Origin: a bacterium
GTDB lineage: Bacteria; Zhuqueibacterota; Zhuqueibacteria; Residuimicrobiales; Krinioviventaceae
Length of the DNA stretch: 64,000 nucleotides
Direction: 5' to 3'
NCBI GenBank assembly: GCA_963693055.1
Contig: OY843751.1
Span: 5,152,001-5,216,000, forward strand
The first letter of the stretch is position 1; each line of letters starts with the position of its first letter. Shown piece after piece: positions 1 to 64,000 of this stretch. The notes under the pieces are model-generated. The model was given only the letters and a program-made list of their open reading frames with translations. It searched no databases and was not told the origin of the DNA. Both the position numbers and the translations under genes were made by a program.

Positions 1-400
1 CCTTTCCACCAATCTATATCATTATTATGAGCTATAATACCACCAGATGTTGCACCAATCGTTGCACCTATTGCCATAGCAATAAATACAGGATTCCTTC
101 CATCCGGATCCACCATAATTAACGGATTATTGCCACAATACACATACGGGCTAAATCCCTGTCCGGCGGGGTCTGGCACAAACCAGCGCCCAATCTCGGG
201 GTTATAGTATCTTGCTCCAAAGCCGCAGCGTAGCGGAGGTGCGCCTATGGAGTATAGTAAAGTCCGATATCCGAGTAAAGCTCTTTTTGCGAGAACTGGT
301 AGCTGTTATCATCATTCCCCGAAGCGACCAGGGTTTCGCCAAATGGGGTATAATCGCGGGTCATGTCGGAGTTGCTCAAGCGTCGTGTACTGCAAATCTG
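1..400 (-). pseudogene. Orphan Rhs core/toxin cassette 1 (runs off window start), frameshifted by a 32-bp insertion
   Basis: Minus strand reads DYTPFGE...QKELYSDIGLYY, then a 32-bp insert (222-253), then FGARYYNPEIGRWFVPDPAGQGFSPYVYCGNNPLIMVDPDG followed by a Gly/Ala-rich tip. This is the canonical Rhs-associated core motif. Confidence 0.85.
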
Positions 401-524
401 ATTCAGTCCCCATCCCGTAAGTAACGGATCACGCTTTCTAATCTCGCAGCATTTTCCCTCCGGGATGTAAAAGCCCAAGACCAGCCCCGCAAAAAGCCTC
501 TGAAATTCTTCAGGGGATTACCAT

Positions 525-564
525 GTAGAACGAAATTCATTTCGTTTGTCCGGTGCAGACGGAC
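525..564 (+). repeat. GTAG-type REP-like palindrome
   Basis: GTAG-AACGAAAT-TC-ATTTCGTT; a near-identical inverted copy lies at 40560-40599. Confidence 0.6.
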
Positions 565-732
565 CCGGCAGGCAGGATGCGCCTTGGCGTATCATTTATC
601 TTTATTAGTAGGCGGACCTCATGATACAATAGAGCTAAATTGCCCCCCCAGAGCATACGAAATAAAGCAAAGATATATAATCAGAGTTGTTACGGAGTCA
701 ATCTCCCCCATGATCTGTTTTACAACGTCATA

Positions 733-820
733 TCAATCCTATAATCCCTTAATCCTACAAATCATAATTCAGACAAAAAAAGCGCCGGTTACTGCTTGGG
801 TAGCAGTGTGACGGCGCTTA
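733..820 (-). terminator. Repeated cassette-end hairpin/intrinsic terminator, copy 1
   Basis: Minus strand GCGCCG..ACTGCT..AGCAGT..CGGCGC followed by a T-run; related copies at 2554-2640, 4165-4211 and 7699-7783. Confidence 0.65.
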
Positions 821-917
821 AAGAAAGTTCAATATGGCTAACGTTTCAATTTCTTAACCCATTTTTGCAAACCTGTTGGTGTGCGCTGTAAAACTACAGG
901 CTATAGAAAATAATGAA

Positions 918-1472
918 TTATGAAAAATAATTATAAGAACTATCCAAATATGCTATTTTTTTTATTTTACCTTTTAATGCAATAAATTCAATTAATCCAA
1001 ATAGATAAACAAACAACATTAACAGTATTGAAGTTAATATACCACTACTAAAACTATAATCTTCGTAAAAAAAAGAATAAAAAAATGGTAAAATCACACT
1101 AATCCAAGGAAAAAAAATTGACTTAAATTGCGCTTGTATTAAAGAACCAGCTTTATCATTAATAATAGTCAATTTACATTCGAGAAATACTAAAGTCCCC
1201 CATTGAATCCATTTAAAATATTTTCTTCGAAGTAAAATTGCATCATCAGCAATAATTTTTTTGGGTGAAATGTTTTCCTTAATAAATTTCATTATTTCAT
1301 CCCTTGAATAACTACTAGAAATGGAAAATTTATACATTGGGATTCCATAATAAAACAAATTACGAAAACCTTTTCTATCATAGAAATTGATGAATGGCAT
1401 ATATTTGATAAAATAGAATACTAATTCAAAAACGATTAAAAAAAATATTATATCTTTTAAAATAATTATCAT
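918..1472 (-). CDS. Putative membrane immunity protein of Rhs cassette 2
   Basis: 184 aa, very AT-rich, about three hydrophobic segments; 4-nt overlap with the toxin-tip stop codon. Confidence 0.65.
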   Translation of the reverse strand: MIIILKDIIFFLIVFELVFYFIKYMPFINFYDRKGFRNLFYYGIPMYKFSISSSYSRDEIMKFIKENISPKKIIADDAILLRRKYFKWIQWGTLVFLECKLTIINDKAGSLIQAQFKSIFFPWISVILPFFYSFFYEDYSFSSGILTSILLMLFVYLFGLIEFIALKGKIKKIAYLDSSYNYFS

Positions 1473-2086
1473 TCTTCTTCCTCTTGATATTGATATTTAT
1501 CTATTCTAGAGTATTCGATTGTGGTTTTAATCTCAATAATATCGTTGTAAATTTCTTTACCTCCTTTTGCTAATGCATCACCAACCTCAGTGAGGTTTAT
1601 ATTAACTCCGGCCCCGACAAGCCCAGCCTTAACTTCTAAACCTAATCCTAAATCTACATCCTTGTCAAATTCTGACACACTAGTACTTACCTCCTTAATC
1701 ATTTGAATATTTTCACCCTGATCCTTAAAACCCAATTCTCCTTTTAAATTTCCAAATCCAGCAACATTTACCTCCCCACTTACAGAACATCTAAATCCTA
1801 CAGAGAAATCTCCAGCTAAATTTATGTCTGCTGAAACTCCAGCTTGGGCAGAAAATCCAGCTTTAAGTGGACCCATTCGCCCTGTAACTCCTATTTGAGG
1901 TCCAATTGAACCTCCTGCTTCAACAATCTCACCAATTTCTTTAACAGCTACAGGATGTGAATATACAATATTTGCAATTAATTTATACATTTGTATTTGA
2001 TTAAAATTACCATTAAAATCTTTATATCTTAATGGGTTATTGTGACTATAATGATATGGAGTATAGTCTGGTGCCAAATCCGCCAA
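1469..2086 (-). CDS. Orphan Rhs toxin tip, cassette 2 (Gly-rich)
   Basis: Begins with TPYHYSHNNPLRYKDFNG (variant of the PxxxxDPxG boundary), then a Gly/Ala/Val-rich tip. The upstream core is frameshifted by a 23-bp insert. Confidence 0.8.
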   Translation of the reverse strand: MADLAPDYTPYHYSHNNPLRYKDFNGNFNQIQMYKLIANIVYSHPVAVKEIGEIVEAGGSIGPQIGVTGRMGPLKAGFSAQAGVSADINLAGDFSVGFRCSVSGEVNVAGFGNLKGELGFKDQGENIQMIKEVSTSVSEFDKDVDLGLGLEVKAGLVGAGVNINLTEVGDALAKGGKEIYNDIIEIKTTIEYSRIDKYQYQEEEE

Positions 2087-2087
2087 C

Positions 2088-2517
2088 GGATCAACGCTGA
2101 TAAACCGCCCGACAACCGGATCGTGGTACCGCGCACCAAAACCGCAGGTCCGACCTCTGGCGGATAATAAAGATCAAGGCCGTGCTCATCATCCAACTCT
2201 TTGCCGGTAAATTTCTGGATCGTTTCAATGTCACTCGAAACCGAACTACGCGAAACTGAACCGAACGTTGGAGCGAAGCGGAAATCCGCCCACTGGCGGA
2301 GGTAGTAATCATAGCGCTCAACCACGTTTTGGTCCGCATCTATCCGCCTAACTGATTTGCGGACGTAACCGCAACCCGGGTACTTGACCGCCTACCGGCG
2401 GTTTACTCCGCCAGCGGGCGGACACGCCTGTGGTCGTGAATATGAAAATAATACTCGCCTGCTGACACAACACTGTATTGAAGCATAACAAGAATAACGC
2501 AAAAAAGCAAACATTTT
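2088..2517 (-). repeat. Shared degenerate Rhs core/leader, copy A
   Basis: Close nucleotide match to 3732-4128 and 7105-7530. With the inserts removed it reads YYFHIHDH..STRVAVDADQNVVERYDYYPFG...KFTGKELDDEHGLDLYYFGARYHDP. Confidence 0.9.
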
Positions 2518-2553
2518 ACTCGTGACGGAGACTATCTCTGTAACGGGTGCTTT

Positions 2554-2640
2554 TCAATCCTATAATCCCTCAATCCTATGAATCCCAATTCAGACAAATA
2601 AAAAAACGCCGCCACTGTATGGTTAGCAGTGTGACGGCGC
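2554..2640 (-). terminator. Cassette-end hairpin, copy 2
   Basis: Same CGCCG..ACTG..CAGT..CGGCG stem with T-tract, downstream of ORF 2679-3083. Confidence 0.6.
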
Positions 2641-2678
2641 ATAATCAATTGGATACATTAATAATTTAAAACAATGAA

Positions 2679-3083
2679 TCAATCATAAAAATATTCATGA
2701 TCTGATGTTAAAAACTTCATTTTCCTTTTACATGTACAAGTATCAACGTCCATAAAAAACCGTACTACTTTGGCACCTTGTATTGGTATGCTGAAATAAT
2801 ATTTTGTAAAAAACTCATCCTTAAAATGTAACATTTCAGATTCAAATACAAGTGTATCCCTATTAGTAGAGTAGTAAAACCCGTCTGCAAAGCCAATATC
2901 ATCTTCACTTATTAATGTATCTTTTTCAAGATATATATTAAATGTATCTAACTTTACATAACTAACATATGTACCCCAAAAACCGTCTTCAAAAGCAATT
3001 CTTATTTTTGTGGGTTCTTTCGAAAAACTTGCTGAGAAAAAAAATAGTAATAAAAATGAATAAGAAAATATTTTCATAATCAT
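2679..3083 (-). CDS. Putative exported immunity protein of Rhs cassette 3
   Basis: 134 aa with N-terminal signal peptide (MKIFSYSFLLLFFFSASFS); starts 6 bp after the toxin stop, with a GGGAGA RBS. Confidence 0.7.
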   Translation of the reverse strand: MIMKIFSYSFLLLFFFSASFSKEPTKIRIAFEDGFWGTYVSYVKLDTFNIYLEKDTLISEDDIGFADGFYYSTNRDTLVFESEMLHFKDEFFTKYYFSIPIQGAKVVRFFMDVDTCTCKRKMKFLTSDHEYFYD

Positions 3084-3089
3084 ATCTCC

Positions 3090-3730
3090 CTATTTTTGTT
3101 CATTTATCATTTTATGAGCTTTTTCAATCTGATTTTTGTTAATTTCCATCCCCTTCGAATCTTGGCTTTGAATCATTAAATTATTTCCTTGCCTTAACAC
3201 TCTTCCATTTGCATCCTTTGGATGTTCTAAATAACAACCATGACCGAATTCATGTGCACCAGTTCTTTTGACTTGATTAGCACCATGAAGAATTGTGGCT
3301 GTAGAAATCAACATTTTTTCTCCACCGATTTTACCCTTACCTGTTTTTTTATCAACATTTCTACCACCAACTGGTTTACCTGTAGAATTAGTCAAAGTAT
3401 TTGCATCAACAAATGCAAAAATATGATCAGTACCCTTCACTTTTTCAGGATCAGTATTTATGTTTACATCCATAACTACATTTGTACCTTGTACATTACC
3501 AAATGACTCCTCTATTCCAGATTTAATCAATTCCGCTGTTCTTTTCAGAACTCTATCTGTTATATTTTTTTAGTGCTTTCATTTACAAGAGAAGCGTTTA
3601 CTGTATTATTATATTGATTTTTTCCCTTATCATAAGTTGACGTTATCTCCCTCCCATCCGGGTCAACAAATATCAGCGGATTATTCATCGTATAATTATA
3701 CGGGCTCAACCCCGGATATTTCTCCGTCAT
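3090..3730 (-). pseudogene. Orphan Rhs toxin tip, cassette 3, zinc-metallopeptidase-like (HEFGH), frameshifted
   Basis: MTEKYPGLSPYNYTMNNPLIFVDPDG then the tip. The frame breaks at an A7 run (3565-3571); one extra A joins it to ORF 3090-3530, which contains AHEFGHGCYLEH. Confidence 0.8.
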
Positions 3731-3731
3731 G

Positions 3732-4128
3732 GGATCAACGCTGATAAACCGCCCGACAACCGGATCGTGGTAGCGTGCACCAAAACCGCAGGTCCGACCT
3801 CTGGCGGATAGTAAAGATCAAGGCCGTGCTCATCATCCAACTCTTTGCCGGTGAATTTCTGGATCGTCTCAATGTCATCAGATACTGTACTGCGCGAAAC
3901 AGAACCGAAGGGATAATAGTCATAGCGCTCAACCACGTTTTGGTCCGCATCTATCCGCCTAACTGATTTGCGGACGTAACCGCAACCCGGGTACTTGACC
4001 GCCTGCCGGCGGTTTACTCCGCCAGCGGGCGGACACGCCTGTGGTCGTGAATATGAAAATAATACTCGCCTGCTGACACAGCACTATATTGAATCATAAC
4101 AAGAATAACGCAAAATAGCAAACATTTT
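3732..4128 (-). repeat. Shared degenerate Rhs core/leader, copy B
   Basis: Matches copy A; has an intact YDYYPFG but carries the 23-bp insert at 3785-3807. Confidence 0.9.
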
Positions 4129-4164
4129 AATTAAATGTTCGCTATTCAGGGGATTGAGGATAAA

Positions 4165-4211
4165 TCAAAAAGCGCCGGACAATGCATAGTTAGCAATGTA
4201 GCTCGGCGCTT
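4165..4211 (-). terminator. Cassette-end hairpin, copy 3 (diverged)
   Basis: AAAAAGCGCCGG...CGGCGCTT on the plus strand. Confidence 0.5.
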
Positions 4212-4446
4212 GATAGTTTGGAATATAAAGCAAGTCTTAACTCGTAAAACCAGAATGTATACCGGGTAAGTAAAACCTGGGCCACAGGCCCAGATTACGA
4301 ACTATTGCGTTATTGGTTCATACGCTTGGGGAGGACCTTCATCTTTTTGGGGAATTGTATATGTGTGTTTCGCAATAATATAATCACCATCAACAAATGG
4401 ATTATAAATATTAGGATTATTTAATTCAATCATTCTTGACAAATTG

Positions 4447-5877
4447 GGAAGTGTAAAGATTTTTGTGTAAATCATGAACAAGGGTTCAATAACCCGTAGG
4501 GTTATTGAATTTCGATCGCTGATTGATTTGCACACACTTTTCCAAGGGACTGTAAATTCGCTTGTGTTTTAAAAACAAATATTACATTTTATTAAATACA
4601 GGAGAATTTACCAATGAAACTTACACCTGAAATTATTAAACAACTTGAAAAAGATTTTGAAAATTGCAAGACAGCAGACGATCTGCTGGGCAAAAATGGT
4701 CTGGTCAAGAATTTGATTAAGGGCATATCAGACCAAATTATGGAAGCTGAAATGACCCAGCACTTGGGCTATGAGAGACATTCTTCAGAAGGTGATAACA
4801 GTGGCAATAGTAGAAACGGTCACAGCAGCAAAACAGTGAAGACAGATTTTGGTGAAATTGACATCAAAATCCCCCGTGATCGGAATGGAGAATTTGACCC
4901 GGTACTTGTCAAAAAGCACCAGCGTGATCTGGGCAAAATAGATGAAATTATCGTTGCCTTATATGCCAAAGGTCTGAGTACAAGAGACATCAAAGACCAC
5001 CTGGAAACACTTTACGGCCTGGACGCTTCCCCAACATTTATTTCCAATGTTACCGAACGGGTACGCGAGCTTGTCGTTGAATGGCAGTCAAGACCGTTGG
5101 ATAGCGTTTATCCTATTGTTTATTTGGATGCTATCCACTATAAGATACGTGACGAAGGGCGTATTATAAACAAGGCCGCCTATACTGTACTGGGAATCAA
5201 TGGTGAAGGCTTTAAGGATTTACTTGGTATTTGGATCGACCAGTCCGAGGGCGCCAATTTCTGGCTGTCTGTTTTAACCGATATACGAAACCGTGGGGTT
5301 GAAGATATTCTGATTGCATGCGTAGATGGGCTGAAAGGCTTTCCGGATGCTATTGCCAGCATTTTTCCCGATACTGAAGTCCAGCTTTGTATCATCCATC
5401 AAATCCGTAACTCGCTTCGTTATGTTGCATCAAAACATCAAAAAGAATTTATCAAAGATCTGAAGCTGGTTTATCAAAGCACAACTAAAGAAAACGCTGA
5501 ACTGCAACTGGATCGCCTTGAACAAAAATGGGGGGTCAAATATCCCATTGTTATCAATTCCTGGAGAAAAAACTGGGACAACCTGTCCAACTATTTTAAA
5601 TATCCCGAAGAAATTCGGCGAATGATCTATACCACAAATAGTGTAGAGGCTCTGCACCGGCAGCTTCGCAAAGTCACTAAAACCAAATCTCTGTTCCCCC
5701 ACGATGATGCGTTGAAAAAAATGCTGTTTCTGGCCTACAGGGATATTGCTAAAAAATGGTCGCAGCCCATCAGAAACTGGGCCTTTGTTGTTTCTCAATT
5801 TTCTATTATATTTAAAGACAGGATGAAAATCCAAATATAGCACTACTATTCATTTACACAAAAAAGTTTACAGTCTC
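4447..5877 (+). mobile_element. IS256-family insertion sequence
   Basis: IRL GGAAGTGTAAAGATTTTTGTGTAAAT versus IRR (reverse complement) GAGACTGTAAACTTTTTTGTGTAAAT; 8-bp TSD ACAAATTG at 4439-4446 and 5878-5885. Confidence 0.92.
4614..5840 (+). CDS. IS256-family (Mutator-type) DDE transposase
   Basis: 408 aa with NSRNG, PRDRNGEF, YLDAI, VDGLKGF, QLCIIHQIRN and YTTNSVE motifs. Confidence 0.95.
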   Translation: MKLTPEIIKQLEKDFENCKTADDLLGKNGLVKNLIKGISDQIMEAEMTQHLGYERHSSEGDNSGNSRNGHSSKTVKTDFGEIDIKIPRDRNGEFDPVLVKKHQRDLGKIDEIIVALYAKGLSTRDIKDHLETLYGLDASPTFISNVTERVRELVVEWQSRPLDSVYPIVYLDAIHYKIRDEGRIINKAAYTVLGINGEGFKDLLGIWIDQSEGANFWLSVLTDIRNRGVEDILIACVDGLKGFPDAIASIFPDTEVQLCIIHQIRNSLRYVASKHQKEFIKDLKLVYQSTTKENAELQLDRLEQKWGVKYPIVINSWRKNWDNLSNYFKYPEEIRRMIYTTNSVEALHRQLRKVTKTKSLFPHDDALKKMLFLAYRDIAKKWSQPIRNWAFVVSQFSIIFKDRMKIQI

Positions 5878-6511
5878 ACAAATTGTCATCATCCTTGTCA
5901 AATCCCCAAGAATAAAATACAAATGAGTATGTCGAATCCTCAAAATTTGTTTCGCATTTAAATGAATATTTGATATCATACAATTGCAATAAATATGGTT
6001 TAATTAATGAATCAAAACCTTCTATATTTTCAATTTCATTTAAACTTGGTATTCTATTATTAAAATAATAATAATCATTTATATATAAAGATATGGGATC
6101 ATCAAGTATTAAAATACGACGCATATAATAAATACGATTATGTATAAATAATGCATATAAAAAAGAAAATACAACAATGAGAGCGATAATATTCTTTGAT
6201 GATTTTGTTTTAAATATTTTATTTCTTAAGGAAAAAATAAATAATGAAATAATAAATGTAATCCATGGAAATAATACTAAATTCAATTTTTCACCTTTTT
6301 ATTGTAAGACATTTAATTTTTAATAATATAAGCGTTGTCTACTATTCATTCTTGATATTCCAACAGTGCTCCAGTTTTTTGTGGCTGTAACTTCATTAGT
6401 GCTACGCACTAATGATGCCATTGATCCTTTTTTAACTGTTGCACTTGTTACTTGAACTTACGAGTGTAAACAACGCTCGCAATATCATTATTTTAATATT
6501 ATTTTGAGTCT

Positions 6512-7192
6512 TTAGTTTTCTTTTTCTTCTTCTTCTTTATCTCTTGATTCTTGTCCCTTATGTAAATTTTCATTCCATTGTTTAATCCATACATTATATT
6601 GCTCAATTGTCATAGATAACTTAATAATAGCTAAGCCTTTAACTTCATCATTAGAGTTATAATAACACAAAATAATCCTTGAATTTTCATCACCCTTGGT
6701 ACCATGTCTATCATCTCTTTTTATCATTTTAATATTCATGTTTTCAGGTTTTGAAACAAAAACTTCTATGTCACCCCCATATTCAGTGTCTTGACCATGC
6801 AATATATTTTGTGAAGGATCGCCCGCCGCTGGTCCATACGCCATGCCAGTTTCATATACTTGTCGAGGTCCACCACTATATTCACCACTCATTTCAATAC
6901 CTTCTATAGGAACCGAGATATCAGGATATTGTTTCTTTTGTTCTCCTTGCTTGAATCGAAATTCTTTTTCGGCTGTACGCATAGCATTCATTATTATTTG
7001 ATGTTCTTCTTTAGTCATAGGTCTTTTCCCATCCGGATCAACCAGTATCAATGGATTGTTCATCGTATAATTATACGGGCTCAACCCCGGATACTTGTCC
7101 GCCATGGGATCAACGCTGATAAACCGCCCGGCGACCGGATCGTGGTATCGTACGCCGAAATAGTAAAGATCAAGGCCGTGCTCGTCATCCAA
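6512..7192 (-). CDS. Orphan Rhs core + toxin tip, cassette 4 (tip of unknown function)
   Basis: LYYFGVRYHDPVAGRFISVDP...SPYNYTMNNPLILVDPDG in frame with a ~170-aa tip. Confidence 0.85.
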   Translation of the reverse strand: MDDEHGLDLYYFGVRYHDPVAGRFISVDPMADKYPGLSPYNYTMNNPLILVDPDGKRPMTKEEHQIIMNAMRTAEKEFRFKQGEQKKQYPDISVPIEGIEMSGEYSGGPRQVYETGMAYGPAAGDPSQNILHGQDTEYGGDIEVFVSKPENMNIKMIKRDDRHGTKGDENSRIILCYYNSNDEVKGLAIIKLSMTIEQYNVWIKQWNENLHKGQESRDKEEEEKEN

Positions 7193-7530
7193 CTCTTTGC
7201 CGGTGAATTTCTGGATCGTTTCGATGTCACTCGAAACCGTACTGCGCGAGACAGAACCGAACGTTGGAGCGAAGCGGAAATCCGCCCACTGGCGGAGGTA
7301 GTAATCATACCGCTCAACAACGTTCTGGTCCGCGTCTATCCGCCTTACTGATTGGCGGACGTAACCGCAACCCGGGTACTTGACCGCCTACTGGCGGTTT
7401 ACTCCACCAGCGGGCGGACACGCCTGTGGTCGTGAATATGAAAATAATACTCACCTGCTGACTTGTCCGACCTCTGGCGGAAACCGCACTGTATTGGATC
7501 ATAACCAAAATAACGCAAAAAAGCAAACAT
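7105..7530 (-). repeat. Shared degenerate Rhs core/leader, copy C
   Basis: Matches copies A and B. Lacks the 23-bp insert, has the 33-bp insert (7264-7296) and a private 20-bp insert (7463-7482). Confidence 0.9.
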
Positions 7531-7698
7531 TATAATTAAATGTGTTTTCATCCGTGAGGACCAGTGCGGTTACGTGGCACGATTCAGTCGCGAAAAGCTC
7601 TTACCGCAAAGCCCGCGGAGCATTCGCGATGAACGCAAAGATATAATCGGGGTCATAATGGATACAATCTCTGCCGCAACCGTTTTTAAAACATTATT

Positions 7699-7783
7699 TC
7701 AATCTTATAATCCCTTAATCCTATAAATCATAATTCAGACAAAAAAAGCGCCGGTTACTGCATGATTAGCAGTGCCGGCGCTT
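7699..7783 (-). terminator. Cassette-end hairpin, copy 4
   Basis: AAAAAAAGCGCCGGTTACTGCATGATTAGCAGTGCCGGCGCTT, nearly the same as copy 1. Confidence 0.65.
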
Positions 7784-7936
7784 AAAGTAGTAAACACGTG
7801 CTATATAATGGCACGAGTATTATGATTGTAATGCATAGATGTAGAAAACGGATAAAAAAATCGTGCCACAGGCACGGGCTACCAACTGGGAATCCTGTTC
7901 CAAGGACATGAACATCATTCTATTCATTGTAAGGAA

Positions 7937-8202
7937 TCAAGCACAATCAGAGCTCCAATGAATTCTAAATAGTAAATCAATTGCCGCATTATACCTATTC
8001 GATTCATGAAATGGTACAAACAGCAGAATTGGTATTATAGACTCAAGAATAATATTGTAACTTGGATTGAGCATATTGAAAATTAAAATGGATAAAACGA
8101 CATGATAAAAAATCAACTTAACTTGTTTTGGACATTTATTATCACTTTCTTTTGGATAAATTTTAAAAATGGCCATCCCAGCGGTTCGCCCTTTTAATAA
8201 AA
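7937..8202 (-). pseudogene. Truncated membrane protein, RDD-like remnant
   Basis: GRTAGMAIFKI resembles the RDD GxTxGxxxxxI motif; the 5' end is cut by the IS5 element. Confidence 0.4.
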
Positions 8203-9414
8203 GAAACATCTGAAATATTGGATTTTTTCATATTGAACTAATAAATTGAGTTCAATTTTCCAAAGAGAATGAAATATTTATAAAATCTATAACATTTAAA
8301 ATTGTTCTTTGACAAAATTTACTATCATTACTCTAATACATAGGTTATATACCTACGAAATGGCTCAAGTGGTTAATGTAACCATACGCCTGATATTATA
8401 AACCCATGCTGCAATCACAAATTCAAAACGATTTCGGCCCATATCATAATAACTGCACCGATCATAATCTAATACTTGCTTCATAAAGGCAAACGGTCTT
8501 TCAACTGCATTCCGAACTTTAGATAATTGCTTATTTCTTTTTACCTGCTTTGATGTCAAATTTCGGTTTCTATATCCTTTATCAAGAATGCCGCAATAGA
8601 CTCCTTTGCCTCGCAGGTTGCACTTGCGGGCTTTGTTCGTGTAACCTTTATCTGCGAACACCGCATTTTCTTTTTCTGTTATCAGATCCGGAAAAAGATT
8701 TGTGTCGTGAATACTTGCGCTGGTAAACTCTACAGAATGAATAATATCACTGTCCAAATCTGTACCAATATGGCCTTTGTAGCCATAATGCGTTTTGCCA
8801 CGTTTCTTTGTGAAATCTGCATCACGATCACGCTTGCTTCCTGGTTTCGCTTGTGCTTGTTTTATAGTTGCATCAACAAGTGTTCCTTTGCCAACGATCA
8901 GACCCATTTTTTCAAGCTGTTTGTTGAATTGCCGGAACAGTATTTTATCAAGACCAAGGCGAGAAAATTGTTCACGATAGCGACAGATAGTGGTCTCGTC
9001 AGGGATTGCATCAGCACTGGTCAGTTCCAGAAACAATTGAAAACTACGTCGATCCGCAATCTCTTCTTCCAGGCGAGGATCGGATAAACCATAGATACGT
9101 TGTAATAAAAAACAACGAACAATAACTAACAAATCAAATGACGGCTTGCCTGCATTTGATTTTCTGGTTTTTGATTGTTCAATACGTTCTTCAATGGGTT
9201 CAAGTAAATTTTGCCAATCAATTTTTTCTTTGATAATTTCCAGAGCTTGTTTGCTTTGGGTTTTTATATGCTTTTTGAAATTTTCATTTGCTGCTGTGGT
9301 AAACAAGTCTTCATTGTGTATTCTATTGCGACCCATGTAAAACTCCAGTTTTTTTTATCATACAGCAAATTAGTAAATTATTACCTTTGATTCTAATAAT
9401 ATTTCAGAGGTTTC
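8203..9414 (-). mobile_element. IS5-family insertion sequence
   Basis: Terminal IRs GAAACATCTGAAATATT / GAAACCTCTGAAATATT (reverse complement); TAAAA on both flanks. Confidence 0.85.
8365..9336 (-). CDS. IS5-family DDE transposase
   Basis: 323 aa: LQRIYGLSD..LEEEIADRRSF, PDETTICRYR, LVDATI, YGYKGH, FADKGY, RNAVERPF. Confidence 0.93.
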   Translation of the reverse strand: MGRNRIHNEDLFTTAANENFKKHIKTQSKQALEIIKEKIDWQNLLEPIEERIEQSKTRKSNAGKPSFDLLVIVRCFLLQRIYGLSDPRLEEEIADRRSFQLFLELTSADAIPDETTICRYREQFSRLGLDKILFRQFNKQLEKMGLIVGKGTLVDATIKQAQAKPGSKRDRDADFTKKRGKTHYGYKGHIGTDLDSDIIHSVEFTSASIHDTNLFPDLITEKENAVFADKGYTNKARKCNLRGKGVYCGILDKGYRNRNLTSKQVKRNKQLSKVRNAVERPFAFMKQVLDYDRCSYYDMGRNRFEFVIAAWVYNIRRMVTLTT

Positions 9415-9436
9415 TAAAAACATTTTAAAAAGTCAC

Positions 9437-10189
9437 ATGTTGTTAGAGCTATTGTGGGTACGGACAATTTATACACTGGTACTCATCAATGTAGTCTATA
9501 TGGGATACGCCCTTTACACAAAAAAGATTGAAAAGCGTAAACCTCTTGAATACTCGCTAAAACACTGCAAAAAAGAACTATTGCAAGGCCTGGGTTTGGG
9601 AGCAGGTTTAATAACGCTTCAGGTTGTGTTCTTGTGGATTATTGATGTGTATCAATTGCAAGGGATGGCCTTTTCTATAGGTATCATTAGATTTCTCCTG
9701 CTAAATCTTTTCATAGGTTTTTTTGAAGAACTGGTAAGCAGAGGTATTCTCTTCCGTATATTAGAAGAAGGATTAGGCAGTTGGATTGCTATCCTTATCT
9801 CTTCGCTGGAAGTGGGACTAACGCATTTAGCGAATAGCGGCTCATCTGCCCTCAGTACTTTTGCAGTAGGTATAGAGTTTGGTCTGATGCTCACGTTGTT
9901 CTATATGATAACCCGCAGGTTATGGGTTATTACAGGCTTTCACTTTGCATGGAATTTTACCATGGGAGGTATTTTTGGCATTAATGTATCTGGACTGGAA
10001 TTGTCCGGATTATTGCAAGCCAATCTGGTGGGACCGGCTATCCTGACAGGCGGACAATGGGGAATTGAAGCGGGTTTACCGGCTATCTTGATTTGTTCAG
10101 GAATATCTATTTATCTGCTGATAAGAATAATTCGCGAGAAAAAGACTGTGCAACCTATATGGAAACAGGGCAAATCACAAATGATCTGA
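9437..10189 (+). CDS. CPBP/CAAX-type intramembrane metalloprotease (Abi family)
   Basis: FFEELVSRG, LTH and FHFAWN motifs with multiple TM segments; may be N-terminally truncated. Confidence 0.85.
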   Translation: MLLELLWVRTIYTLVLINVVYMGYALYTKKIEKRKPLEYSLKHCKKELLQGLGLGAGLITLQVVFLWIIDVYQLQGMAFSIGIIRFLLLNLFIGFFEELVSRGILFRILEEGLGSWIAILISSLEVGLTHLANSGSSALSTFAVGIEFGLMLTLFYMITRRLWVITGFHFAWNFTMGGIFGINVSGLELSGLLQANLVGPAILTGGQWGIEAGLPAILICSGISIYLLIRIIREKKTVQPIWKQGKSQMI

Positions 10190-11584
10190 CTTTTTATTAT
10201 CTTCAAGTTTGGTCATGGTAATGCCCGTATATCCATAAAAAATAGAGATCAACGGGTTGATGATGTTCAAAAATGCAAATGGCAAATATGCCAGTGGATA
10301 GACTCCCAGGGTGGCCCACATATAGGCGCCTCCGGTGTTCCACGGAATCAGCGATGAACTGAGGGTGCCGCCATCTTCCAGGCAACGAGATAAATTTTTG
10401 GGATCAAGACCCGCTTTTGCAAAAGCATCTTTGTACATCCGCCCCGGTACGATAATAGACAGATACTGGTCCGGTGCTATGGTATTCATACACATACAGG
10501 TAAGTACGGTTGAAGTTACAAGTCCGCCAACAGATCGGGCCAGTTTCAGTATCGCACCGGCTATAACTTCCAGCATACCGGTCTTTTCCATCACACCGCC
10601 AAACGACAGCGCGCACAAAATCAATGCTACGGTTGTCAACATACTCTCCATTCCGCCACGGCTGAGCAGTGTATCAACCGCCTCGAGCCCAATCTGCGAC
10701 ACATACCCATTTTGCGCCGCGTTCATGATCTCACTGACCGGAGTTTGCTGAAAAACAAATGCGGCAATCCCGCCCAAAACAGCGCCCCCTAACAGAGACG
10801 GTAAAGCCGGGAGTTTAAAAACAACCATCAAGATAACCAAAAGCGGCGCTACAAGCAGTATGGGGGATAAATTAAACGTGGTCTGTAACGAATCAAGAAT
10901 CTGATTAATATTTTGCATTTGCACTGCATTGCTGCCATATTTAAACCCCAATAACAAATATAAAACCAGGGCAATAACATAACTTGGCCCTGTTGTATAC
11001 AACATGTGCCGAATATGACTGAATATTTCGGAACCGGCAACAGCAGGTGCCAGATTTGTTGTATCGGAAAGTGGTGACATCTTGTCGCCAAAATACGAGC
11101 CTGAAATGATAGCACCGGCAACCATAGGCAGCGGCACTCCAAGCCCCTGGCCAATCCCAATTAATGCAATACCAACCGTACCTGCGGTTGACCAAGAACT
11201 TCCGGTAGCCAGCGAAACCAGGGAACAAATCACACAGGTTGCAGCCAGAAAAACCGATGGGGATATGATCTTTAATCCAAAATAGATCATTGTAGGTACA
11301 ATTCCACTGATTATCCAAGTGCCAATAAGCAATCCAATAACCAATAAAATCAAGCACGCCTGTAAAGCGATCTCTATTCCCTCAACAATACCCCGCTCTA
11401 TAGTTTTCCAGGTATACCCCAGATACATACCCACCAATGACGCGGCAACAGTTCCAAAAATCAACGGGATATGCGGACTGCCATCAAATAACAGTACATT
11501 GATTCCCAAGAACATAACCAGGAACACAACGGGAATCAATGCCTGAAACAGTGTGGCTTGTTTTTTCTCATTTATTTTTCTCAT
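10175..11584 (-). CDS. nhaC: Na+/H+ antiporter NhaC
   Basis: GSSWSTAGTVG, FGDKMSPLSDTTNLA, LSRCLEDGGT, LIPWNTGG. Confidence 0.9.
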   Translation of the reverse strand: MRKINEKKQATLFQALIPVVFLVMFLGINVLLFDGSPHIPLIFGTVAASLVGMYLGYTWKTIERGIVEGIEIALQACLILLVIGLLIGTWIISGIVPTMIYFGLKIISPSVFLAATCVICSLVSLATGSSWSTAGTVGIALIGIGQGLGVPLPMVAGAIISGSYFGDKMSPLSDTTNLAPAVAGSEIFSHIRHMLYTTGPSYVIALVLYLLLGFKYGSNAVQMQNINQILDSLQTTFNLSPILLVAPLLVILMVVFKLPALPSLLGGAVLGGIAAFVFQQTPVSEIMNAAQNGYVSQIGLEAVDTLLSRGGMESMLTTVALILCALSFGGVMEKTGMLEVIAGAILKLARSVGGLVTSTVLTCMCMNTIAPDQYLSIIVPGRMYKDAFAKAGLDPKNLSRCLEDGGTLSSSLIPWNTGGAYMWATLGVYPLAYLPFAFLNIINPLISIFYGYTGITMTKLEDNKKSDHL

Positions 11585-11816
11585 AATTATATAAACATAA
11601 CAATCTATTTATTCAAAGGCAACAAACAGTTAGTTAAAATGAAATAATTTAACAAATGCACAAAACTTTTTAACAATTTGAACGTTATTAATATAGATCA
11701 AAAACCAACAATGCTTGTTTGTTATTTTTCAAATTTATACATTCAAATAATTCTCTAAAAAAAAGCAACTCATAGAACTGTTCAATAATGTAAAACATAC
11801 ATATCAAGGGTAGAAT

Positions 11817-12665
11817 ATGAAAGTCCTTTTTGTATCGTTCTTATTGCTCTTCTCCGTAACAGCTTTTTCACAATCAGCACCTGAACCGGTTCAATTTTCT
11901 CCCATATCTGAAAATCTCTTTCTTGTCAAAGGTGGTCGTGGCGCCAATGGTGGTGTTTATATTGGTCAAAATGCGGTTTTGCTGATTGATGCAAAAATGA
12001 CTAAAGAGCATGTTGACGAAACACTAACAGCAATCAAAAAACTGACAGATAAACCTGTAAGGTATCTCATCAACACACACAGCGATGGAGATCATGTAAA
12101 TGGTAACCGTTACGTATCCCCTTCTGTCACCATCATCGCTCATGAAAACTGTCGTAATGATTTTTTTCGGTCTGACAGAAACGGGAATCCATCGGAATGG
12201 GACTCTTCTGGACTCTGTCCATTCATCCCCGCAGTTACATTTCAAGATAAATTAAATATCTATGTCGGACCCAAAGCCATAGAATTGTATTATTTTGGTG
12301 TGGGGCATACTACGGGAGATATTGTAGTGTATTTCCCGGAAGCTAAAATTGCATTCATTGGCGATCAGGTATTTGCAGACAGACCCCAATTGATCCATTC
12401 TCACAAAAACGGAAATTCATTCGAGCACGTTAGAACATTGCAAAACATGCTAAACACACTTGACGCTGAACAATTTTATTCAGGGCACAGTGATGTACTC
12501 TACCGAAAAGACATTGAAAATCACATATCGACAATGAAACAAAAGCAATCATCAATTAAAAATATGATAAATGAACAAAAATCTCTCTCTGAAATAAAAA
12601 ACGAATTTGATTTAAAGGAGGAGCGATTAGTAGAATCAATATTTAATGAAATACATAAAATGTAA
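11817..12665 (+). CDS. Exported MBL-fold metallo-hydrolase
   Basis: Signal peptide; INTHSDGDHVNGN, GHTTGD, GD and GHS motifs. Confidence 0.85.
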   Translation: MKVLFVSFLLLFSVTAFSQSAPEPVQFSPISENLFLVKGGRGANGGVYIGQNAVLLIDAKMTKEHVDETLTAIKKLTDKPVRYLINTHSDGDHVNGNRYVSPSVTIIAHENCRNDFFRSDRNGNPSEWDSSGLCPFIPAVTFQDKLNIYVGPKAIELYYFGVGHTTGDIVVYFPEAKIAFIGDQVFADRPQLIHSHKNGNSFEHVRTLQNMLNTLDAEQFYSGHSDVLYRKDIENHISTMKQKQSSIKNMINEQKSLSEIKNEFDLKEERLVESIFNEIHKM

Positions 12666-12689
12666 TATCATATCATTTTTGGAGGAAAC

Positions 12690-14231
12690 ATGGGAAATCA
12701 ATCAGAAAAAAATGGATTGAACCGCAGGGATTTTATCAAATCGACTGCAGTAACAGGTGCCGCAGTAATGGCAGCCAACAGTTACCCTACTGCCATTAAA
12801 GCTCAAGACCGAAAAAAACGATTTGCACATGTGGGTGTTGGTGCCAGATCTTATATGTATCGCCGCGCTATTTTTGATACATATAAAGATCATTGTGAAT
12901 ATGTTGGTTTTTGTGATACCAATGAAGGTCGTTTGAAAATGGCACAGGCCCAGGCCAAAGAAGCAACAGGACTGGATGTACCCATTTTTGCAGCAGACGA
13001 CTTTGATGAAATGGTAGAAAAAACCAAACCTGACGTAATCATTGTTACTACAGTTGATGGTTTTCATCACAAGTATGTCATCAGAGGTATGGAACTGGGT
13101 TGCGATGTAATTACCGAAAAACCCATGACCATTGACGCTGAAAAATGCCAAAAAATCATCGATACCCAAAAAAGTACCGGCAAAAATTGTAAAGTAACTT
13201 TTAACTATCGCTATTCTCCCCCCAGATCTCAAGTTAAAGATATTTTAATGAGTGGTGAAATTGGTGACATTCTGTCTGTCGATTTCCATTGGCTGCTCAA
13301 TACCCAACATGGCGCGGATTATTTCCGTCGCTGGCACAGCCAAAAAAAGTTCTCGGGTGGTTTAATGGTGCATAAAGCAACACACCATTTTGATCTGGTA
13401 AACTGGTGGTTATCCGCAATACCGGTATCTGTTATGGCAAAAGGGAAAAGAGAATATTACACTCCTGAAATGGCCAAACGCATTGGTTTAAACAGCCATC
13501 ATGAACGTTGCCATACCTGTCCCGAAAAAGACAAATGTACCTTTGCAATGGATCTCGAAAACAGCTGGGGATTAAAAGAACTCTATCTGGAAAATGAAAA
13601 ATACGATGGTTATTACCGTGACCGCTGCGTTTTCCGTCCAGATATCGATATTGAAGATTCCATGACATTGGCTGTTGAATACGACAACAAGGTACAAATG
13701 TCATATTCATTGAATGCGTTCAATGCCTGGGAAGGTTACATGGTCAACTTTAACGGTACCAAAGGTCGTCTGGAACACCAGATTGTGGAACAGATCTATG
13801 TTAGCGGTACCAATACCGTTCAGGGTGGTATTGAAGGTGCAACCACACGGGTTATTCCCTTACGCGGCGCACCCAAAGATTACGAACCTTGGTCTGGCGA
13901 AGGAGGCCATGGCGGTGGCGATCAGGTTATGCTTGACGATATCTTTTTACCGGAAAAGAAAAAAGATAAATATCAACGCGCGGCAGACCAACGCTCGGGA
14001 GCGTACTCTATCCTTACAGGTGTTGCTGCAAACATCTGTTTTAAAACCAAACAAGATGTAGTGATTGCTGATCTGGTTAAGGGAATTGGCTATCCCGATT
14101 ATCCGGCAATGCCAACCAAAACAGAATCTCTGCCCATGCCGAAAAAAATTGAACGAAGACGTCCACCACGCCGCAGACCTGGCGAACAAGGTGGTCCTGG
14201 ATCTCAAAAGCAGGAAGAGAAAAAAGGTTAA
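12690..14231 (+). CDS. Tat-exported Gfo/Idh/MocA oxidoreductase
   Basis: NRRDFIK Tat motif, GVGAR, EKPM, HKATHHFD, GHGGGD. Confidence 0.9.
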   Translation: MGNQSEKNGLNRRDFIKSTAVTGAAVMAANSYPTAIKAQDRKKRFAHVGVGARSYMYRRAIFDTYKDHCEYVGFCDTNEGRLKMAQAQAKEATGLDVPIFAADDFDEMVEKTKPDVIIVTTVDGFHHKYVIRGMELGCDVITEKPMTIDAEKCQKIIDTQKSTGKNCKVTFNYRYSPPRSQVKDILMSGEIGDILSVDFHWLLNTQHGADYFRRWHSQKKFSGGLMVHKATHHFDLVNWWLSAIPVSVMAKGKREYYTPEMAKRIGLNSHHERCHTCPEKDKCTFAMDLENSWGLKELYLENEKYDGYYRDRCVFRPDIDIEDSMTLAVEYDNKVQMSYSLNAFNAWEGYMVNFNGTKGRLEHQIVEQIYVSGTNTVQGGIEGATTRVIPLRGAPKDYEPWSGEGGHGGGDQVMLDDIFLPEKKKDKYQRAADQRSGAYSILTGVAANICFKTKQDVVIADLVKGIGYPDYPAMPTKTESLPMPKKIERRRPPRRRPGEQGGPGSQKQEEKKG

Positions 14232-14243
14232 ACTTGACAAATT

Positions 14244-14276
14244 AAAAAAGGTCTCTTATATTAAGAGACCTTTTTT
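14244..14276 (+). terminator. Intrinsic terminator hairpin
   Basis: AAAAAGGTCTCTTA-TAT-TAAGAGACCTTTTTT. Confidence 0.75.
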
Positions 14277-14302
14277 ATTCATATGAATGGGGAGTTGTTA
14301 TC

Positions 14303-15226
14303 ATGACCAGATTCAACACCATTACCTTTTCTTTGTTTATTATTCTTTTAAATGTTTGTGTTTCTTTTGGCGCGTCTGATTCCAAATCCGGCACATTACG
14401 AATTGCGGCCTGTCAATTTCCGGTTTCAGGAGACATTGTAGAAAACTCGAAATGGATCCAAAAGCAAATGCATAAAGCAGCAAAGCAAGGCGCAGAACTG
14501 GTACAGTTTCCGGAATGCGCTTTATCCGGCTATGGCGGTGCGGATATTGAAACGCTTCAGGTATTGAACTGGACGCTTCTCCATCAGGAAACAACAAATA
14601 TCATAAAACTGGCTGACGAGTTAAACATTTGGGTCCTTCTGGGTAGCACGCATAAGCTTTCGGATGGCAATAAACCCCACAACAGCTTGTATCTCATCTC
14701 ACCCGAGGGTAAAATTACAGATCGTTACGACAAACGCTTTTGCACCACGGGCGATTTGGACCACTATACACCCGGTGATCATTTTGTTACCTTTGATATC
14801 AATGGAGTCAAATGCGGTCTCTTGATCTGTTACGACATCCGCTTCCCCGAGCTTTATCGGCAATACTCCAGGCTGGGCGTACGTGTCATGTTTCACTCGT
14901 TCTATAATGCGCGGCACAAAAAGGACTGCATCCATCCCAAAATCATGCCCGTTACGGCCCAGGCACGTGCCGGTACCAATGCCATGTATGTCTCGCTCAC
15001 CAACTCGAGCGCCAAACACAGTTGGCCATGCTATTTTATTACACCGGATGGACTCGTAGAGTCCAAGCTCAAACGCAACAAAGCTGGCGTACTGGTATCC
15101 GACATTGATATCAATCAAAAATTTTACGATCCCAGCAAGCCCTTTCGCGCAGATGCCATAGACGGCAAACTCAACAGCGGTGAAACAGTAGATGATCCCA
15201 AATCTAAAGACCGTACAGGGTATTAA
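14303..15226 (+). CDS. Exported carbon-nitrogen hydrolase (nitrilase superfamily)
   Basis: E-K-C triad: FPECAL, YDKRF, ICYDIRFPE; signal peptide. Confidence 0.9.
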   Translation: MTRFNTITFSLFIILLNVCVSFGASDSKSGTLRIAACQFPVSGDIVENSKWIQKQMHKAAKQGAELVQFPECALSGYGGADIETLQVLNWTLLHQETTNIIKLADELNIWVLLGSTHKLSDGNKPHNSLYLISPEGKITDRYDKRFCTTGDLDHYTPGDHFVTFDINGVKCGLLICYDIRFPELYRQYSRLGVRVMFHSFYNARHKKDCIHPKIMPVTAQARAGTNAMYVSLTNSSAKHSWPCYFITPDGLVESKLKRNKAGVLVSDIDINQKFYDPSKPFRADAIDGKLNSGETVDDPKSKDRTGY

Positions 15227-15425
15227 CGATTGATAAATTAAACCGCTTTCAAAAGACAATTCTGTAAAGGGGGTTAAACAATTCGACAGTCCGGGTTTTA
15301 TTGAATTTTAAAAAAGTGGCCATTTAAAATAACCAGATACATACAAAAATTTCTTGCATATTTTGATGGAAATGTGTAATTAAATAAACGGGTAATTACA
15401 ACCTCATTATTAAATTAAATAGAAT

Positions 15426-15701
15426 ATGAAAAACGATCATTATGAAACACCTGTAATAGGTAAAGTAATGGTACCCTGTCGGTTTTGCGGTGGAGCGGGG
15501 CTTTTATCACGCAAGAAACATCGTGATGACCGTTATTGTCCAGCTTGTGGCGGAGCTGGTTCGGTTCCGGTATATCCGGACAAGCATGGTGACGGCTGTG
15601 AATGTGCGGCCTGTAATGGTACCGGAAGCGAAAAGATAAACTGGCGCCGCAAGTGCAGATGTAGTGTATGTAACGGTACCGGCTGGGCGGGGTGTGATTG
15701 A
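15426..15701 (+). CDS. Small DnaJ-type zinc-finger protein
   Basis: Four CxxCxGxG repeats in 91 aa. Confidence 0.7.
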   Translation: MKNDHYETPVIGKVMVPCRFCGGAGLLSRKKHRDDRYCPACGGAGSVPVYPDKHGDGCECAACNGTGSEKINWRRKCRCSVCNGTGWAGCD

Positions 15702-15781
15702 TTCACTCGATCATTTATTTGTAATACTTTATTAAATAGGGAAAACCACCTCACAATACTTTTAAACATACAGGTAATATT

Positions 15782-16333
15782 ATGCTTCAACTGAAACCTT
15801 GCAGTATATTTCTACTCTTTCTATTGGTATTCAATGCTGCAGAATTGCGTTCTCAAACCAGATTCAATCCTGTTCTCCCCCCTGTGGAATTCACTGCATA
15901 TCAAAACAATGAAACATCGGCACCTTTGATGTCAAAATCAAATCATTATCAATCCCAACCGGCCGCATGGGTTGCCGCGCAGCAATTGGTGATAGGGCCT
16001 ATTGAAGGCTCGGTAATTGGGATTTTGAGCGGCTTGGGTACCATGTGCCTGTTTGCAGATTTTGAAAATTCGGACAAACATAAAATGTCCATAGGAACAG
16101 GATACGCCATAGGTGCATCAATTGGCTATGTTCTGGGTAACGGCTATGCCATACACAAAGCTGGAGAAAATCGAGGTATACAAGGCTCCCGCACAGCAAC
16201 GATAGTCGGCAGTATACTCGGTACGTTAGCGGGTGCTTATATTTACGACAGAACCAAAATGGGATGGGGTGTTTTGGCCGGTGCGCCGGTTCTGGCAACG
16301 TTATCCTTTCATATTTCAAGCAAGAGGTACTAA
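15782..16333 (+). CDS. Exported hypothetical protein with glycine-zipper-like helices
   Basis: Signal peptide followed by GxxxG-rich segments. Confidence 0.6.
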   Translation: MLQLKPCSIFLLFLLVFNAAELRSQTRFNPVLPPVEFTAYQNNETSAPLMSKSNHYQSQPAAWVAAQQLVIGPIEGSVIGILSGLGTMCLFADFENSDKHKMSIGTGYAIGASIGYVLGNGYAIHKAGENRGIQGSRTATIVGSILGTLAGAYIYDRTKMGWGVLAGAPVLATLSFHISSKRY

Positions 16334-16335
16334 TA

Positions 16336-16878
16336 ATGAGGCACAATTTATGGATTCTTTGTATTCTCTTGATTTCAGCATCCCTTTGGGGACAAAACGA
16401 TCAAAAAAATGAATATGTTGTACATCGTCACTGGCTCAGTCTGAATGTGGGTGCCATACGCAACCAGGACACAGAAAACGGTTGGGTCTCTAATTTGGTG
16501 CAATATGCCTATACCTGGGACAGGGACTATCTCAGCATCTGCTATAGTAATTCCATTGATGTTCTTGAATTTGACAGCAGTGACGAACACGAGTATATAA
16601 AAAACATCAGCATCCTATTTGGGAAACAGTATATAAAAGGACATTTGGGAGCAGCCGTATCCTTGGGAGGGGGATATTCATGGGGCGCAGAGACCGAATG
16701 GATACATGCAAAAGAAAGGTTTGACTTTTACCCTTTTCAGGGAATTTCCGGAGCTATTCAAGGGCAAATCTTTTTGGGTAACGAGAACTGGCGATTAAAT
16801 TTATTAGCATTCGGCAATATCAATGACAAATGGACTGTTCCCGGTGCTGTTTTCGGATTGATGTATTTTATTCATTAA
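16336..16878 (+). CDS. Exported hypothetical protein, possible small outer-membrane beta-barrel
   Basis: Start MRHNLW at 16336 with signal peptide; alternating aromatic beta-strand pattern. Confidence 0.55.
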   Translation: MRHNLWILCILLISASLWGQNDQKNEYVVHRHWLSLNVGAIRNQDTENGWVSNLVQYAYTWDRDYLSICYSNSIDVLEFDSSDEHEYIKNISILFGKQYIKGHLGAAVSLGGGYSWGAETEWIHAKERFDFYPFQGISGAIQGQIFLGNENWRLNLLAFGNINDKWTVPGAVFGLMYFIH

Positions 16879-16939
16879 CATCAAATTGCTGATATACTTG
16901 GAATTTCGAAAAACTGTCTAACAACTAATTGGGGGGGGG

Positions 16940-18406
16940 TTATTCAACAACCTTGATTGATTTCACATCCAATCCTTCATCAAATATGGCTTTGCGCACC
17001 AAAAACCGAAAAGCCCCGTGCTCATCAACAGGAACCGGTTTCATATCTTTACTAAATCCACTTGCATATTTGGCAATGAGATTGTTTGTAAACAAGTTGT
17101 AAACAGATATCTCGCTCTCAGAAACGCGTATTGCGTATTTTTCAGAGTTGTAAGCTCGATTCGGGAACATCTCTTTGAATAACTTGCTGTCATAATCCGG
17201 GTAGCGAATTTGAGAATTAACAAACAGGTCCTTTTGCGTTACAAACAAATACCAATCCCGGTTCTGTGCAACTGTATATTCATCACTCGTGATAAAGCCG
17301 ATCATATTTTCAGTATTTCCGGTAGCGGGTAAAACATCTTTATCCCCAAACTTTGCTAAATATTGCTGCCATAATGCATCAGCAGGTAAATCCGCTGAAT
17401 TTATAGAATTTTTCTCAACACTCTCAATACTGCCGCTGTATTTCTCGTACAATTGCTCATACGCATCAAATCCCAGAGTATCGATCAAAAATCGGGTATA
17501 CAATCCTGAAGCAGGATAACTCATGGAAGCATCCATACTGTAGAATCCATTTCTGCTCAACAGAGTTTTATAATCCAAAAATCCGCTGTTCATTACAAAA
17601 TGTCCCAAATTCAGTATCACCCCCGGTTCTTTGCCGCCACGACCACCTAACGCAACAGCTAGCCCCTCTTGCAAAAACGGCTGGGTATACAAAGGCAGCT
17701 CGCCCAGTCGATAATTGATCAGTAAATGGATCAACTCGTGATAATGACAATTAAAAGTCGATATCACATAATCATAAGGAATGTAAAACTGGCCGCGAGA
17801 CACATAACCGGTCAATTGTTCTATCTTTTTATCGTCTTTACACAAAAAATAGTGGATTTTTTTACGCTGTAAACGTTCAATATCAGATTCCGAGAAAACC
17901 ATCAGATCTGCAATCTGTCTGACAAACGCATCTAATCTCTCAGCGGCATAAGTATTGTACAAGCAAGCATCGCTGACATGGAACACAAAAAATTTGGACT
18001 CGAACTGTTCCCAGTCTTTTGCATAATACGCGGGACGAGAGATCAGTAACGAATACTGAAAATAAAACCGCAATTGCTGCTGTTGTGGCAAATCCAATAA
18101 AAGACAATCAAAGCCATTACCAAGCGTTTCAATAGAGCATGTATATGGAATTTCTCCCGCAAGCATTTGTTGTTTTACATCATCATTTAGATCATTAGAG
18201 ATCATGAATTTGTGCTGTACACCTTTATACATTGTTCCCAACCGACCAGACAAAGCCAACTCTTGCGGCTGCACAAAATTCGTCAATTGGTCAGAATTCT
18301 GCAGCCAGGCAGTAAAAAACGGGCGATACCCACCAGGGACTGAATCATTTTGGGGAAAAGAACAGAGTGGCAACAAACACAGGATAATAATTTTAAAAAC
18401 ACGCAA
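16940..18406 (-). CDS. Exported protein with gluzincin-like motif
   Basis: HELIH...FLQEGLAV; signal peptide. Confidence 0.6.
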   Translation of the reverse strand: MRVFKIIILCLLPLCSFPQNDSVPGGYRPFFTAWLQNSDQLTNFVQPQELALSGRLGTMYKGVQHKFMISNDLNDDVKQQMLAGEIPYTCSIETLGNGFDCLLLDLPQQQQLRFYFQYSLLISRPAYYAKDWEQFESKFFVFHVSDACLYNTYAAERLDAFVRQIADLMVFSESDIERLQRKKIHYFLCKDDKKIEQLTGYVSRGQFYIPYDYVISTFNCHYHELIHLLINYRLGELPLYTQPFLQEGLAVALGGRGGKEPGVILNLGHFVMNSGFLDYKTLLSRNGFYSMDASMSYPASGLYTRFLIDTLGFDAYEQLYEKYSGSIESVEKNSINSADLPADALWQQYLAKFGDKDVLPATGNTENMIGFITSDEYTVAQNRDWYLFVTQKDLFVNSQIRYPDYDSKLFKEMFPNRAYNSEKYAIRVSESEISVYNLFTNNLIAKYASGFSKDMKPVPVDEHGAFRFLVRKAIFDEGLDVKSIKVVE

Positions 18407-18423
18407 TACCTGCCCCCTTGAAT

Positions 18424-19134
18424 TTACAACGAGTCATTTTCAACCGGATAAATGTCGTCATCCGTAAAGGGTTTATAATCAAATCCCACAAAAAATAACA
18501 GGTATTCACCCGGCTCTTTATGTTCATAATGATATGCTTTTAACATTTTACCCTGGTCTTTATTAAACAGTTCCAATTTTTCTTCCAATGTTAGCATTCG
18601 CAATACCTGCCGTAAAGAATCCGGATAGACATTGTTTCTTTCATGATACAATTCAATGTTTTTGTCCAGAATTGCCAGATCGTTTTCAATATGTGGAATT
18701 TGCCAGTCATTCGATCCCAACCCCTGGAACCCATGGTTACCAATAATAATCAATGCAATAATAGCAGGAATCACCATACTCAACATAGTACCGCTAAATG
18801 CTATTAATAATACAATTAATCCTCGGTGCTTGATTTTGATCAATCCCCAAACCAGCGATATCATTGCCGGTATCAAACCAATCAAGGGTATAATTGAAAG
18901 AGAAGCAAAAAAGAACGACCACCCACCCACATCTTTATTCTGCGCTATGGCATCTACTTCCGTTTTCCATTCCTGGTACCGTTCGTCTTTCGCCTCATCA
19001 TGTTCGTAATATTTCCAAATACATTTTTTCAAAAAACGTTTGGGGTTTAGCCGCACATTTTCATGGATCACTGAACAGGCACCGGTTTCCGGTGCATAAT
19101 TCACACAACTCATACATGGATATGTTTGATGCAT
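18424..19134 (-). CDS. Membrane protein: Cys-rich N-terminus, DUF4190-like TMs, GspG-like C-terminus
   Basis: CMSC..C..C; two TM hairpins; IELYHERNNVYPDSL and GFDYKPFTDDDI. Confidence 0.55.
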   Translation of the reverse strand: MHQTYPCMSCVNYAPETGACSVIHENVRLNPKRFLKKCIWKYYEHDEAKDERYQEWKTEVDAIAQNKDVGGWSFFFASLSIIPLIGLIPAMISLVWGLIKIKHRGLIVLLIAFSGTMLSMVIPAIIALIIIGNHGFQGLGSNDWQIPHIENDLAILDKNIELYHERNNVYPDSLRQVLRMLTLEEKLELFNKDQGKMLKAYHYEHKEPGEYLLFFVGFDYKPFTDDDIYPVENDSL

Positions 19135-19315
19135 AGGATGATCCCCCCCCTTCAGACATGGTATTACCCTTTAATCCGGATAAACAATAATATTGCTCTT
19201 AAAAATACCTGATTACTTTATAACAATCAACATATTTATTTACCGGAGGACCTGTATACAAGGTGCAGATATCGCCCTCTATTGAAGAATATCCACACCC
19301 TGTTTAATCATAACA

Positions 19316-21163
19316 TTATTTGTTCAGGTCATTTACTATTTCCGCCATTTCAGGGCTTTTTTCAATCCGATAATTATCGGTTAAACGGGTGTAATTGGCG
19401 GTTTCATACATCACAAAACCATCCAGCTCAGGACTGGATTTTACCCGTTTGATCTCATTACGTGTGCGGTCAAAAGGGCCCTCAAAGGTCATACCGTGAA
19501 AGTCCCCTTGCAAATAAAACGGTTTCCCCACAGCATGGGCCGCATTACCAAAAGTTTCAATAGTGTTGCGCAGCTTCCATGGACGCAGGGAATAATGTCC
19601 GCGCAGTTCAAATTCGTCGCCAATTTCTTTTATCCAGGTTTGCCATTGCCATTCAAAATTTGGCGGCAGCGCGATAGTGGGTTTTCGATCATCAAGCCAC
19701 AGTATACCGGTGTTCAGATGCAGGTTTATATTTTTACCCCGGCTTTTAATGAGATCACGTGCCTGGCGCAGAAACTGTGTATAGGCATCACCATTGATCC
19801 GACAGATAGTCGGGTAATCGGTTTTGCCCCCGGACGCTTCCAATACCGGTTCGTTGTATCCATACTCCCAATACTCGGCCATACGGGTATGATTTCCAAC
19901 ACGGAAATTCACGCCATCCACACCCCGGTCAAGGCAATATCGTGTCAATCTTAACCACTCTTCACGCACCTCGGGATAGATAGGATGCAATGTGCCCAGC
20001 ATGTATTCCGGTTTACCACAGGCAGCGATCAGAAATCCCTCTTTATCCAGCGTAGTCCATTTTGTTGACAATTCGCTTCCAAAAGCATAATGATCATTGT
20101 AATGCTGCTCCATCTTGCGCGCGTCGTTGATCTCTGCCTGCACTTCCGGCAATTGTAAATACGGTACTGATTTCTTTTGGAGATCGTGCTGAAAAAAACC
20201 GGCGTTATGAGATTTCAAACTTGCCGGGCCTTTACCCAGTGTATGCGGCATGATCTCACCGTCCGCGTTTAGCAGTTCAAGTATGTTGCCGTTTTCGTTG
20301 CTGAAATTACCCTGCTCATCGGCAAGCGAGCATTTGATCAGGATATAAACATGGTCCCGGGGAATTTGCAGCCCGGAAAAGGTCAATGCCCGGCATTTTC
20401 TCCAATAGGCAAAACGATATCGGGGCACAAGGGATTCTTCAAACTCGATCGGACCGGTATATTTTACAAAATTATTGTTTGTGGCACTCGTCCAGATGGA
20501 AATGTGCTCTTGTTTTACCCGATGGTCCCTGTGATCACCTTTGAGCAGTCGAATAGCAGTTATCGGGCCTTTTACCTCAAAAGTACCGGGCCTGCGTTTC
20601 AGGTTCATTTCAGGGTGTTCCGCAGCAAAAGGCAGCGCACCGGGACATATTCCGCGCAAATCTTTAAAAGCGCACGAATGTTCGGGGAACGGCATGGTTA
20701 CCGGGAGGAATGTTCCGAATCCACCGTTTTCAAAAGGCTTGATGATCGTGTAACATTCCAGACCGTGCGCGTAGGCCGATTCGGCAACCTGAGCGATCAG
20801 ATCAAATCCATGCGGATAATTATCATAATATGCTGCTCGCGGATTATACATAAACTGGTGCCGGCTGACGCCCATAGACGCCAGCTCTTTGTGCAGATCA
20901 TCAATTTGTGATTTGTCCCAAAAGTACAGATTTTTTTGATAAAATTCTTCAGGTCGTTTTTTAGGCGCACCATAGCGGGAACCTTTATAGTTCACACCCA
21001 GATTATCATTATAATCTGTGGTGGCAATGAGTTTTTTACCACTGGCCGCAATTGATGTTTTCATTAAAGGACCGACATAACCACCCAGCATTGCAGCTCC
21101 CAAACCGGATGCGGTACAGGTTATAAAATTTCGTCGTGTAATTGTTTTTCTTGCTTTTCTCAT
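19316..21163 (-). CDS. Tat-exported ~600-aa TIM-barrel-like protein of unassigned family (paralogue 1, last gene of the PUL)
   Basis: TRRNF Tat motif; LHPIYPEVREEW..YCLDRGVDGVNFRVGNH and GFVMYETA shared with five genes at 43-52 kb. Confidence 0.75.
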   Translation of the reverse strand: MRKARKTITRRNFITCTASGLGAAMLGGYVGPLMKTSIAASGKKLIATTDYNDNLGVNYKGSRYGAPKKRPEEFYQKNLYFWDKSQIDDLHKELASMGVSRHQFMYNPRAAYYDNYPHGFDLIAQVAESAYAHGLECYTIIKPFENGGFGTFLPVTMPFPEHSCAFKDLRGICPGALPFAAEHPEMNLKRRPGTFEVKGPITAIRLLKGDHRDHRVKQEHISIWTSATNNNFVKYTGPIEFEESLVPRYRFAYWRKCRALTFSGLQIPRDHVYILIKCSLADEQGNFSNENGNILELLNADGEIMPHTLGKGPASLKSHNAGFFQHDLQKKSVPYLQLPEVQAEINDARKMEQHYNDHYAFGSELSTKWTTLDKEGFLIAACGKPEYMLGTLHPIYPEVREEWLRLTRYCLDRGVDGVNFRVGNHTRMAEYWEYGYNEPVLEASGGKTDYPTICRINGDAYTQFLRQARDLIKSRGKNINLHLNTGILWLDDRKPTIALPPNFEWQWQTWIKEIGDEFELRGHYSLRPWKLRNTIETFGNAAHAVGKPFYLQGDFHGMTFEGPFDRTRNEIKRVKSSPELDGFVMYETANYTRLTDNYRIEKSPEMAEIVNDLNK

Positions 21164-21188
21164 ATATACCTGCTTTTAATAATTGTTA

Positions 21189-22757
21189 TTATAATTTTCC
21201 CGGAACCGTATAAAAAACACTATTCTTGTTGACATTATTATCAAATACAACAGGATCGTTTTTTAAATTCAAAAAATCATGAATATGAATATTGGCTGTT
21301 GACGCACCTGTAATCCTTGTCTTTTCCTGCTTTTGTGAATACCATAATACTCCATTTCGGCACTCATTCAGCAGATAAACAGGCGTTTTCGTATCACGAA
21401 TGATATCACCAGAATTGATTTTTTCCAAATGAAAACGATCAACATGATTCAGACATAACGATAAGCGATCATATCGAATTGAAGGCTGATCATACCAAAA
21501 TAGCTTTATATCACTCAAAGTTAATCCATGAATATTAGCAAAGGTGAAATATGAATTATGGCGTGCATACAAAGTATCCTGAATACCATGAGTCGTACGG
21601 CTGCCACCAATATGTTTTTGAAACTGAGAAAAATCCAGTGGTTTGTCAATACGTATGGTAATGTTTTCAAATGTTAAATTTTCAATAGGGCTTTCGGGCA
21701 GTCCCTGAATGAGCACTTTGCTGTCACATTTTATTTGGATATCTCTGAACGTTACATCTCTTATCTTTCCGATTTTTGAATCGGGATGTCTTTTTTCAAT
21801 ATCCATGTGTATTGGATACGGTTTGAGGCGTAAAAATGGGAATGTATGGGTTGTGATAGAAATATCACTAAACGTAATACGCTCTATCGTGGCACCGTCT
21901 TTTAAATTAAATCCCAGGCCTATGCGTGAATTTTTGATAACACAATTTGAAACATGAATATCTCTAAAATCACCGTGTGACTCGGTGCCAATTTTAATAG
22001 CAGCGGCAATAGATTCAAGAATACAATTCTCAACCACAATATTTTCACAGGGATACTTTTCAGTCGATTTAAATACAATACAATCATCACCTGCTACAAT
22101 ATTACAATTTGAAATGGTAACATTCTTACACGAATTGGGATCAATACCGTCAGAATTAACCCGCAAGGGATTATTAAGAATTGTCACATTGTCAATAGAT
22201 ACATTTTCACATCGCTTTAAATGTACAGTCCACGAATCAGAATACAACATATTAATATCAGAAATTTTGACAAAAGAACATTGTTCAATATACAGCACAC
22301 CTGTTCGGAATGACAATTTTTCATATTTCACATCTTTTCTTCTACCGTAATCATTTTCTCCCTGTCCGTAAAGGCTTCCCATTCCGGCAATAGAAATATG
22401 CTTTTTGCCTTTTGCGTAAATCAAGCATTTTCCGGTTTGAGGAGAGTAATCTGACAGATCGCGGCTTGCCTTGATAACAGCCCCTGATTCCAGATAAAGA
22501 GAAATATTGTCTTCAAGCACGATTGTACCTGACAAATATTCCCCGGCAGGGAACAAAACGGTTCCGCCTCCTGCTTTAGAACACGCATCAACCGCTTCCT
22601 GGATAGCATTTTGATCGTTGGTTAATCCGTCTCCAATTGCGCCATAATTTTTGACATTTTCAATTGCTGCAAAAGACAATGATGGGGCAAGAAAGGCCAT
22701 TAAGATTATTGACAACGTGAATTGTCGGTTTAATTTTAATAATAACTTGAAATACAT
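21189..22757 (-). CDS. Glycoside hydrolase family 28 (beta-helix)
   Basis: NVKNYGAIGDG, NSDGIDP, GDDCIVFK, KIGTES. Confidence 0.88.
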   Translation of the reverse strand: MYFKLLLKLNRQFTLSIILMAFLAPSLSFAAIENVKNYGAIGDGLTNDQNAIQEAVDACSKAGGGTVLFPAGEYLSGTIVLEDNISLYLESGAVIKASRDLSDYSPQTGKCLIYAKGKKHISIAGMGSLYGQGENDYGRRKDVKYEKLSFRTGVLYIEQCSFVKISDINMLYSDSWTVHLKRCENVSIDNVTILNNPLRVNSDGIDPNSCKNVTISNCNIVAGDDCIVFKSTEKYPCENIVVENCILESIAAAIKIGTESHGDFRDIHVSNCVIKNSRIGLGFNLKDGATIERITFSDISITTHTFPFLRLKPYPIHMDIEKRHPDSKIGKIRDVTFRDIQIKCDSKVLIQGLPESPIENLTFENITIRIDKPLDFSQFQKHIGGSRTTHGIQDTLYARHNSYFTFANIHGLTLSDIKLFWYDQPSIRYDRLSLCLNHVDRFHLEKINSGDIIRDTKTPVYLLNECRNGVLWYSQKQEKTRITGASTANIHIHDFLNLKNDPVVFDNNVNKNSVFYTVPGKL

Positions 22758-22807
22758 ATTAAAATATTATCCATGTTAATAGAAAAATAATCTGTGGGGA
22801 ATTAAAT

Positions 22808-22847
22808 GGCACAATAAAGAACAAAATCAATCATTCTTTATTGTGCC
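22808..22847 (-). terminator. Intra-operon hairpin
   Basis: GGCACAATAAAGAA...TTCTTTATTGTGCC. Confidence 0.55.
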
Positions 22848-22864
22848 GGGGAGAAATGGTAGCG

Positions 22865-24568
22865 TTATCTTACAAGTACCATTTTAATGTTTTTCTTTAA
22901 ATCATTAGACTGGATCTGACAATAATAAATACCGCTTCCAACACTTCGGCTATATTCATCTGTTCCATCCCAAACAACTGAATGGTTGCCTGCCTGTACT
23001 TTGGCATTTACCAGGGTCTTAATTGCCTGGCCCAGGGTATTATAAACAGTCAAAGTCACTGCAGCGTTTTTATTCAAAGAATAGTTGATAGTGGTTACCG
23101 GGTTGAACGGATTGGGATAATTCTGTTTCAACTGAAAATCATCAATCACCATAGCTTGTTCATCTTCAACTGCAGTTGATAAACTGATCGGTGTCAAAGT
23201 ACCAGCGTCACCATTTTCCCATTTTTCTTTCAATTCGGGGAACCAGTTCAAGTCACCAACCGGGTAACCATCGTCTCCTGCAAGATGGTATCCTTCGGTA
23301 GCGTATGTTTGTTCATAATCAAAAGAAAAATCAATGGGCAGCGGCCAGGGATTGGTAAACGGATCTTCATCATCATCCGGGTACCAACTTCTGGTTGGCA
23401 TTTCCTGACTTGTTCTGTTAGCATCCTGCCATGCGATCACTTTATCATACTGATCTTCGGTCAATGGAGTAGTTAAAAGCGGATCAATACCTTCAACATT
23501 GTTTTCAAAAGTAAAATTGGGATAAGCATCAAACATTTCCTGGCCTGTAGCTGTTAACCAGGGAATATTCCACACATTGTTGTCCGCATGCCAGTTGAGT
23601 ATTTTAGGAGTATCAAAACGAACGTTATGGTGAATTTGAATATCGCGCTCAGTTTCATCTATGCCCCATTCAACGGCAAGGGTATCTACCGGGAAAAAGC
23701 CTTCAGTTTCATTTCCTTCTCTCCAGGAATCATGACCAGCCATATAATCGCCTGCATAATCAACACCCTGATAGAGACCAGAGTCTACAACTGCGCGAAC
23801 ATAACCATCAACAAATAAATTGTTTTTAATAGTATAACTCTTTAAAACCTCCATAACCTCAAATACCTGTCGGCTTGTTAGCACAATTGTATTATGTTCT
23901 ACAACTACATTCTCTACCACATCGAAAACCTTATCGTGATTCAGGAAAGCAGGGCCGGTTGTATTGAACACAGTATTGTTTGCAATATAGTAGGAACCCG
24001 TATGCGCACCTTGAATCCAAACAAAACGACCGCCTGAATTAACACTGGATTCAGAAAAAGAATTATAATATAAGCAATTGGTCACTTTTAAATTGACCAT
24101 AGCTGCATTCTCAAGATGAACAAAATAACCACGGCCTCCACTAGAGATAACATTATCAATAGTAACATCAATAGAATCTTCTACAACCCTGATAATAGCT
24201 CTCTTACCCCAAATTCCACTCAGCGTTGTATTGTGAACCCACAAGTTTTTAAGAGTAATGTCACCTTCAACAGTGAAAGGGTAAATCTTATTTGAGTCAG
24301 AATCACGGATCAGTTGCGGGGGGACCTTGTCATCATCTTCGCCTTCTACTATCAGGTGCCAGCCATTATTAACAATATCTTCAGTCATGATATAAATCGC
24401 ATCAGGACCGCTTTGCAGTTTAAATACTTTACCATGATTTGCCTCATCATTAACTGCATCATTAAGTGTTCCATTACCAGGCGCTACATGAACTGTATCA
24501 GGGACCTGAGCAAAACACATCACTACAAACAACAAGATAATACTAGTAACCGATTTCAGTTTCAACAT
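22865..24568 (-). CDS. Secreted beta-helix-like protein with FlgD/Por-type C-terminal sorting domain
   Basis: Start MLKLK after GGAGG; Asn-ladder repeats (NNTVFN, HNTIV, NNLFVD), PVGDLNWFP, QNYPNPFNPVTTINY...WDG...SGIY. Confidence 0.8.
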   Translation of the reverse strand: MLKLKSVTSIILLFVVMCFAQVPDTVHVAPGNGTLNDAVNDEANHGKVFKLQSGPDAIYIMTEDIVNNGWHLIVEGEDDDKVPPQLIRDSDSNKIYPFTVEGDITLKNLWVHNTTLSGIWGKRAIIRVVEDSIDVTIDNVISSGGRGYFVHLENAAMVNLKVTNCLYYNSFSESSVNSGGRFVWIQGAHTGSYYIANNTVFNTTGPAFLNHDKVFDVVENVVVEHNTIVLTSRQVFEVMEVLKSYTIKNNLFVDGYVRAVVDSGLYQGVDYAGDYMAGHDSWREGNETEGFFPVDTLAVEWGIDETERDIQIHHNVRFDTPKILNWHADNNVWNIPWLTATGQEMFDAYPNFTFENNVEGIDPLLTTPLTEDQYDKVIAWQDANRTSQEMPTRSWYPDDDEDPFTNPWPLPIDFSFDYEQTYATEGYHLAGDDGYPVGDLNWFPELKEKWENGDAGTLTPISLSTAVEDEQAMVIDDFQLKQNYPNPFNPVTTINYSLNKNAAVTLTVYNTLGQAIKTLVNAKVQAGNHSVVWDGTDEYSRSVGSGIYYCQIQSNDLKKNIKMVLVR

Positions 24569-24674
24569 AATTGAATTAACCTCCATTATTAACCTTCATG
24601 ACACACTTACATTTCAATTCTTAACAGCAACATTTTTCAAATTTTATCCGAGTTTGATCACCTCCTTTATATTT

Positions 24675-27600
24675 TTAATAAGTAAAACGTAATCCCAAAG
24701 ATGCCTGCCAGTCATAATGTTCTTCTTTTTGCAGATAATCGATAATATTATAACGGATAATATCCGGATCATTGGTCAGATTGTTCAAATCAAAGAACAG
24801 ATCAAAATTATGAGTCAATTTTTGCTTAAGCTTTATATCCATCCTGATCACTTCATCTTTGTAATAATCCTGAATAGTAAACACCCTGTCAACATAAGCC
24901 AGTGTGTTACCCTGGTAATAGAATGATAAGCGCCCTGAAAAACCGCCTTTATCATAACCTACAGATACGTTCCCTACAATTTTGGGTTGGTTCTGCATAC
25001 GGTTTTTCCTATATATTAAAGAGTCTACTCTATCACGATACCAGGGGGCCGTACCTTGAGTTTCGGTATAATGCGGGTACCGGGTTTCAGTATCTATAAA
25101 TGAAATATTTGTATTTAATACCAGGCCGTCAAAAGGTTTGGGCAAATACCAGAATCGGGTCTGCCATTCCAATTCGATACCACGCACATAAGCAGTAAGT
25201 TCATTATTAATTGGTTCTGTCAGGGTGTAGCCCACAAAATCATCAGCACTGTAGGCTACAAAATCTTCATTTGGGAGTCCGCTTAAAACTTCCCCTTTAC
25301 GAATATTGGTGGTAACTGCATAAATATAATTATCAATTTCTTTATAAAATCCACCAACAGAAAATAAACCAACAATATTATTATAAAAAGAGGCCTGGGC
25401 ATCTAAATTCTGACTGGTCTCCACTTTGAGGTTCGGATTACCACGATAAATAGCTTCACTTGAACTTGATATACGCAATTGTGGCGAATATTGCAGATAA
25501 TTAGGTCTGCGTAATGTCTTTGTAGAGGCAACACGCAAATCACACCAGTCATTAACTTTGTATTGCAGGTGTATCATTGGCAGCCAAAACTCATTTTCAG
25601 GTTTGGCATTTAATACCTCTTTAACACCTTGGTGCTTTTTGTGTATGTTATAAACACCCCGGTAATCGATATAATACGCATCAATATCATGCTCAACGCT
25701 TTCATAACGGACACCCGGAGTAAAGGTCCATTTTCTGCCCAGGTTGATCTCACTCATCATATATCCGGCAGAATAATAGGAATTGCTTGTATAATCCGAA
25801 TAATCCGCGGTAAGGGATTCCATCATATGAGGCGGGGTTGGAGCATCCTTGGAAGCATTATAAACATCTGCAATTCTCTTCATATCGTCATGATTCGAAT
25901 AGGCAAGAAAATTATACCCTTTTAAAAGGTCTGAAACCTCCAATGAGTAATCGACAAAGTTAGAATAAGCAACATATAATCCATCAACAAGCACCAAGTC
26001 CTTTTCAGGAAAAATCTCATCCCGAATTCGTCGAAGCTGTCCATCATGACCGCCTCCTGCCCGGGTATCTGATTTCCAGATTTCATAATCTTTTGACCGA
26101 TCATGGTACCTGTATTTCCCGCCAAATTTGATATTACCGTTTGAATAACTGCCTATGCGCCAGGGACGTTCAAAATTGAATTCCGAGCTATATTCCTGTG
26201 CCTCGGTTTCAGTCCATTCGTGTTCTACTTTATTCCATCTGACTTTATCAAGGTCCCAGACAAACATATCGTAAATCTGGTCAGGAGATTTGTCAAGGTC
26301 TGTTGTGCTACCAGTAAAGGATATATAACCGCTGGAAAACTGGACAGTCCAGTCTTCCGGTGTTCTATATTTTGTATTTGAATGAGCAAACTTCCAATCA
26401 AACAAACCGTTAAATAACTGATGCTCTCCGCCCAAAGAGTTGGAAATATTGCGGTTTTCGGATTTTGTAAAAATATGACTAAAATCCAAAGCATCCGAAC
26501 CACCTATAGGTTCCGCTTTAATGCGACGAGTAAGATTTTCTGTATTCAACTGGCTGCCAAAATTCTTGAATAGCAGCTTGCCATTGGACAAACGATAATC
26601 CATAACCAGAGTTACACCATAACGATCTTTAATACTGTTAACATTATACAAATTAATGGATTTTAATTTGGGGTCACCGGGCTGATCAAAGATATTATGA
26701 GATGAATGTTCATAGCTTGAACCAAAATAATCTGTACTGCGATCATCTTCACGTGCTGAAATCTGGGCATAGATACCCAACCTTTCATCAAAAAAGCGAT
26801 TGCTAACACTCAGGTTCCCTTTCGGCATACCAAATTCATCACGTAAACCGGAATACCCTCCCTGCAGATCCAGTTGTACATTGAATCCGCTGGGCGCGTC
26901 TTTGAGCACAAAATTCACATTACCACCGGTGGCATCGCCTTCCATATCGGCAGTCAACGCTTTGGTCAATACTATGCCGTCCAGCATATTGGGACTGATA
27001 AAGTCTAATCCCACACTACGGCTGTCATTCGCACTGGGCACCTTTACACCGTCAATAGAAACCGTATTAAATCCCTCAGACAAACCACGGATTGTCACGC
27101 TTGTGGCTTCTCCACCATCACGATTTATTGATACACCCGGTAAACGTCCTACAGATTCTGCGGCATTTGCGTCCGGCATCTCCTGAATTCGGTCTGACGA
27201 TACCACATTCACAATTTGTCGGGAAGCCAATTGTTGGTTAATTGCAGCCATCTGCCCCTCAGCCTGCGCGGTAACCACAACTTCAGCTCCTTCTACAACA
27301 ACAAAGTTGAGGTTAAACTCGATCTCTCTTTGCTCACCCAAACTTAATTGTACGTCTTGCTCTTGTTCTTCATAACCGATAAATTTTGCAAAAACTGTAA
27401 AATTCCCCGGAGGTAAATTCTGTATTTTAAATTCACCGTCAATATTGGTAGCTGCACCAAAATTGGTACCTTTGAGCATTACATTTGCACCGGGCAGCAC
27501 TTCACCTGTAACGGCATCTTTAACAACGCCTTTAATTAATCCACGAGATTTTTTCTTACCTTGCGGCATAATCACCATGTGGCCGTTATCCGTTATCATT

Positions 27601-27917
27601 AAACTGGTACCGGTTTCATCTAAAACAGCCATCAATGCCTGGGCAGCAAAAACCTCGTTCATCTTGATTGAAATGCGTTTTTTAACAGGTATTACATTTC
27701 TATTAAAATTAAATTGCAAATCAATCTTGTCTGATATCAACGCCAATGCGTCTTCCATTGGTGCCTTGTCAAGATTTATGGATATTTTTTTCAACATTGC
27801 CCGGGGAATAGTGGGGCCCAATTTTTGACTGATATCGTAAAGAGCCACATCATCATTGGCGAACAATAAAACATAACTTGATAGCAAGAGCATTAAAATT
27901 TTAAAAACCAACTTCAT
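24675..27917 (-). CDS. TonB-dependent receptor with N-terminal signalling (STN-like) and carboxypeptidase-regulatory-like domains
   Basis: GVVKDAVTGEVLPGANV; plug NAAESVGRLPGV..IRGL; GNPNLKVE; C-terminal LGLRFTY. Confidence 0.92.
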   Translation of the reverse strand: MKLVFKILMLLLSSYVLLFANDDVALYDISQKLGPTIPRAMLKKISINLDKAPMEDALALISDKIDLQFNFNRNVIPVKKRISIKMNEVFAAQALMAVLDETGTSLMITDNGHMVIMPQGKKKSRGLIKGVVKDAVTGEVLPGANVMLKGTNFGAATNIDGEFKIQNLPPGNFTVFAKFIGYEEQEQDVQLSLGEQREIEFNLNFVVVEGAEVVVTAQAEGQMAAINQQLASRQIVNVVSSDRIQEMPDANAAESVGRLPGVSINRDGGEATSVTIRGLSEGFNTVSIDGVKVPSANDSRSVGLDFISPNMLDGIVLTKALTADMEGDATGGNVNFVLKDAPSGFNVQLDLQGGYSGLRDEFGMPKGNLSVSNRFFDERLGIYAQISAREDDRSTDYFGSSYEHSSHNIFDQPGDPKLKSINLYNVNSIKDRYGVTLVMDYRLSNGKLLFKNFGSQLNTENLTRRIKAEPIGGSDALDFSHIFTKSENRNISNSLGGEHQLFNGLFDWKFAHSNTKYRTPEDWTVQFSSGYISFTGSTTDLDKSPDQIYDMFVWDLDKVRWNKVEHEWTETEAQEYSSEFNFERPWRIGSYSNGNIKFGGKYRYHDRSKDYEIWKSDTRAGGGHDGQLRRIRDEIFPEKDLVLVDGLYVAYSNFVDYSLEVSDLLKGYNFLAYSNHDDMKRIADVYNASKDAPTPPHMMESLTADYSDYTSNSYYSAGYMMSEINLGRKWTFTPGVRYESVEHDIDAYYIDYRGVYNIHKKHQGVKEVLNAKPENEFWLPMIHLQYKVNDWCDLRVASTKTLRRPNYLQYSPQLRISSSSEAIYRGNPNLKVETSQNLDAQASFYNNIVGLFSVGGFYKEIDNYIYAVTTNIRKGEVLSGLPNEDFVAYSADDFVGYTLTEPINNELTAYVRGIELEWQTRFWYLPKPFDGLVLNTNISFIDTETRYPHYTETQGTAPWYRDRVDSLIYRKNRMQNQPKIVGNVSVGYDKGGFSGRLSFYYQGNTLAYVDRVFTIQDYYKDEVIRMDIKLKQKLTHNFDLFFDLNNLTNDPDIIRYNIIDYLQKEEHYDWQASLGLRFTY

Positions 27918-27971
27918 TTTCTTATAACCTCCGGAGATTCACCTTTGTTAACAAACGCTCATCAAACTATT

Positions 27972-29045
27972 TTAATTACGAACACCTGCCGTTGGGCTGG
28001 ATTGAAAATTCACTTTAATATCTTTTCGTTCAATCTGACTGTCTGTCAGAATTGCAATCAATTTTAACACATCATCAACATTGGATTGCTCAACATGCAC
28101 ACTGAGACGTTCCTGAAGTAATGATTGGTCATCATATTGAAATTCAAATCCATACCAACGATGCAACTGATCAAATATTTGTGCAACACTGGCGTTTTCA
28201 AAATTCATATCATTTTGCATCCATTTAAGATATTGTTCAATATCAATCCCGGTTGGGTCTTCCGGGTCGCCCTCAAGAGATAAAGAACTGTATTTCCCCT
28301 TGGTTAAATAGACTGTTTTTTTAGCAAACCCATCATTTCTACTAAAAGAAACTTTACCGCTTTGCACAGCAACAGATACTTGGGAATCAATATCCCAGGC
28401 TCTAACATTAAACTCGGTTCCCAGGACTTTAACCAATCCATGGTTGGCTTTTACTCTGAATGGTTTTTCGGGATTATGTGTCACTTTGAAAAATCCTTCA
28501 CCGGACAATTCAACCAACCTGTCACTCAAAAAATTTGATGAATATTTTAATTCACTTCCGGCATCCAGCGTTACGGTAGAGTTATCGGGCAATGTTATAG
28601 TCTTACGCTGACCGTTTTCTACCTTGATAATGTTGTACTGTTCTGCTATTTGATTATCAGAATTCCATGGCAGGGATGAATATCCTTCTGTGAGGAAATA
28701 AGACAGGAACAAAGCAAATATAAATACTGCGGCGTATCTCATTAACCTAAAAGCAATACGTGTATGCGCTGCGTGTATGATAACATTGGGGACTGATTTT
28801 GTTTCTTTTTTCTCTAATCCAGCTCTAAACTGTTGCCAATCTGCATCAATATCAACATTTGCCAATGGTTTCTCTTCTGCATTCCATACCGTTCTCAATA
28901 ATTGGATTTCATTGCGTATATCCGGATCATTCTGTATCCAGTTTTCAACCATTTTACGTTCCTGCTCGGAACATTCGTTTGATAAATATCTTTGTATGAT
29001 TTCAAATTTTTCAGGTGGGACCATGAATCGCCTCAAGTTTAGCAT
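27972..29045 (-). CDS. FecR-family anti-sigma factor
   Basis: LPDNSTVTLDAGSEL, LSGEGFFKV, VLGTEFNV; one TM segment. Confidence 0.92.
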   Translation of the reverse strand: MLNLRRFMVPPEKFEIIQRYLSNECSEQERKMVENWIQNDPDIRNEIQLLRTVWNAEEKPLANVDIDADWQQFRAGLEKKETKSVPNVIIHAAHTRIAFRLMRYAAVFIFALFLSYFLTEGYSSLPWNSDNQIAEQYNIIKVENGQRKTITLPDNSTVTLDAGSELKYSSNFLSDRLVELSGEGFFKVTHNPEKPFRVKANHGLVKVLGTEFNVRAWDIDSQVSVAVQSGKVSFSRNDGFAKKTVYLTKGKYSSLSLEGDPEDPTGIDIEQYLKWMQNDMNFENASVAQIFDQLHRWYGFEFQYDDQSLLQERLSVHVEQSNVDDVLKLIAILTDSQIERKDIKVNFQSSPTAGVRN

Positions 29046-29120
29046 TATCGTTATCCTTTAACTATAATACCCTTGAGGGAACAAAACACCCCTACAACAT
29101 TTTAAAATTTTTAGATTTTT

Positions 29121-29684
29121 CTAGATTTTTTCTAAAAGCTTGACTAATGCAGGTTGTATTGCTTTTAGTGCGCGGGACATGTGGGTTTCAACCGTTTTAA
29201 CAGATATATCCAAAACTTTAGCAATTTCGGCATATGTTAATTTGTCAAACCGGCTCAAACAAAATATCATTTTACCTTTTTCGGGCAATTTATCTATAAC
29301 GTCATTGATTTGTTTTTCAAGCTCTTTGGCATGGATGTGATCTTCAATATGTCGTATATCATCATGCAAAATAACATATGAAGACGCATATTCACGCTCT
29401 ATATTCAATTTTTGAATTTTCTTCAAGCATTGATTTCTTACAGCGGTAAACAGATATGATTTTATATTTTTAGCAGAATCCAGATTTTTACTGTTTTCCC
29501 AAATTTTATAAAACACCTCTTGCACAACATCCTTGCACATATCAACATCATTTAAATATCTATATGCAAATTGTAATAACGGTTTATAAAAAGTTTTGAA
29601 AAGAATCTCAAAAGCATCAACATCTTTATTTCGGATCTTTTCAATTTGAAAATCTGTTAATTCCAGAGCATTATTTGTATTCAT
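29121..29684 (-). CDS. ECF RNA polymerase sigma-70 factor
   Basis: DVVQEVFYKIW, YLFTAVRN, LTYAEIAKVLDISVKTVETHMSRA. Confidence 0.93.
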   Translation of the reverse strand: MNTNNALELTDFQIEKIRNKDVDAFEILFKTFYKPLLQFAYRYLNDVDMCKDVVQEVFYKIWENSKNLDSAKNIKSYLFTAVRNQCLKKIQKLNIEREYASSYVILHDDIRHIEDHIHAKELEKQINDVIDKLPEKGKMIFCLSRFDKLTYAEIAKVLDISVKTVETHMSRALKAIQPALVKLLEKI

Positions 29685-29970
29685 GCTGGTATTGAACCAT
29701 ATATTGCTTTCACATGTATCTTGATAAACGCTAATTATATATTAAAACATTATCTCACCATTCAATACAAAACCGGAATCATATCTAAAATGCTTGAATG
29801 TGTTAACGGGGTTGAACAGGAAGTGAAAGCTATTGTTCTAATTCAACTCGATTAAAAATATAACCAATTTATTTTTGAATGCAAAAATCTTTTTAGCAAC
29901 AATAGCTTTCCAATTCACCAAAAAACAGATATAAAAACAACTGCACAAATAATTTTTCGTACCAAAGTGT

Positions 29971-31128
29971 TTACTCTTTTATTCGCCAGTGTGTTGCCTT
30001 TAAAACCGTCATTTCACCACGTTTGGGCGACTGGTAATATATAGAATAGATGGATCCATCGTCCAGTTGAACGGATGCCGGGTATCCCAAATCACTATTG
30101 GTAGCGGATGACAAGGTAAATACATTATCAACATCCCAGGTTTCGCCATTGTCACGACTAACACAGGCGCGTTCACCATAGGGTTCTTTACGGTATCCAT
30201 AAGTTACCAACAGCCAACCATTGTTGAGGCGAGCTAAATGCGGCGGATAGCCCCAAATACCGGATGTATGCAGAGGCGTCCAGGTAACACCGCCATCAAA
30301 ACTCTCGGACTGGATCAGTTCATAATGATGAGGTTCTCCATGGTAACGGACCATGGCAACCAGGCGGCCGTCGGCTGCTTCGATTACATGCGGTTCATGA
30401 AAATCTTTTGCACCGGGATCAAAATTCTCAGGAATGGGAATATAACCAATGATCTGCCAGCTTTTGCCGTCATCACGGGATTCTGCCGCGGCGATTCTAT
30501 ATGCGGCTGCAGGACTCGCACTGTTCTGGTCTCCCACTTTTTTATTGATACCCACATACAGTTGGCGGCCATCGGTTAGCTGAACAGGACCATGCGGCGC
30601 ACTTACTTTGGAATCAATATAATCGCCCCAGGTCAATCCACCGTCGGTAGAACGACGCACCCAGTTACCTATCCATTGTTCTCGAGTATCAGGACCTATC
30701 TTTTCAATATGACGTTTCCAGCTCAATACCCGTTCCTTTGTATAGTCCTGCCATTTTCTTTCAAACTGATAAGCAAACGCTAATGAAGTAAACCAACTCA
30801 CAATGAGCGTATTATTCCGTGTACGCAGAATACCGGCATCACGATCATCCAGCGGGGTATTGTTGATGGTAACCGGATCGGACCAGGTGGCGCCATTGTC
30901 CGTACTGGTGATCATCTGTGTCACGCCCCACGGACAAACATGTGATTCACGGTCACCGGAAAATACCACATATAACGTTCCATCCTCTCCTTTATCAATG
31001 GTAGGCCAGCCGATATAGCGATCCGGTTGTTGGCAGATAACCTTTTCTGAAAGGATCTCTGCTTCAGGAGCTGCTGCAGCTATAGATACAGCAAAACAGA
31101 TCAGAAATAACAGGGTCACTCTATTCAT
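29971..31128 (-). CDS. BNR/Asp-box sialidase-like hydrolase, copy 1
   Basis: Five SxDxGxTW-type Asp boxes; HEP, DLGYP; signal peptide. Confidence 0.8.
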   Translation of the reverse strand: MNRVTLLFLICFAVSIAAAAPEAEILSEKVICQQPDRYIGWPTIDKGEDGTLYVVFSGDRESHVCPWGVTQMITSTDNGATWSDPVTINNTPLDDRDAGILRTRNNTLIVSWFTSLAFAYQFERKWQDYTKERVLSWKRHIEKIGPDTREQWIGNWVRRSTDGGLTWGDYIDSKVSAPHGPVQLTDGRQLYVGINKKVGDQNSASPAAAYRIAAAESRDDGKSWQIIGYIPIPENFDPGAKDFHEPHVIEAADGRLVAMVRYHGEPHHYELIQSESFDGGVTWTPLHTSGIWGYPPHLARLNNGWLLVTYGYRKEPYGERACVSRDNGETWDVDNVFTLSSATNSDLGYPASVQLDDGSIYSIYYQSPKRGEMTVLKATHWRIKE

Positions 31129-31162
31129 AAAATCCTCACAATTATAAATTCATAAATTAGAA

Positions 31163-32317
31163 TTATTCTTTAATCCGCCAGTGTGTTGCCTTTAACACCG
31201 TCATTTCTCTGCGTTCAGGTGCCTGGTAATATATCGTATATATGGAGCCATCATCCAGTTGGACCGATGCGGGATATCCCAGATCACTATTGTTTGCGGA
31301 TGACAAAATAAATGCATTGTCTACATCCCAGGTCGTACCATTGTCACGACTGATACAAGCGCGTTCACCATGGGGTTCTTTACGGTATCCATAGGTCACC
31401 AGCAGCCAGTCATTACTGAGACGAGTGAGATGCGGTGGATACCCCCAAATACCGGATGTGTACAGCGGGGTCCAGGTCACGCCGCCGTCAAAACTTTCGG
31501 ACTGGATCAATTCATAATGGTTAGGCTCTCCGCTGTATCGGAACATAGCTACCAGCCTGCCATCTGCCGCTTCAACCACATGCGGTTCACTAAAAGAGCC
31601 TGATCGGCTGTATTTTTCTGGAATAGGGACATAACCAATGATCTGCCAGCTTTTACCGTCATCTCTCGATTCTGCTGCAGCAATACGATGAGCTTTTGCA
31701 GGATTTGCGCTTTTTCGGTCACCTACTTTTTTATTGATTCCAACATACAACTGTCGACCATCAGTTAGCTGAACAGGACCATGCGGCGCCGTCACTTTGG
31801 AGTCGATATACTCTCCCCATGTCAATCCACCATCAGTGGAACGACGGATCCAGTTTCCCAGCCACTGTTCGCGGGTTTCATCACTGATTTTCTCGATATG
31901 ACGCTGCCAGCTCAACACACGTTCCTTTGTATAATTCTGCCATTTTTCTTCAAACTGGTAAGCAAATTCAAGCGAGGTAAACCAACTTACGATCAGGGTA
32001 TTATTACGAGTACGCATGATGCCGGCATCACGATCATCCAGTGGTGTATTGTTGATGGTAACCGGATCGGACCAGGTAGCGCCATTGTCCGTACTGGTAA
32101 TCATCTGGGTCACTCCCCAGGGACAAACATGCGAGTCACGATCTCCGGAGAAAACCACATACAGCGTACCGTCTTTTCCCTTTTCAATGGTGGGCCAGCC
32201 AATGTAACGGCCAGGTTGTTGACATATAACTTTTTCAGAAAGTATCTCTGCTTCAGGAGCAGCCATAACAATAGATACAGTAAAACAAATCAGGAACAAC
32301 AGGGTCACATTTTTCAT
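31163..32317 (-). CDS. BNR/Asp-box sialidase-like hydrolase, copy 2
   Basis: Close tandem paralogue of 29971-31128. Confidence 0.8.
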   Translation of the reverse strand: MKNVTLLFLICFTVSIVMAAPEAEILSEKVICQQPGRYIGWPTIEKGKDGTLYVVFSGDRDSHVCPWGVTQMITSTDNGATWSDPVTINNTPLDDRDAGIMRTRNNTLIVSWFTSLEFAYQFEEKWQNYTKERVLSWQRHIEKISDETREQWLGNWIRRSTDGGLTWGEYIDSKVTAPHGPVQLTDGRQLYVGINKKVGDRKSANPAKAHRIAAAESRDDGKSWQIIGYVPIPEKYSRSGSFSEPHVVEAADGRLVAMFRYSGEPNHYELIQSESFDGGVTWTPLYTSGIWGYPPHLTRLSNDWLLVTYGYRKEPHGERACISRDNGTTWDVDNAFILSSANNSDLGYPASVQLDDGSIYTIYYQAPERREMTVLKATHWRIKE

Positions 32318-32379
32318 CTTTTCCTCTTGATATTCATGGTATATTGTATCAAAAGATAAAAAATTTTTTCATAAAAACA

Positions 32380-33153
32380 TCAGTTTTTATTACTGACCAC
32401 CCTGCATTTGGCGGGCATGTCGTGCAGCATTTGCTGCTCTTTATTAAAGAGCATGAGGATGTAGGCAATAAATATAGTCCATGAAGAAATAATCTTGAAC
32501 AAATTACGCCCCACACATTGACCAAAAGTTGGTCGGTTGCCATCCATGTCTGTTACTTTTAACTGCATAGCCAGCTTGCCCAGGGTAGCTTGTTTCGCGG
32601 AACTCTCCATCCAGATAAAATAAACCAAAAAAACTATATAAAAAAATACTTTTAAAAACAATTCCACTAAATAATACATATTTGGATTAATGCTCTCAGA
32701 TTCAAAAACCCAAAAATTCGCGAGCATAAAAACAACTATAATCACCATAAACAACGCACTGTCAATCAATGAAGCAACACCACGACGAACAAATAACGAA
32801 AACGTTGTAGAATCATATTCATCCTGTGAATCGAATGATCTGCCTTTCCAGCGATTTAAAGCAAACGCCAAAATCGTAAAAATCCACAAAGGCAAACTAA
32901 AAATCAATGCCAATTTCATGGGATACCAGAAGAGCAATAACACAAAACCGTGATCAGGATAGCATTTATATGTATTGATTACACCACTAATTATTGCCAG
33001 AATCAATGGCAATAAGGACAGTAATGCATACACCCTGATTAATGCATTTTTTTTATACAGAAAAAGCAATGCTATACCTAATGGGAACAGAACCATTTCG
33101 AACATTAGCATAGGCCACGCCATAAAGCCGGCATCATTTACATATTCAACCAT
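32380..33153 (-). CDS. RDD-family membrane protein
   Basis: RRGVASLID, QATLGKLAMQLKV, RNLFK, QMLHD. Confidence 0.85.
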   Translation of the reverse strand: MVEYVNDAGFMAWPMLMFEMVLFPLGIALLFLYKKNALIRVYALLSLLPLILAIISGVINTYKCYPDHGFVLLLFWYPMKLALIFSLPLWIFTILAFALNRWKGRSFDSQDEYDSTTFSLFVRRGVASLIDSALFMVIIVVFMLANFWVFESESINPNMYYLVELFLKVFFYIVFLVYFIWMESSAKQATLGKLAMQLKVTDMDGNRPTFGQCVGRNLFKIISSWTIFIAYILMLFNKEQQMLHDMPAKCRVVSNKN

Positions 33154-33301
33154 TTGAACAACCCCTTGTTTGATGAATCCCCATGCAGACCATTGTCAGC
33201 TATGAATTTGTATAATTCAATATACACTTTTTTCGCAAAATCACAACTTTATTGAATAGCAATAATCATTGATTTGTTACTCATTTTGATTAATTAAAGG
33301 A

Positions 33302-33847
33302 ATGTCCATAATGAAAAACATATTTTACTCCGCATTATTAACAGCTCTCTTTTCTACCGGTTCTGTGTTTGCTGAAAATCCACCAAAAACGGTGGAGCAT
33401 GTGGACCTTGAACGCTATACCGGCACCTGGTACGAGATTGCCAAATTGCCGAACCGGTTCCAGAAAAAATGCGCCTTTGGCACCACTGCAAATTATACCC
33501 TGATGGACAATGGCAGTATCCGGGTTATCAATCGCTGCTACAAAGAAAACGGTCAGGAAATAGATGCTAAAGGCCAGGCCAGAATTGTAGACTCTCAAAG
33601 TAACGCCAAATTACAGGTGAGTTTTGTCCGGTTCTTTTGGCGAAACTGGTTCTGGGGAGACTATTGGATCATTGGGCTGGATGACAATTACCAGTGGGCA
33701 ATCGTCGGTCACCCGGAACGAGAATACGGCTGGATACTCGCACGCACACCGCAAATCAACGATGAAATCCGGCAGCAAATAGATGCTATCCTAACAGATC
33801 AGGGCTACAATCCTGATGATTTTGTTAATACCATACAAACCCGATGA
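33302..33847 (+). CDS. blc: Bacterial lipocalin (Blc-like)
   Basis: VDLERYTGTWYEIA, GDYWII, GWILARTP. Confidence 0.85.
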   Translation: MSIMKNIFYSALLTALFSTGSVFAENPPKTVEHVDLERYTGTWYEIAKLPNRFQKKCAFGTTANYTLMDNGSIRVINRCYKENGQEIDAKGQARIVDSQSNAKLQVSFVRFFWRNWFWGDYWIIGLDDNYQWAIVGHPEREYGWILARTPQINDEIRQQIDAILTDQGYNPDDFVNTIQTR

Positions 33848-33858
33848 CAGGAGAACAT

Positions 33859-34371
33859 ATGTCAAAACTCATTCTATATGTCGCTACCAGCCTGGACGGG
33901 TACATTGCCCGCAAAGACGGTGGTGTGGACTGGCTGGCTCAGGCTGAAGATACAGGTTACGAAGAGTTTCTCCAATCCATTGATACCATCATCATGGGAC
34001 GGGAATCCTATAATTTTGTAGAAAATTGCGGATTCTGGCCCTACGAGGGCAAAACCTGTTATGTACTAACGCATAAAGAGATCAAAAATCCTATCGGAGA
34101 TATAATTACAATAAAAGGACAGGCTGACCAGGTTTACGTGGAAATCCGTGAATCCGCAAAAAGCAATATCTGGCTCATGGGTGGTTCCCAGATCGCCTCC
34201 CAGTTTCGTCAATGCAACCTCATCGACGAGTACTGGTTATATGTGCATCCCGTTTGGCTTGGAGAAGGCATTCCGCTGTTTACAACGCCCCTTCAGGAAG
34301 AACAGTTACAACCCGTTTCAAACCGGCAATTGTCTCATGGATTAATTGAACTGATATATAAACGAAATTAG
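33859..34371 (+). CDS. Dihydrofolate reductase/RibD C-terminal family protein
   Basis: ATSLDGYIA, MGRESY, WLMGG, LGEGIPLF. Confidence 0.88.
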   Translation: MSKLILYVATSLDGYIARKDGGVDWLAQAEDTGYEEFLQSIDTIIMGRESYNFVENCGFWPYEGKTCYVLTHKEIKNPIGDIITIKGQADQVYVEIRESAKSNIWLMGGSQIASQFRQCNLIDEYWLYVHPVWLGEGIPLFTTPLQEEQLQPVSNRQLSHGLIELIYKRN

Positions 34372-34479
34372 ATCAAATTCCCCTGACTCAATAATTCACA
34401 ACCAACCTGGTAAAGACTTGATCTTAAAAGCTAATTGTTATCCTTGCGAAACTAGAGTTCCGCAAGGAGTAATATTAAC

Positions 34480-34518
34480 AAAAAAGCCCTGCAAAGTATC
34501 TACTCTACAGGGCTTTTT
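34480..34518. terminator. Bidirectional terminator
   Basis: AAAAAGCCCTG...CAGGGCTTTTT between convergent genes. Confidence 0.7.
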
Positions 34519-34538
34519 CTAAATATTTTTAAACAACA

Positions 34539-35558
34539 TTAGCTGTTCAAATCACGTTTCACAGATTGCAATTCTTCTTCAATCTCTTCAACCAGTTCGT
34601 TAATAATTTCTTTAACTGACTGGACTTTATTTATGAGACCTACTGACTGACCTGCCATGAGTGATCCGCGCATTACATCACCGTCAATAACGGCACGGCG
34701 CAAAGCACCCATCCAGAATTCTTCCACTTTCATCTGAGCATCTACTCTAGTAATTTTGCCATCATTCAATTGTTTAATAAGATCAAGCTGCAAATCACCA
34801 AACTCATCATGGCCTTTGTTGCGTAACGCACGCACAGCAACAACCGGCAAACGACTGTCGAATTGCGGGGTTGATACCGCGTCACGAGCGTTTGAACGGA
34901 TAAATTTTTCCTTAAATTTTTCATGGGCAACACTTTCTTCCGCAACTGCGAATCGGGTACCCATTTGAACACCTGCCGCACCCATCAGAAACAAGTGCGC
35001 GCTCATTTTACCGGTTGCAATGCCTCCGGCAACAAATACAGGAACATCTTTGACCTCAAACAAAACCTGCTGTAACAAAATCGCCAGACTTACATGGCCC
35101 ACGTGCCCACCGGCTTCCATGCCTTCAAGAATCAGTCCTTCTGCACCATAACGTACCATACGTTTGGCAATAGACTCGGTAGATGCAAAGCACAATACAG
35201 TTGCGCCCGTATCTTTCACTTTTTGAATATCATCTTTACCGGGAATACCTCCGGCAAAGATCACATAAGGCAGTTTTAAATCGCGTACCAGTTCAAGATG
35301 GTCCTGATAAGCTGGTGCAATGGTGATCAAATTTACCGCAAAGGGATTGCTTGTTAAAGACCGGGTTTCTTTGATCTGGGCTTCAAGAATTTCAGGAGGC
35401 GTATTACCGCCCGCCAAACAGCCCAAACCACCGGCGTTAGACACTGTTGAAACCAGTTTGGGATCACTGATCCAGGTCATTGCTCCACTGATAATAGGAT
35501 ATTCTATACCAAAAAAATCACGTCCACGTTTAAAATATTTGTCTATCAGTTTACTCAC
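34539..35558 (-). CDS. FabK/nitronate monooxygenase-family flavoenzyme
   Basis: YPIISGAMTW, EGMEAGGHVG, AGGIATG, QMGTRF, MAGQSVG. Confidence 0.85.
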   Translation of the reverse strand: MSKLIDKYFKRGRDFFGIEYPIISGAMTWISDPKLVSTVSNAGGLGCLAGGNTPPEILEAQIKETRSLTSNPFAVNLITIAPAYQDHLELVRDLKLPYVIFAGGIPGKDDIQKVKDTGATVLCFASTESIAKRMVRYGAEGLILEGMEAGGHVGHVSLAILLQQVLFEVKDVPVFVAGGIATGKMSAHLFLMGAAGVQMGTRFAVAEESVAHEKFKEKFIRSNARDAVSTPQFDSRLPVVAVRALRNKGHDEFGDLQLDLIKQLNDGKITRVDAQMKVEEFWMGALRRAVIDGDVMRGSLMAGQSVGLINKVQSVKEIINELVEEIEEELQSVKRDLNS

Positions 35559-35663
35559 ATCAACTCCTCATATTCATGTATATATTTATAACAATTTAAC
35601 AGTATTTCGGGAGAATCACAACACCTTATGAACAACCAGATGAACTAAATTCATCCGATATTT

Positions 35664-38417
35664 TCAGTTTTCTCCAAAATAAAAATACAGTGTTCCGGTG
35701 TAATCTCCATTTGCTTCAAAAGGTACGCCATGGGGGCCTGTATTCACAGCATCTCTGAATTTTGTACCGATGGGAGATATACCATGCAAAAACGAAATAT
35801 CTCCTCCCGGAAATGGTGCTGTTGCAGTCCTTGCATCCTTGCCCAGGTTGGGCGTCAGCATGCGCAGGTACAGATCATCCTGATCAGTCATGACTGTGAT
35901 TGGGCCTTCTTTGGTATCTATCACCACCCAATGAAACGCGTCGTAATATCCCTTGAACTCGGGATAATCCCATGACTCGCCGGGAGTAGTATCGTTGTAA
36001 TCATTCTGCCATACATTCAACATAACACCTGCGGTACGGTTTTTCCAGACACGGTAAGGCCCCATACCCAGCCATTTCATTCCCTGCACCATCTCTTCAG
36101 GATAATCAAAGGATACGCCCATAAAATCATGATATCCGTACAAACGATATTGATAGTCCAATTTCAACCAACCAGAGGCATAAACCGTCCATTTTAAATG
36201 GATAAAATTACCGGAATGAAAATTGCTTTCAATCACATAGGTACCATCTTCATCGCCATAATGGACCGTTGCGGGACGATCACCGCCAGCAGCCAACCGG
36301 GGACCATTGTTGAGCGAAATCGTATTGCCATCCTTTTTGACCGAACGCAGCTTGCCGCGGCGGGTTTCAAAAACATATTCCATGTTAGCAGCTTTGACGA
36401 CTAAATTGTTGCCGCTGGTATCGGCTTGAATTTTGCCGCCCTTGATATCCACAATCGGAGCAACATATTTCCTGGATTTTTGTAACGGAAAGCTCCAGGT
36501 ATAAATATCCCGTCCTGTGTTTGCTTTTGCATTCACGTACAAGACATCATACCCGGAAAAAGTATCAGGCATTTCCAGTAACAGTTGAGATTTTTCACCA
36601 GGTGCGCAACTCACCGGAGCGATCTGAACATCCACGCGTGATGCCAGTCCTTCCGCATCATCAAAGGGACCGGGAAAGGTGCCCAACCACGCACTAAAGC
36701 TGCATTGATCCAGATTGGTATAGTAATAGCGGTTCTCTACAGGGATGGCACCGTTAAATCCACTATCTAGTACTTTTTCAACAATATAAACGGGCGAATA
36801 AATCTCTTTGATGGCAAAGAAACTGGCCTCTTTTTCATGATGCGGCCCTAAAATCCCGTCCGGGGCCTGATTGCCAGCATTGTCTATGATATTATTCTTG
36901 TCAGTTCTGACTACACCTTCATCCGCAAACACCCATGAAAATGCACCGGCATTGTACTTTTTATCATAGGCCATATCCCAATAATCCTGCAAACCCGCAC
37001 CATGGCCTCCATCGTACAGGCCATGCCAGATCTCGGTGGGCATCAGTAGATCCGAACCATCGTCCAGCATTTTGCGAAACATTTCAAAATCCTGATAATG
37101 CGATGTATTGATTCCACTTGCTGTCTCCCAGGGATGCAGTACATTCCGTTTTTGCGGGTCCCATTTGGAAAACTCGGGCACCAGTTCATAATTGAATCCA
37201 CCTTCGTTACCATTGTCCCAGAACAAAATACAAGGATGGTTCACATCGCGCGTTACCAGTTCTTTTACCAACCGTTTTCCGGTTTCGGTATCATAAGCTG
37301 CCTGCCAGCCGGTCAATTCATCCAGAACAAACAGTCCCAGAGAATCACACACATCCAGAAAATGCGCGTCAGGAGGATAATGAGACATGCGTACCGCGTT
37401 CATATTCATATCTTTGATCAGGTTCACATCCTCAATACTGAGCGATTTGCTCAAAGTACGTCCGCTTTCCGGCCAAAAAGAGTGTCGGTTCACGCCTTTT
37501 AAATGTACTTTGACATTATTGACATAAATCCCATCGCCTTTACGGACCTCAACCGTGCGGAATCCGAATTTTTGCGTGGTCAGGTGCATTACATCCGCCG
37601 CTTTTAATCGAATTTCTGCAACGTACAGATCTGGAGTTTCGGCTGTCCACAGTTGCGGATTCTCTATTTGGGTGGTCAATCTCACATGGGTATCATTTTT
37701 ATTGATCTGTGTGGAAAAAGGACTACCAACATTCTGACCATCTGTGGTTTTGATCTGGCATTCCACCTGCTTTGCCAGTTCAATATTCTCGAGAAACACA
37801 TCCACGGCAAAAGAGCCATCCGCTTGCGCGTCAATAGCAACACGGTCCACATGCTCCCAGGGAAGCGCGCGCAAATAAACAGGTCTGAATATGCCGCCGA
37901 ATATCCAAAAATCCGCTACCCGCTCTGCCAGGTTTACAGATTCGTTGGATGATTTTTTGCTTACGGTTACTTCAAGCATATTTTCTTCACCGGCGCGTAC
38001 CAGCCGGGTGATGTCATAACTGAAACGATAAAATGCACCCCGGTGCACAGGCCCTGCTGACATGCCATTGATCCACACCTCGGTATCGGTCATGGAGCCT
38101 TCAAATACCAGCTCTATCTTTTTACTGTACCAGTTTTGTGGTACCATAAAAGCATAACGATACTTGCCCTGCTCGTCTGCGTGGGGAAGCTGCCGACCAT
38201 AGTTGTAGTTGCCAAATCCCTGTAATTCCCAGCAAGATGGCACCGAAATCTTTGTCCATTTATTGCTGTTCTGGCCGCCGGTTACCATAAAATTCCAATT
38301 TACCGTATTGTCATTTCCCGTTCCGGACAGGTATTGGATCTCGGTAGTCCGAGCCAATAGAGATACCGCTGTAATCAAAACAGTCCATATCACAAATCTA
38401 TATTTCAACATATCCAA
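35664..38417 (-). CDS. Glycoside hydrolase family 2 (beta-galactosidase-like)
   Basis: GGIFRPV, FGFRTVE, KGVNRH, RMSHYPP, WDNGNEG, PTE. Confidence 0.9.
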   Translation of the reverse strand: MDMLKYRFVIWTVLITAVSLLARTTEIQYLSGTGNDNTVNWNFMVTGGQNSNKWTKISVPSCWELQGFGNYNYGRQLPHADEQGKYRYAFMVPQNWYSKKIELVFEGSMTDTEVWINGMSAGPVHRGAFYRFSYDITRLVRAGEENMLEVTVSKKSSNESVNLAERVADFWIFGGIFRPVYLRALPWEHVDRVAIDAQADGSFAVDVFLENIELAKQVECQIKTTDGQNVGSPFSTQINKNDTHVRLTTQIENPQLWTAETPDLYVAEIRLKAADVMHLTTQKFGFRTVEVRKGDGIYVNNVKVHLKGVNRHSFWPESGRTLSKSLSIEDVNLIKDMNMNAVRMSHYPPDAHFLDVCDSLGLFVLDELTGWQAAYDTETGKRLVKELVTRDVNHPCILFWDNGNEGGFNYELVPEFSKWDPQKRNVLHPWETASGINTSHYQDFEMFRKMLDDGSDLLMPTEIWHGLYDGGHGAGLQDYWDMAYDKKYNAGAFSWVFADEGVVRTDKNNIIDNAGNQAPDGILGPHHEKEASFFAIKEIYSPVYIVEKVLDSGFNGAIPVENRYYYTNLDQCSFSAWLGTFPGPFDDAEGLASRVDVQIAPVSCAPGEKSQLLLEMPDTFSGYDVLYVNAKANTGRDIYTWSFPLQKSRKYVAPIVDIKGGKIQADTSGNNLVVKAANMEYVFETRRGKLRSVKKDGNTISLNNGPRLAAGGDRPATVHYGDEDGTYVIESNFHSGNFIHLKWTVYASGWLKLDYQYRLYGYHDFMGVSFDYPEEMVQGMKWLGMGPYRVWKNRTAGVMLNVWQNDYNDTTPGESWDYPEFKGYYDAFHWVVIDTKEGPITVMTDQDDLYLRMLTPNLGKDARTATAPFPGGDISFLHGISPIGTKFRDAVNTGPHGVPFEANGDYTGTLYFYFGEN

Positions 38418-38553
38418 CTCCTGGGGATTATTTCGTCTAATAAATCGCTATATTTTAATTTTAGTACAATTTTAAATATAATAAAATATTTGGAATATTT
38501 ACAAGGTTATTATACATTATAAAAAGCAAACAGCAAGTACAAGGAGGCAATTC

Positions 38554-39351
38554 ATGGCCATAGATTTTAATTCACTCAACACAATCATAGAAGGCAAAAC
38601 CAAGATTATTTATGAAAATCCGGATAACCTTAAAACGGTTTTCATGAAATTCAAAGACGACATTACCGCGGGAGATGGAGTCAAGCACGATGTCATTGAA
38701 GGCAAGGCCCAACTGGACTGGCAAACCAACAAGGACATTTTTGAATATCTGAACCGCTGTGGTGTGCAGACTCACTATATCAACAGTCCCGAGGACATGG
38801 TCTCTGAAGTTAAAAAACTCGATTTCAAGATCAATCTCGAGGTTGTAACGCGCCGCGTGGCTACGGGTTCCATTCTGCATTGGGGCAATGCCGTTGAAGG
38901 CACCTGGTACGATCCCGTGATCACCCAGTTCCACTATAAAGACGATCCCCTGCACGATCCATTATTGGACGAAAAGTATGTGCAATACATTATTTCAAAA
39001 AAAGACGGCTGGGAATACAAGAAAATGGTAGAGCTCAACCAGGTTGCGTTCCTGCATCTTGAAAAAGCCTTTGCCAAATTCAACATCCAGTTGATGGATA
39101 TGAAGCTGGAATACGGACTCATTGACGGCGATATTTTTCTGATCGATGAAGTGTCCGGTGGCTCGTTCCGCCTGTGGCCCTATGCCAAAGAGAATCCCAA
39201 TTTTAACCAGGAAAACGTCATGACAGAACTGGACCCCAAGGGCAGACTGGACAAGGACGTCTACCGTATGGGCGGCGAGCTGGATACGGTCCGTTCCAAA
39301 TTCCAGGTCATTGCCGACATTACCAAACAATTCAAAGACCTTGAGGTTTAA
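38554..39351 (+). CDS. purC: SAICAR synthetase
   Basis: EGKTK, FKDDITAGDG, EVVTRRVATGS, YKDD, DMKLEYG, IDEV, LDKDVYR. Confidence 0.92.
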   Translation: MAIDFNSLNTIIEGKTKIIYENPDNLKTVFMKFKDDITAGDGVKHDVIEGKAQLDWQTNKDIFEYLNRCGVQTHYINSPEDMVSEVKKLDFKINLEVVTRRVATGSILHWGNAVEGTWYDPVITQFHYKDDPLHDPLLDEKYVQYIISKKDGWEYKKMVELNQVAFLHLEKAFAKFNIQLMDMKLEYGLIDGDIFLIDEVSGGSFRLWPYAKENPNFNQENVMTELDPKGRLDKDVYRMGGELDTVRSKFQVIADITKQFKDLEV

Positions 39352-39353
39352 TC

Positions 39354-39378
39354 AAAGCGGCGCACAGCCGCTTTTTTT
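39354..39378 (+). terminator. purC terminator
   Basis: AAAGCGGC-GCACA-GCCGCTTTTTTT. Confidence 0.75.
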
Positions 39379-39387
39379 ATATAAAGG

Positions 39388-39625
39388 TACACCTCCCGGC
39401 GATTGTTGAAAAAGGTCATAATCTTGAAAAAAAACAGCAACTCTCCGACCCAAATTCGATTTGGGTCGGAACTATGGTGCGAAGCTCTGCTTCGCAAGCA
39501 TTTGTAAATCAACAATCTGCGCATTATGAAATTTTATCCAAGCAAAGCTTGGAGCCAACTTTCCTTACCAAATAAAATTTGGTAAGGAGATTGTATAAAT
39601 TTTTAAACAGTCACCCGGAAGTGTA
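39388..39625. mobile_element. MITE/REP-composite non-coding element
   Basis: 26-bp outer inverted repeat (21/26 match) enclosing four internal hairpins. Confidence 0.6.
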
Positions 39626-39659
39626 TTCAAGATACTTTCGAATCGACAGGTAAAACCCA

Positions 39660-40031
39660 ATGAATCCCATACGCATAAAATACCTCATCACCCTCACTCT
39701 CCTCATCCCCATTGGTCTGGGGACAAAATTCTATTCCGGTCCGTTACAGGACTGGGTGCATGCTTACGCGGGGGATATTTTCTATCCCATGTTCTGGTAT
39801 TTTCTGCTCATATTCTTTTTCCCGCGCATGAATCCCCTTATAGCCGCACTGATTATATTTACATATTCTACCGCAATCGAATTTACGCAACTGCTCAGTT
39901 CTCCCCTGTTGCAACGCATCCGCAGTCATTTTCTCGGTAGAACGCTCATCGGCGTTCAGTTTGTGGCAATGGATATTCTCTATTACGGGATTGGATGTGT
40001 GCTGGGGGTAGGGTTGCAAAAGATACTTTAA
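39660..40031 (+). CDS. DUF2809-like small membrane protein
   Basis: YAGDIFY, IEFTQL, GRTLIG..F...DILYY. Confidence 0.75.
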   Translation: MNPIRIKYLITLTLLIPIGLGTKFYSGPLQDWVHAYAGDIFYPMFWYFLLIFFFPRMNPLIAALIIFTYSTAIEFTQLLSSPLLQRIRSHFLGRTLIGVQFVAMDILYYGIGCVLGVGLQKIL

Positions 40032-40124
40032 CTCACAGGTTCCCAATCAACTCTCCGGAAACCGTAATAACGGGCACGGCTTCGGAAGGTGCATCAAAAT
40101 AACTTGTAAAAAGGAAAAACTAAC

Positions 40125-40155
40125 GATCGTGACAGAGATGATCTCTGTCACGATC
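40125..40155. repeat. Dispersed palindrome CGTGACAGAG-N5-CTCTGTCACG
   Basis: Other copies at 55101-55131 and, degenerate, 2521-2545. Confidence 0.7.
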
Positions 40156-40222
40156 AGGAAATCAATTTTCTGCGCCCCTGCGTCCCCAGCGTTTAAATAT
40201 CAATTTATTCTAAAAAGACTTG

Positions 40223-40532
40223 CTATCCATTCTTTAACGATTCCATCAACTTTAAAAAGTAAATCGGTTCTTTTTTCGTATACAAATCTTTCCAGGCCTC
40301 CAGCGTGTTTGCATTGAACAAATCCAATAATTTTAGGATCTCATAGGTAAATTCAATGGGATTCAAGCCGGAGGCAGTAATTAAATTTTTATCGTTAACA
40401 GCCGGACTATTTTGAAATAACGCCTCTCCCTTGTATGCTTTACAGGCATATTTTAAATATTCTTTATCATTGCTGGTATGTTTCTTATTATCCAACGCTC
40501 CGATATTGGCAAGTCCTGTGGTTGCTCCGCAT
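40223..40532 (-). pseudogene. 3' half duplicate of the DJ-1/PfpI gene
   Basis: Near-identical to 42151-42460; begins at the CGA of the ICGA motif. Confidence 0.85.
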
Positions 40533-40559
40533 GCGGCCCCGACGTTAAAATTTAAAAAA

Positions 40560-40599
40560 GTCCGTCTACGACGGTCAAACGAAATGAATTTCGTTCTAC
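40560..40599 (-). repeat. GTAG-type REP-like palindrome
   Basis: Inverted copy of 525-564. Confidence 0.6.
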
Positions 40600-40895
40600 T
40601 GTTCCGTGTTATTCCGTGATTCTTCTTTACAACCCGATCCTTTGATACATCCCGTCCGCCAACTAGCGATCGAACACTCGGGAATCGGGCTGGTAATTTT
40701 TGTATTTAGAGCTTTTCTACCTTCCTGCGGATGTGGTTCGTGGGCAATTTTTGAATGGAGCAGATCCAATCAAATCAACCGAAATTCTGAAATGCCGCAC
40801 TATCATATGGATCAATAACCACTTATTTCACCGCATTGGCACATATATTGCTATACAGATTTATATCAAACCATCTTGAATTCAAAAGGACCAAT

Positions 40896-41480
40896 ATGAT
40901 TAACAGCATACTCGCCGCAAAGCAGACACTGGCTGTAAATTTGACACAAGCCCCATCACAATTAAATACTGCAAATTCTAAAAATATTAAAACAGCCACT
41001 GACACGGTTAATATCTCAAATGTTGCAAAATCTTTATTTCAGAACAGCATACTCCCTCCAGATCAAAGAAATTCAGAATCTCTTAGCGACATAGATGTAG
41101 CGCTGTCAGAAACAACAGCAGCCCTCGAAGAACAATTGCAAACTCTTTATTCTAAATATGGAATATCTTCCGATTCCAGCATGACAATCAGTGTTGCCAG
41201 CGATGGAAGCATTCTCGTCAATGGTAACAGTCCCGAGTCAGAAACTCTTGCTGATGCAATTAATGCTGATGACGGAATATCCAATTCAATCAGAGAATTA
41301 TCGGCCAAAGCCGCATTATTAGAAGCAGCAAAAAAACACCAGGAATTTACCGAGGCCTATAAAAAAGATCCAAAATCTGCAATTGAAGAGTATGGATATT
41401 TATTCGATGACAATAAAACATATCATACAACATTCTCAATGCAGAACGGTCACATTGATATAAACGTAGAATATTATTAA
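40896..41480 (+). CDS. Hypothetical protein
   Basis: ATG at 40896 after AAAGGA; Ser/Thr/Asn-rich N-terminus containing DTVNIS. Confidence 0.6.
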   Translation: MINSILAAKQTLAVNLTQAPSQLNTANSKNIKTATDTVNISNVAKSLFQNSILPPDQRNSESLSDIDVALSETTAALEEQLQTLYSKYGISSDSSMTISVASDGSILVNGNSPESETLADAINADDGISNSIRELSAKAALLEAAKKHQEFTEAYKKDPKSAIEEYGYLFDDNKTYHTTFSMQNGHIDINVEYY

Positions 41481-41568
41481 TTCAGCTCTGCCCTTGATAG
41501 CTTTTAATTTTCCAACGCCCCATCTGTTGCTAGCGGAAATGAACCAGATCAGTTCACTGCTTAATACC

Positions 41569-41871
41569 TTACCCTTTGTCATTCTGGTCCAGGCAGGTTT
41601 TTGTTTTTACAATTTTTCTGCCGATCCTCTCCATAACCAGGTGATACAGTATTTCATAGTTTCTTACACGAGCCAGCCAGTGATACTCTAGTGATAAAAC
41701 ATTATCAACTTTGAATGACCATTGTCGGGATTCCCGATATTCCATGAATGCCTCATTGAACGTTTTTATCATGGACTGAACTCGGGCCCTTTTTAGTAAA
41801 CCATCCAAAGGTCCCTTGAAATCCCATTTAAACGCAAAACCCGTTTTAATGCTAATGATATTATCCTGCAC
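41569..41871 (-). CDS. Hypothetical protein or gene fragment
   Basis: 100-aa ORF with no recognisable motif. Confidence 0.35.
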   Translation of the reverse strand: MQDNIISIKTGFAFKWDFKGPLDGLLKRARVQSMIKTFNEAFMEYRESRQWSFKVDNVLSLEYHWLARVRNYEILYHLVMERIGRKIVKTKTCLDQNDKG

Positions 41872-42150
41872 CCCTTTGGTGTGCCGTACAACCGGGATCG
41901 TGCTTTAGCTCAACGCTTACAGTGGCGTTAACCTGCAAAGTTTAAATAACGAAGGAAATAGCAGCATATCACTTCCAGCGTAATGCAATCTGATGGTAAT
42001 TTATTTTTTGGAATGAACCCGAATCCTGTACGGATACGTTTTAGCCCATCCCATTAATTCATACCACAATCCCAGGTATTCCGGATCACCTCGGTCAGAG
42101 GGACGGGAGACAATAGCAAACCGGTTCTTTTTTAGGGCCTGATCAAGGGG

Positions 42151-42774
42151 TCATCCATTCTTTAACGATTCCATCAACTCGAAAAAATAAATCGGTTCTT
42201 TTTTCGTATACAAACCTTTCCAGGCTTCCAGCGTGTCTTCCTTGAACAAATCCAATAATTTTAGGATCTCATATGTAAACTCTATGGGATTCAATCCGGA
42301 AGCGGTAATTAAATTTTTATCGTTAACAGCCGGACTATTTTGAAATAACGCCTCTCCCTTGTATGCTTTACAGGCATATTTTAAATATTCTTTATCATTG
42401 CTGGTATGTTTCTTATTATCCAACGCCCCGATATTGGCAAGTCCTGCGGTTGCTCCGCATATTGCCGCAACAGGATAATCGTTATCAATTCTTTCCTTTG
42501 CGATATTCAATACTTTTACATTTTCAGCATTGAACCAGGTATCTCCTCCGGGGAGGATTAAAATATCATCACTTTTCAAATTCATTTCATCAAGTGTAAT
42601 ATCGGGAACAATCTCGATTCCTCCCATGGTCGTAATGGCTTTTTTCTCCAACCCTACTTTTGTAATCTCGCAGGAAACATCTTTTTTAAAATACCGTTTC
42701 GAATATACTTCAGATGTCAAATAAGCGATTTCCCAATCAGCCAGAGTGTTTAAAACGTATAAATATATACTCAT
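42151..42774 (-). CDS. DJ-1/PfpI family (type 1 glutamine-amidotransferase-like) protein
   Basis: LADWE, LPGGDTW, AAICGA, HTSN. Confidence 0.9.
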   Translation of the reverse strand: MSIYLYVLNTLADWEIAYLTSEVYSKRYFKKDVSCEITKVGLEKKAITTMGGIEIVPDITLDEMNLKSDDILILPGGDTWFNAENVKVLNIAKERIDNDYPVAAICGATAGLANIGALDNKKHTSNDKEYLKYACKAYKGEALFQNSPAVNDKNLITASGLNPIEFTYEILKLLDLFKEDTLEAWKGLYTKKEPIYFFELMESLKNG

Positions 42775-42900
42775 TTTTCCCTCTTTTTTAATAACTATCT
42801 AGTTGCAATACGGCAGGCAATTTGCATACCCCACCTGTTTTTATTTTTGAATGGTCTATGGGCAACTTGTTGGAATCGCTGCCAATACTACCATCCGAAT

Positions 42901-42975
42901 TTTAACGCAGAGCGCGCGGAGGTCGCTGAGACATAAATCATTTCCCCTCTGCGTCACTGCGGTCTCTGCGTTAAA
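42901..42975. repeat. Inverted repeat built from ~9-bp periodic units
   Basis: TTTAACGCAGAG...CTCTGCGTTAAA; a related copy lies at 53190-53262. Confidence 0.55.
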
Positions 42976-42992
42976 TTAAATACAAACAAAAA

Positions 42993-44801
42993 TTATTTCT
43001 GATAATGCTCTTTAATGATCTCGCCCATAAAATTGGGTTTTAATGCAATACGATTGTTTTCATCCTTGTATGTAAAATTGGCGGTCTCGTAAAGTACAAA
43101 TCCATCAATACGCGGATATTTTTTCACAAGCGCAATTTCTTCCAGCTTGACCTGTTTTCTTCCTTCATCGGAAGGATAGCTGTGAAAGTCACTTTGAAAG
43201 TAAAACGGCTTGTTGGCGACATGGGTGACAGCACTAAAAATATCCAGGGCTTTTTGTAAATTCCAGGGTTGGAGCTTGAAAGAACCCCTGAATTCCAGAT
43301 CATCGGCAATTTCATTCACCCACGTTTGCCATTGCCACTCGATATTGGGCGGCAGTGAAGGTATACTGTTCCGGCTTTCAAAGCGATCGTCAGCCATGAG
43401 CAATTCAGAATGCAGATGCAGGGTCAGTTTTTTGCCATCATCCCGAATAACCGTTTTGGCTTCTTTGAGAAATTGGGTCAGGGCGTTACCATTGATATGG
43501 CTGACAGTGGTATAGTCCGTACGTCCACCAGAAACTTCAAGTACCGGTTCATTGAATCCATAATTCCAGTAATCCGGCGATTTTGTATGGTTCGCCATTC
43601 TGTAATTGATACCGTCCACGCCCCGCTCCAGACAGAATCGGGTGATATCCATCCAGTGCTCTCTCACCTCGGGATAAACGGGATTCAAATTCCCCAGCAT
43701 GTATTTCTGTTTTCCGCAGGCAACGGCAATAAATCCGTCTCTGTCTAATGTTTTGCGTTTTGTGAGTTTGTAAAACTCGTCAAAAACATAGAAATCCTGA
43801 TAATGCGCTTTCATTTTTTCAACATCATGCATCTCTTTTTTCACCTCGGGATGCTGAAAATACCGGATATATTTTTTCCGTTCTTCACCTGCCATAATCA
43901 TAATATCGCGTTCGCTGTATGTGACGGAACCACTGCCAAAAATATAAGGAATGGTTTTGCCATCCGGACCAATCAGTTCTATAATTTTCCCAATCTCATT
44001 GCTAAAATCACCCTGTTTATCAGCCAGAGTACAGCGTATTAAAATATATGTCTGGTCATCACCAAGTTCCAATCCTTCAAGATGGAGGATGCGGCATTGT
44101 TTCCATTTCGGAAATCCCTTGCGCCACTCGACAGATTCCCGAAAAGATACGGGTCCGGTGTATTCCGTGAACCTGTTATTGGTCGCGCTTGTGTATATAG
44201 TTAAATGCTCTGCTTTGACACGAGTGGGTTCATCGCTGTCTTTTATCAGGCGTATTGTTTTAACAGGGCCCTGGAATTCATAGGTCCCGGGTTTGCGCTT
44301 CAAAGACATTTCCGGGTGACTGGCAGAAAAGGGATTTGCCCAGGGAGAGATCCCACAGATATCTTTAAAAGCTACCGCTTCTTTTGGAAAAGGCATGGTA
44401 TGAGGTAAAACAGACCTGACGCCACCATCTTCAAAGAGCTTGATTTCCGCATAGAGCTCTATACCATATCTGTGCGCGGATTTCACAACCTCGGTCAGCA
44501 GATCTATTCCATAAGGATGTTTTTCGTAAAAAGACCAATAGGTGCTCACAATCCATTGATGACGGGTAACACCCAACGATGCCAGACTTTTGTGCAGATC
44601 GTCCAGCTGATTTATATCCATAAAAGAATCGTTTACCGAAACATTATCTGAATAATCCGTTGTGGCAAATAATCTCTTTAGGGTCTCGGGCTTAGCACCT
44701 GCAAATGGAGAAGAAAAGCTGTTCAAAGCCAGCGCCCCAATCCCCAATGTGGTATGTGATAAAAACGTTCTTCGGCTGATAGATGCTGATGATGTAGTCA
44801 T
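42993..44801 (-). CDS. Tat-exported unassigned TIM-barrel-like protein, paralogue 2
   Basis: SRRTF; TTDYSDN, GVTRHQW, GVDGINYRMANH, GFVLYETA. Confidence 0.78.
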   Translation of the reverse strand: MTTSSASISRRTFLSHTTLGIGALALNSFSSPFAGAKPETLKRLFATTDYSDNVSVNDSFMDINQLDDLHKSLASLGVTRHQWIVSTYWSFYEKHPYGIDLLTEVVKSAHRYGIELYAEIKLFEDGGVRSVLPHTMPFPKEAVAFKDICGISPWANPFSASHPEMSLKRKPGTYEFQGPVKTIRLIKDSDEPTRVKAEHLTIYTSATNNRFTEYTGPVSFRESVEWRKGFPKWKQCRILHLEGLELGDDQTYILIRCTLADKQGDFSNEIGKIIELIGPDGKTIPYIFGSGSVTYSERDIMIMAGEERKKYIRYFQHPEVKKEMHDVEKMKAHYQDFYVFDEFYKLTKRKTLDRDGFIAVACGKQKYMLGNLNPVYPEVREHWMDITRFCLERGVDGINYRMANHTKSPDYWNYGFNEPVLEVSGGRTDYTTVSHINGNALTQFLKEAKTVIRDDGKKLTLHLHSELLMADDRFESRNSIPSLPPNIEWQWQTWVNEIADDLEFRGSFKLQPWNLQKALDIFSAVTHVANKPFYFQSDFHSYPSDEGRKQVKLEEIALVKKYPRIDGFVLYETANFTYKDENNRIALKPNFMGEIIKEHYQK

Positions 44802-44828
44802 GGTATTTTAATCCGCTTTGATAAAATA

Positions 44829-46637
44829 TCATTTTTTCTGATAATGCTCTTTAATGATCTCGCCCATAAAATTGGGTTTCAATGCAATGCGATTGTTTTC
44901 ATCCTTGTATGTAAAATTGGCAGTCTCGTAAAGTACAAATCCATCAATACGCGGATAATTTTTCACAAGCTCAATCTCTTCCAGCTTGAGCTGTTTTCGA
45001 CCTTCATCAGTGGGATAGCTGTGAAAATCACTTTGAAAGTAAAAAGGTTTATTGGCGGCATGGGTGACAGCACTGAAAATATCCAAAGCCATTTGTAAAT
45101 TCCAGGGTTGGAGTTTGAACGAACCCCGGAATTCCAGATCATCAGCAATTTCATGTACCCAGGTTTGCCACTGCCATTCGATATTGGGCGGTAATGAAGG
45201 CAAACTGTTCTTGCTATTCTGACGATCATCCGGAAACAACATGCCCGCATGCAGGTGGAGCGTTAATCCCTTACCCCTGGCTTTAATGACGGTTTTGGCG
45301 TCCCGTAGAAATTTTGTATACGCATCACCATTGACTTTGTTGATGCTTGTGTAATCCGTCTTTCCGCCTGTTGCCTTGAGAACGGGTTCGTTATAACCAT
45401 ACTCCCAATATTCCGGAGAGCGTGTATGGTTCGCCATTCTAAAATTAATGCCATCCACGCCCCTGTCCAGACAAAAATGAACCAGCTCCATCCAGTGTTC
45501 TCTGACCTCGGGATATATGGGATTCAAATTCCCCAGCATGTATTCAGGCCTGCCGCACGCAGCGGCAATAAAGCCCTCCCGGTCCAGCGTCAAGGGCTTG
45601 GTGACTTTATAAAATTCATCAAAAGGATAGAAATCCTGAAAATGCCATTTCATCTTTTCAGGATCGCTTATTTCTTTTTGCACCTCGGGCAATTGCAGAT
45701 AACGGATCAATTGCGTTCTCATTTTATTTTTGAAAAAGACACGGGTATAATAATCAAGATCAGCCGGACCTCGGCTGAGACCATAGGGAATGACTTTGCC
45801 ATCAGCGCCAATAATCTCTAATATTTTTCCTTTCTCGTTTGTAAAGTCACCCTTGCTATCCGCCATGGAACTGCGTATCAAAATATAGCGATGGTCATTA
45901 GGGATTTCAAGACCTTCAAAGTTTAATATTCTAGATTGCTTCCATTTGGGGAATCCCTTGCGCCACTCTACCGATTCCCGAAAAGAAACCGGACCGGTAT
46001 ACTCTGTAAACCGGTTATTGGTTGCACTGGTCCAGATTGATAAATGTTCTGCTTTTAAACGCGTATGACTATCGTCCCTCTTGACGATCCGGATTGCTTT
46101 AACCGGGAGTTTAAACTCTCCGGAACCCGGCCTGCGCTTCATACTCATTTCCGGATGTCGGGCCGCAAAAGGGCGCGCCAAAAGATCAATGCCTTTCATA
46201 TTTTTTAAGGCAACAGCACCTTTGGGGAACGGCATGGTGAGTGGTAAAAGCGCGCCAAACCCACCGTCTTCAAAGGTTTTGATCTCTCCATACAATTCAA
46301 TACCATGCTTGTGAGCAGATTTGACGACCTCGGCTAACAGATCAAAGTTGTGGGGATAGTTTTCGTAAATCGTCCAGATCGTATCCACAATCCATTGGTG
46401 GCGTGTCACACCAAGGGACGCCAGACATTCGTGAAACTGGTCCAATTGCTCCAAATCCATAAAACTTTCACCAAACAAATTATCTGTATAATCGGTTGTT
46501 GCAAATAATTTTTTTACAGTTTCGGGTTTGGAACTTTTGAATGGAGCGGCAATACTATTTAATGATAGTGCCCCCATTCCCAACAGGGTTTGTGACACAA
46601 ATGTTCTGCGACTGATAGATGCTGATGTTTTTGTCAT
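44829..46637 (-). CDS. Tat-exported unassigned TIM-barrel-like protein, paralogue 3
   Basis: SRRTF; same motifs; C-terminus nearly identical to paralogue 2. Confidence 0.78.
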   Translation of the reverse strand: MTKTSASISRRTFVSQTLLGMGALSLNSIAAPFKSSKPETVKKLFATTDYTDNLFGESFMDLEQLDQFHECLASLGVTRHQWIVDTIWTIYENYPHNFDLLAEVVKSAHKHGIELYGEIKTFEDGGFGALLPLTMPFPKGAVALKNMKGIDLLARPFAARHPEMSMKRRPGSGEFKLPVKAIRIVKRDDSHTRLKAEHLSIWTSATNNRFTEYTGPVSFRESVEWRKGFPKWKQSRILNFEGLEIPNDHRYILIRSSMADSKGDFTNEKGKILEIIGADGKVIPYGLSRGPADLDYYTRVFFKNKMRTQLIRYLQLPEVQKEISDPEKMKWHFQDFYPFDEFYKVTKPLTLDREGFIAAACGRPEYMLGNLNPIYPEVREHWMELVHFCLDRGVDGINFRMANHTRSPEYWEYGYNEPVLKATGGKTDYTSINKVNGDAYTKFLRDAKTVIKARGKGLTLHLHAGMLFPDDRQNSKNSLPSLPPNIEWQWQTWVHEIADDLEFRGSFKLQPWNLQMALDIFSAVTHAANKPFYFQSDFHSYPTDEGRKQLKLEEIELVKNYPRIDGFVLYETANFTYKDENNRIALKPNFMGEIIKEHYQKK

Positions 46638-46663
46638 AATACACTATTCCTATTTGAAAAACA

Positions 46664-48484
46664 TCATTTTTTCAGATAATTCTCTTTAATGATTTCATCC
46701 ATAAAATCGGGTTTTAATGCAATGCGGTTATTCTCATTTTTGTATGTAAAATTTGCAGTTTCATAAAGCACGAATCCGTCAATTCCCGGATGATTTTTCA
46801 CAAGCTCAATCTCTTCCAGTTTAACCAGTTCTCGTCCTTTGTCAGAGGGATAACTGTGAAAATCACTTTGATAATAGAATGGCTTATTTGCCGCTTTCGT
46901 AACATGAGTGATAATATCCAATACTTTTTCCACATTCCAGGGACGCAGTTTGAAAGCACCACGAAACTCGATGTCATCAGCAATCTCGTTAATCCAGGTT
47001 TCCCATTGCCATTCGATGTTGGGAGGGATGGAAGGAACTCGCCTGCCGCCCCGTTCATCCGGCCAGAACATGTCGCCATGTAAATGCAGGGTTAATCCTT
47101 TATCCCGGCTTTTTATCAAGGATTTTGCTTCCCGCAGGAATTGGGTAAAAGCGTTACCATTTACCTTGTTAATGCTGGCATAATCGGTTTTTCCACCGGT
47201 CGCTTTCAGCGTGGGTTCATTAAAACCATACTCCCAATATTCCGGAGATCGATTATGGTTCGACATTCTAAAATTGATACCATCCACACCCCTATCCAGA
47301 CAAAACCGCACCAACTTTAGCCAGTGCTCTCTTACTTCCGGATAAACAGGATTCATATTACCCAGCTTATATTCCGGTTTACCGCAGGCAATCGCCAAAA
47401 ATCCTTGCTCATCCAGAGTTACCGTGTTTGTTATTTTATAGTATTCATCAAAGGGATAAAAATCCTGAAAATGTTTTTGCATTTTTCGAGTATCTTTGAT
47501 CTCCTGTTGAACCTCCGGTAATTGCAGGTACCGTATCAGCTGCGTCCGCATTTTATTCTGAAAATAGACCCGGTTATAATAGTCAAAATCCTGTGCTGGG
47601 CCATTGCTCAAAGTATAAGGTATGGTTTGCCCGTCCGCACCGACAAGTTCAAGGATCTTTCCCTTTTCGTTGGTTAAGTCACCCTCTTTATCAGCCAGAG
47701 AACTGCGAATTAAAATGTATCGGTGGTCCTTTGGGATTTTCAGGCCTTCAAGATGAAGGATACGGCATTGCTTCCATTTGGGGAAACCTTTACGCCATTC
47801 CACAGTCTCGCGAAAGGATACCGGACCGTTGTATTTTTCAAACTGGTTGTTGGTTGCGCTGGTCCAGATGGATAAATGCTCTGCTTTGATGCGGGTGGGG
47901 CTATCATCCCTTTTAATAATGCGGATTGTCTTTACGGGGCCTTTGAACGCAAAAGTGCCGGGTCGCCGTTTCATGCTCATCTCCGGATGCCTGGCAGCAA
48001 AAGGACGCGCAAAAAGATCAATTCCCCGCAGATCTTTGAATGCAACCGCATCCTGGGGGAACGGCATAGTGAGCGGAAAAAGCGGACCGCTTCCACCGTC
48101 TTCAAAGGGAATGATCTCTGCATAAAATTCAATGCCATGGCGATGAGCGGATTTAACTGCTTCTTCCAGCAAGTCAAAGTTATGGGGATATTTATCGTAT
48201 ATTGACCAAATGGTGTCCACAATCCATTGGTGGCGGGTCACGCCCAGGGAAGCCAGACTTTTGTGGAACTGGTCCAACTGCTCAATATCCATAAAGGTCT
48301 CGCCAAACAGGTTGTCGGTATAATCGGTTGTGGCAAACAATTTCTTGATGGTTTCCGGCTTGTTTTGCGCATGCGCAGTTTTAACAAACGGATGAGTTGC
48401 TGTACTCATTGCAGCAAAACCGGTCCCATAAATTGATTTTGTGATAAAAGACCTTCTTGAAATTGGATTATTGCCCCTTTTCAT
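46664..48484 (-). CDS. Tat-exported unassigned TIM-barrel-like protein, paralogue 4
   Basis: SRRSF; GVDGINFRMSNH, GFVLYETA. Confidence 0.78.
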   Translation of the reverse strand: MKRGNNPISRRSFITKSIYGTGFAAMSTATHPFVKTAHAQNKPETIKKLFATTDYTDNLFGETFMDIEQLDQFHKSLASLGVTRHQWIVDTIWSIYDKYPHNFDLLEEAVKSAHRHGIEFYAEIIPFEDGGSGPLFPLTMPFPQDAVAFKDLRGIDLFARPFAARHPEMSMKRRPGTFAFKGPVKTIRIIKRDDSPTRIKAEHLSIWTSATNNQFEKYNGPVSFRETVEWRKGFPKWKQCRILHLEGLKIPKDHRYILIRSSLADKEGDLTNEKGKILELVGADGQTIPYTLSNGPAQDFDYYNRVYFQNKMRTQLIRYLQLPEVQQEIKDTRKMQKHFQDFYPFDEYYKITNTVTLDEQGFLAIACGKPEYKLGNMNPVYPEVREHWLKLVRFCLDRGVDGINFRMSNHNRSPEYWEYGFNEPTLKATGGKTDYASINKVNGNAFTQFLREAKSLIKSRDKGLTLHLHGDMFWPDERGGRRVPSIPPNIEWQWETWINEIADDIEFRGAFKLRPWNVEKVLDIITHVTKAANKPFYYQSDFHSYPSDKGRELVKLEEIELVKNHPGIDGFVLYETANFTYKNENNRIALKPDFMDEIIKENYLKK

Positions 48485-50301
48485 TCAACAGCTCCCTGTT
48501 TAAATTGCGATCCTATTATACTCTTGATATCAGAACTCCCCTCAATGTTGCCCGTTTTATTCAAACGGGTATATGCCGCTGTTTCGTATAGACAAAATCC
48601 GGCTATTTCAGGATATTTTTGCATCACTTGAAGATCTTTACTCAAACGGTAATTGGGCCCATCAAAAGTGGTTTCATGAAAATGATCTTGAAAATACAGA
48701 GCTTTATCAGCCTGTTGAGTGACTGAAAGAATGGTTTCCAAAACTTGTTTTGCATGCCAGGGACGGAGAGTGTACACGCCCCGAAATTCCAAATCGTCAG
48801 CAATTTCGTTCACCCAGGTTTCCCACTGCCAATCAAAATTGGGTGGCAGATAGCTTAAACGCCAATGCCTGTCATCCGGGGCCAGCATTTGGGCAAATAT
48901 ATGTACTGTAATCGCTTTCCCCCTGCTTTTGATCAACTCCCGCGCTTCCCGCAAAAATTGTGTATATGCATCGCCATTAATTCGTTTTATGGTTGGATAA
49001 TCCGTTTTACCGCTGGCAGCGTTAAGAACCGGATCGTTAAATCCGTATTCCCAAGCCTCGGGATCCTGACTATGGTTTGCTGCTCTAAAATTAACTCCGT
49101 CTACTCCCCTGTCCAGGCAATAACGAGTCATCTCCAACCAGTGCTCCCTCACCTCTGCATATATGGGATGAAGGTTTCCCAATAAATATTCCGGTTTACC
49201 ACACACAACTGCAATGAACCCGTCTTTATCAAGAGATTTAGAGTCTGTAACTTTATAACGGTCGTAATTGTAGAAATTTTGATAATGCTTTCGCATCTTT
49301 TCAGGATCATTCAATTCTTTCTTGAACTCGGGTAAAGCAAAATAAGGTATCAGATCATAATCATTTATCTGCATTAGATTATAAAATCTTGCCTCATCTG
49401 TTTCAAGAGTAACGGGACCCGTGCTGTGTGTGCAAGGTATCGCTTTTCCATCGGGTCCTTCCAGTTCTATGATTTTTGAAATTTCATTACTGAAATTTCC
49501 ATTTTCGTCAAGAGAACATTTTATCAAAATGTGCCGATGATTCGCTGGTAATTCCAGGTTTTCCAGATTCAATATCCGGCATTTTCTTCCTTTTGGGAAT
49601 CCGATGCGCCATTCAACAGATTCACGAAAGGAAAGTGGCCCCTTGTACGGCTCAAACTCGTTATTGGTAGGGCTGGTAAATAAAGAGAGATGTTCAGCCT
49701 GGATACCTGTTGGCTTGTCATCTTTTTTAACAAGACGAATTGATGAAACCGGTCCACGGAATTCAAAACTTCCGGGTCTGCGTTTCAAATTCATCTCCAG
49801 GTTCTGAGCTGCAAAAGAACTTGCATAGGGTTTAATTCCGCGTATATCCTGAAACGCTTGTGCGTTTTTGGGAAAGGGTAACGAGTGTGGTAATACCGGT
49901 CTGCATCCGCTCTCTTCAAAGGGTTTAATAATCGCATAAAATTCGATACCATGTGCATGTGCCGATTTAACAGCTTCTTTTAACAGATCAAACCCATGCG
50001 GATAATTGTCATAATACGTCCAATTTGTATCAAACATCCATTGATGACGTGTAACACCCAGCGACGCAAGGTAGCTATGTAACTGATCCAGTTGGGCTTT
50101 GTCCATAAAGGATTTATTTACTAAAACATTGTCCAAGTAGTCTGTTGTAGCAAGCAGCTTTTTATTTGTTTTAAACTTGAATTTTTCTATGCTTGAATTC
50201 AGAAACGGATCACTTGCATAGCCCAAAACTGATGATCCTAATGTGATTAATGTTTGCGCCAGAAATTCTCTTCTATTGATATGAAAAGATTTTTTTATCA
50301 T
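48481..50301 (-). CDS. Tat-exported unassigned TIM-barrel-like protein, paralogue 5
   Basis: NRREF; GVDGVNFRAANH, GFCLYETA; 4-nt overlap with the next gene. Confidence 0.78.
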   Translation of the reverse strand: MIKKSFHINRREFLAQTLITLGSSVLGYASDPFLNSSIEKFKFKTNKKLLATTDYLDNVLVNKSFMDKAQLDQLHSYLASLGVTRHQWMFDTNWTYYDNYPHGFDLLKEAVKSAHAHGIEFYAIIKPFEESGCRPVLPHSLPFPKNAQAFQDIRGIKPYASSFAAQNLEMNLKRRPGSFEFRGPVSSIRLVKKDDKPTGIQAEHLSLFTSPTNNEFEPYKGPLSFRESVEWRIGFPKGRKCRILNLENLELPANHRHILIKCSLDENGNFSNEISKIIELEGPDGKAIPCTHSTGPVTLETDEARFYNLMQINDYDLIPYFALPEFKKELNDPEKMRKHYQNFYNYDRYKVTDSKSLDKDGFIAVVCGKPEYLLGNLHPIYAEVREHWLEMTRYCLDRGVDGVNFRAANHSQDPEAWEYGFNDPVLNAASGKTDYPTIKRINGDAYTQFLREARELIKSRGKAITVHIFAQMLAPDDRHWRLSYLPPNFDWQWETWVNEIADDLEFRGVYTLRPWHAKQVLETILSVTQQADKALYFQDHFHETTFDGPNYRLSKDLQVMQKYPEIAGFCLYETAAYTRLNKTGNIEGSSDIKSIIGSQFKQGAVE

Positions 50302-50314
50302 TTTTTACTTTTCC

Positions 50315-52129
50315 TTAAATATCATCTGTTTGAAAAAAATGTGATTTAACAAGTGCTTCCATATTGGGTGAAAGTACAATTCGCCCCTCTTTATTCATTT
50401 TTGTGATCAAGTGTGTTTCATACAAACAAAATCCACCCAGATCAGGATAGTTGCTGATCAAATCCAACTCTTCCCGGGTACGATTATTGGGGCCATCAAA
50501 ACTAATCTCATGGAATTTACCTTGAAAATACAACGGTTTGTTTGATTTACGGGTTACGTCTAGCATTGTCTCTAAAACCTGTTTTACATGCCAGGGCTGC
50601 AAAGTAAACACGCCTCTGAATTCCAGATCATCGGCAATTTCACGTACCCAGGTTTCCCACTGCCATTCAAAATTGGTGGGTATATAACTCAACCGTCTGT
50701 GCCTGTCATCCGGGGCCAGCATTTGGGCAAAGATATGTACGGTAATGGACTTGCCCCTGCTCTTGATGAGCTCCCGAGCTTCCCGCAGAAATTGGGTATA
50801 GGCATTGCCATTAATACGTTTTATGGTGGGATAATCTGTTTTACCACCAGCGGCTTTGATTACCGGTTCATTAAAACCATACTCCCATGATTCCGGGGAC
50901 TGGGTATGATTGGCAACCCTGTAATTAATGCCGTCCACGTCCCGGTCCAGACAAAAACGCGTTAAATCCAGCCAGTGTTTTCTCACCTCGGGGTAAATGG
51001 GATTCAAATTACCAAACATGTATTCCGGCTTGCCACATACTGCCGCCACAAAACCATCTTTGTCCAGAGTTTTGGTATCTGTTACATTATAGCGATCATA
51101 ATTATAAAAATCCTTGTAATGCTCCTGCATCTTTTGGGCATCATTGATTTCCCGTTTTACTTGTGGCATTTCTGCGTATCGCACCATGTTGTGCCGGGTT
51201 AGCCATGATTTGTAAAAGATGTTATTGTGCGTTTCCAGCGAAACCGGTCCTGTGCTCATGGTGTTTGGAATGATTTCACCATCCGGACCCACCAGCTCAA
51301 GGATTCTTCCATATTCATTTTTAAAATCAGCATCATTATCAGCCAGAGAGCATTTTATGAGGATATGGCGATGATCCTTTGGGATCTGTAAATCCTCAAG
51401 ATTGAGGATGCGGCATTGCCTCCATTTGGGAAATCCGCTGCGCCATTCAACAGACTCCCGAAACGAGACAGGCCCCTTGTATTCCACATATCCATTGTTT
51501 TCAGGACTGGTATAGATTGCAAGATGTTCGGCTTTGATACGTGTAGCGCTATCATCGCGTTTCACAAGACGAATGCTGCTAACCGGTCCCTTGTACTCAA
51601 AAGTACCGGGACGGCGTTTTAAGCACATTTCCACATGTTTTGCGGCAAAGGGACTGGCAAGGGGTTTGATTCCACAGATATCTTTATAGGCAACCGCACC
51701 CTCGGGGAATGGCAACGTGTGCGGCAGAACCGGACGGAATCCGCATTCTTCAAATGGCTTGATCAACGCGTAAAATTCCAGTCCATGTTGATGCGCGGAT
51801 TCAACAGCCTCGGCCAAGATATCAATACCCAAAGGATGGTTCTCATGAATAGACCAGACCGTATAAACAATCCACTGGTGACGCGTTACACCCAATTTCA
51901 CAAGGCTTTTATGCAGATCGTCCAGTTGGGCCCTGTCCATAAAACAATCATTATAGATAATATTACCCACATATTCACTTGTTGCCAACAGCTTTTTAGA
52001 GTTTGAATTTAATGGTTTTGAAAGTGTGGTTTTGACAAAGGGATTGATTGCACTGATTGCCAATGCCCCCATTCCGCTCAATGCCAGATTATGAAATGTA
52101 CGTCTGTTTATTTTTGTGGATGTACTCAT
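50315..52129 (-). CDS. Tat-exported unassigned TIM-barrel-like protein, paralogue 6
   Basis: NRRTF; DVDGINYRVANH, GFCLYETH. Confidence 0.78.
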   Translation of the reverse strand: MSTSTKINRRTFHNLALSGMGALAISAINPFVKTTLSKPLNSNSKKLLATSEYVGNIIYNDCFMDRAQLDDLHKSLVKLGVTRHQWIVYTVWSIHENHPLGIDILAEAVESAHQHGLEFYALIKPFEECGFRPVLPHTLPFPEGAVAYKDICGIKPLASPFAAKHVEMCLKRRPGTFEYKGPVSSIRLVKRDDSATRIKAEHLAIYTSPENNGYVEYKGPVSFRESVEWRSGFPKWRQCRILNLEDLQIPKDHRHILIKCSLADNDADFKNEYGRILELVGPDGEIIPNTMSTGPVSLETHNNIFYKSWLTRHNMVRYAEMPQVKREINDAQKMQEHYKDFYNYDRYNVTDTKTLDKDGFVAAVCGKPEYMFGNLNPIYPEVRKHWLDLTRFCLDRDVDGINYRVANHTQSPESWEYGFNEPVIKAAGGKTDYPTIKRINGNAYTQFLREARELIKSRGKSITVHIFAQMLAPDDRHRRLSYIPTNFEWQWETWVREIADDLEFRGVFTLQPWHVKQVLETMLDVTRKSNKPLYFQGKFHEISFDGPNNRTREELDLISNYPDLGGFCLYETHLITKMNKEGRIVLSPNMEALVKSHFFQTDDI

Positions 52130-52273
52130 GAATCACTCCAGGTAAATGATTTTAAATTTCAACGAACTAATCCAACATAGCAATGATTTACAAATCATTC
52201 ACCATATAGACTATATAGATCTCGGTGCCGGTCATCAGTTTACTAAATCCGTCATTATCCTGTATATGGGTTA

Positions 52274-53029
52274 TCAATTTTGCCCATTTTCTTCATTTTC
52301 ATCTTTTATGATTTGAAAAACTATTTTCACAGTCTTTACAATTTTAATTGTTTCCACAAAGAAAGAAGCTCCATTGGTGGAAGATAATCCTCCTCCCATA
52401 ACTGCACTATTGGCAAAACTTGAATATTGGGAAAGTGTCACTGGGATATTATCATCAATTTCTTCCACATTAATGGCTTTAATATGTTTAATATTAAGAT
52501 TTTTCGATATCAATTCTGCTTTTTCTTTTGCGTTTCGAACTGCAGTCTCTAAAGTATTTAACTTTATTTGTTTTATGTTCTTGAGATCAAATTTCATATC
52601 AGACATTTCATGCGGCTCAAAATTAGCAACTGTAATTATTGCTTTTTCCAATAATGCAAAATCCTGTATGTTGACTTTAACATCTATGCAAGCTACATAA
52701 TCACGATTAGACGACAAGAATGCTTTATTATCATAATTTTCCGAACTGTAAAAACGAGAGGTTTCAAGGTCTTTATCTTTTAATCCTATTTTAAAAAGCG
52801 ACTCTGATATTAATGCAACTTTATCTTTGGCATTTTTTACAGCATTATTCAAGTTTTTGCCATATCCATTAATCTGGAAAGTAAAATATGCAAAATCCGC
52901 CGGTGTTTCTGTAATACAAGTACCTGTTACTGCTATGATATTTTTAGGAATGTGGTCTTTGCTTTCTTTTGAAAGGGATATGGATGAAAATGACATTAAA
53001 ATAATGATAATGAAGAATAGTTTTTTCAT
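52274..53029 (-). CDS. SIMPL (DUF541) domain exported protein
   Basis: Start MKKLFF with signal peptide; IAVTG....PAD, AVRNAKEKAELI. Confidence 0.75.
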   Translation of the reverse strand: MKKLFFIIIILMSFSSISLSKESKDHIPKNIIAVTGTCITETPADFAYFTFQINGYGKNLNNAVKNAKDKVALISESLFKIGLKDKDLETSRFYSSENYDNKAFLSSNRDYVACIDVKVNIQDFALLEKAIITVANFEPHEMSDMKFDLKNIKQIKLNTLETAVRNAKEKAELISKNLNIKHIKAINVEEIDDNIPVTLSQYSSFANSAVMGGGLSSTNGASFFVETIKIVKTVKIVFQIIKDENEENGQN

Positions 53030-53290
53030 AAATATTTTCCTCAAAAAACTGTAATTCACTCGATTGATGGTTATTTTATATTTCTAAAAACGTTTTGCAT
53101 GCAAAACTGGTAATAAATTCTTTAAGAAAACTTTTTACCCATTCAACAGATTAACTATGAATAGGTTTTTCATCCTATCACTCTTTTTTTTTTACACAAA
53201 GTTCGCCGAGTTCGCAAAGAATTTTATACTTTCTCTGCGTCCCTACAGCCTCTGCGTTAAAAAAAACATATTTATTAAACCCCTTTTATC

Positions 53291-54844
53291 CTAAAGCTTA
53301 AATATCTTGACTGTTTTTTCTGATCCTTTCTTCACATCCGTATACACATCCACAACCGTCTTGTCCTTTGTCTGGATGATCTGGTTTACCTTGCCGCCGT
53401 CTACCCGGTATTCGCCCTTTTTCATCACAAATCTTACTTTACATCCCGGCAGGTCTACCGGAAAGCGGTTGGTTATCACGGCCTCATTTTTTGCAACATT
53501 GCCATCATTCGAGTTTTTAAATTCAAGCGTCAGGTTAAGCTTTAATTTTCTGTAATTATCCACAGGATTTTCACAAAACCGCAGAGGTTCGGTAAATGTA
53601 AACTTGCTGCCGTCAATATAAAAAATGCGAAAAAATCCCAAATTCTCTTGCCAGTTTTTAATCTCACCGCTTCGGCAGACCGTCCCGGACCGGATACTCA
53701 GGGTCGGCGTTGCACCCACATACTCATGAAAGGGCGTATGATTGTGTCCGTTTAAAAGTATACCAATCCTGTGCTTGTCCATAAAAGTTGTATCAATACG
53801 ATCAGGACGGTGCTGTGCCATGATGCGCAAAGCACCATCGCCGTTTTCCGCAAGGAACGATTCCAAAACCTGTCCCTGCAATCCGGACATGGGTGACGCA
53901 TCCGGAATATCATTCACAGGATCACCCAGAAAATCATCCGCTGCTAAAACACGGGTATTACCGTATGAGAATCCATACACGCGCAGACCGCACAAGTCGT
54001 TCCACTGACTTGACATGGCCATGTAGTCTTTTCTGGAAACACCATAAGAGTCGTGGTTGCCGGGTAAACTGAAAATCGGAGCATTAAATCCGTGAACGCC
54101 TGAAAACCCTTTTGCCCCGGTATAATAATTTCTGTACTTTTCTTCAACCAACGGACGTAAATCCGCATCGTACAGTTTATCTCCGCCCCATCCGGTAGAA
54201 TCCGCATTCACCCGGGTATAGTGCATTATAACATCACCGGTATTGATAATAAAATCCGGTGCAATAATATTGGCCAAATCCACAAACTGATCCAGCAGTT
54301 CCAGTTCTTTAGCATAACCATCATCACCATCACCCACCCAGGCACGGGTAACATGCGTATCGGATATGTGTATAAAACAATGTGACGGTTTAAACTCGCG
54401 CACAACCTTGACGGATTTACGGGAAACGTGAGTCTCGCCATTGCTGTATATTAACAAATCGTACAACTCTTCTGGTGCGGATTTGGGTACACTGAGCCAT
54501 ATTTTGTTGTTTACATCCTTTTGAGTGAATGTATCGTAAACAAACCGATCAACACTGACCGAATCAATCATCAGGAGAACGCGATTGTACGGACCTGTTA
54601 AAACGACAGAGTCAATATCCGCAAAAGTGATATTGTTATACAATGCTGAAAATTCACCTCCGCACTCGGCAAATGCGGGTGCAGCCCGCCATGGATATAC
54701 GATATCTCCCGCAAACGAAACACTGTTAAAAGCTAACAACAAAATAAACAAAAAACCAATAATTCTATGCTTTATGATCACTTTCAAAACGACCCCTTTC
54801 ATTACTATATAGTTAACAGGAGTGGTTTTTCCGGAATAGGACAC
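53291..54844 (-). CDS. Exported calcineurin-like metallophosphoesterase
   Basis: SDTH, TGD, PGNHD and GHNH motifs; true start probably downstream of 54844. Confidence 0.85.
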   Translation of the reverse strand: MSYSGKTTPVNYIVMKGVVLKVIIKHRIIGFLFILLLAFNSVSFAGDIVYPWRAAPAFAECGGEFSALYNNITFADIDSVVLTGPYNRVLLMIDSVSVDRFVYDTFTQKDVNNKIWLSVPKSAPEELYDLLIYSNGETHVSRKSVKVVREFKPSHCFIHISDTHVTRAWVGDGDDGYAKELELLDQFVDLANIIAPDFIINTGDVIMHYTRVNADSTGWGGDKLYDADLRPLVEEKYRNYYTGAKGFSGVHGFNAPIFSLPGNHDSYGVSRKDYMAMSSQWNDLCGLRVYGFSYGNTRVLAADDFLGDPVNDIPDASPMSGLQGQVLESFLAENGDGALRIMAQHRPDRIDTTFMDKHRIGILLNGHNHTPFHEYVGATPTLSIRSGTVCRSGEIKNWQENLGFFRIFYIDGSKFTFTEPLRFCENPVDNYRKLKLNLTLEFKNSNDGNVAKNEAVITNRFPVDLPGCKVRFVMKKGEYRVDGGKVNQIIQTKDKTVVDVYTDVKKGSEKTVKIFKL

Positions 54845-55100
54845 GATTTAAACCTGCTCCCCATCATTACCTATATTATAATAGCAAAAATTTTAACAAA
54901 AGCAATGATTTATATATAAGGGCAGGGTACAAGACTCTATCGTTAATCTTTTTGGGGGATCGTTTTCTTTGTAATGGGGGCAAATTCTCTTATGGAAAGC
55001 GTTGAAAGTTTAAACGGAGGACGCTGAAACATGACAACCTCCCGGATGCGTATCAAAAACTCGAGAATTAAGCCAGTGCAAATTGATAAATAAAACTAAC

Positions 55101-55131
55101 GTTCGTGACAGAGTTGATCTCTGTCACGAAC
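55101..55131. repeat. Dispersed palindrome (copy of 40125-40155)
   Basis: GTTCGTGACAGAGTTGATCTCTGTCACGAAC; both copies are preceded by AAAACTAAC. Confidence 0.7.
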
Positions 55132-55262
55132 CCCATTTTCTCGGTATCTCAGCAATTTCTGCATTAATAAAAAAAATCCGTCTGTGACGGACATACAAAT
55201 CACATTTCATTCTACTTTCGTGCTTATTCGTGTGATTCGTGGGCAGTCTTTTAGTTAAAAAA

Positions 55263-56705
55263 TCAGACTTTTTTGGTTTTCCAGCGATTTCTGCGGAACC
55301 ACAACGCCATGATAATCCCCTTGAGGCCGGTTGTAGAGCCAATAGCCCACCAAACTCCCTCGCTGCCCATTCCCAGTGTATGTGCTAATAGATATGCCAG
55401 GGGTATTCTTGCCCAGGTAATAGGCACAGAAACCAGCATAGGCGGCAGCGAATTGCCGGCACCGCTGAACGCACCCTCAAAAACGATCTCGAGCCCCAAA
55501 AAAATCTCGAAAAAAGCAATAATCTTTAAATAGCTGGTCCCTTCCGCAACTACCACGGGATCACTGATAAAAAACAAAATGATCCACTTGCCGCCAAAAT
55601 AAAATGCAACGGAGACAAACACCAGCATGATTGACACATATAATATGGACAACCAGGCGGATTTCTCGGCCCGGGCAGGTTTACCGGCACCGAGGTTTTG
55701 TCCCACCAGTGTAGAAGCAGCTACGGATACACCCACCGCGGCAAAATATGCCAGCCCCTCAATCCGGTGTCCCAGGCCCAGTGCGGCCAACGGACCGGGA
55801 CCAAAACCGGTAATAACACGCGTCAGCAGCATATAACTGATGCTAAACATCACCCCGCTAAACCCAATTGGCGCACCAATCCGGGTGATCCGCCAGATTA
55901 AATTGGGATTAATAAAGGACTTTAGCGACCAGTCAATATGGATATGCACGTCCCGTTTTTGCAATAGCGTAATTCCCCATACCAATGCCACGATATGGCT
56001 GATAACGGTAGCCAGCGCCGCACCACCTGCTTCCATACGGGGAAACGGTCCCACACCTAAAATCAACAAGGGATCGAGCACGACATTTAACGTCAACGCA
56101 GCGGTTATCAATTTGAGCGGAGTTTTGGTATCGCCCATGCCCCGAAAAGCCGCGTCCATGGCAAAAACCATAAATATGGTAATCATGCCTGAAAAGATAT
56201 AGAACAGATATTCACGTGCATGCCTGAGCACCTCACCCTCAAGGCCCATGTATGTGTAAATCCAGTCTTCTGTCAAAAATCCAATGACTCCAAAACCGAT
56301 TGCCAGAGCAGCCGCCATAATGAGACATTGCCCCACAATTCTGCTAGCCAGTGCAGTATCGCGTGCGCCCACAAATCGTGCTACCATGGCATTTCCACCG
56401 GTTTCTACCAGCGTTGCTACGGATTGCAGCGTCCACAAAATAAAAGAAGCCGCACTCACTCCGGCAAGCGCATCTGCACCCAACTTGCCCACAAACCAGA
56501 CATCCACCAGGTTGAACACCATTAAAAACACCATAGACGTAAACGCCGGCCACGCAAGTTTGACAATAGCGTTACTGATGGGTATTCGGGTCAATTCCGG
56601 ACCTTCGTCCACTTGAGGTAAAACCGTAGCGCATTCGGGAGCAAAATTCCAGTCCAAAGGAGGTTCACTTTGTGGATTATTTTTTGTATATTCACTCATA
56701 GACAT
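55263..56705 (-). CDS. MATE-family efflux transporter
   Basis: LVDVWFVGKLG, FRGMGDTKTP, LDPLLI, GQNLGAG. Confidence 0.92.
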   Translation of the reverse strand: MSMSEYTKNNPQSEPPLDWNFAPECATVLPQVDEGPELTRIPISNAIVKLAWPAFTSMVFLMVFNLVDVWFVGKLGADALAGVSAASFILWTLQSVATLVETGGNAMVARFVGARDTALASRIVGQCLIMAAALAIGFGVIGFLTEDWIYTYMGLEGEVLRHAREYLFYIFSGMITIFMVFAMDAAFRGMGDTKTPLKLITAALTLNVVLDPLLILGVGPFPRMEAGGAALATVISHIVALVWGITLLQKRDVHIHIDWSLKSFINPNLIWRITRIGAPIGFSGVMFSISYMLLTRVITGFGPGPLAALGLGHRIEGLAYFAAVGVSVAASTLVGQNLGAGKPARAEKSAWLSILYVSIMLVFVSVAFYFGGKWIILFFISDPVVVAEGTSYLKIIAFFEIFLGLEIVFEGAFSGAGNSLPPMLVSVPITWARIPLAYLLAHTLGMGSEGVWWAIGSTTGLKGIIMALWFRRNRWKTKKV

Positions 56706-56743
56706 TTAAATTATGGATTTATAATTAAAAAGCAACGATTATC

Positions 56744-57424
56744 ATGCATGTTATTGACCTGACACAGCCTTTGAATAAAGACATACCCATTTGGCCCGGT
56801 GATCCCAAATTCAGCATGACCATTGTATCCAATCCCGAAAAGGATGGTTATACACTGAACGAGTTGAAAATCGGAGAGCATACAGGTACGCACATTGGTG
56901 CGCCTTCTCATTTTATTCCGTCAGGGCCATCCATCGATCAGGTTCTACCGGATAATCTCATTGTACCGGCCGTAAAGATACCGGTTATACCTCAATGTAA
57001 ACGAAATCCTGACTATCTTGTTTCAAAAGAGGATATTGTAAACTGGGAAAATTCAAATCAAAAAATTTCTGCCAAAACCGTTGTATTATTTGAAACCAGC
57101 TGGAGTCAGTATTGGCAGGAACCGGCAAAGTATCTGGGCAATAACGCGTCGGGTATGCACTTTCCGGGGATTACAGAATCTGCGATGCAGCACCTGATCA
57201 CCCGCAACATAACCGGAGTGGGAATTGATACTGCCGGCATAGACGGCGGTCAATCACAAACATTTGCGGTAAATCTTTTGGCTGCAAAATATAAAATCTA
57301 TCATCTTGAAAACCTTACCCATCTTGAAAAGCTGACAAAAGCCGGCATAACACTGTTCATTGGCGCATTACCCCTGCACAATGGAAGCGGATCGCCCTGC
57401 AGGGTTTTGGCTACAATTTCTTGA
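56744..57424 (+). CDS. Cyclase/kynurenine-formamidase-family protein
   Basis: EHTGTHIGAPSHF, GIDT, LENL, GSGSPCR. Confidence 0.88.
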   Translation: MHVIDLTQPLNKDIPIWPGDPKFSMTIVSNPEKDGYTLNELKIGEHTGTHIGAPSHFIPSGPSIDQVLPDNLIVPAVKIPVIPQCKRNPDYLVSKEDIVNWENSNQKISAKTVVLFETSWSQYWQEPAKYLGNNASGMHFPGITESAMQHLITRNITGVGIDTAGIDGGQSQTFAVNLLAAKYKIYHLENLTHLEKLTKAGITLFIGALPLHNGSGSPCRVLATIS

Positions 57425-58787
57425 CCTTCCATTTACCCCTGGCAAAGATCGACCAGATAATCATTGCATTTACAAAATTAGAAATCACAACCGCAATCCA
57501 TACACCGTTAACGCCCACATCCCAAATTCTGGGGACAATAAATGACAAGGGAACAGCAATACCTAACAAAGAAAAAGCGGTTATAATCATGGGCCACAGG
57601 GTTTCACCCGCACCGCTTAATCCACGATTAAAGATTACTGCCATGGCAATAAACGGATAAGAGAGTACCATAATACGCAAATAATTCACCCCATTATGGA
57701 TCACCTCTGCATTACCGGTAAACAATTTAAATATACCTGCCGCATGCGTAAAATAGATGATACCGGCGGTTGCCATGATTGAGACAAAGAAAACAAGCGC
57801 CAGCCAGGTACTTTTCACAGCACGGTCCGGTTCTCCTGCTCCCAGATTCTGTCCCACCAGGGTTGCCGTTGCCGCGGCAAGGCCAAATCCCGGCATCATG
57901 ACCAGCATATCAACCCGGATACCAATACCAAAAGCGGCGAGCGCTACAGTCCCATACCCGGCAACAATAGCCATCATAATAATACCGGTTGCACTGCGTA
58001 ACCCCATTTGCAGCGATCCGGGAAACCCGATCCTGGCGATACGTCTCACCAGGTTCCAGTCAATTTTATAAGATTCCCATTTGATATGGAGATGGGTCTT
58101 TTTAACAATCAGGAACAGAATAGCTATGACCATACCAACTGTACGGGCAAGGGTTGTTGCCCAGGCAGCGCCTGCCACCTCTAACCGGGGAAAAGGTCCC
58201 AATCCAAAAATCAATAACGGATCCATGATTGCATTCAACAGAACCGCTACCAGCATGATCCACATGGCGGTTTTGGCGTCACCCACTGCCTGAAAAATGG
58301 ATGCGGACAAAAAGGACAACGCCATGGGAATGGATCCCGCAAACAGGATACGCATATAGACTGTAGCCATATTATGTACGTCTTGTTCCACTCCAAATAT
58401 ATTGATGAGATACGGTGCAACAAAATAACCGATAATTGAGAGGAACAGACCCAAATAAGCACCAAAAATCATGGACTGTAACGCTACATGGTTCACATTA
58501 TCAAAATCTTTTGCACCAAAACTACGGGAAACCATTGCGCCGGTTGCTATACTGATCCCCAATATCAACGCAAAAAGGATCATTAAAATATTACCTACAA
58601 TCGAAATAGCGGCAACCGGGGCAGCACCCAGTCGTCCCACAAACATCATGTCCACAATATTAAAAACCGTCTGCAAAGCATTGGTTGCCATCATGGGGAT
58701 GGCCAATATCCAAAGATTTTTTACAATACTGCCCTGCGTCAGATCTCTACGATTTTTATTCAATGATATATCCTGTAATTTTGACAA
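57411..58787 (-). CDS. MATE-family efflux transporter
   Basis: DLTQGSI, IVDMMFVGRLG, MDPLLIFG, GQNLGAG. Confidence 0.92.
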   Translation of the reverse strand: MSKLQDISLNKNRRDLTQGSIVKNLWILAIPMMATNALQTVFNIVDMMFVGRLGAAPVAAISIVGNILMILFALILGISIATGAMVSRSFGAKDFDNVNHVALQSMIFGAYLGLFLSIIGYFVAPYLINIFGVEQDVHNMATVYMRILFAGSIPMALSFLSASIFQAVGDAKTAMWIMLVAVLLNAIMDPLLIFGLGPFPRLEVAGAAWATTLARTVGMVIAILFLIVKKTHLHIKWESYKIDWNLVRRIARIGFPGSLQMGLRSATGIIMMAIVAGYGTVALAAFGIGIRVDMLVMMPGFGLAAATATLVGQNLGAGEPDRAVKSTWLALVFFVSIMATAGIIYFTHAAGIFKLFTGNAEVIHNGVNYLRIMVLSYPFIAMAVIFNRGLSGAGETLWPMIITAFSLLGIAVPLSFIVPRIWDVGVNGVWIAVVISNFVNAMIIWSIFARGKWKVKKL

Positions 58788-58864
58788 TCTAAAAGGTACA
58801 AAGAATTAATTGTGAATACAAGGAGTTAAGTAAGTTATAAATCAGGAAAAGCGAAAAGCAGGCA

Positions 58865-58895
58865 TAAAAAAGCCCCGGGCTGAACACCCGGGGCT
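58865..58895 (-). terminator. Intrinsic terminator, probably originally of the 60790+ gene
   Basis: Minus strand AGCCCCGGG-TGTTCAG-CCCGGGGCT followed by a T-run. Confidence 0.8.
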
Positions 58896-59051
58896 CGAAT
58901 AGTTTATTTACGTTTAGGAAATATTTCCGGTAGGTTGTTTTTAAGATTAGAACATTTATTCATTTTTTCAGCTAACGAAAGGAGCTCGTAGGGCGACTGG
59001 AGTTAGCTGAAAAACAATGACAACCTAACCTATTAATTCCTTTTCAAATTT

Positions 59052-59867
59052 TCAAGTTTTCTTTTGTATTAAATCTGAATGATAATGATAAACCAGATCA
59101 CGGTATTGTAATATTGTACTCCGTCCTAATCCGGTTATTCTTACCATTTCCATTAAATTAAAACCTTTTTCCAATAATGATTTTACGTTCTTGTAACTCT
59201 TTAAATACCGACTCGTTGATTCAATTGTGTGATTTGTAATCCGGGCGATATCCGGTTCGGGATATCCCTGCTCGTACAAATCTATAATTGCGGCTTTATG
59301 CGTCGGCTTACTGCCCTGATCCAGCATCATTCCTTTAGTCGGCAATATATCATCATGCGTTTCATGATAAATTGTCATATACCGACCAATAGTGTTTAAT
59401 GAGCGATTCAACAATACACTGAGTTCTGCACCTGTCAACCAGCCGCCCTGTTCTGCCGCACTCTTGCATAACCGCGCCATTACTTTAATATCCCGTTCTG
59501 TTTGTTTTTCATAATTAGCACTGCCATCTTTTGGGGGATAAGAATAATGGCTTTTGATACGATTGTCAATATCCGCATCTGTTACCAACGGTAGCACAAC
59601 TGTCTGAACCTCATAATCTTCCGCTTTTGTGCCATAGCTTGGCTTTCGGTTTGTCGCTTTGGTTGTCCGCCAGATAATCTGACCAAAACTTTTCTTTTCC
59701 AGCTCTGGATAAAATTCATTTTGCAATGCGACAATATCTTCCGCAATCATCCGGATGACTTTGTGGCTTCCCAGCATTTTATAATTTTCTTCCAGTAATC
59801 GAATAATCGCATTTTGAAAGCTACGCTTAGCTATTGATTCATAACGATTTAAAGGCTTAGTCTTCAT
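59052..59867 (-). CDS. DUF1670-like protein B
   Basis: RLCKSAAEQGGWLTGAELS, LPTKG..LDQG..PTHK..II.LYEQG, NHTIESTSRY. Confidence 0.8.
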   Translation of the reverse strand: MKTKPLNRYESIAKRSFQNAIIRLLEENYKMLGSHKVIRMIAEDIVALQNEFYPELEKKSFGQIIWRTTKATNRKPSYGTKAEDYEVQTVVLPLVTDADIDNRIKSHYSYPPKDGSANYEKQTERDIKVMARLCKSAAEQGGWLTGAELSVLLNRSLNTIGRYMTIYHETHDDILPTKGMMLDQGSKPTHKAAIIDLYEQGYPEPDIARITNHTIESTSRYLKSYKNVKSLLEKGFNLMEMVRITGLGRSTILQYRDLVYHYHSDLIQKKT

Positions 59868-60684
59868 CGATCCCCTCCTTGGTTTGTTTTTTTTTCGAGG
59901 GGTATAACACCTTTAATTGCTCCAATAACTCTACATAGATCGGCGGCCATTTGTCACCCTGTTTATGATGCTCAAAAATATCCAGGTACTCACGGGTCAA
60001 ACGCTCACTTTGGCCTAATAACCGACTGATCTCTTTGATATCCTGCATACCATGATTCAGTAATAACAACAGCCTGCCAAAGCTGCACACATATCGTTTT
60101 ATTGAAAACGCGCTATGACGACTTTTACGAATAATTGCATCGTATGTGTCTCCCTGCAAATACAGTTCAATAATGTGGCTTTTGTGTGACAAGCTCCGAC
60201 CGATGTCATGGTCTGTTCCGCGCGTGTGAATAAAGTTGCCATCAGTCTGCAAAGACTTTATATCCTGGCGTACAGTGCGGCTCGTAACCTGGAGGATCCG
60301 GGCCAAATCCTCTTGTGTCAAAGAACCTTCCTGATCCCAGGCTTCTTCGGTCAATCGTAAGACCTTTAACTGGCGCAGTGCCTTGGGACCGCTTTCTTTT
60401 AATACATTTAAATCTTCTACACCGGCATCCAGTGTTAACTCTACTTCTTTCAATTCCTGCTCACCCAGGGGCTTGCCATGTTTTGCCTTGGTGGATGCGC
60501 AGATATATTTTATTTTACCAACTGTCTGGGGAACCTCGCCAAATAAACACTGCTTGGCTAAATCCAATATCCCTTTACTTTCTGCCGGTGATAATTCAAA
60601 TTCTTTTCGTAAAGAATTGATGAATACTTGCTCGGGTGTTTTTTCTAATATCCTGTCATACAAACTACTACGAGTATTGTACAT
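59857..60684 (-). CDS. DUF1670-like protein A
   Basis: RLTEEAWDQEGSLTQEDLARIL, TRG..HDIGRSLSHK, RHSAFSIKRY; GGAGG RBS; overlaps gene B by 11 nt. Confidence 0.8.
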   Translation of the reverse strand: MYNTRSSLYDRILEKTPEQVFINSLRKEFELSPAESKGILDLAKQCLFGEVPQTVGKIKYICASTKAKHGKPLGEQELKEVELTLDAGVEDLNVLKESGPKALRQLKVLRLTEEAWDQEGSLTQEDLARILQVTSRTVRQDIKSLQTDGNFIHTRGTDHDIGRSLSHKSHIIELYLQGDTYDAIIRKSRHSAFSIKRYVCSFGRLLLLLNHGMQDIKEISRLLGQSERLTREYLDIFEHHKQGDKWPPIYVELLEQLKVLYPSKKKQTKEGIDED

Positions 60685-60789
60685 TTGTCCTCCGGTAAGT
60701 TTTAAAATCTTTGTTTGACTTCCGGTTACTTCTAGTAAATACTATATGAAATAACCGCCTTTTTTCCAAAACCTACCGGAAAATTTTCC

Positions 60790-63700
60790 TTATTTGAGGA
60801 AAACTATTTCTCTTATTTGTTTAAAGGTACCGGCCTTCATTTGTACAAAATAAACACCGCTACTAACCAGGTTGCCAACATCGTTATTTCCGTCCCACAC
60901 CTTGTTATGAACACCTGCATCCATCTTGGTGCTTACCAGGGTTCTTACCGGTTGTCCCAATACATTAAAGATTGTGATCTCTACCTTTGAATCCTGAGGC
61001 AGACTGTACTGGAATGTCGTACGGTTGTTGAACGGGTTTGGATAGTTTTGGCTCAATTCAAATTTCGTTGGTAATTTCATACCAGCTACCTGGGTTTCTA
61101 TATCACTCAACAGAATGAACTGGTGATTGCTCGAGTTACGTAAATCAACCTTGTTCAAGGTAACCTGTGACTCTGCGGCCAGATCAACACGTTCGAACTC
61201 GATTGTTGCCAGAACACCGGTCCCTGCAATTTCGGGTGAAATTTCGGCAGAAGCCAGGCGAGACAGAGATATATCCAGCACACCTGCTTTTGACTGATCA
61301 TCCGCAAAAAATGCAATTGCCGTATTATTGTCATTCAACAAATCACCAGCACTTGCTGATTTATAACGCAATACCAGGGGATCATATTTAACCTGTAAAT
61401 GTCCCATACCCAGGTTTGCGATCTCTTGCGCGGTGATATTCAGTTTCACGGTACGTTCTTTTTCCTGATCAGGTACATCGGCCCAACCAATTTTATTGGT
61501 AACCTTGGACAGTGAAGATCCTGTATTCTTGTAATTGTCGTGGTACCAGTTCCACATCTGGGTAAAGACAAACAAATCTTCGTATGAAACCTCATTATCT
61601 GGAGTAGCAGTCAGGAACGGCATTGAACCTGTAGCCGGACCAATATCGCCACCCGTAGGATTCGTTGTATTCCAATAGGTAGCCAGCAATACAAAATCGC
61701 GGGTATCAATAGCCAGACTGTTGTCAAAATCTCCCAGCAATCGGGAATTGGTGGTTCCGCTAACATACGGTGATTCCAATGTAGGATTCTGTGATTGCAC
61801 CGCAATTGCTGTACTGTTTGGATCCCAGAGATTGAAAGAACTAAACGATACAGGATTACTGCTGGTAGTACTCAAAATTTGGAAACGTAGTGCGTAAAGT
61901 GTACCGGTTCCGTTGATTCCGGCAGTTCCGGCATTCACATTACGTCCCAATTGAATGGTGATTCTGCCATTCACATCGGTCACCGATTGAATCAGGGATG
62001 AACCATCCTGGCTCAGAAAAGATCCGGCGTAATGCCCAACAAAATCCAGAGCGGTTGTATCATAATCCAGGCTAATGTAGCAGGAATCCACATTCACCAA
62101 AGATTCACCATTAATGTTCAAGGTAACATAATTGCCAACCAGTCCCAGAATTTGTGTAGGTTCTGTAACCAGTCTTGAAGAACCAACAAAGTAACGACCT
62201 GTTCCGTATCCGTTCTTGTCACCGCTTACCGCTTTAACAACTACACTGCGAGTACCATCATAAGTTGATGTATTCAGGGTGGTATAGGTGACAACATAAA
62301 GGGATGTCAGTACATCCTTGAGGTCATCAATCACATTACTCATATCCTGCTCATAGGAAATCAAAGCACCACCCGTAACATATGGCAGCATGTAAGAATT
62401 GTTTTCACTGTCTGGTCCAATATAGTGGCAAACAATTCCCTGTTCTTTCAACATATATGCCAATGAACTGTCCGTATATTCAACACCACTGATCTGGGCT
62501 GTTGTATAATGGGAATTATTGGTAATTACCATTACGGCTTTTGCTGCATAATTTCTGAATCCCAGTCGAGATGCCTTGTAAACCGCAAGCAAAGAATTGG
62601 TTACACCATCACCCTGCGTATCAGAAACAGTTTCAAGAGTTTCAAACCAAGCCTTAAACTGTTTACTGTCTGACGTCAATTCACCCACAGTGCTGATGGC
62701 ATCGCTATAGGTTACCAAACCAAATCGATAATCAATTCCGTGAGTGCTCAGCGAATCTCCCAAAGCAGAGAGATATGTTTTTAAAGATGAAACTGTACTT
62801 GCCATGTTGGTAGAGATATCAACAACAAAAACCATATCAAGCTTTGCAGGATGGCTGCTGCTGACCTTATTGACACTGGTCACAGATTCATCTATACCAT
62901 TTTCAGTGATATCAAAATTACCAATTGATAAACCATCAACAACCTGAACGCGTGCGTCGTCGCTGGATGTATCGATCACAGAAACATAGGTATTAATTTG
63001 GGGGAATTGTTCACTATTTATACCATGTACAAGCAGGTAATATCCGCTTGTGGTGGTATTTTCATCTACATTAATATAACTCTCTCGTGTACGGGTCTTT
63101 TGAGTCAAACCATCCGATACTGTTAATTTAACAGTATAAGAACCCGGTTCGGTATAGGTAAATGCCGGATTTTCTTCTTCAGAATCAATTGTACCGTCAC
63201 CATCAAAATCCCATTTCCAACTGGTAACAGAACCTGAGGTAGATGCAGTTTCAATATAATTAATAGACGGTTTCAAATCTGTAAATTGAGGATTACTGCC
63301 AAACAGAGCACCTTCCGGTTCGATTTCAGTGAGAGTGTTGATTACAATCACCTGTCCGGTCACACCGTCAATGTTACAGACATTCCAGTAATCACCTTCA
63401 CCAATCGTAGGCACATGTATGGTTTCAAGCAAGCCAGTATCCCCAAAAACCTGTACAGTACCATTGGATTGGGTTATTTCCGGACTACCGGAATAGTTGT
63501 GTACATATACCTTGTAGGTACCGGTATATCGATTGTACATAGTAATGGTTTCAGGGCCATAGGCACTGGTATCATCAATATCCAGTTCAACAAAGGGTGC
63601 ATTGGTGCTGCTTCCCTTGCTACTGTAATACACTTCATACTTGTTACCCTCAATTGTTGGGGTCAGCATGTGGATATCCAGATCTGAGGGAGTATCTCCC

Positions 63701-64000
63701 CAGGTGAGAACAACACGCATCTGACCTTCACCAATCTCGGGTGACAGTGCAACATTCACAGTCACTCCCGATCCTTCAACCGAGGTCAACTGTTCATAAC
63801 CGTAATAACCTTCAGCGGATACTGACAACAACTGCGCACCGGTTGAAGATTTGTCCTCAAACTGTACAGTGAGCGGATTGGTACCCGATCTTGGTGAACC
63901 TGTAAAATCAGCCGAAAGTGTTCCCACCAGTACATTTGTTAATTCGTAATTACCATTTTCGTCGGTTGTTGTGGTTTGACCGGCAATAACTATAGTTGCT
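60790..64000 (-). CDS. Large secreted multidomain protein (PKD, YfaP/DUF2135-like, VWA, cohesin-like, FlgD/Por-type CTD); 5' end outside the window
   Basis: LTWGDTPSDLDIH..DDTSAYGPET; SWKWDFDGDG..NP.FTY..PG.YTV.LTV; FVVDIST; LLGDFD; QNYPNPFN. The frame stays open to the window edge. Confidence 0.85.
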   Translation of the reverse strand, partial: ATIVIAGQTTTTDENGNYELTNVLVGTLSADFTGSPRSGTNPLTVQFEDKSSTGAQLLSVSAEGYYGYEQLTSVEGSGVTVNVALSPEIGEGQMRVVLTWGDTPSDLDIHMLTPTIEGNKYEVYYSSKGSSTNAPFVELDIDDTSAYGPETITMYNRYTGTYKVYVHNYSGSPEITQSNGTVQVFGDTGLLETIHVPTIGEGDYWNVCNIDGVTGQVIVINTLTEIEPEGALFGSNPQFTDLKPSINYIETASTSGSVTSWKWDFDGDGTIDSEEENPAFTYTEPGSYTVKLTVSDGLTQKTRTRESYINVDENTTTSGYYLLVHGINSEQFPQINTYVSVIDTSSDDARVQVVDGLSIGNFDITENGIDESVTSVNKVSSSHPAKLDMVFVVDISTNMASTVSSLKTYLSALGDSLSTHGIDYRFGLVTYSDAISTVGELTSDSKQFKAWFETLETVSDTQGDGVTNSLLAVYKASRLGFRNYAAKAVMVITNNSHYTTAQISGVEYTDSSLAYMLKEQGIVCHYIGPDSENNSYMLPYVTGGALISYEQDMSNVIDDLKDVLTSLYVVTYTTLNTSTYDGTRSVVVKAVSGDKNGYGTGRYFVGSSRLVTEPTQILGLVGNYVTLNINGESLVNVDSCYISLDYDTTALDFVGHYAGSFLSQDGSSLIQSVTDVNGRITIQLGRNVNAGTAGINGTGTLYALRFQILSTTSSNPVSFSSFNLWDPNSTAIAVQSQNPTLESPYVSGTTNSRLLGDFDNSLAIDTRDFVLLATYWNTTNPTGGDIGPATGSMPFLTATPDNEVSYEDLFVFTQMWNWYHDNYKNTGSSLSKVTNKIGWADVPDQEKERTVKLNITAQEIANLGMGHLQVKYDPLVLRYKSASAGDLLNDNNTAIAFFADDQSKAGVLDISLSRLASAEISPEIAGTGVLATIEFERVDLAAESQVTLNKVDLRNSSNHQFILLSDIETQVAGMKLPTKFELSQNYPNPFNNRTTFQYSLPQDSKVEITIFNVLGQPVRTLVSTKMDAGVHNKVWDGNNDVGNLVSSGVYFVQMKAGTFKQIREIVFLK

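Follow-up and report, generated by a model that had tools for sequence, protein, structure and literature searches.

A bacterial family of paralogues, five of them in tandem, with a predicted TIM barrel and an invariant arginine and histidine: a possible role in the degradation of phosphorylated glycans

What do six similar genes, five of them in tandem, code for in a bacterial genome, when the databases consulted give them no name? They lie in a stretch of 64,000 nt, which we will call the window. The initial annotation had described them as Tat-exported enzymes of about 600 aa with a GHL10-like TIM barrel and an unusual active site. All six are intact open reading frames in the minus strand and code for proteins of 602–615 aa, as it had claimed. 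The array starts with P0005 (50315..52129, 604 aa), followed by P0004 (48481..50301, 606 aa), P0003 (46664..48484, 606 aa), P0002 (44829..46637, 602 aa) and P0001 (42993..44801, 602 aa), which is its last gene. P0006 (19316..21163, 615 aa) lies apart, at the end of a TonB-receptor locus. The host genome (6.5 Mb) has exactly six copies by tblastn, all within the window. The motifs (M/L)(N/H)P.Y.EVR..W....C, L.R.VDG(I/V)N(F/Y)R..NH, YG(F/Y)N(E/D)P, W.W.TW and GF.(L/M)YET are found in every one of the six proteins, whose pairwise identity is 46–73%; in P0001 and P0002 the DNA is 83–96% identical at the 3' end. The genes are under purifying selection, with dN/dS of 0.06–0.14 across five pairs. A scan for promoters and terminators gave nothing usable. 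The array had been taken for a tandem expansion. It is not a single recent one, since the six paralogues belong to three clades and the array itself spans clades: the clade of P0004 and P0005 is also found in a Prolixibacteraceae locus, and P0006 has a separate one. A close relative has a shorter array, which looks like a recombinational contraction.

The family is large: clustering at 50% identity gives at least 441 clusters. It has no annotation. The six paralogues match no Pfam or NCBIfam family above cut-off, so that the description as unassigned stands. The GHL10 family PF02638 (curated cut-off 27.9 bits) is matched by none of them and is passed by 3 of 57 distinct relatives, mostly longer ones, with 28.5–35.2 bits. 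In these 57 relatives the Pfam scan gave partial GHL10 matches only and no fused catalytic domain; as weak evidence, no long fusion forms (1596–4555 aa) are present among 4998 candidates. One member (L091) is fused to a DUF4838 domain. A PDB search with a single sequence gave weak GH13 matches only, and neither the Pfam, NCBIfam and PDB searches nor the structure searches returned a full-length match to a solved enzyme. Our literature search, with a poor coverage of subscription papers and with supplements outside its scope, found no description of the family, and no papers for four family accession numbers or for the name Membranihabitans maritimus. Strain C281 of that species has four family copies among its RefSeq proteins, and Gaoshiqia hydrogeniformans Z1-71 has one.

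The AlphaFold model of P0005 (pLDDT 96.6) has a complete TIM barrel, which ends with helix 8 and has no C-terminal beta-sandwich. The closest structures to the model are Cwp19 of the GHL10 group (PF02638, PDB 5OQ2; Z 26.4, rmsd 3.4 over 312 residues), the glycoside hydrolase domains of PgaB/BpsB (6AU1 and 4F9D; Z 21.4 and 19.7), alpha-L-fucosidase iso2 (6TVK; Z 20.5) and the GH156 exo-sialidase EnvSia156 (6RZD; Z 20.0). The predicted barrel is thus GHL10-like, as had been proposed, and a non-TIM fold was not seen. The large central insert is also real. It comprises about 250 residues, approximately 125–375 of P0005 (51005..51757, minus strand), between strand 3 and helix 3. In the model it is a beta-sandwich plus a helical part, and its fold search gave generic beta-sandwiches (best Z 5.2) and no clear known fold.

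Conserved polar residues are found in the model of P0005 at or just past the ends of the barrel strands. We give their conservation in an alignment of up to 150 members, with the numbering of P0005; all codons are in the minus strand. Arg404 and His408 (50906..50920) come after strand 4 and are each present in 150/150 members. An Asp at this place had been said to be replaced by an invariant Arg followed by Asn-His. The Arg does stand, in a profile alignment, where Cwp19 has its first Asp after strand 4, and the His is equally invariant, but the Asn is found in only 96/150 members and hence is not. The residue after Arg404 is mostly Val or Ile (Val405 in P0005). Lys124 and Glu127 (51749..51760), at the end of strand 3, are in the register of Arg129 and Asp132 of GH156; the first position is Lys or Arg in 146/147 members, the second Glu or Asp in 141/147. 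Position 52 (51974..51976), at the end of strand 1, is the proposed general base; it is Asp in 134/137 members and Glu in P0005. At the end of strand 6, position 505 (50615..50617) is Arg or Lys in 142/150 members. His465 is present in 126/150. Finally Tyr570 and Glu571 (50417..50422), at the end of strand 8, are found in 147/149 and 146/149 members. A set of six pocket residues is present in 123 of the 136 complete rows. There are some variants: P0005 has Glu52, Gly55, Tyr89 and His573, the same as the members of two other loci (L001 and L012), and P0003 alone, among 61 sequences of the Tat clade, has Ile replacing Lys124.

Arg404, His408, Lys124, His465 and Arg/Lys505 would together make up a cationic pocket, next to Asp52 and the pair Tyr570-Glu571. 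Arg404 could instead be paired with Glu127 in a buried salt bridge, which is conceivable because these charges are reversed in Cwp19 (Asp195 and Arg132), as reported in PMC5765458. An anionic ligand, as had been suggested, is likely for the family; the gene context favours phosphate over uronate, sulfate or sialic acid.

In the window, a calcineurin-like metallophosphoesterase (53291..54844, minus strand) is found upstream of the array, with homologues in 11 of the 51 loci of relatives. At least one phosphoesterase gene is present in 31/51 of these loci and two or more kinds in 21/51, while the corresponding control values in the host genome are 9.1% and 1.2% for random windows of 15 kb, and 10/53 for TonB-receptor hits; the 51 loci come from related genomes and cannot count as independent samples, and the same loci served to build the profiles of the control. 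In 28/50 cases a phosphoesterase is the immediate neighbour in the same strand, and seven phosphoesterase families take part. Some loci are of a phytase type, with two or three family copies followed by a phytase and a metallophosphoesterase. The only beta-propeller phytase of the respective genome directly follows the family genes in two cases (G171 and G105); it is distant from them in the other three of the five (G000, G103 and G095). Basic residues stand in the predicted pocket where Cwp19 has acids and phosphoesterase genes are usually adjacent, therefore phosphate-bearing glycans are likely to be what is cut. On this basis we suggest that the family may be a periplasmic inverting glycoside hydrolase for phosphorylated glycans, working alongside the neighbouring phosphoesterases, a reading that we prefer to all the others and to which we give somewhat less than an even chance.

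The barrel might also have turned into a phosphoesterase itself, with His408 (or His465) forming a phospho-enzyme, Arg/Lys binding the phosphate, and each paralogue devoted to a different position of inositol or sugar phosphates. An invariant Arg and His with two further basic residues would fit, as would the core of the phytase-type loci, which apart from unassigned propellers has no glycosidase above the Pfam cut-off. We find it unlikely: every top structural match is a glycan enzyme, the aromatic residue that glycosidases have at strand 8 is retained, and distant members are found among glycosidases, not phosphatases. In the 20 genome regions that we have for these distant members, the neighbours are GH78, GH29, GH123-like and BNR genes, so that a glycan role appears to be family-wide. 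A single Pfam phosphatase match (HAD) was found among 73 proteins scanned in these regions, a weak association with phosphatases for members outside the Tat clade.

Other neighbours also point to glycans. SusC/TonB receptors are found in 19/51 loci and GH92 in 17/51. The GH92 mannosidase CcMan5, which acts on mannose phosphodiesters, has lost its acid Glu. The co-occurring GH92s keep this residue in 21/21 cases, therefore they are ordinary glycosidases by appearance, and we have rejected them as phosphodiester cutters on this one marker. Elsewhere in the host genome there is a GH92-phosphoesterase locus with GmhA-like and RfaE-like genes, which has no member of the family. Co-occurrence with heptose catabolism is weak (13/23 against 80/228, p 0.07), therefore the LPS/heptose idea is a lead only.

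The locus of P0006 has a different composition. Upstream of the gene we find, all in the minus strand, a GH28-like gene directly adjacent (21189..22757), a secreted protein with a FlgD-type C-terminal domain (22865..24586), a TonB-dependent receptor (24675..27917), a FecR anti-sigma and ECF sigma factor pair (27972..29684) and two BNR-repeat beta-propeller proteins (29971..32317). The receptor belongs to a family that precedes members of our family in other genomes, and the secreted protein follows the receptor in related loci. There are BNR genes here and no phosphoesterase, which speaks against the reading with phosphorylated glycans. BNR homologues occur in 8/51 loci and also near distant members, and two loci (L037 and L044) code for a sodium:solute transporter that bears a NanM-like domain. 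These genes would suit an inverting hydrolase like GH156, acting on carboxylated sugars (Kdo, sialic-type ulosonic or uronic acids), in which Lys124 and Arg404 would hold the carboxylate, Asp52 would be the base and His408 the acid, while the phosphatases would merely share the substrate, for example LPS core. The position of GH156 among the top structural neighbours and the alignment of Lys124 and Glu127 with its Arg129 and Asp132 agree with it. We consider it rather doubtful, since other key residues of GH156 are lost: its general acid His134 corresponds to position 129, mostly Gly or Ala, and in its carboxylate triad Arg129, Arg202 and Asn346 the last two correspond to position 407, mostly Asn, and, by strand register, to Glu571. 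A Glu would fit badly beside a carboxylate, and direct adjacency to seven phosphoesterase families would be left unexplained.

The GH28 gene does adjoin P0006, as had been noted, but it is found in 2/51 loci and is no conserved partner. Nor is it present at the corresponding site in a close relative. We rejected a link with pectin. The initial annotation had considered a lyase. Acting on uronate glycans, such a polysaccharide lyase or eliminase would use Arg to neutralise the carboxylate and His or Tyr to take the C5 proton. Lyases use Arg, His, Asn and Tyr, the residue types of our pocket. Lyase-like genes are present in 10/51 loci, and Cwp19 has been described as a lytic transglycosylase (PMC6016235). 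We judge a lyase very unlikely, with no polysaccharide lyase in the top 50 structural matches, an Asn which varies and so few GH28 genes; nothing else was found in its favour.

Export is less uniform than had been thought. A twin-arginine N-terminus followed by a hydrophobic stretch is recognised by pattern in 6/6 paralogues, although with the Tat profiles they score below cut-off (TIGR01409 E 0.03–0.06 for two of them). A twin-arginine start is found in 52/61 sequences of one clade and in 0/125 distant members, so that the Tat-type signal apparently marks one clade only and many distant members may therefore be cytoplasmic. A phosphorylase would profit from this location: inorganic phosphate bound to the Arg/Lys cluster of the cationic pocket would be the nucleophile and a sugar-1-phosphate would be released. 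It seems highly improbable, as the copies in the window have Tat-like signals, and the exported phosphatases next to them would destroy the product; besides, several distant members have hydrophobic N-termini, and a count of twin-arginines is blind to other signal peptides. The family could also be a non-catalytic periplasmic binder of anionic oligosaccharides on a dead glycosidase scaffold, given that the family lacks the pair of Asp found in Cwp19 and that P0003 and P0005 tolerate changes in the pocket. To this we give hardly any weight: the polar set is strictly invariant down to about 22–25% identity, which is more typical of catalysis, a member is fused to DUF4838, and members with no Tat signal are common.

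If phosphorylated glycans are indeed hydrolysed, we infer the following mechanism. The sugar would rest on Trp86, Asp52 and Tyr570-Glu571, and its phosphate would be held by Lys124, Arg404 and Arg505. By analogy with Asp14 of GH156, Asp52 would activate water for a single-step, inverting attack, and His408 would possibly protonate the leaving group. A phosphate at the bond that is cut, or next to it, would account for the missing strand-4 acid. The exposed phosphate could then be removed by a neighbouring phosphatase. Candidate substrates are the sugar-phosphate linkages in glycans of the microbial cell envelope (LPS core, glycolipid anchors, capsules); alternatively, they could be inositol-phosphate glycosides. 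The paralogues may serve different sugars or phosphate positions. A wider and more tentative proposal is that of a new TIM-barrel class, in which an Arg/Lys/His phosphate clamp replaces the catalytic acid for cutting sugar-phosphate linkages. Such enzymes would stand at the centre of an as yet undescribed type of import-and-degradation locus, by which phosphorylated glycans of microbial cell envelopes are recycled as a source of both carbon and phosphorus. The tandem paralogues would then be variants of different specificity, which might assemble with one another and be exported jointly.

The GHL10 barrel group has already given a mechanistic surprise, the inverting GH156 sialidases, and this family is a second rewiring of such a pocket, unannotated in the sources checked. 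If phosphorylated glycans are cut, the family would reveal the way in which bacteria break down cell-envelope polymers decorated with phosphate and would link the turnover of carbon and phosphorus; it could also provide tools to trim LPS cores, glycolipid anchors and capsules. It is open to direct testing, with two named strains and few residues to mutate.

Among known enzymes Cwp19 is the closest. Both have a (beta/alpha)8 barrel, predicted in our case, and they share a profile match (E 3.5e-7) and the motifs P.VR and DG; Tyr570 is aligned with the aromatic residue at the end of strand 8, which in Cwp19 is accompanied by a cis-peptide. They differ after strand 4 (Asp195/Asp196 in Cwp19, Arg404/Val405 here) and after strand 3 (Arg132 and Glu127), and our family has in addition the invariant His408 and the insert. 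Cwp19 is found on the cell wall, whereas the genes studied here are in import-and-degradation loci. GH156 has the same type of barrel. In both, strand 3 ends with a basic residue, and an Asp that closes strand 1 is probably shared as well; the register of Asp52 with Asp14 fits only the start of one structural alignment, and the profile alignment left strand 1 unaligned. EnvSia156 binds its anion by Arg and uses an Asp/His pair (PMC6811678). It has a C-terminal beta-sandwich, which our family does not, and it is devoid of the large insert after strand 3. The PgaB/BpsB and fucosidase barrels have just 8–14% identity with the family; the strand-4 Asp of PgaB is equivalent to Asp196 of Cwp19 (PMC5765458). 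In our family this position is mostly Val or Ile. The GH13 alpha-amylase family (neopullulanase, SusG) shows a weak sequence match near strand 4 (E 0.04), and SusG is the top Foldseek row, yet it superposes poorly (TM 0.3, rmsd about 17). GH13 enzymes also have an insertion after strand 3, and we take the position of their Asp nucleophile after strand 4 to be the Arg site of the family (Arg in 150/150). CcMan5 would be a functional analogue of the proposed reaction, with an unrelated fold: it is a glycosidase that cleaves a sugar-phosphodiester, according to PMC5930347 and PMC4576951. Finally, the PusCD loci, phosphate utilisation systems of Flavobacterium, combine SusC/SusD-type transporters with phosphoesterases and with a phytase and are described with no CAZymes (PMC8115612), whereas the loci of our family also hold GH92 and other glycosidases.

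The family is intact, conserved and unannotated, with an invariant Arg/His pair and a phosphoesterase-rich context. Five of its genes form an array of ORFs with 602–606 aa on the minus strand (42993–52129, P0005 first and P0001 last), with intergenic gaps of 13–27 bases or a 4-base overlap. The sixth (P0006, 615 aa) is found on the same strand at 19316–21163; a genome-wide search found no seventh copy in the 6.5 Mb genome. The six paralogues are 46–73% identical in pairs, and all of them contain the motifs quoted in the initial annotation. A Pfam/NCBIfam scan assigned no family to them, the names that the sources gave for ten relatives were all 'hypothetical protein', and none of the literature listings searched describes the family.

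Among 1.84 billion representatives, 441 clusters match the family at E ≤ 0.001, of which 292 pass 1e-10 and 86 pass 1e-30; the best 150 of the 441 were taken further and the 291 weaker ones left out. In GTDB contigs we have found 51 loci with the family, many of them in Prolixibacteraceae, plus other Bacteroidota, KSB1 and PVC-group records. Its distribution is patchy across the sampled genomes: it is present in 10/167 genomes of the window's phylum, 14/301 of the phylum of a Lentisphaerae genome, 23/251 of Gaoshiqia's family and 1/301 of a Bacteroidota sample (the centre genome alone), with E-value thresholds which differ between samples.

The initial annotation described the family as Tat-exported. 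This holds for the clade of the six copies, where 52 of 61 members have a twin-arginine start, and fails for the distant members (0 of 125 full-length representatives). In 5 of 12 multi-copy loci the first copy has no signal and the second one has it: a signal-less gene is followed by a Tat-bearing paralogue at L016:8089, L021:8319, L039:8317, L041:8288 and L006:157. Four of the five signal-less copies have no space for a signal, because they overlap the upstream gene. Judged from sequence, a piggy-back export of hetero-oligomers is possible for these pairs.

In a quick-mode tree of 78 sequences with SH-aLRT support, the six copies fall into three supported clades: P0001–P0003, P0004–P0005, which includes a Prolixibacteraceae gene, and P0006. 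A close relative (L001) has an array of three genes. The third (L001:10001–11821) is chimeric: its first 150 aligned bases match P0003 (0.91), the remainder matches P0002 (0.83–0.94) and its downstream flank is that of P0001. The simplest reading is that L001 lost genes by recombination between paralogues; gene conversion after duplication in this genome is a possible alternative. Under gene loss in L001, the longer array was probably in place before the two lineages separated. At the receptor locus of the close relative the gene is 68% identical to P0006, whereas its flanks are 85–88% identical; GH28 is missing there. The dN/dS ratio is 0.06–0.14 in five pairs. The altered pocket of P0005 recurs in a relative's locus (L012), which suggests a maintained subtype. 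Lys124 is lost in P0003 alone (1/61).

We clustered the ORFs of the window and the 51 loci (556 in total) and ran Pfam on the representatives of 44 clusters and on 73 of the 85 singletons. Eight clusters are phosphoesterases: GDPD (13 loci), calcineurin-like of two kinds (11 and 9), metallo-beta-lactamase fold (11), beta-propeller phytase (7), purple acid phosphatase (7), PHP (4) and type I phosphodiesterase (4); the lactamase-fold and PHP clusters are so called by fold. At least one is present in 31/51 loci (30/51 when the lactamase-fold and phosphodiesterase clusters are left out) and two kinds in 21/51. As controls, random 15 kb windows of this genome have one in 9.1% and two kinds in 1.2% of cases, and its TonB-receptor hits in 10/53. 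The immediate same-strand neighbour is a phosphoesterase, from seven families, in 28/50 loci. This is a strong pattern rather than a p-value, because the loci are related to each other and also supplied the profiles. That the family members are phosphoesterases themselves appears quite unlikely to us.

Three arrangements recur: a receptor with two or three family genes, phytase and metallophosphoesterase; a GH92-rich one (17 loci) with the family gene amid phosphoesterases; and a receptor-BNR type resembling the P0006 locus. The window carries pieces of them: a metallophosphoesterase (53291–54844) upstream of the array and an ECF/FecR/TonB-receptor unit upstream of P0006. Of five genomes compared for phytase, two have it next to the family genes and three, including this one, have it far off. 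Around distant members (20 regions, 73 proteins scanned) we found BNR, GH29, GH78-like, GH123-like, DUF4838 and PcRGLX-like proteins and one phosphatase match only; thus the glycan role is family-wide, and the phosphate link is clear in the exported clade only. SusCD loci with phosphoesterases are described in Flavobacterium (PMC8115612), and CcMan5 is described as a glycosidase acting on a mannose phosphodiester (PMC5930347, PMC4576951).

Other loci deserve mention. Membranihabitans maritimus (L025, L038, L121, L122) has adjoining phosphoesterase-rich SusC/SusD loci with four family genes in total. YhhN (lysoplasmalogenase-like) genes are found in 4/51 loci (L028, L030, L034, L038), three of them with GDPD, a hint of a lipid-linked substrate. 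A 1439-aa protein (L091:2006–6322) fuses the family domain to DUF4838, and DUF4838 genes also lie beside the family in L090 and L094. Elsewhere in this genome (G000:C1 1.899–1.946 Mb; L106, L107, L123) a locus combines two phosphoesterases and four GH92 genes with a GmhA-like isomerase (the genome has no other close copy), a fusion of an RfaE-like kinase with a HAD-like domain, an epimerase, a ROK kinase and a transporter. This may be a catabolic pathway for heptose of the LPS core, with the GH92s as heptosidases; the kinase fusion, present in 93/251 genomes, again accompanies GH92 and epimerase in Prolixibacteraceae (L136–L138). The window also contains a SIMPL (DUF541) gene between metallophosphoesterase and array (52274–53059), missing at the matching place in L001; tandem BNR-repeat propellers (29971–31128, 31163–32317), which among solved proteins come closest to the uncharacterised Dfer_1899 (5HX0, E 4e-16); two MatE transporter genes (55263–58787) with an opposite-strand cyclase-family match between them; two tandem DUF1670 helix-turn-helix genes (59052–60684); Mutator-family and DDE transposases (4614–5840, 8365–9336); and a large secreted protein that combines cohesin, PKD, VWA and FlgD-type domains (60790–63927).

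The AlphaFold2 model of mature P0005 (pLDDT 96.6, pTM 0.94) is a barrel of eight strands, with about 250 residues inserted after strand 3. A GHL10-type barrel is thus predicted for the family, as the initial annotation had proposed: in a wide structural search Cwp19 (5OQ2) ranks first (Z 26.4, rmsd 3.4 over 312), followed by the BpsB/PgaB hydrolase domain (Z 21.4), alpha-fucosidase (20.5) and GH156 sialidase (20.0). Foldseek also returned Cwp19 (target TM 0.66–0.68), with no good full-length match to the model. The family profile matches Cwp19 with E 3.5e-7, three of the 57 distinct relatives score above the GHL10 cut-off, and a language-model search gave GHL10 clusters at 0.85–0.87, as a lead only. 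Modelled alone (pLDDT 95.1), the insert finds only generic beta-sandwiches, weakly (best Z 5.2).

Conservation was counted in a 150-row alignment (6 window proteins, 123 of 150 representatives and 21 locus proteins; 24 representatives were left out for length outside 450–920 aa and three more for size). In P0005 numbering, Arg404 and His408 are found in 150/150, but Asn407, also held to be invariant in the initial annotation, in just 96/150. The other positions are Asp52 (134/137), Asp55 (118/139), Trp86 (138/145), Lys/Arg124 (146/147), Glu/Asp127 (141/147), His465 (126/150), Arg/Lys505 (142/150), Tyr570 (147/149) and Glu571 (146/149). The conserved polar positions map at or just past strand ends, and from strand position the residues would share one pocket. 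Tentatively, at somewhat less than an even chance, we favour an inverting hydrolase in which Asp52 would serve as the base and a cationic clamp would hold the phosphate of the substrate. A lyase and a phosphorylase are both very improbable, and a binding protein is marginally more so.

In the profile alignment Asp195 of Cwp19 corresponds to Arg404 and Asp196, described as its likely catalytic residue (PMC5765458), to the residue which follows. Arg404 could alternatively pair with Glu127, with the charges reversed relative to Cwp19. In GH156 the base is described to be Asp14, the acid His134 and the carboxylate clamp Arg129/Arg202/Asn346 (PMC6811678). To set its register against our family, a GH156-like protein of this genome served as the bridge. 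A GH156-related protein with a twin-arginine start (L053:901–2175, G000:C1 ~677.7–679.0 kb; E 1e-14 to 6RZD) retains the positions of Arg129, Asp132, His134 and Arg202. In our family Lys124 and Glu127 align with Arg129 and Asp132, Glu571 corresponds to Asn346 by register, and His134 and Arg202 have no counterpart. Asp52 matches Asp14 provided that the structural alignment is ungapped in its first nine residues, which the profile alignment does not confirm. A GH156-like hydrolase of carboxylate sugars is a possible but rather doubtful alternative to the phosphate-clamping hydrolase. On comparison with Pfam, NCBIfam and PDB, the family is best filed as a new one of the GH156/GHL10 fold group, because it would work like a barrel of this type but lacks the residues that define either of the two.
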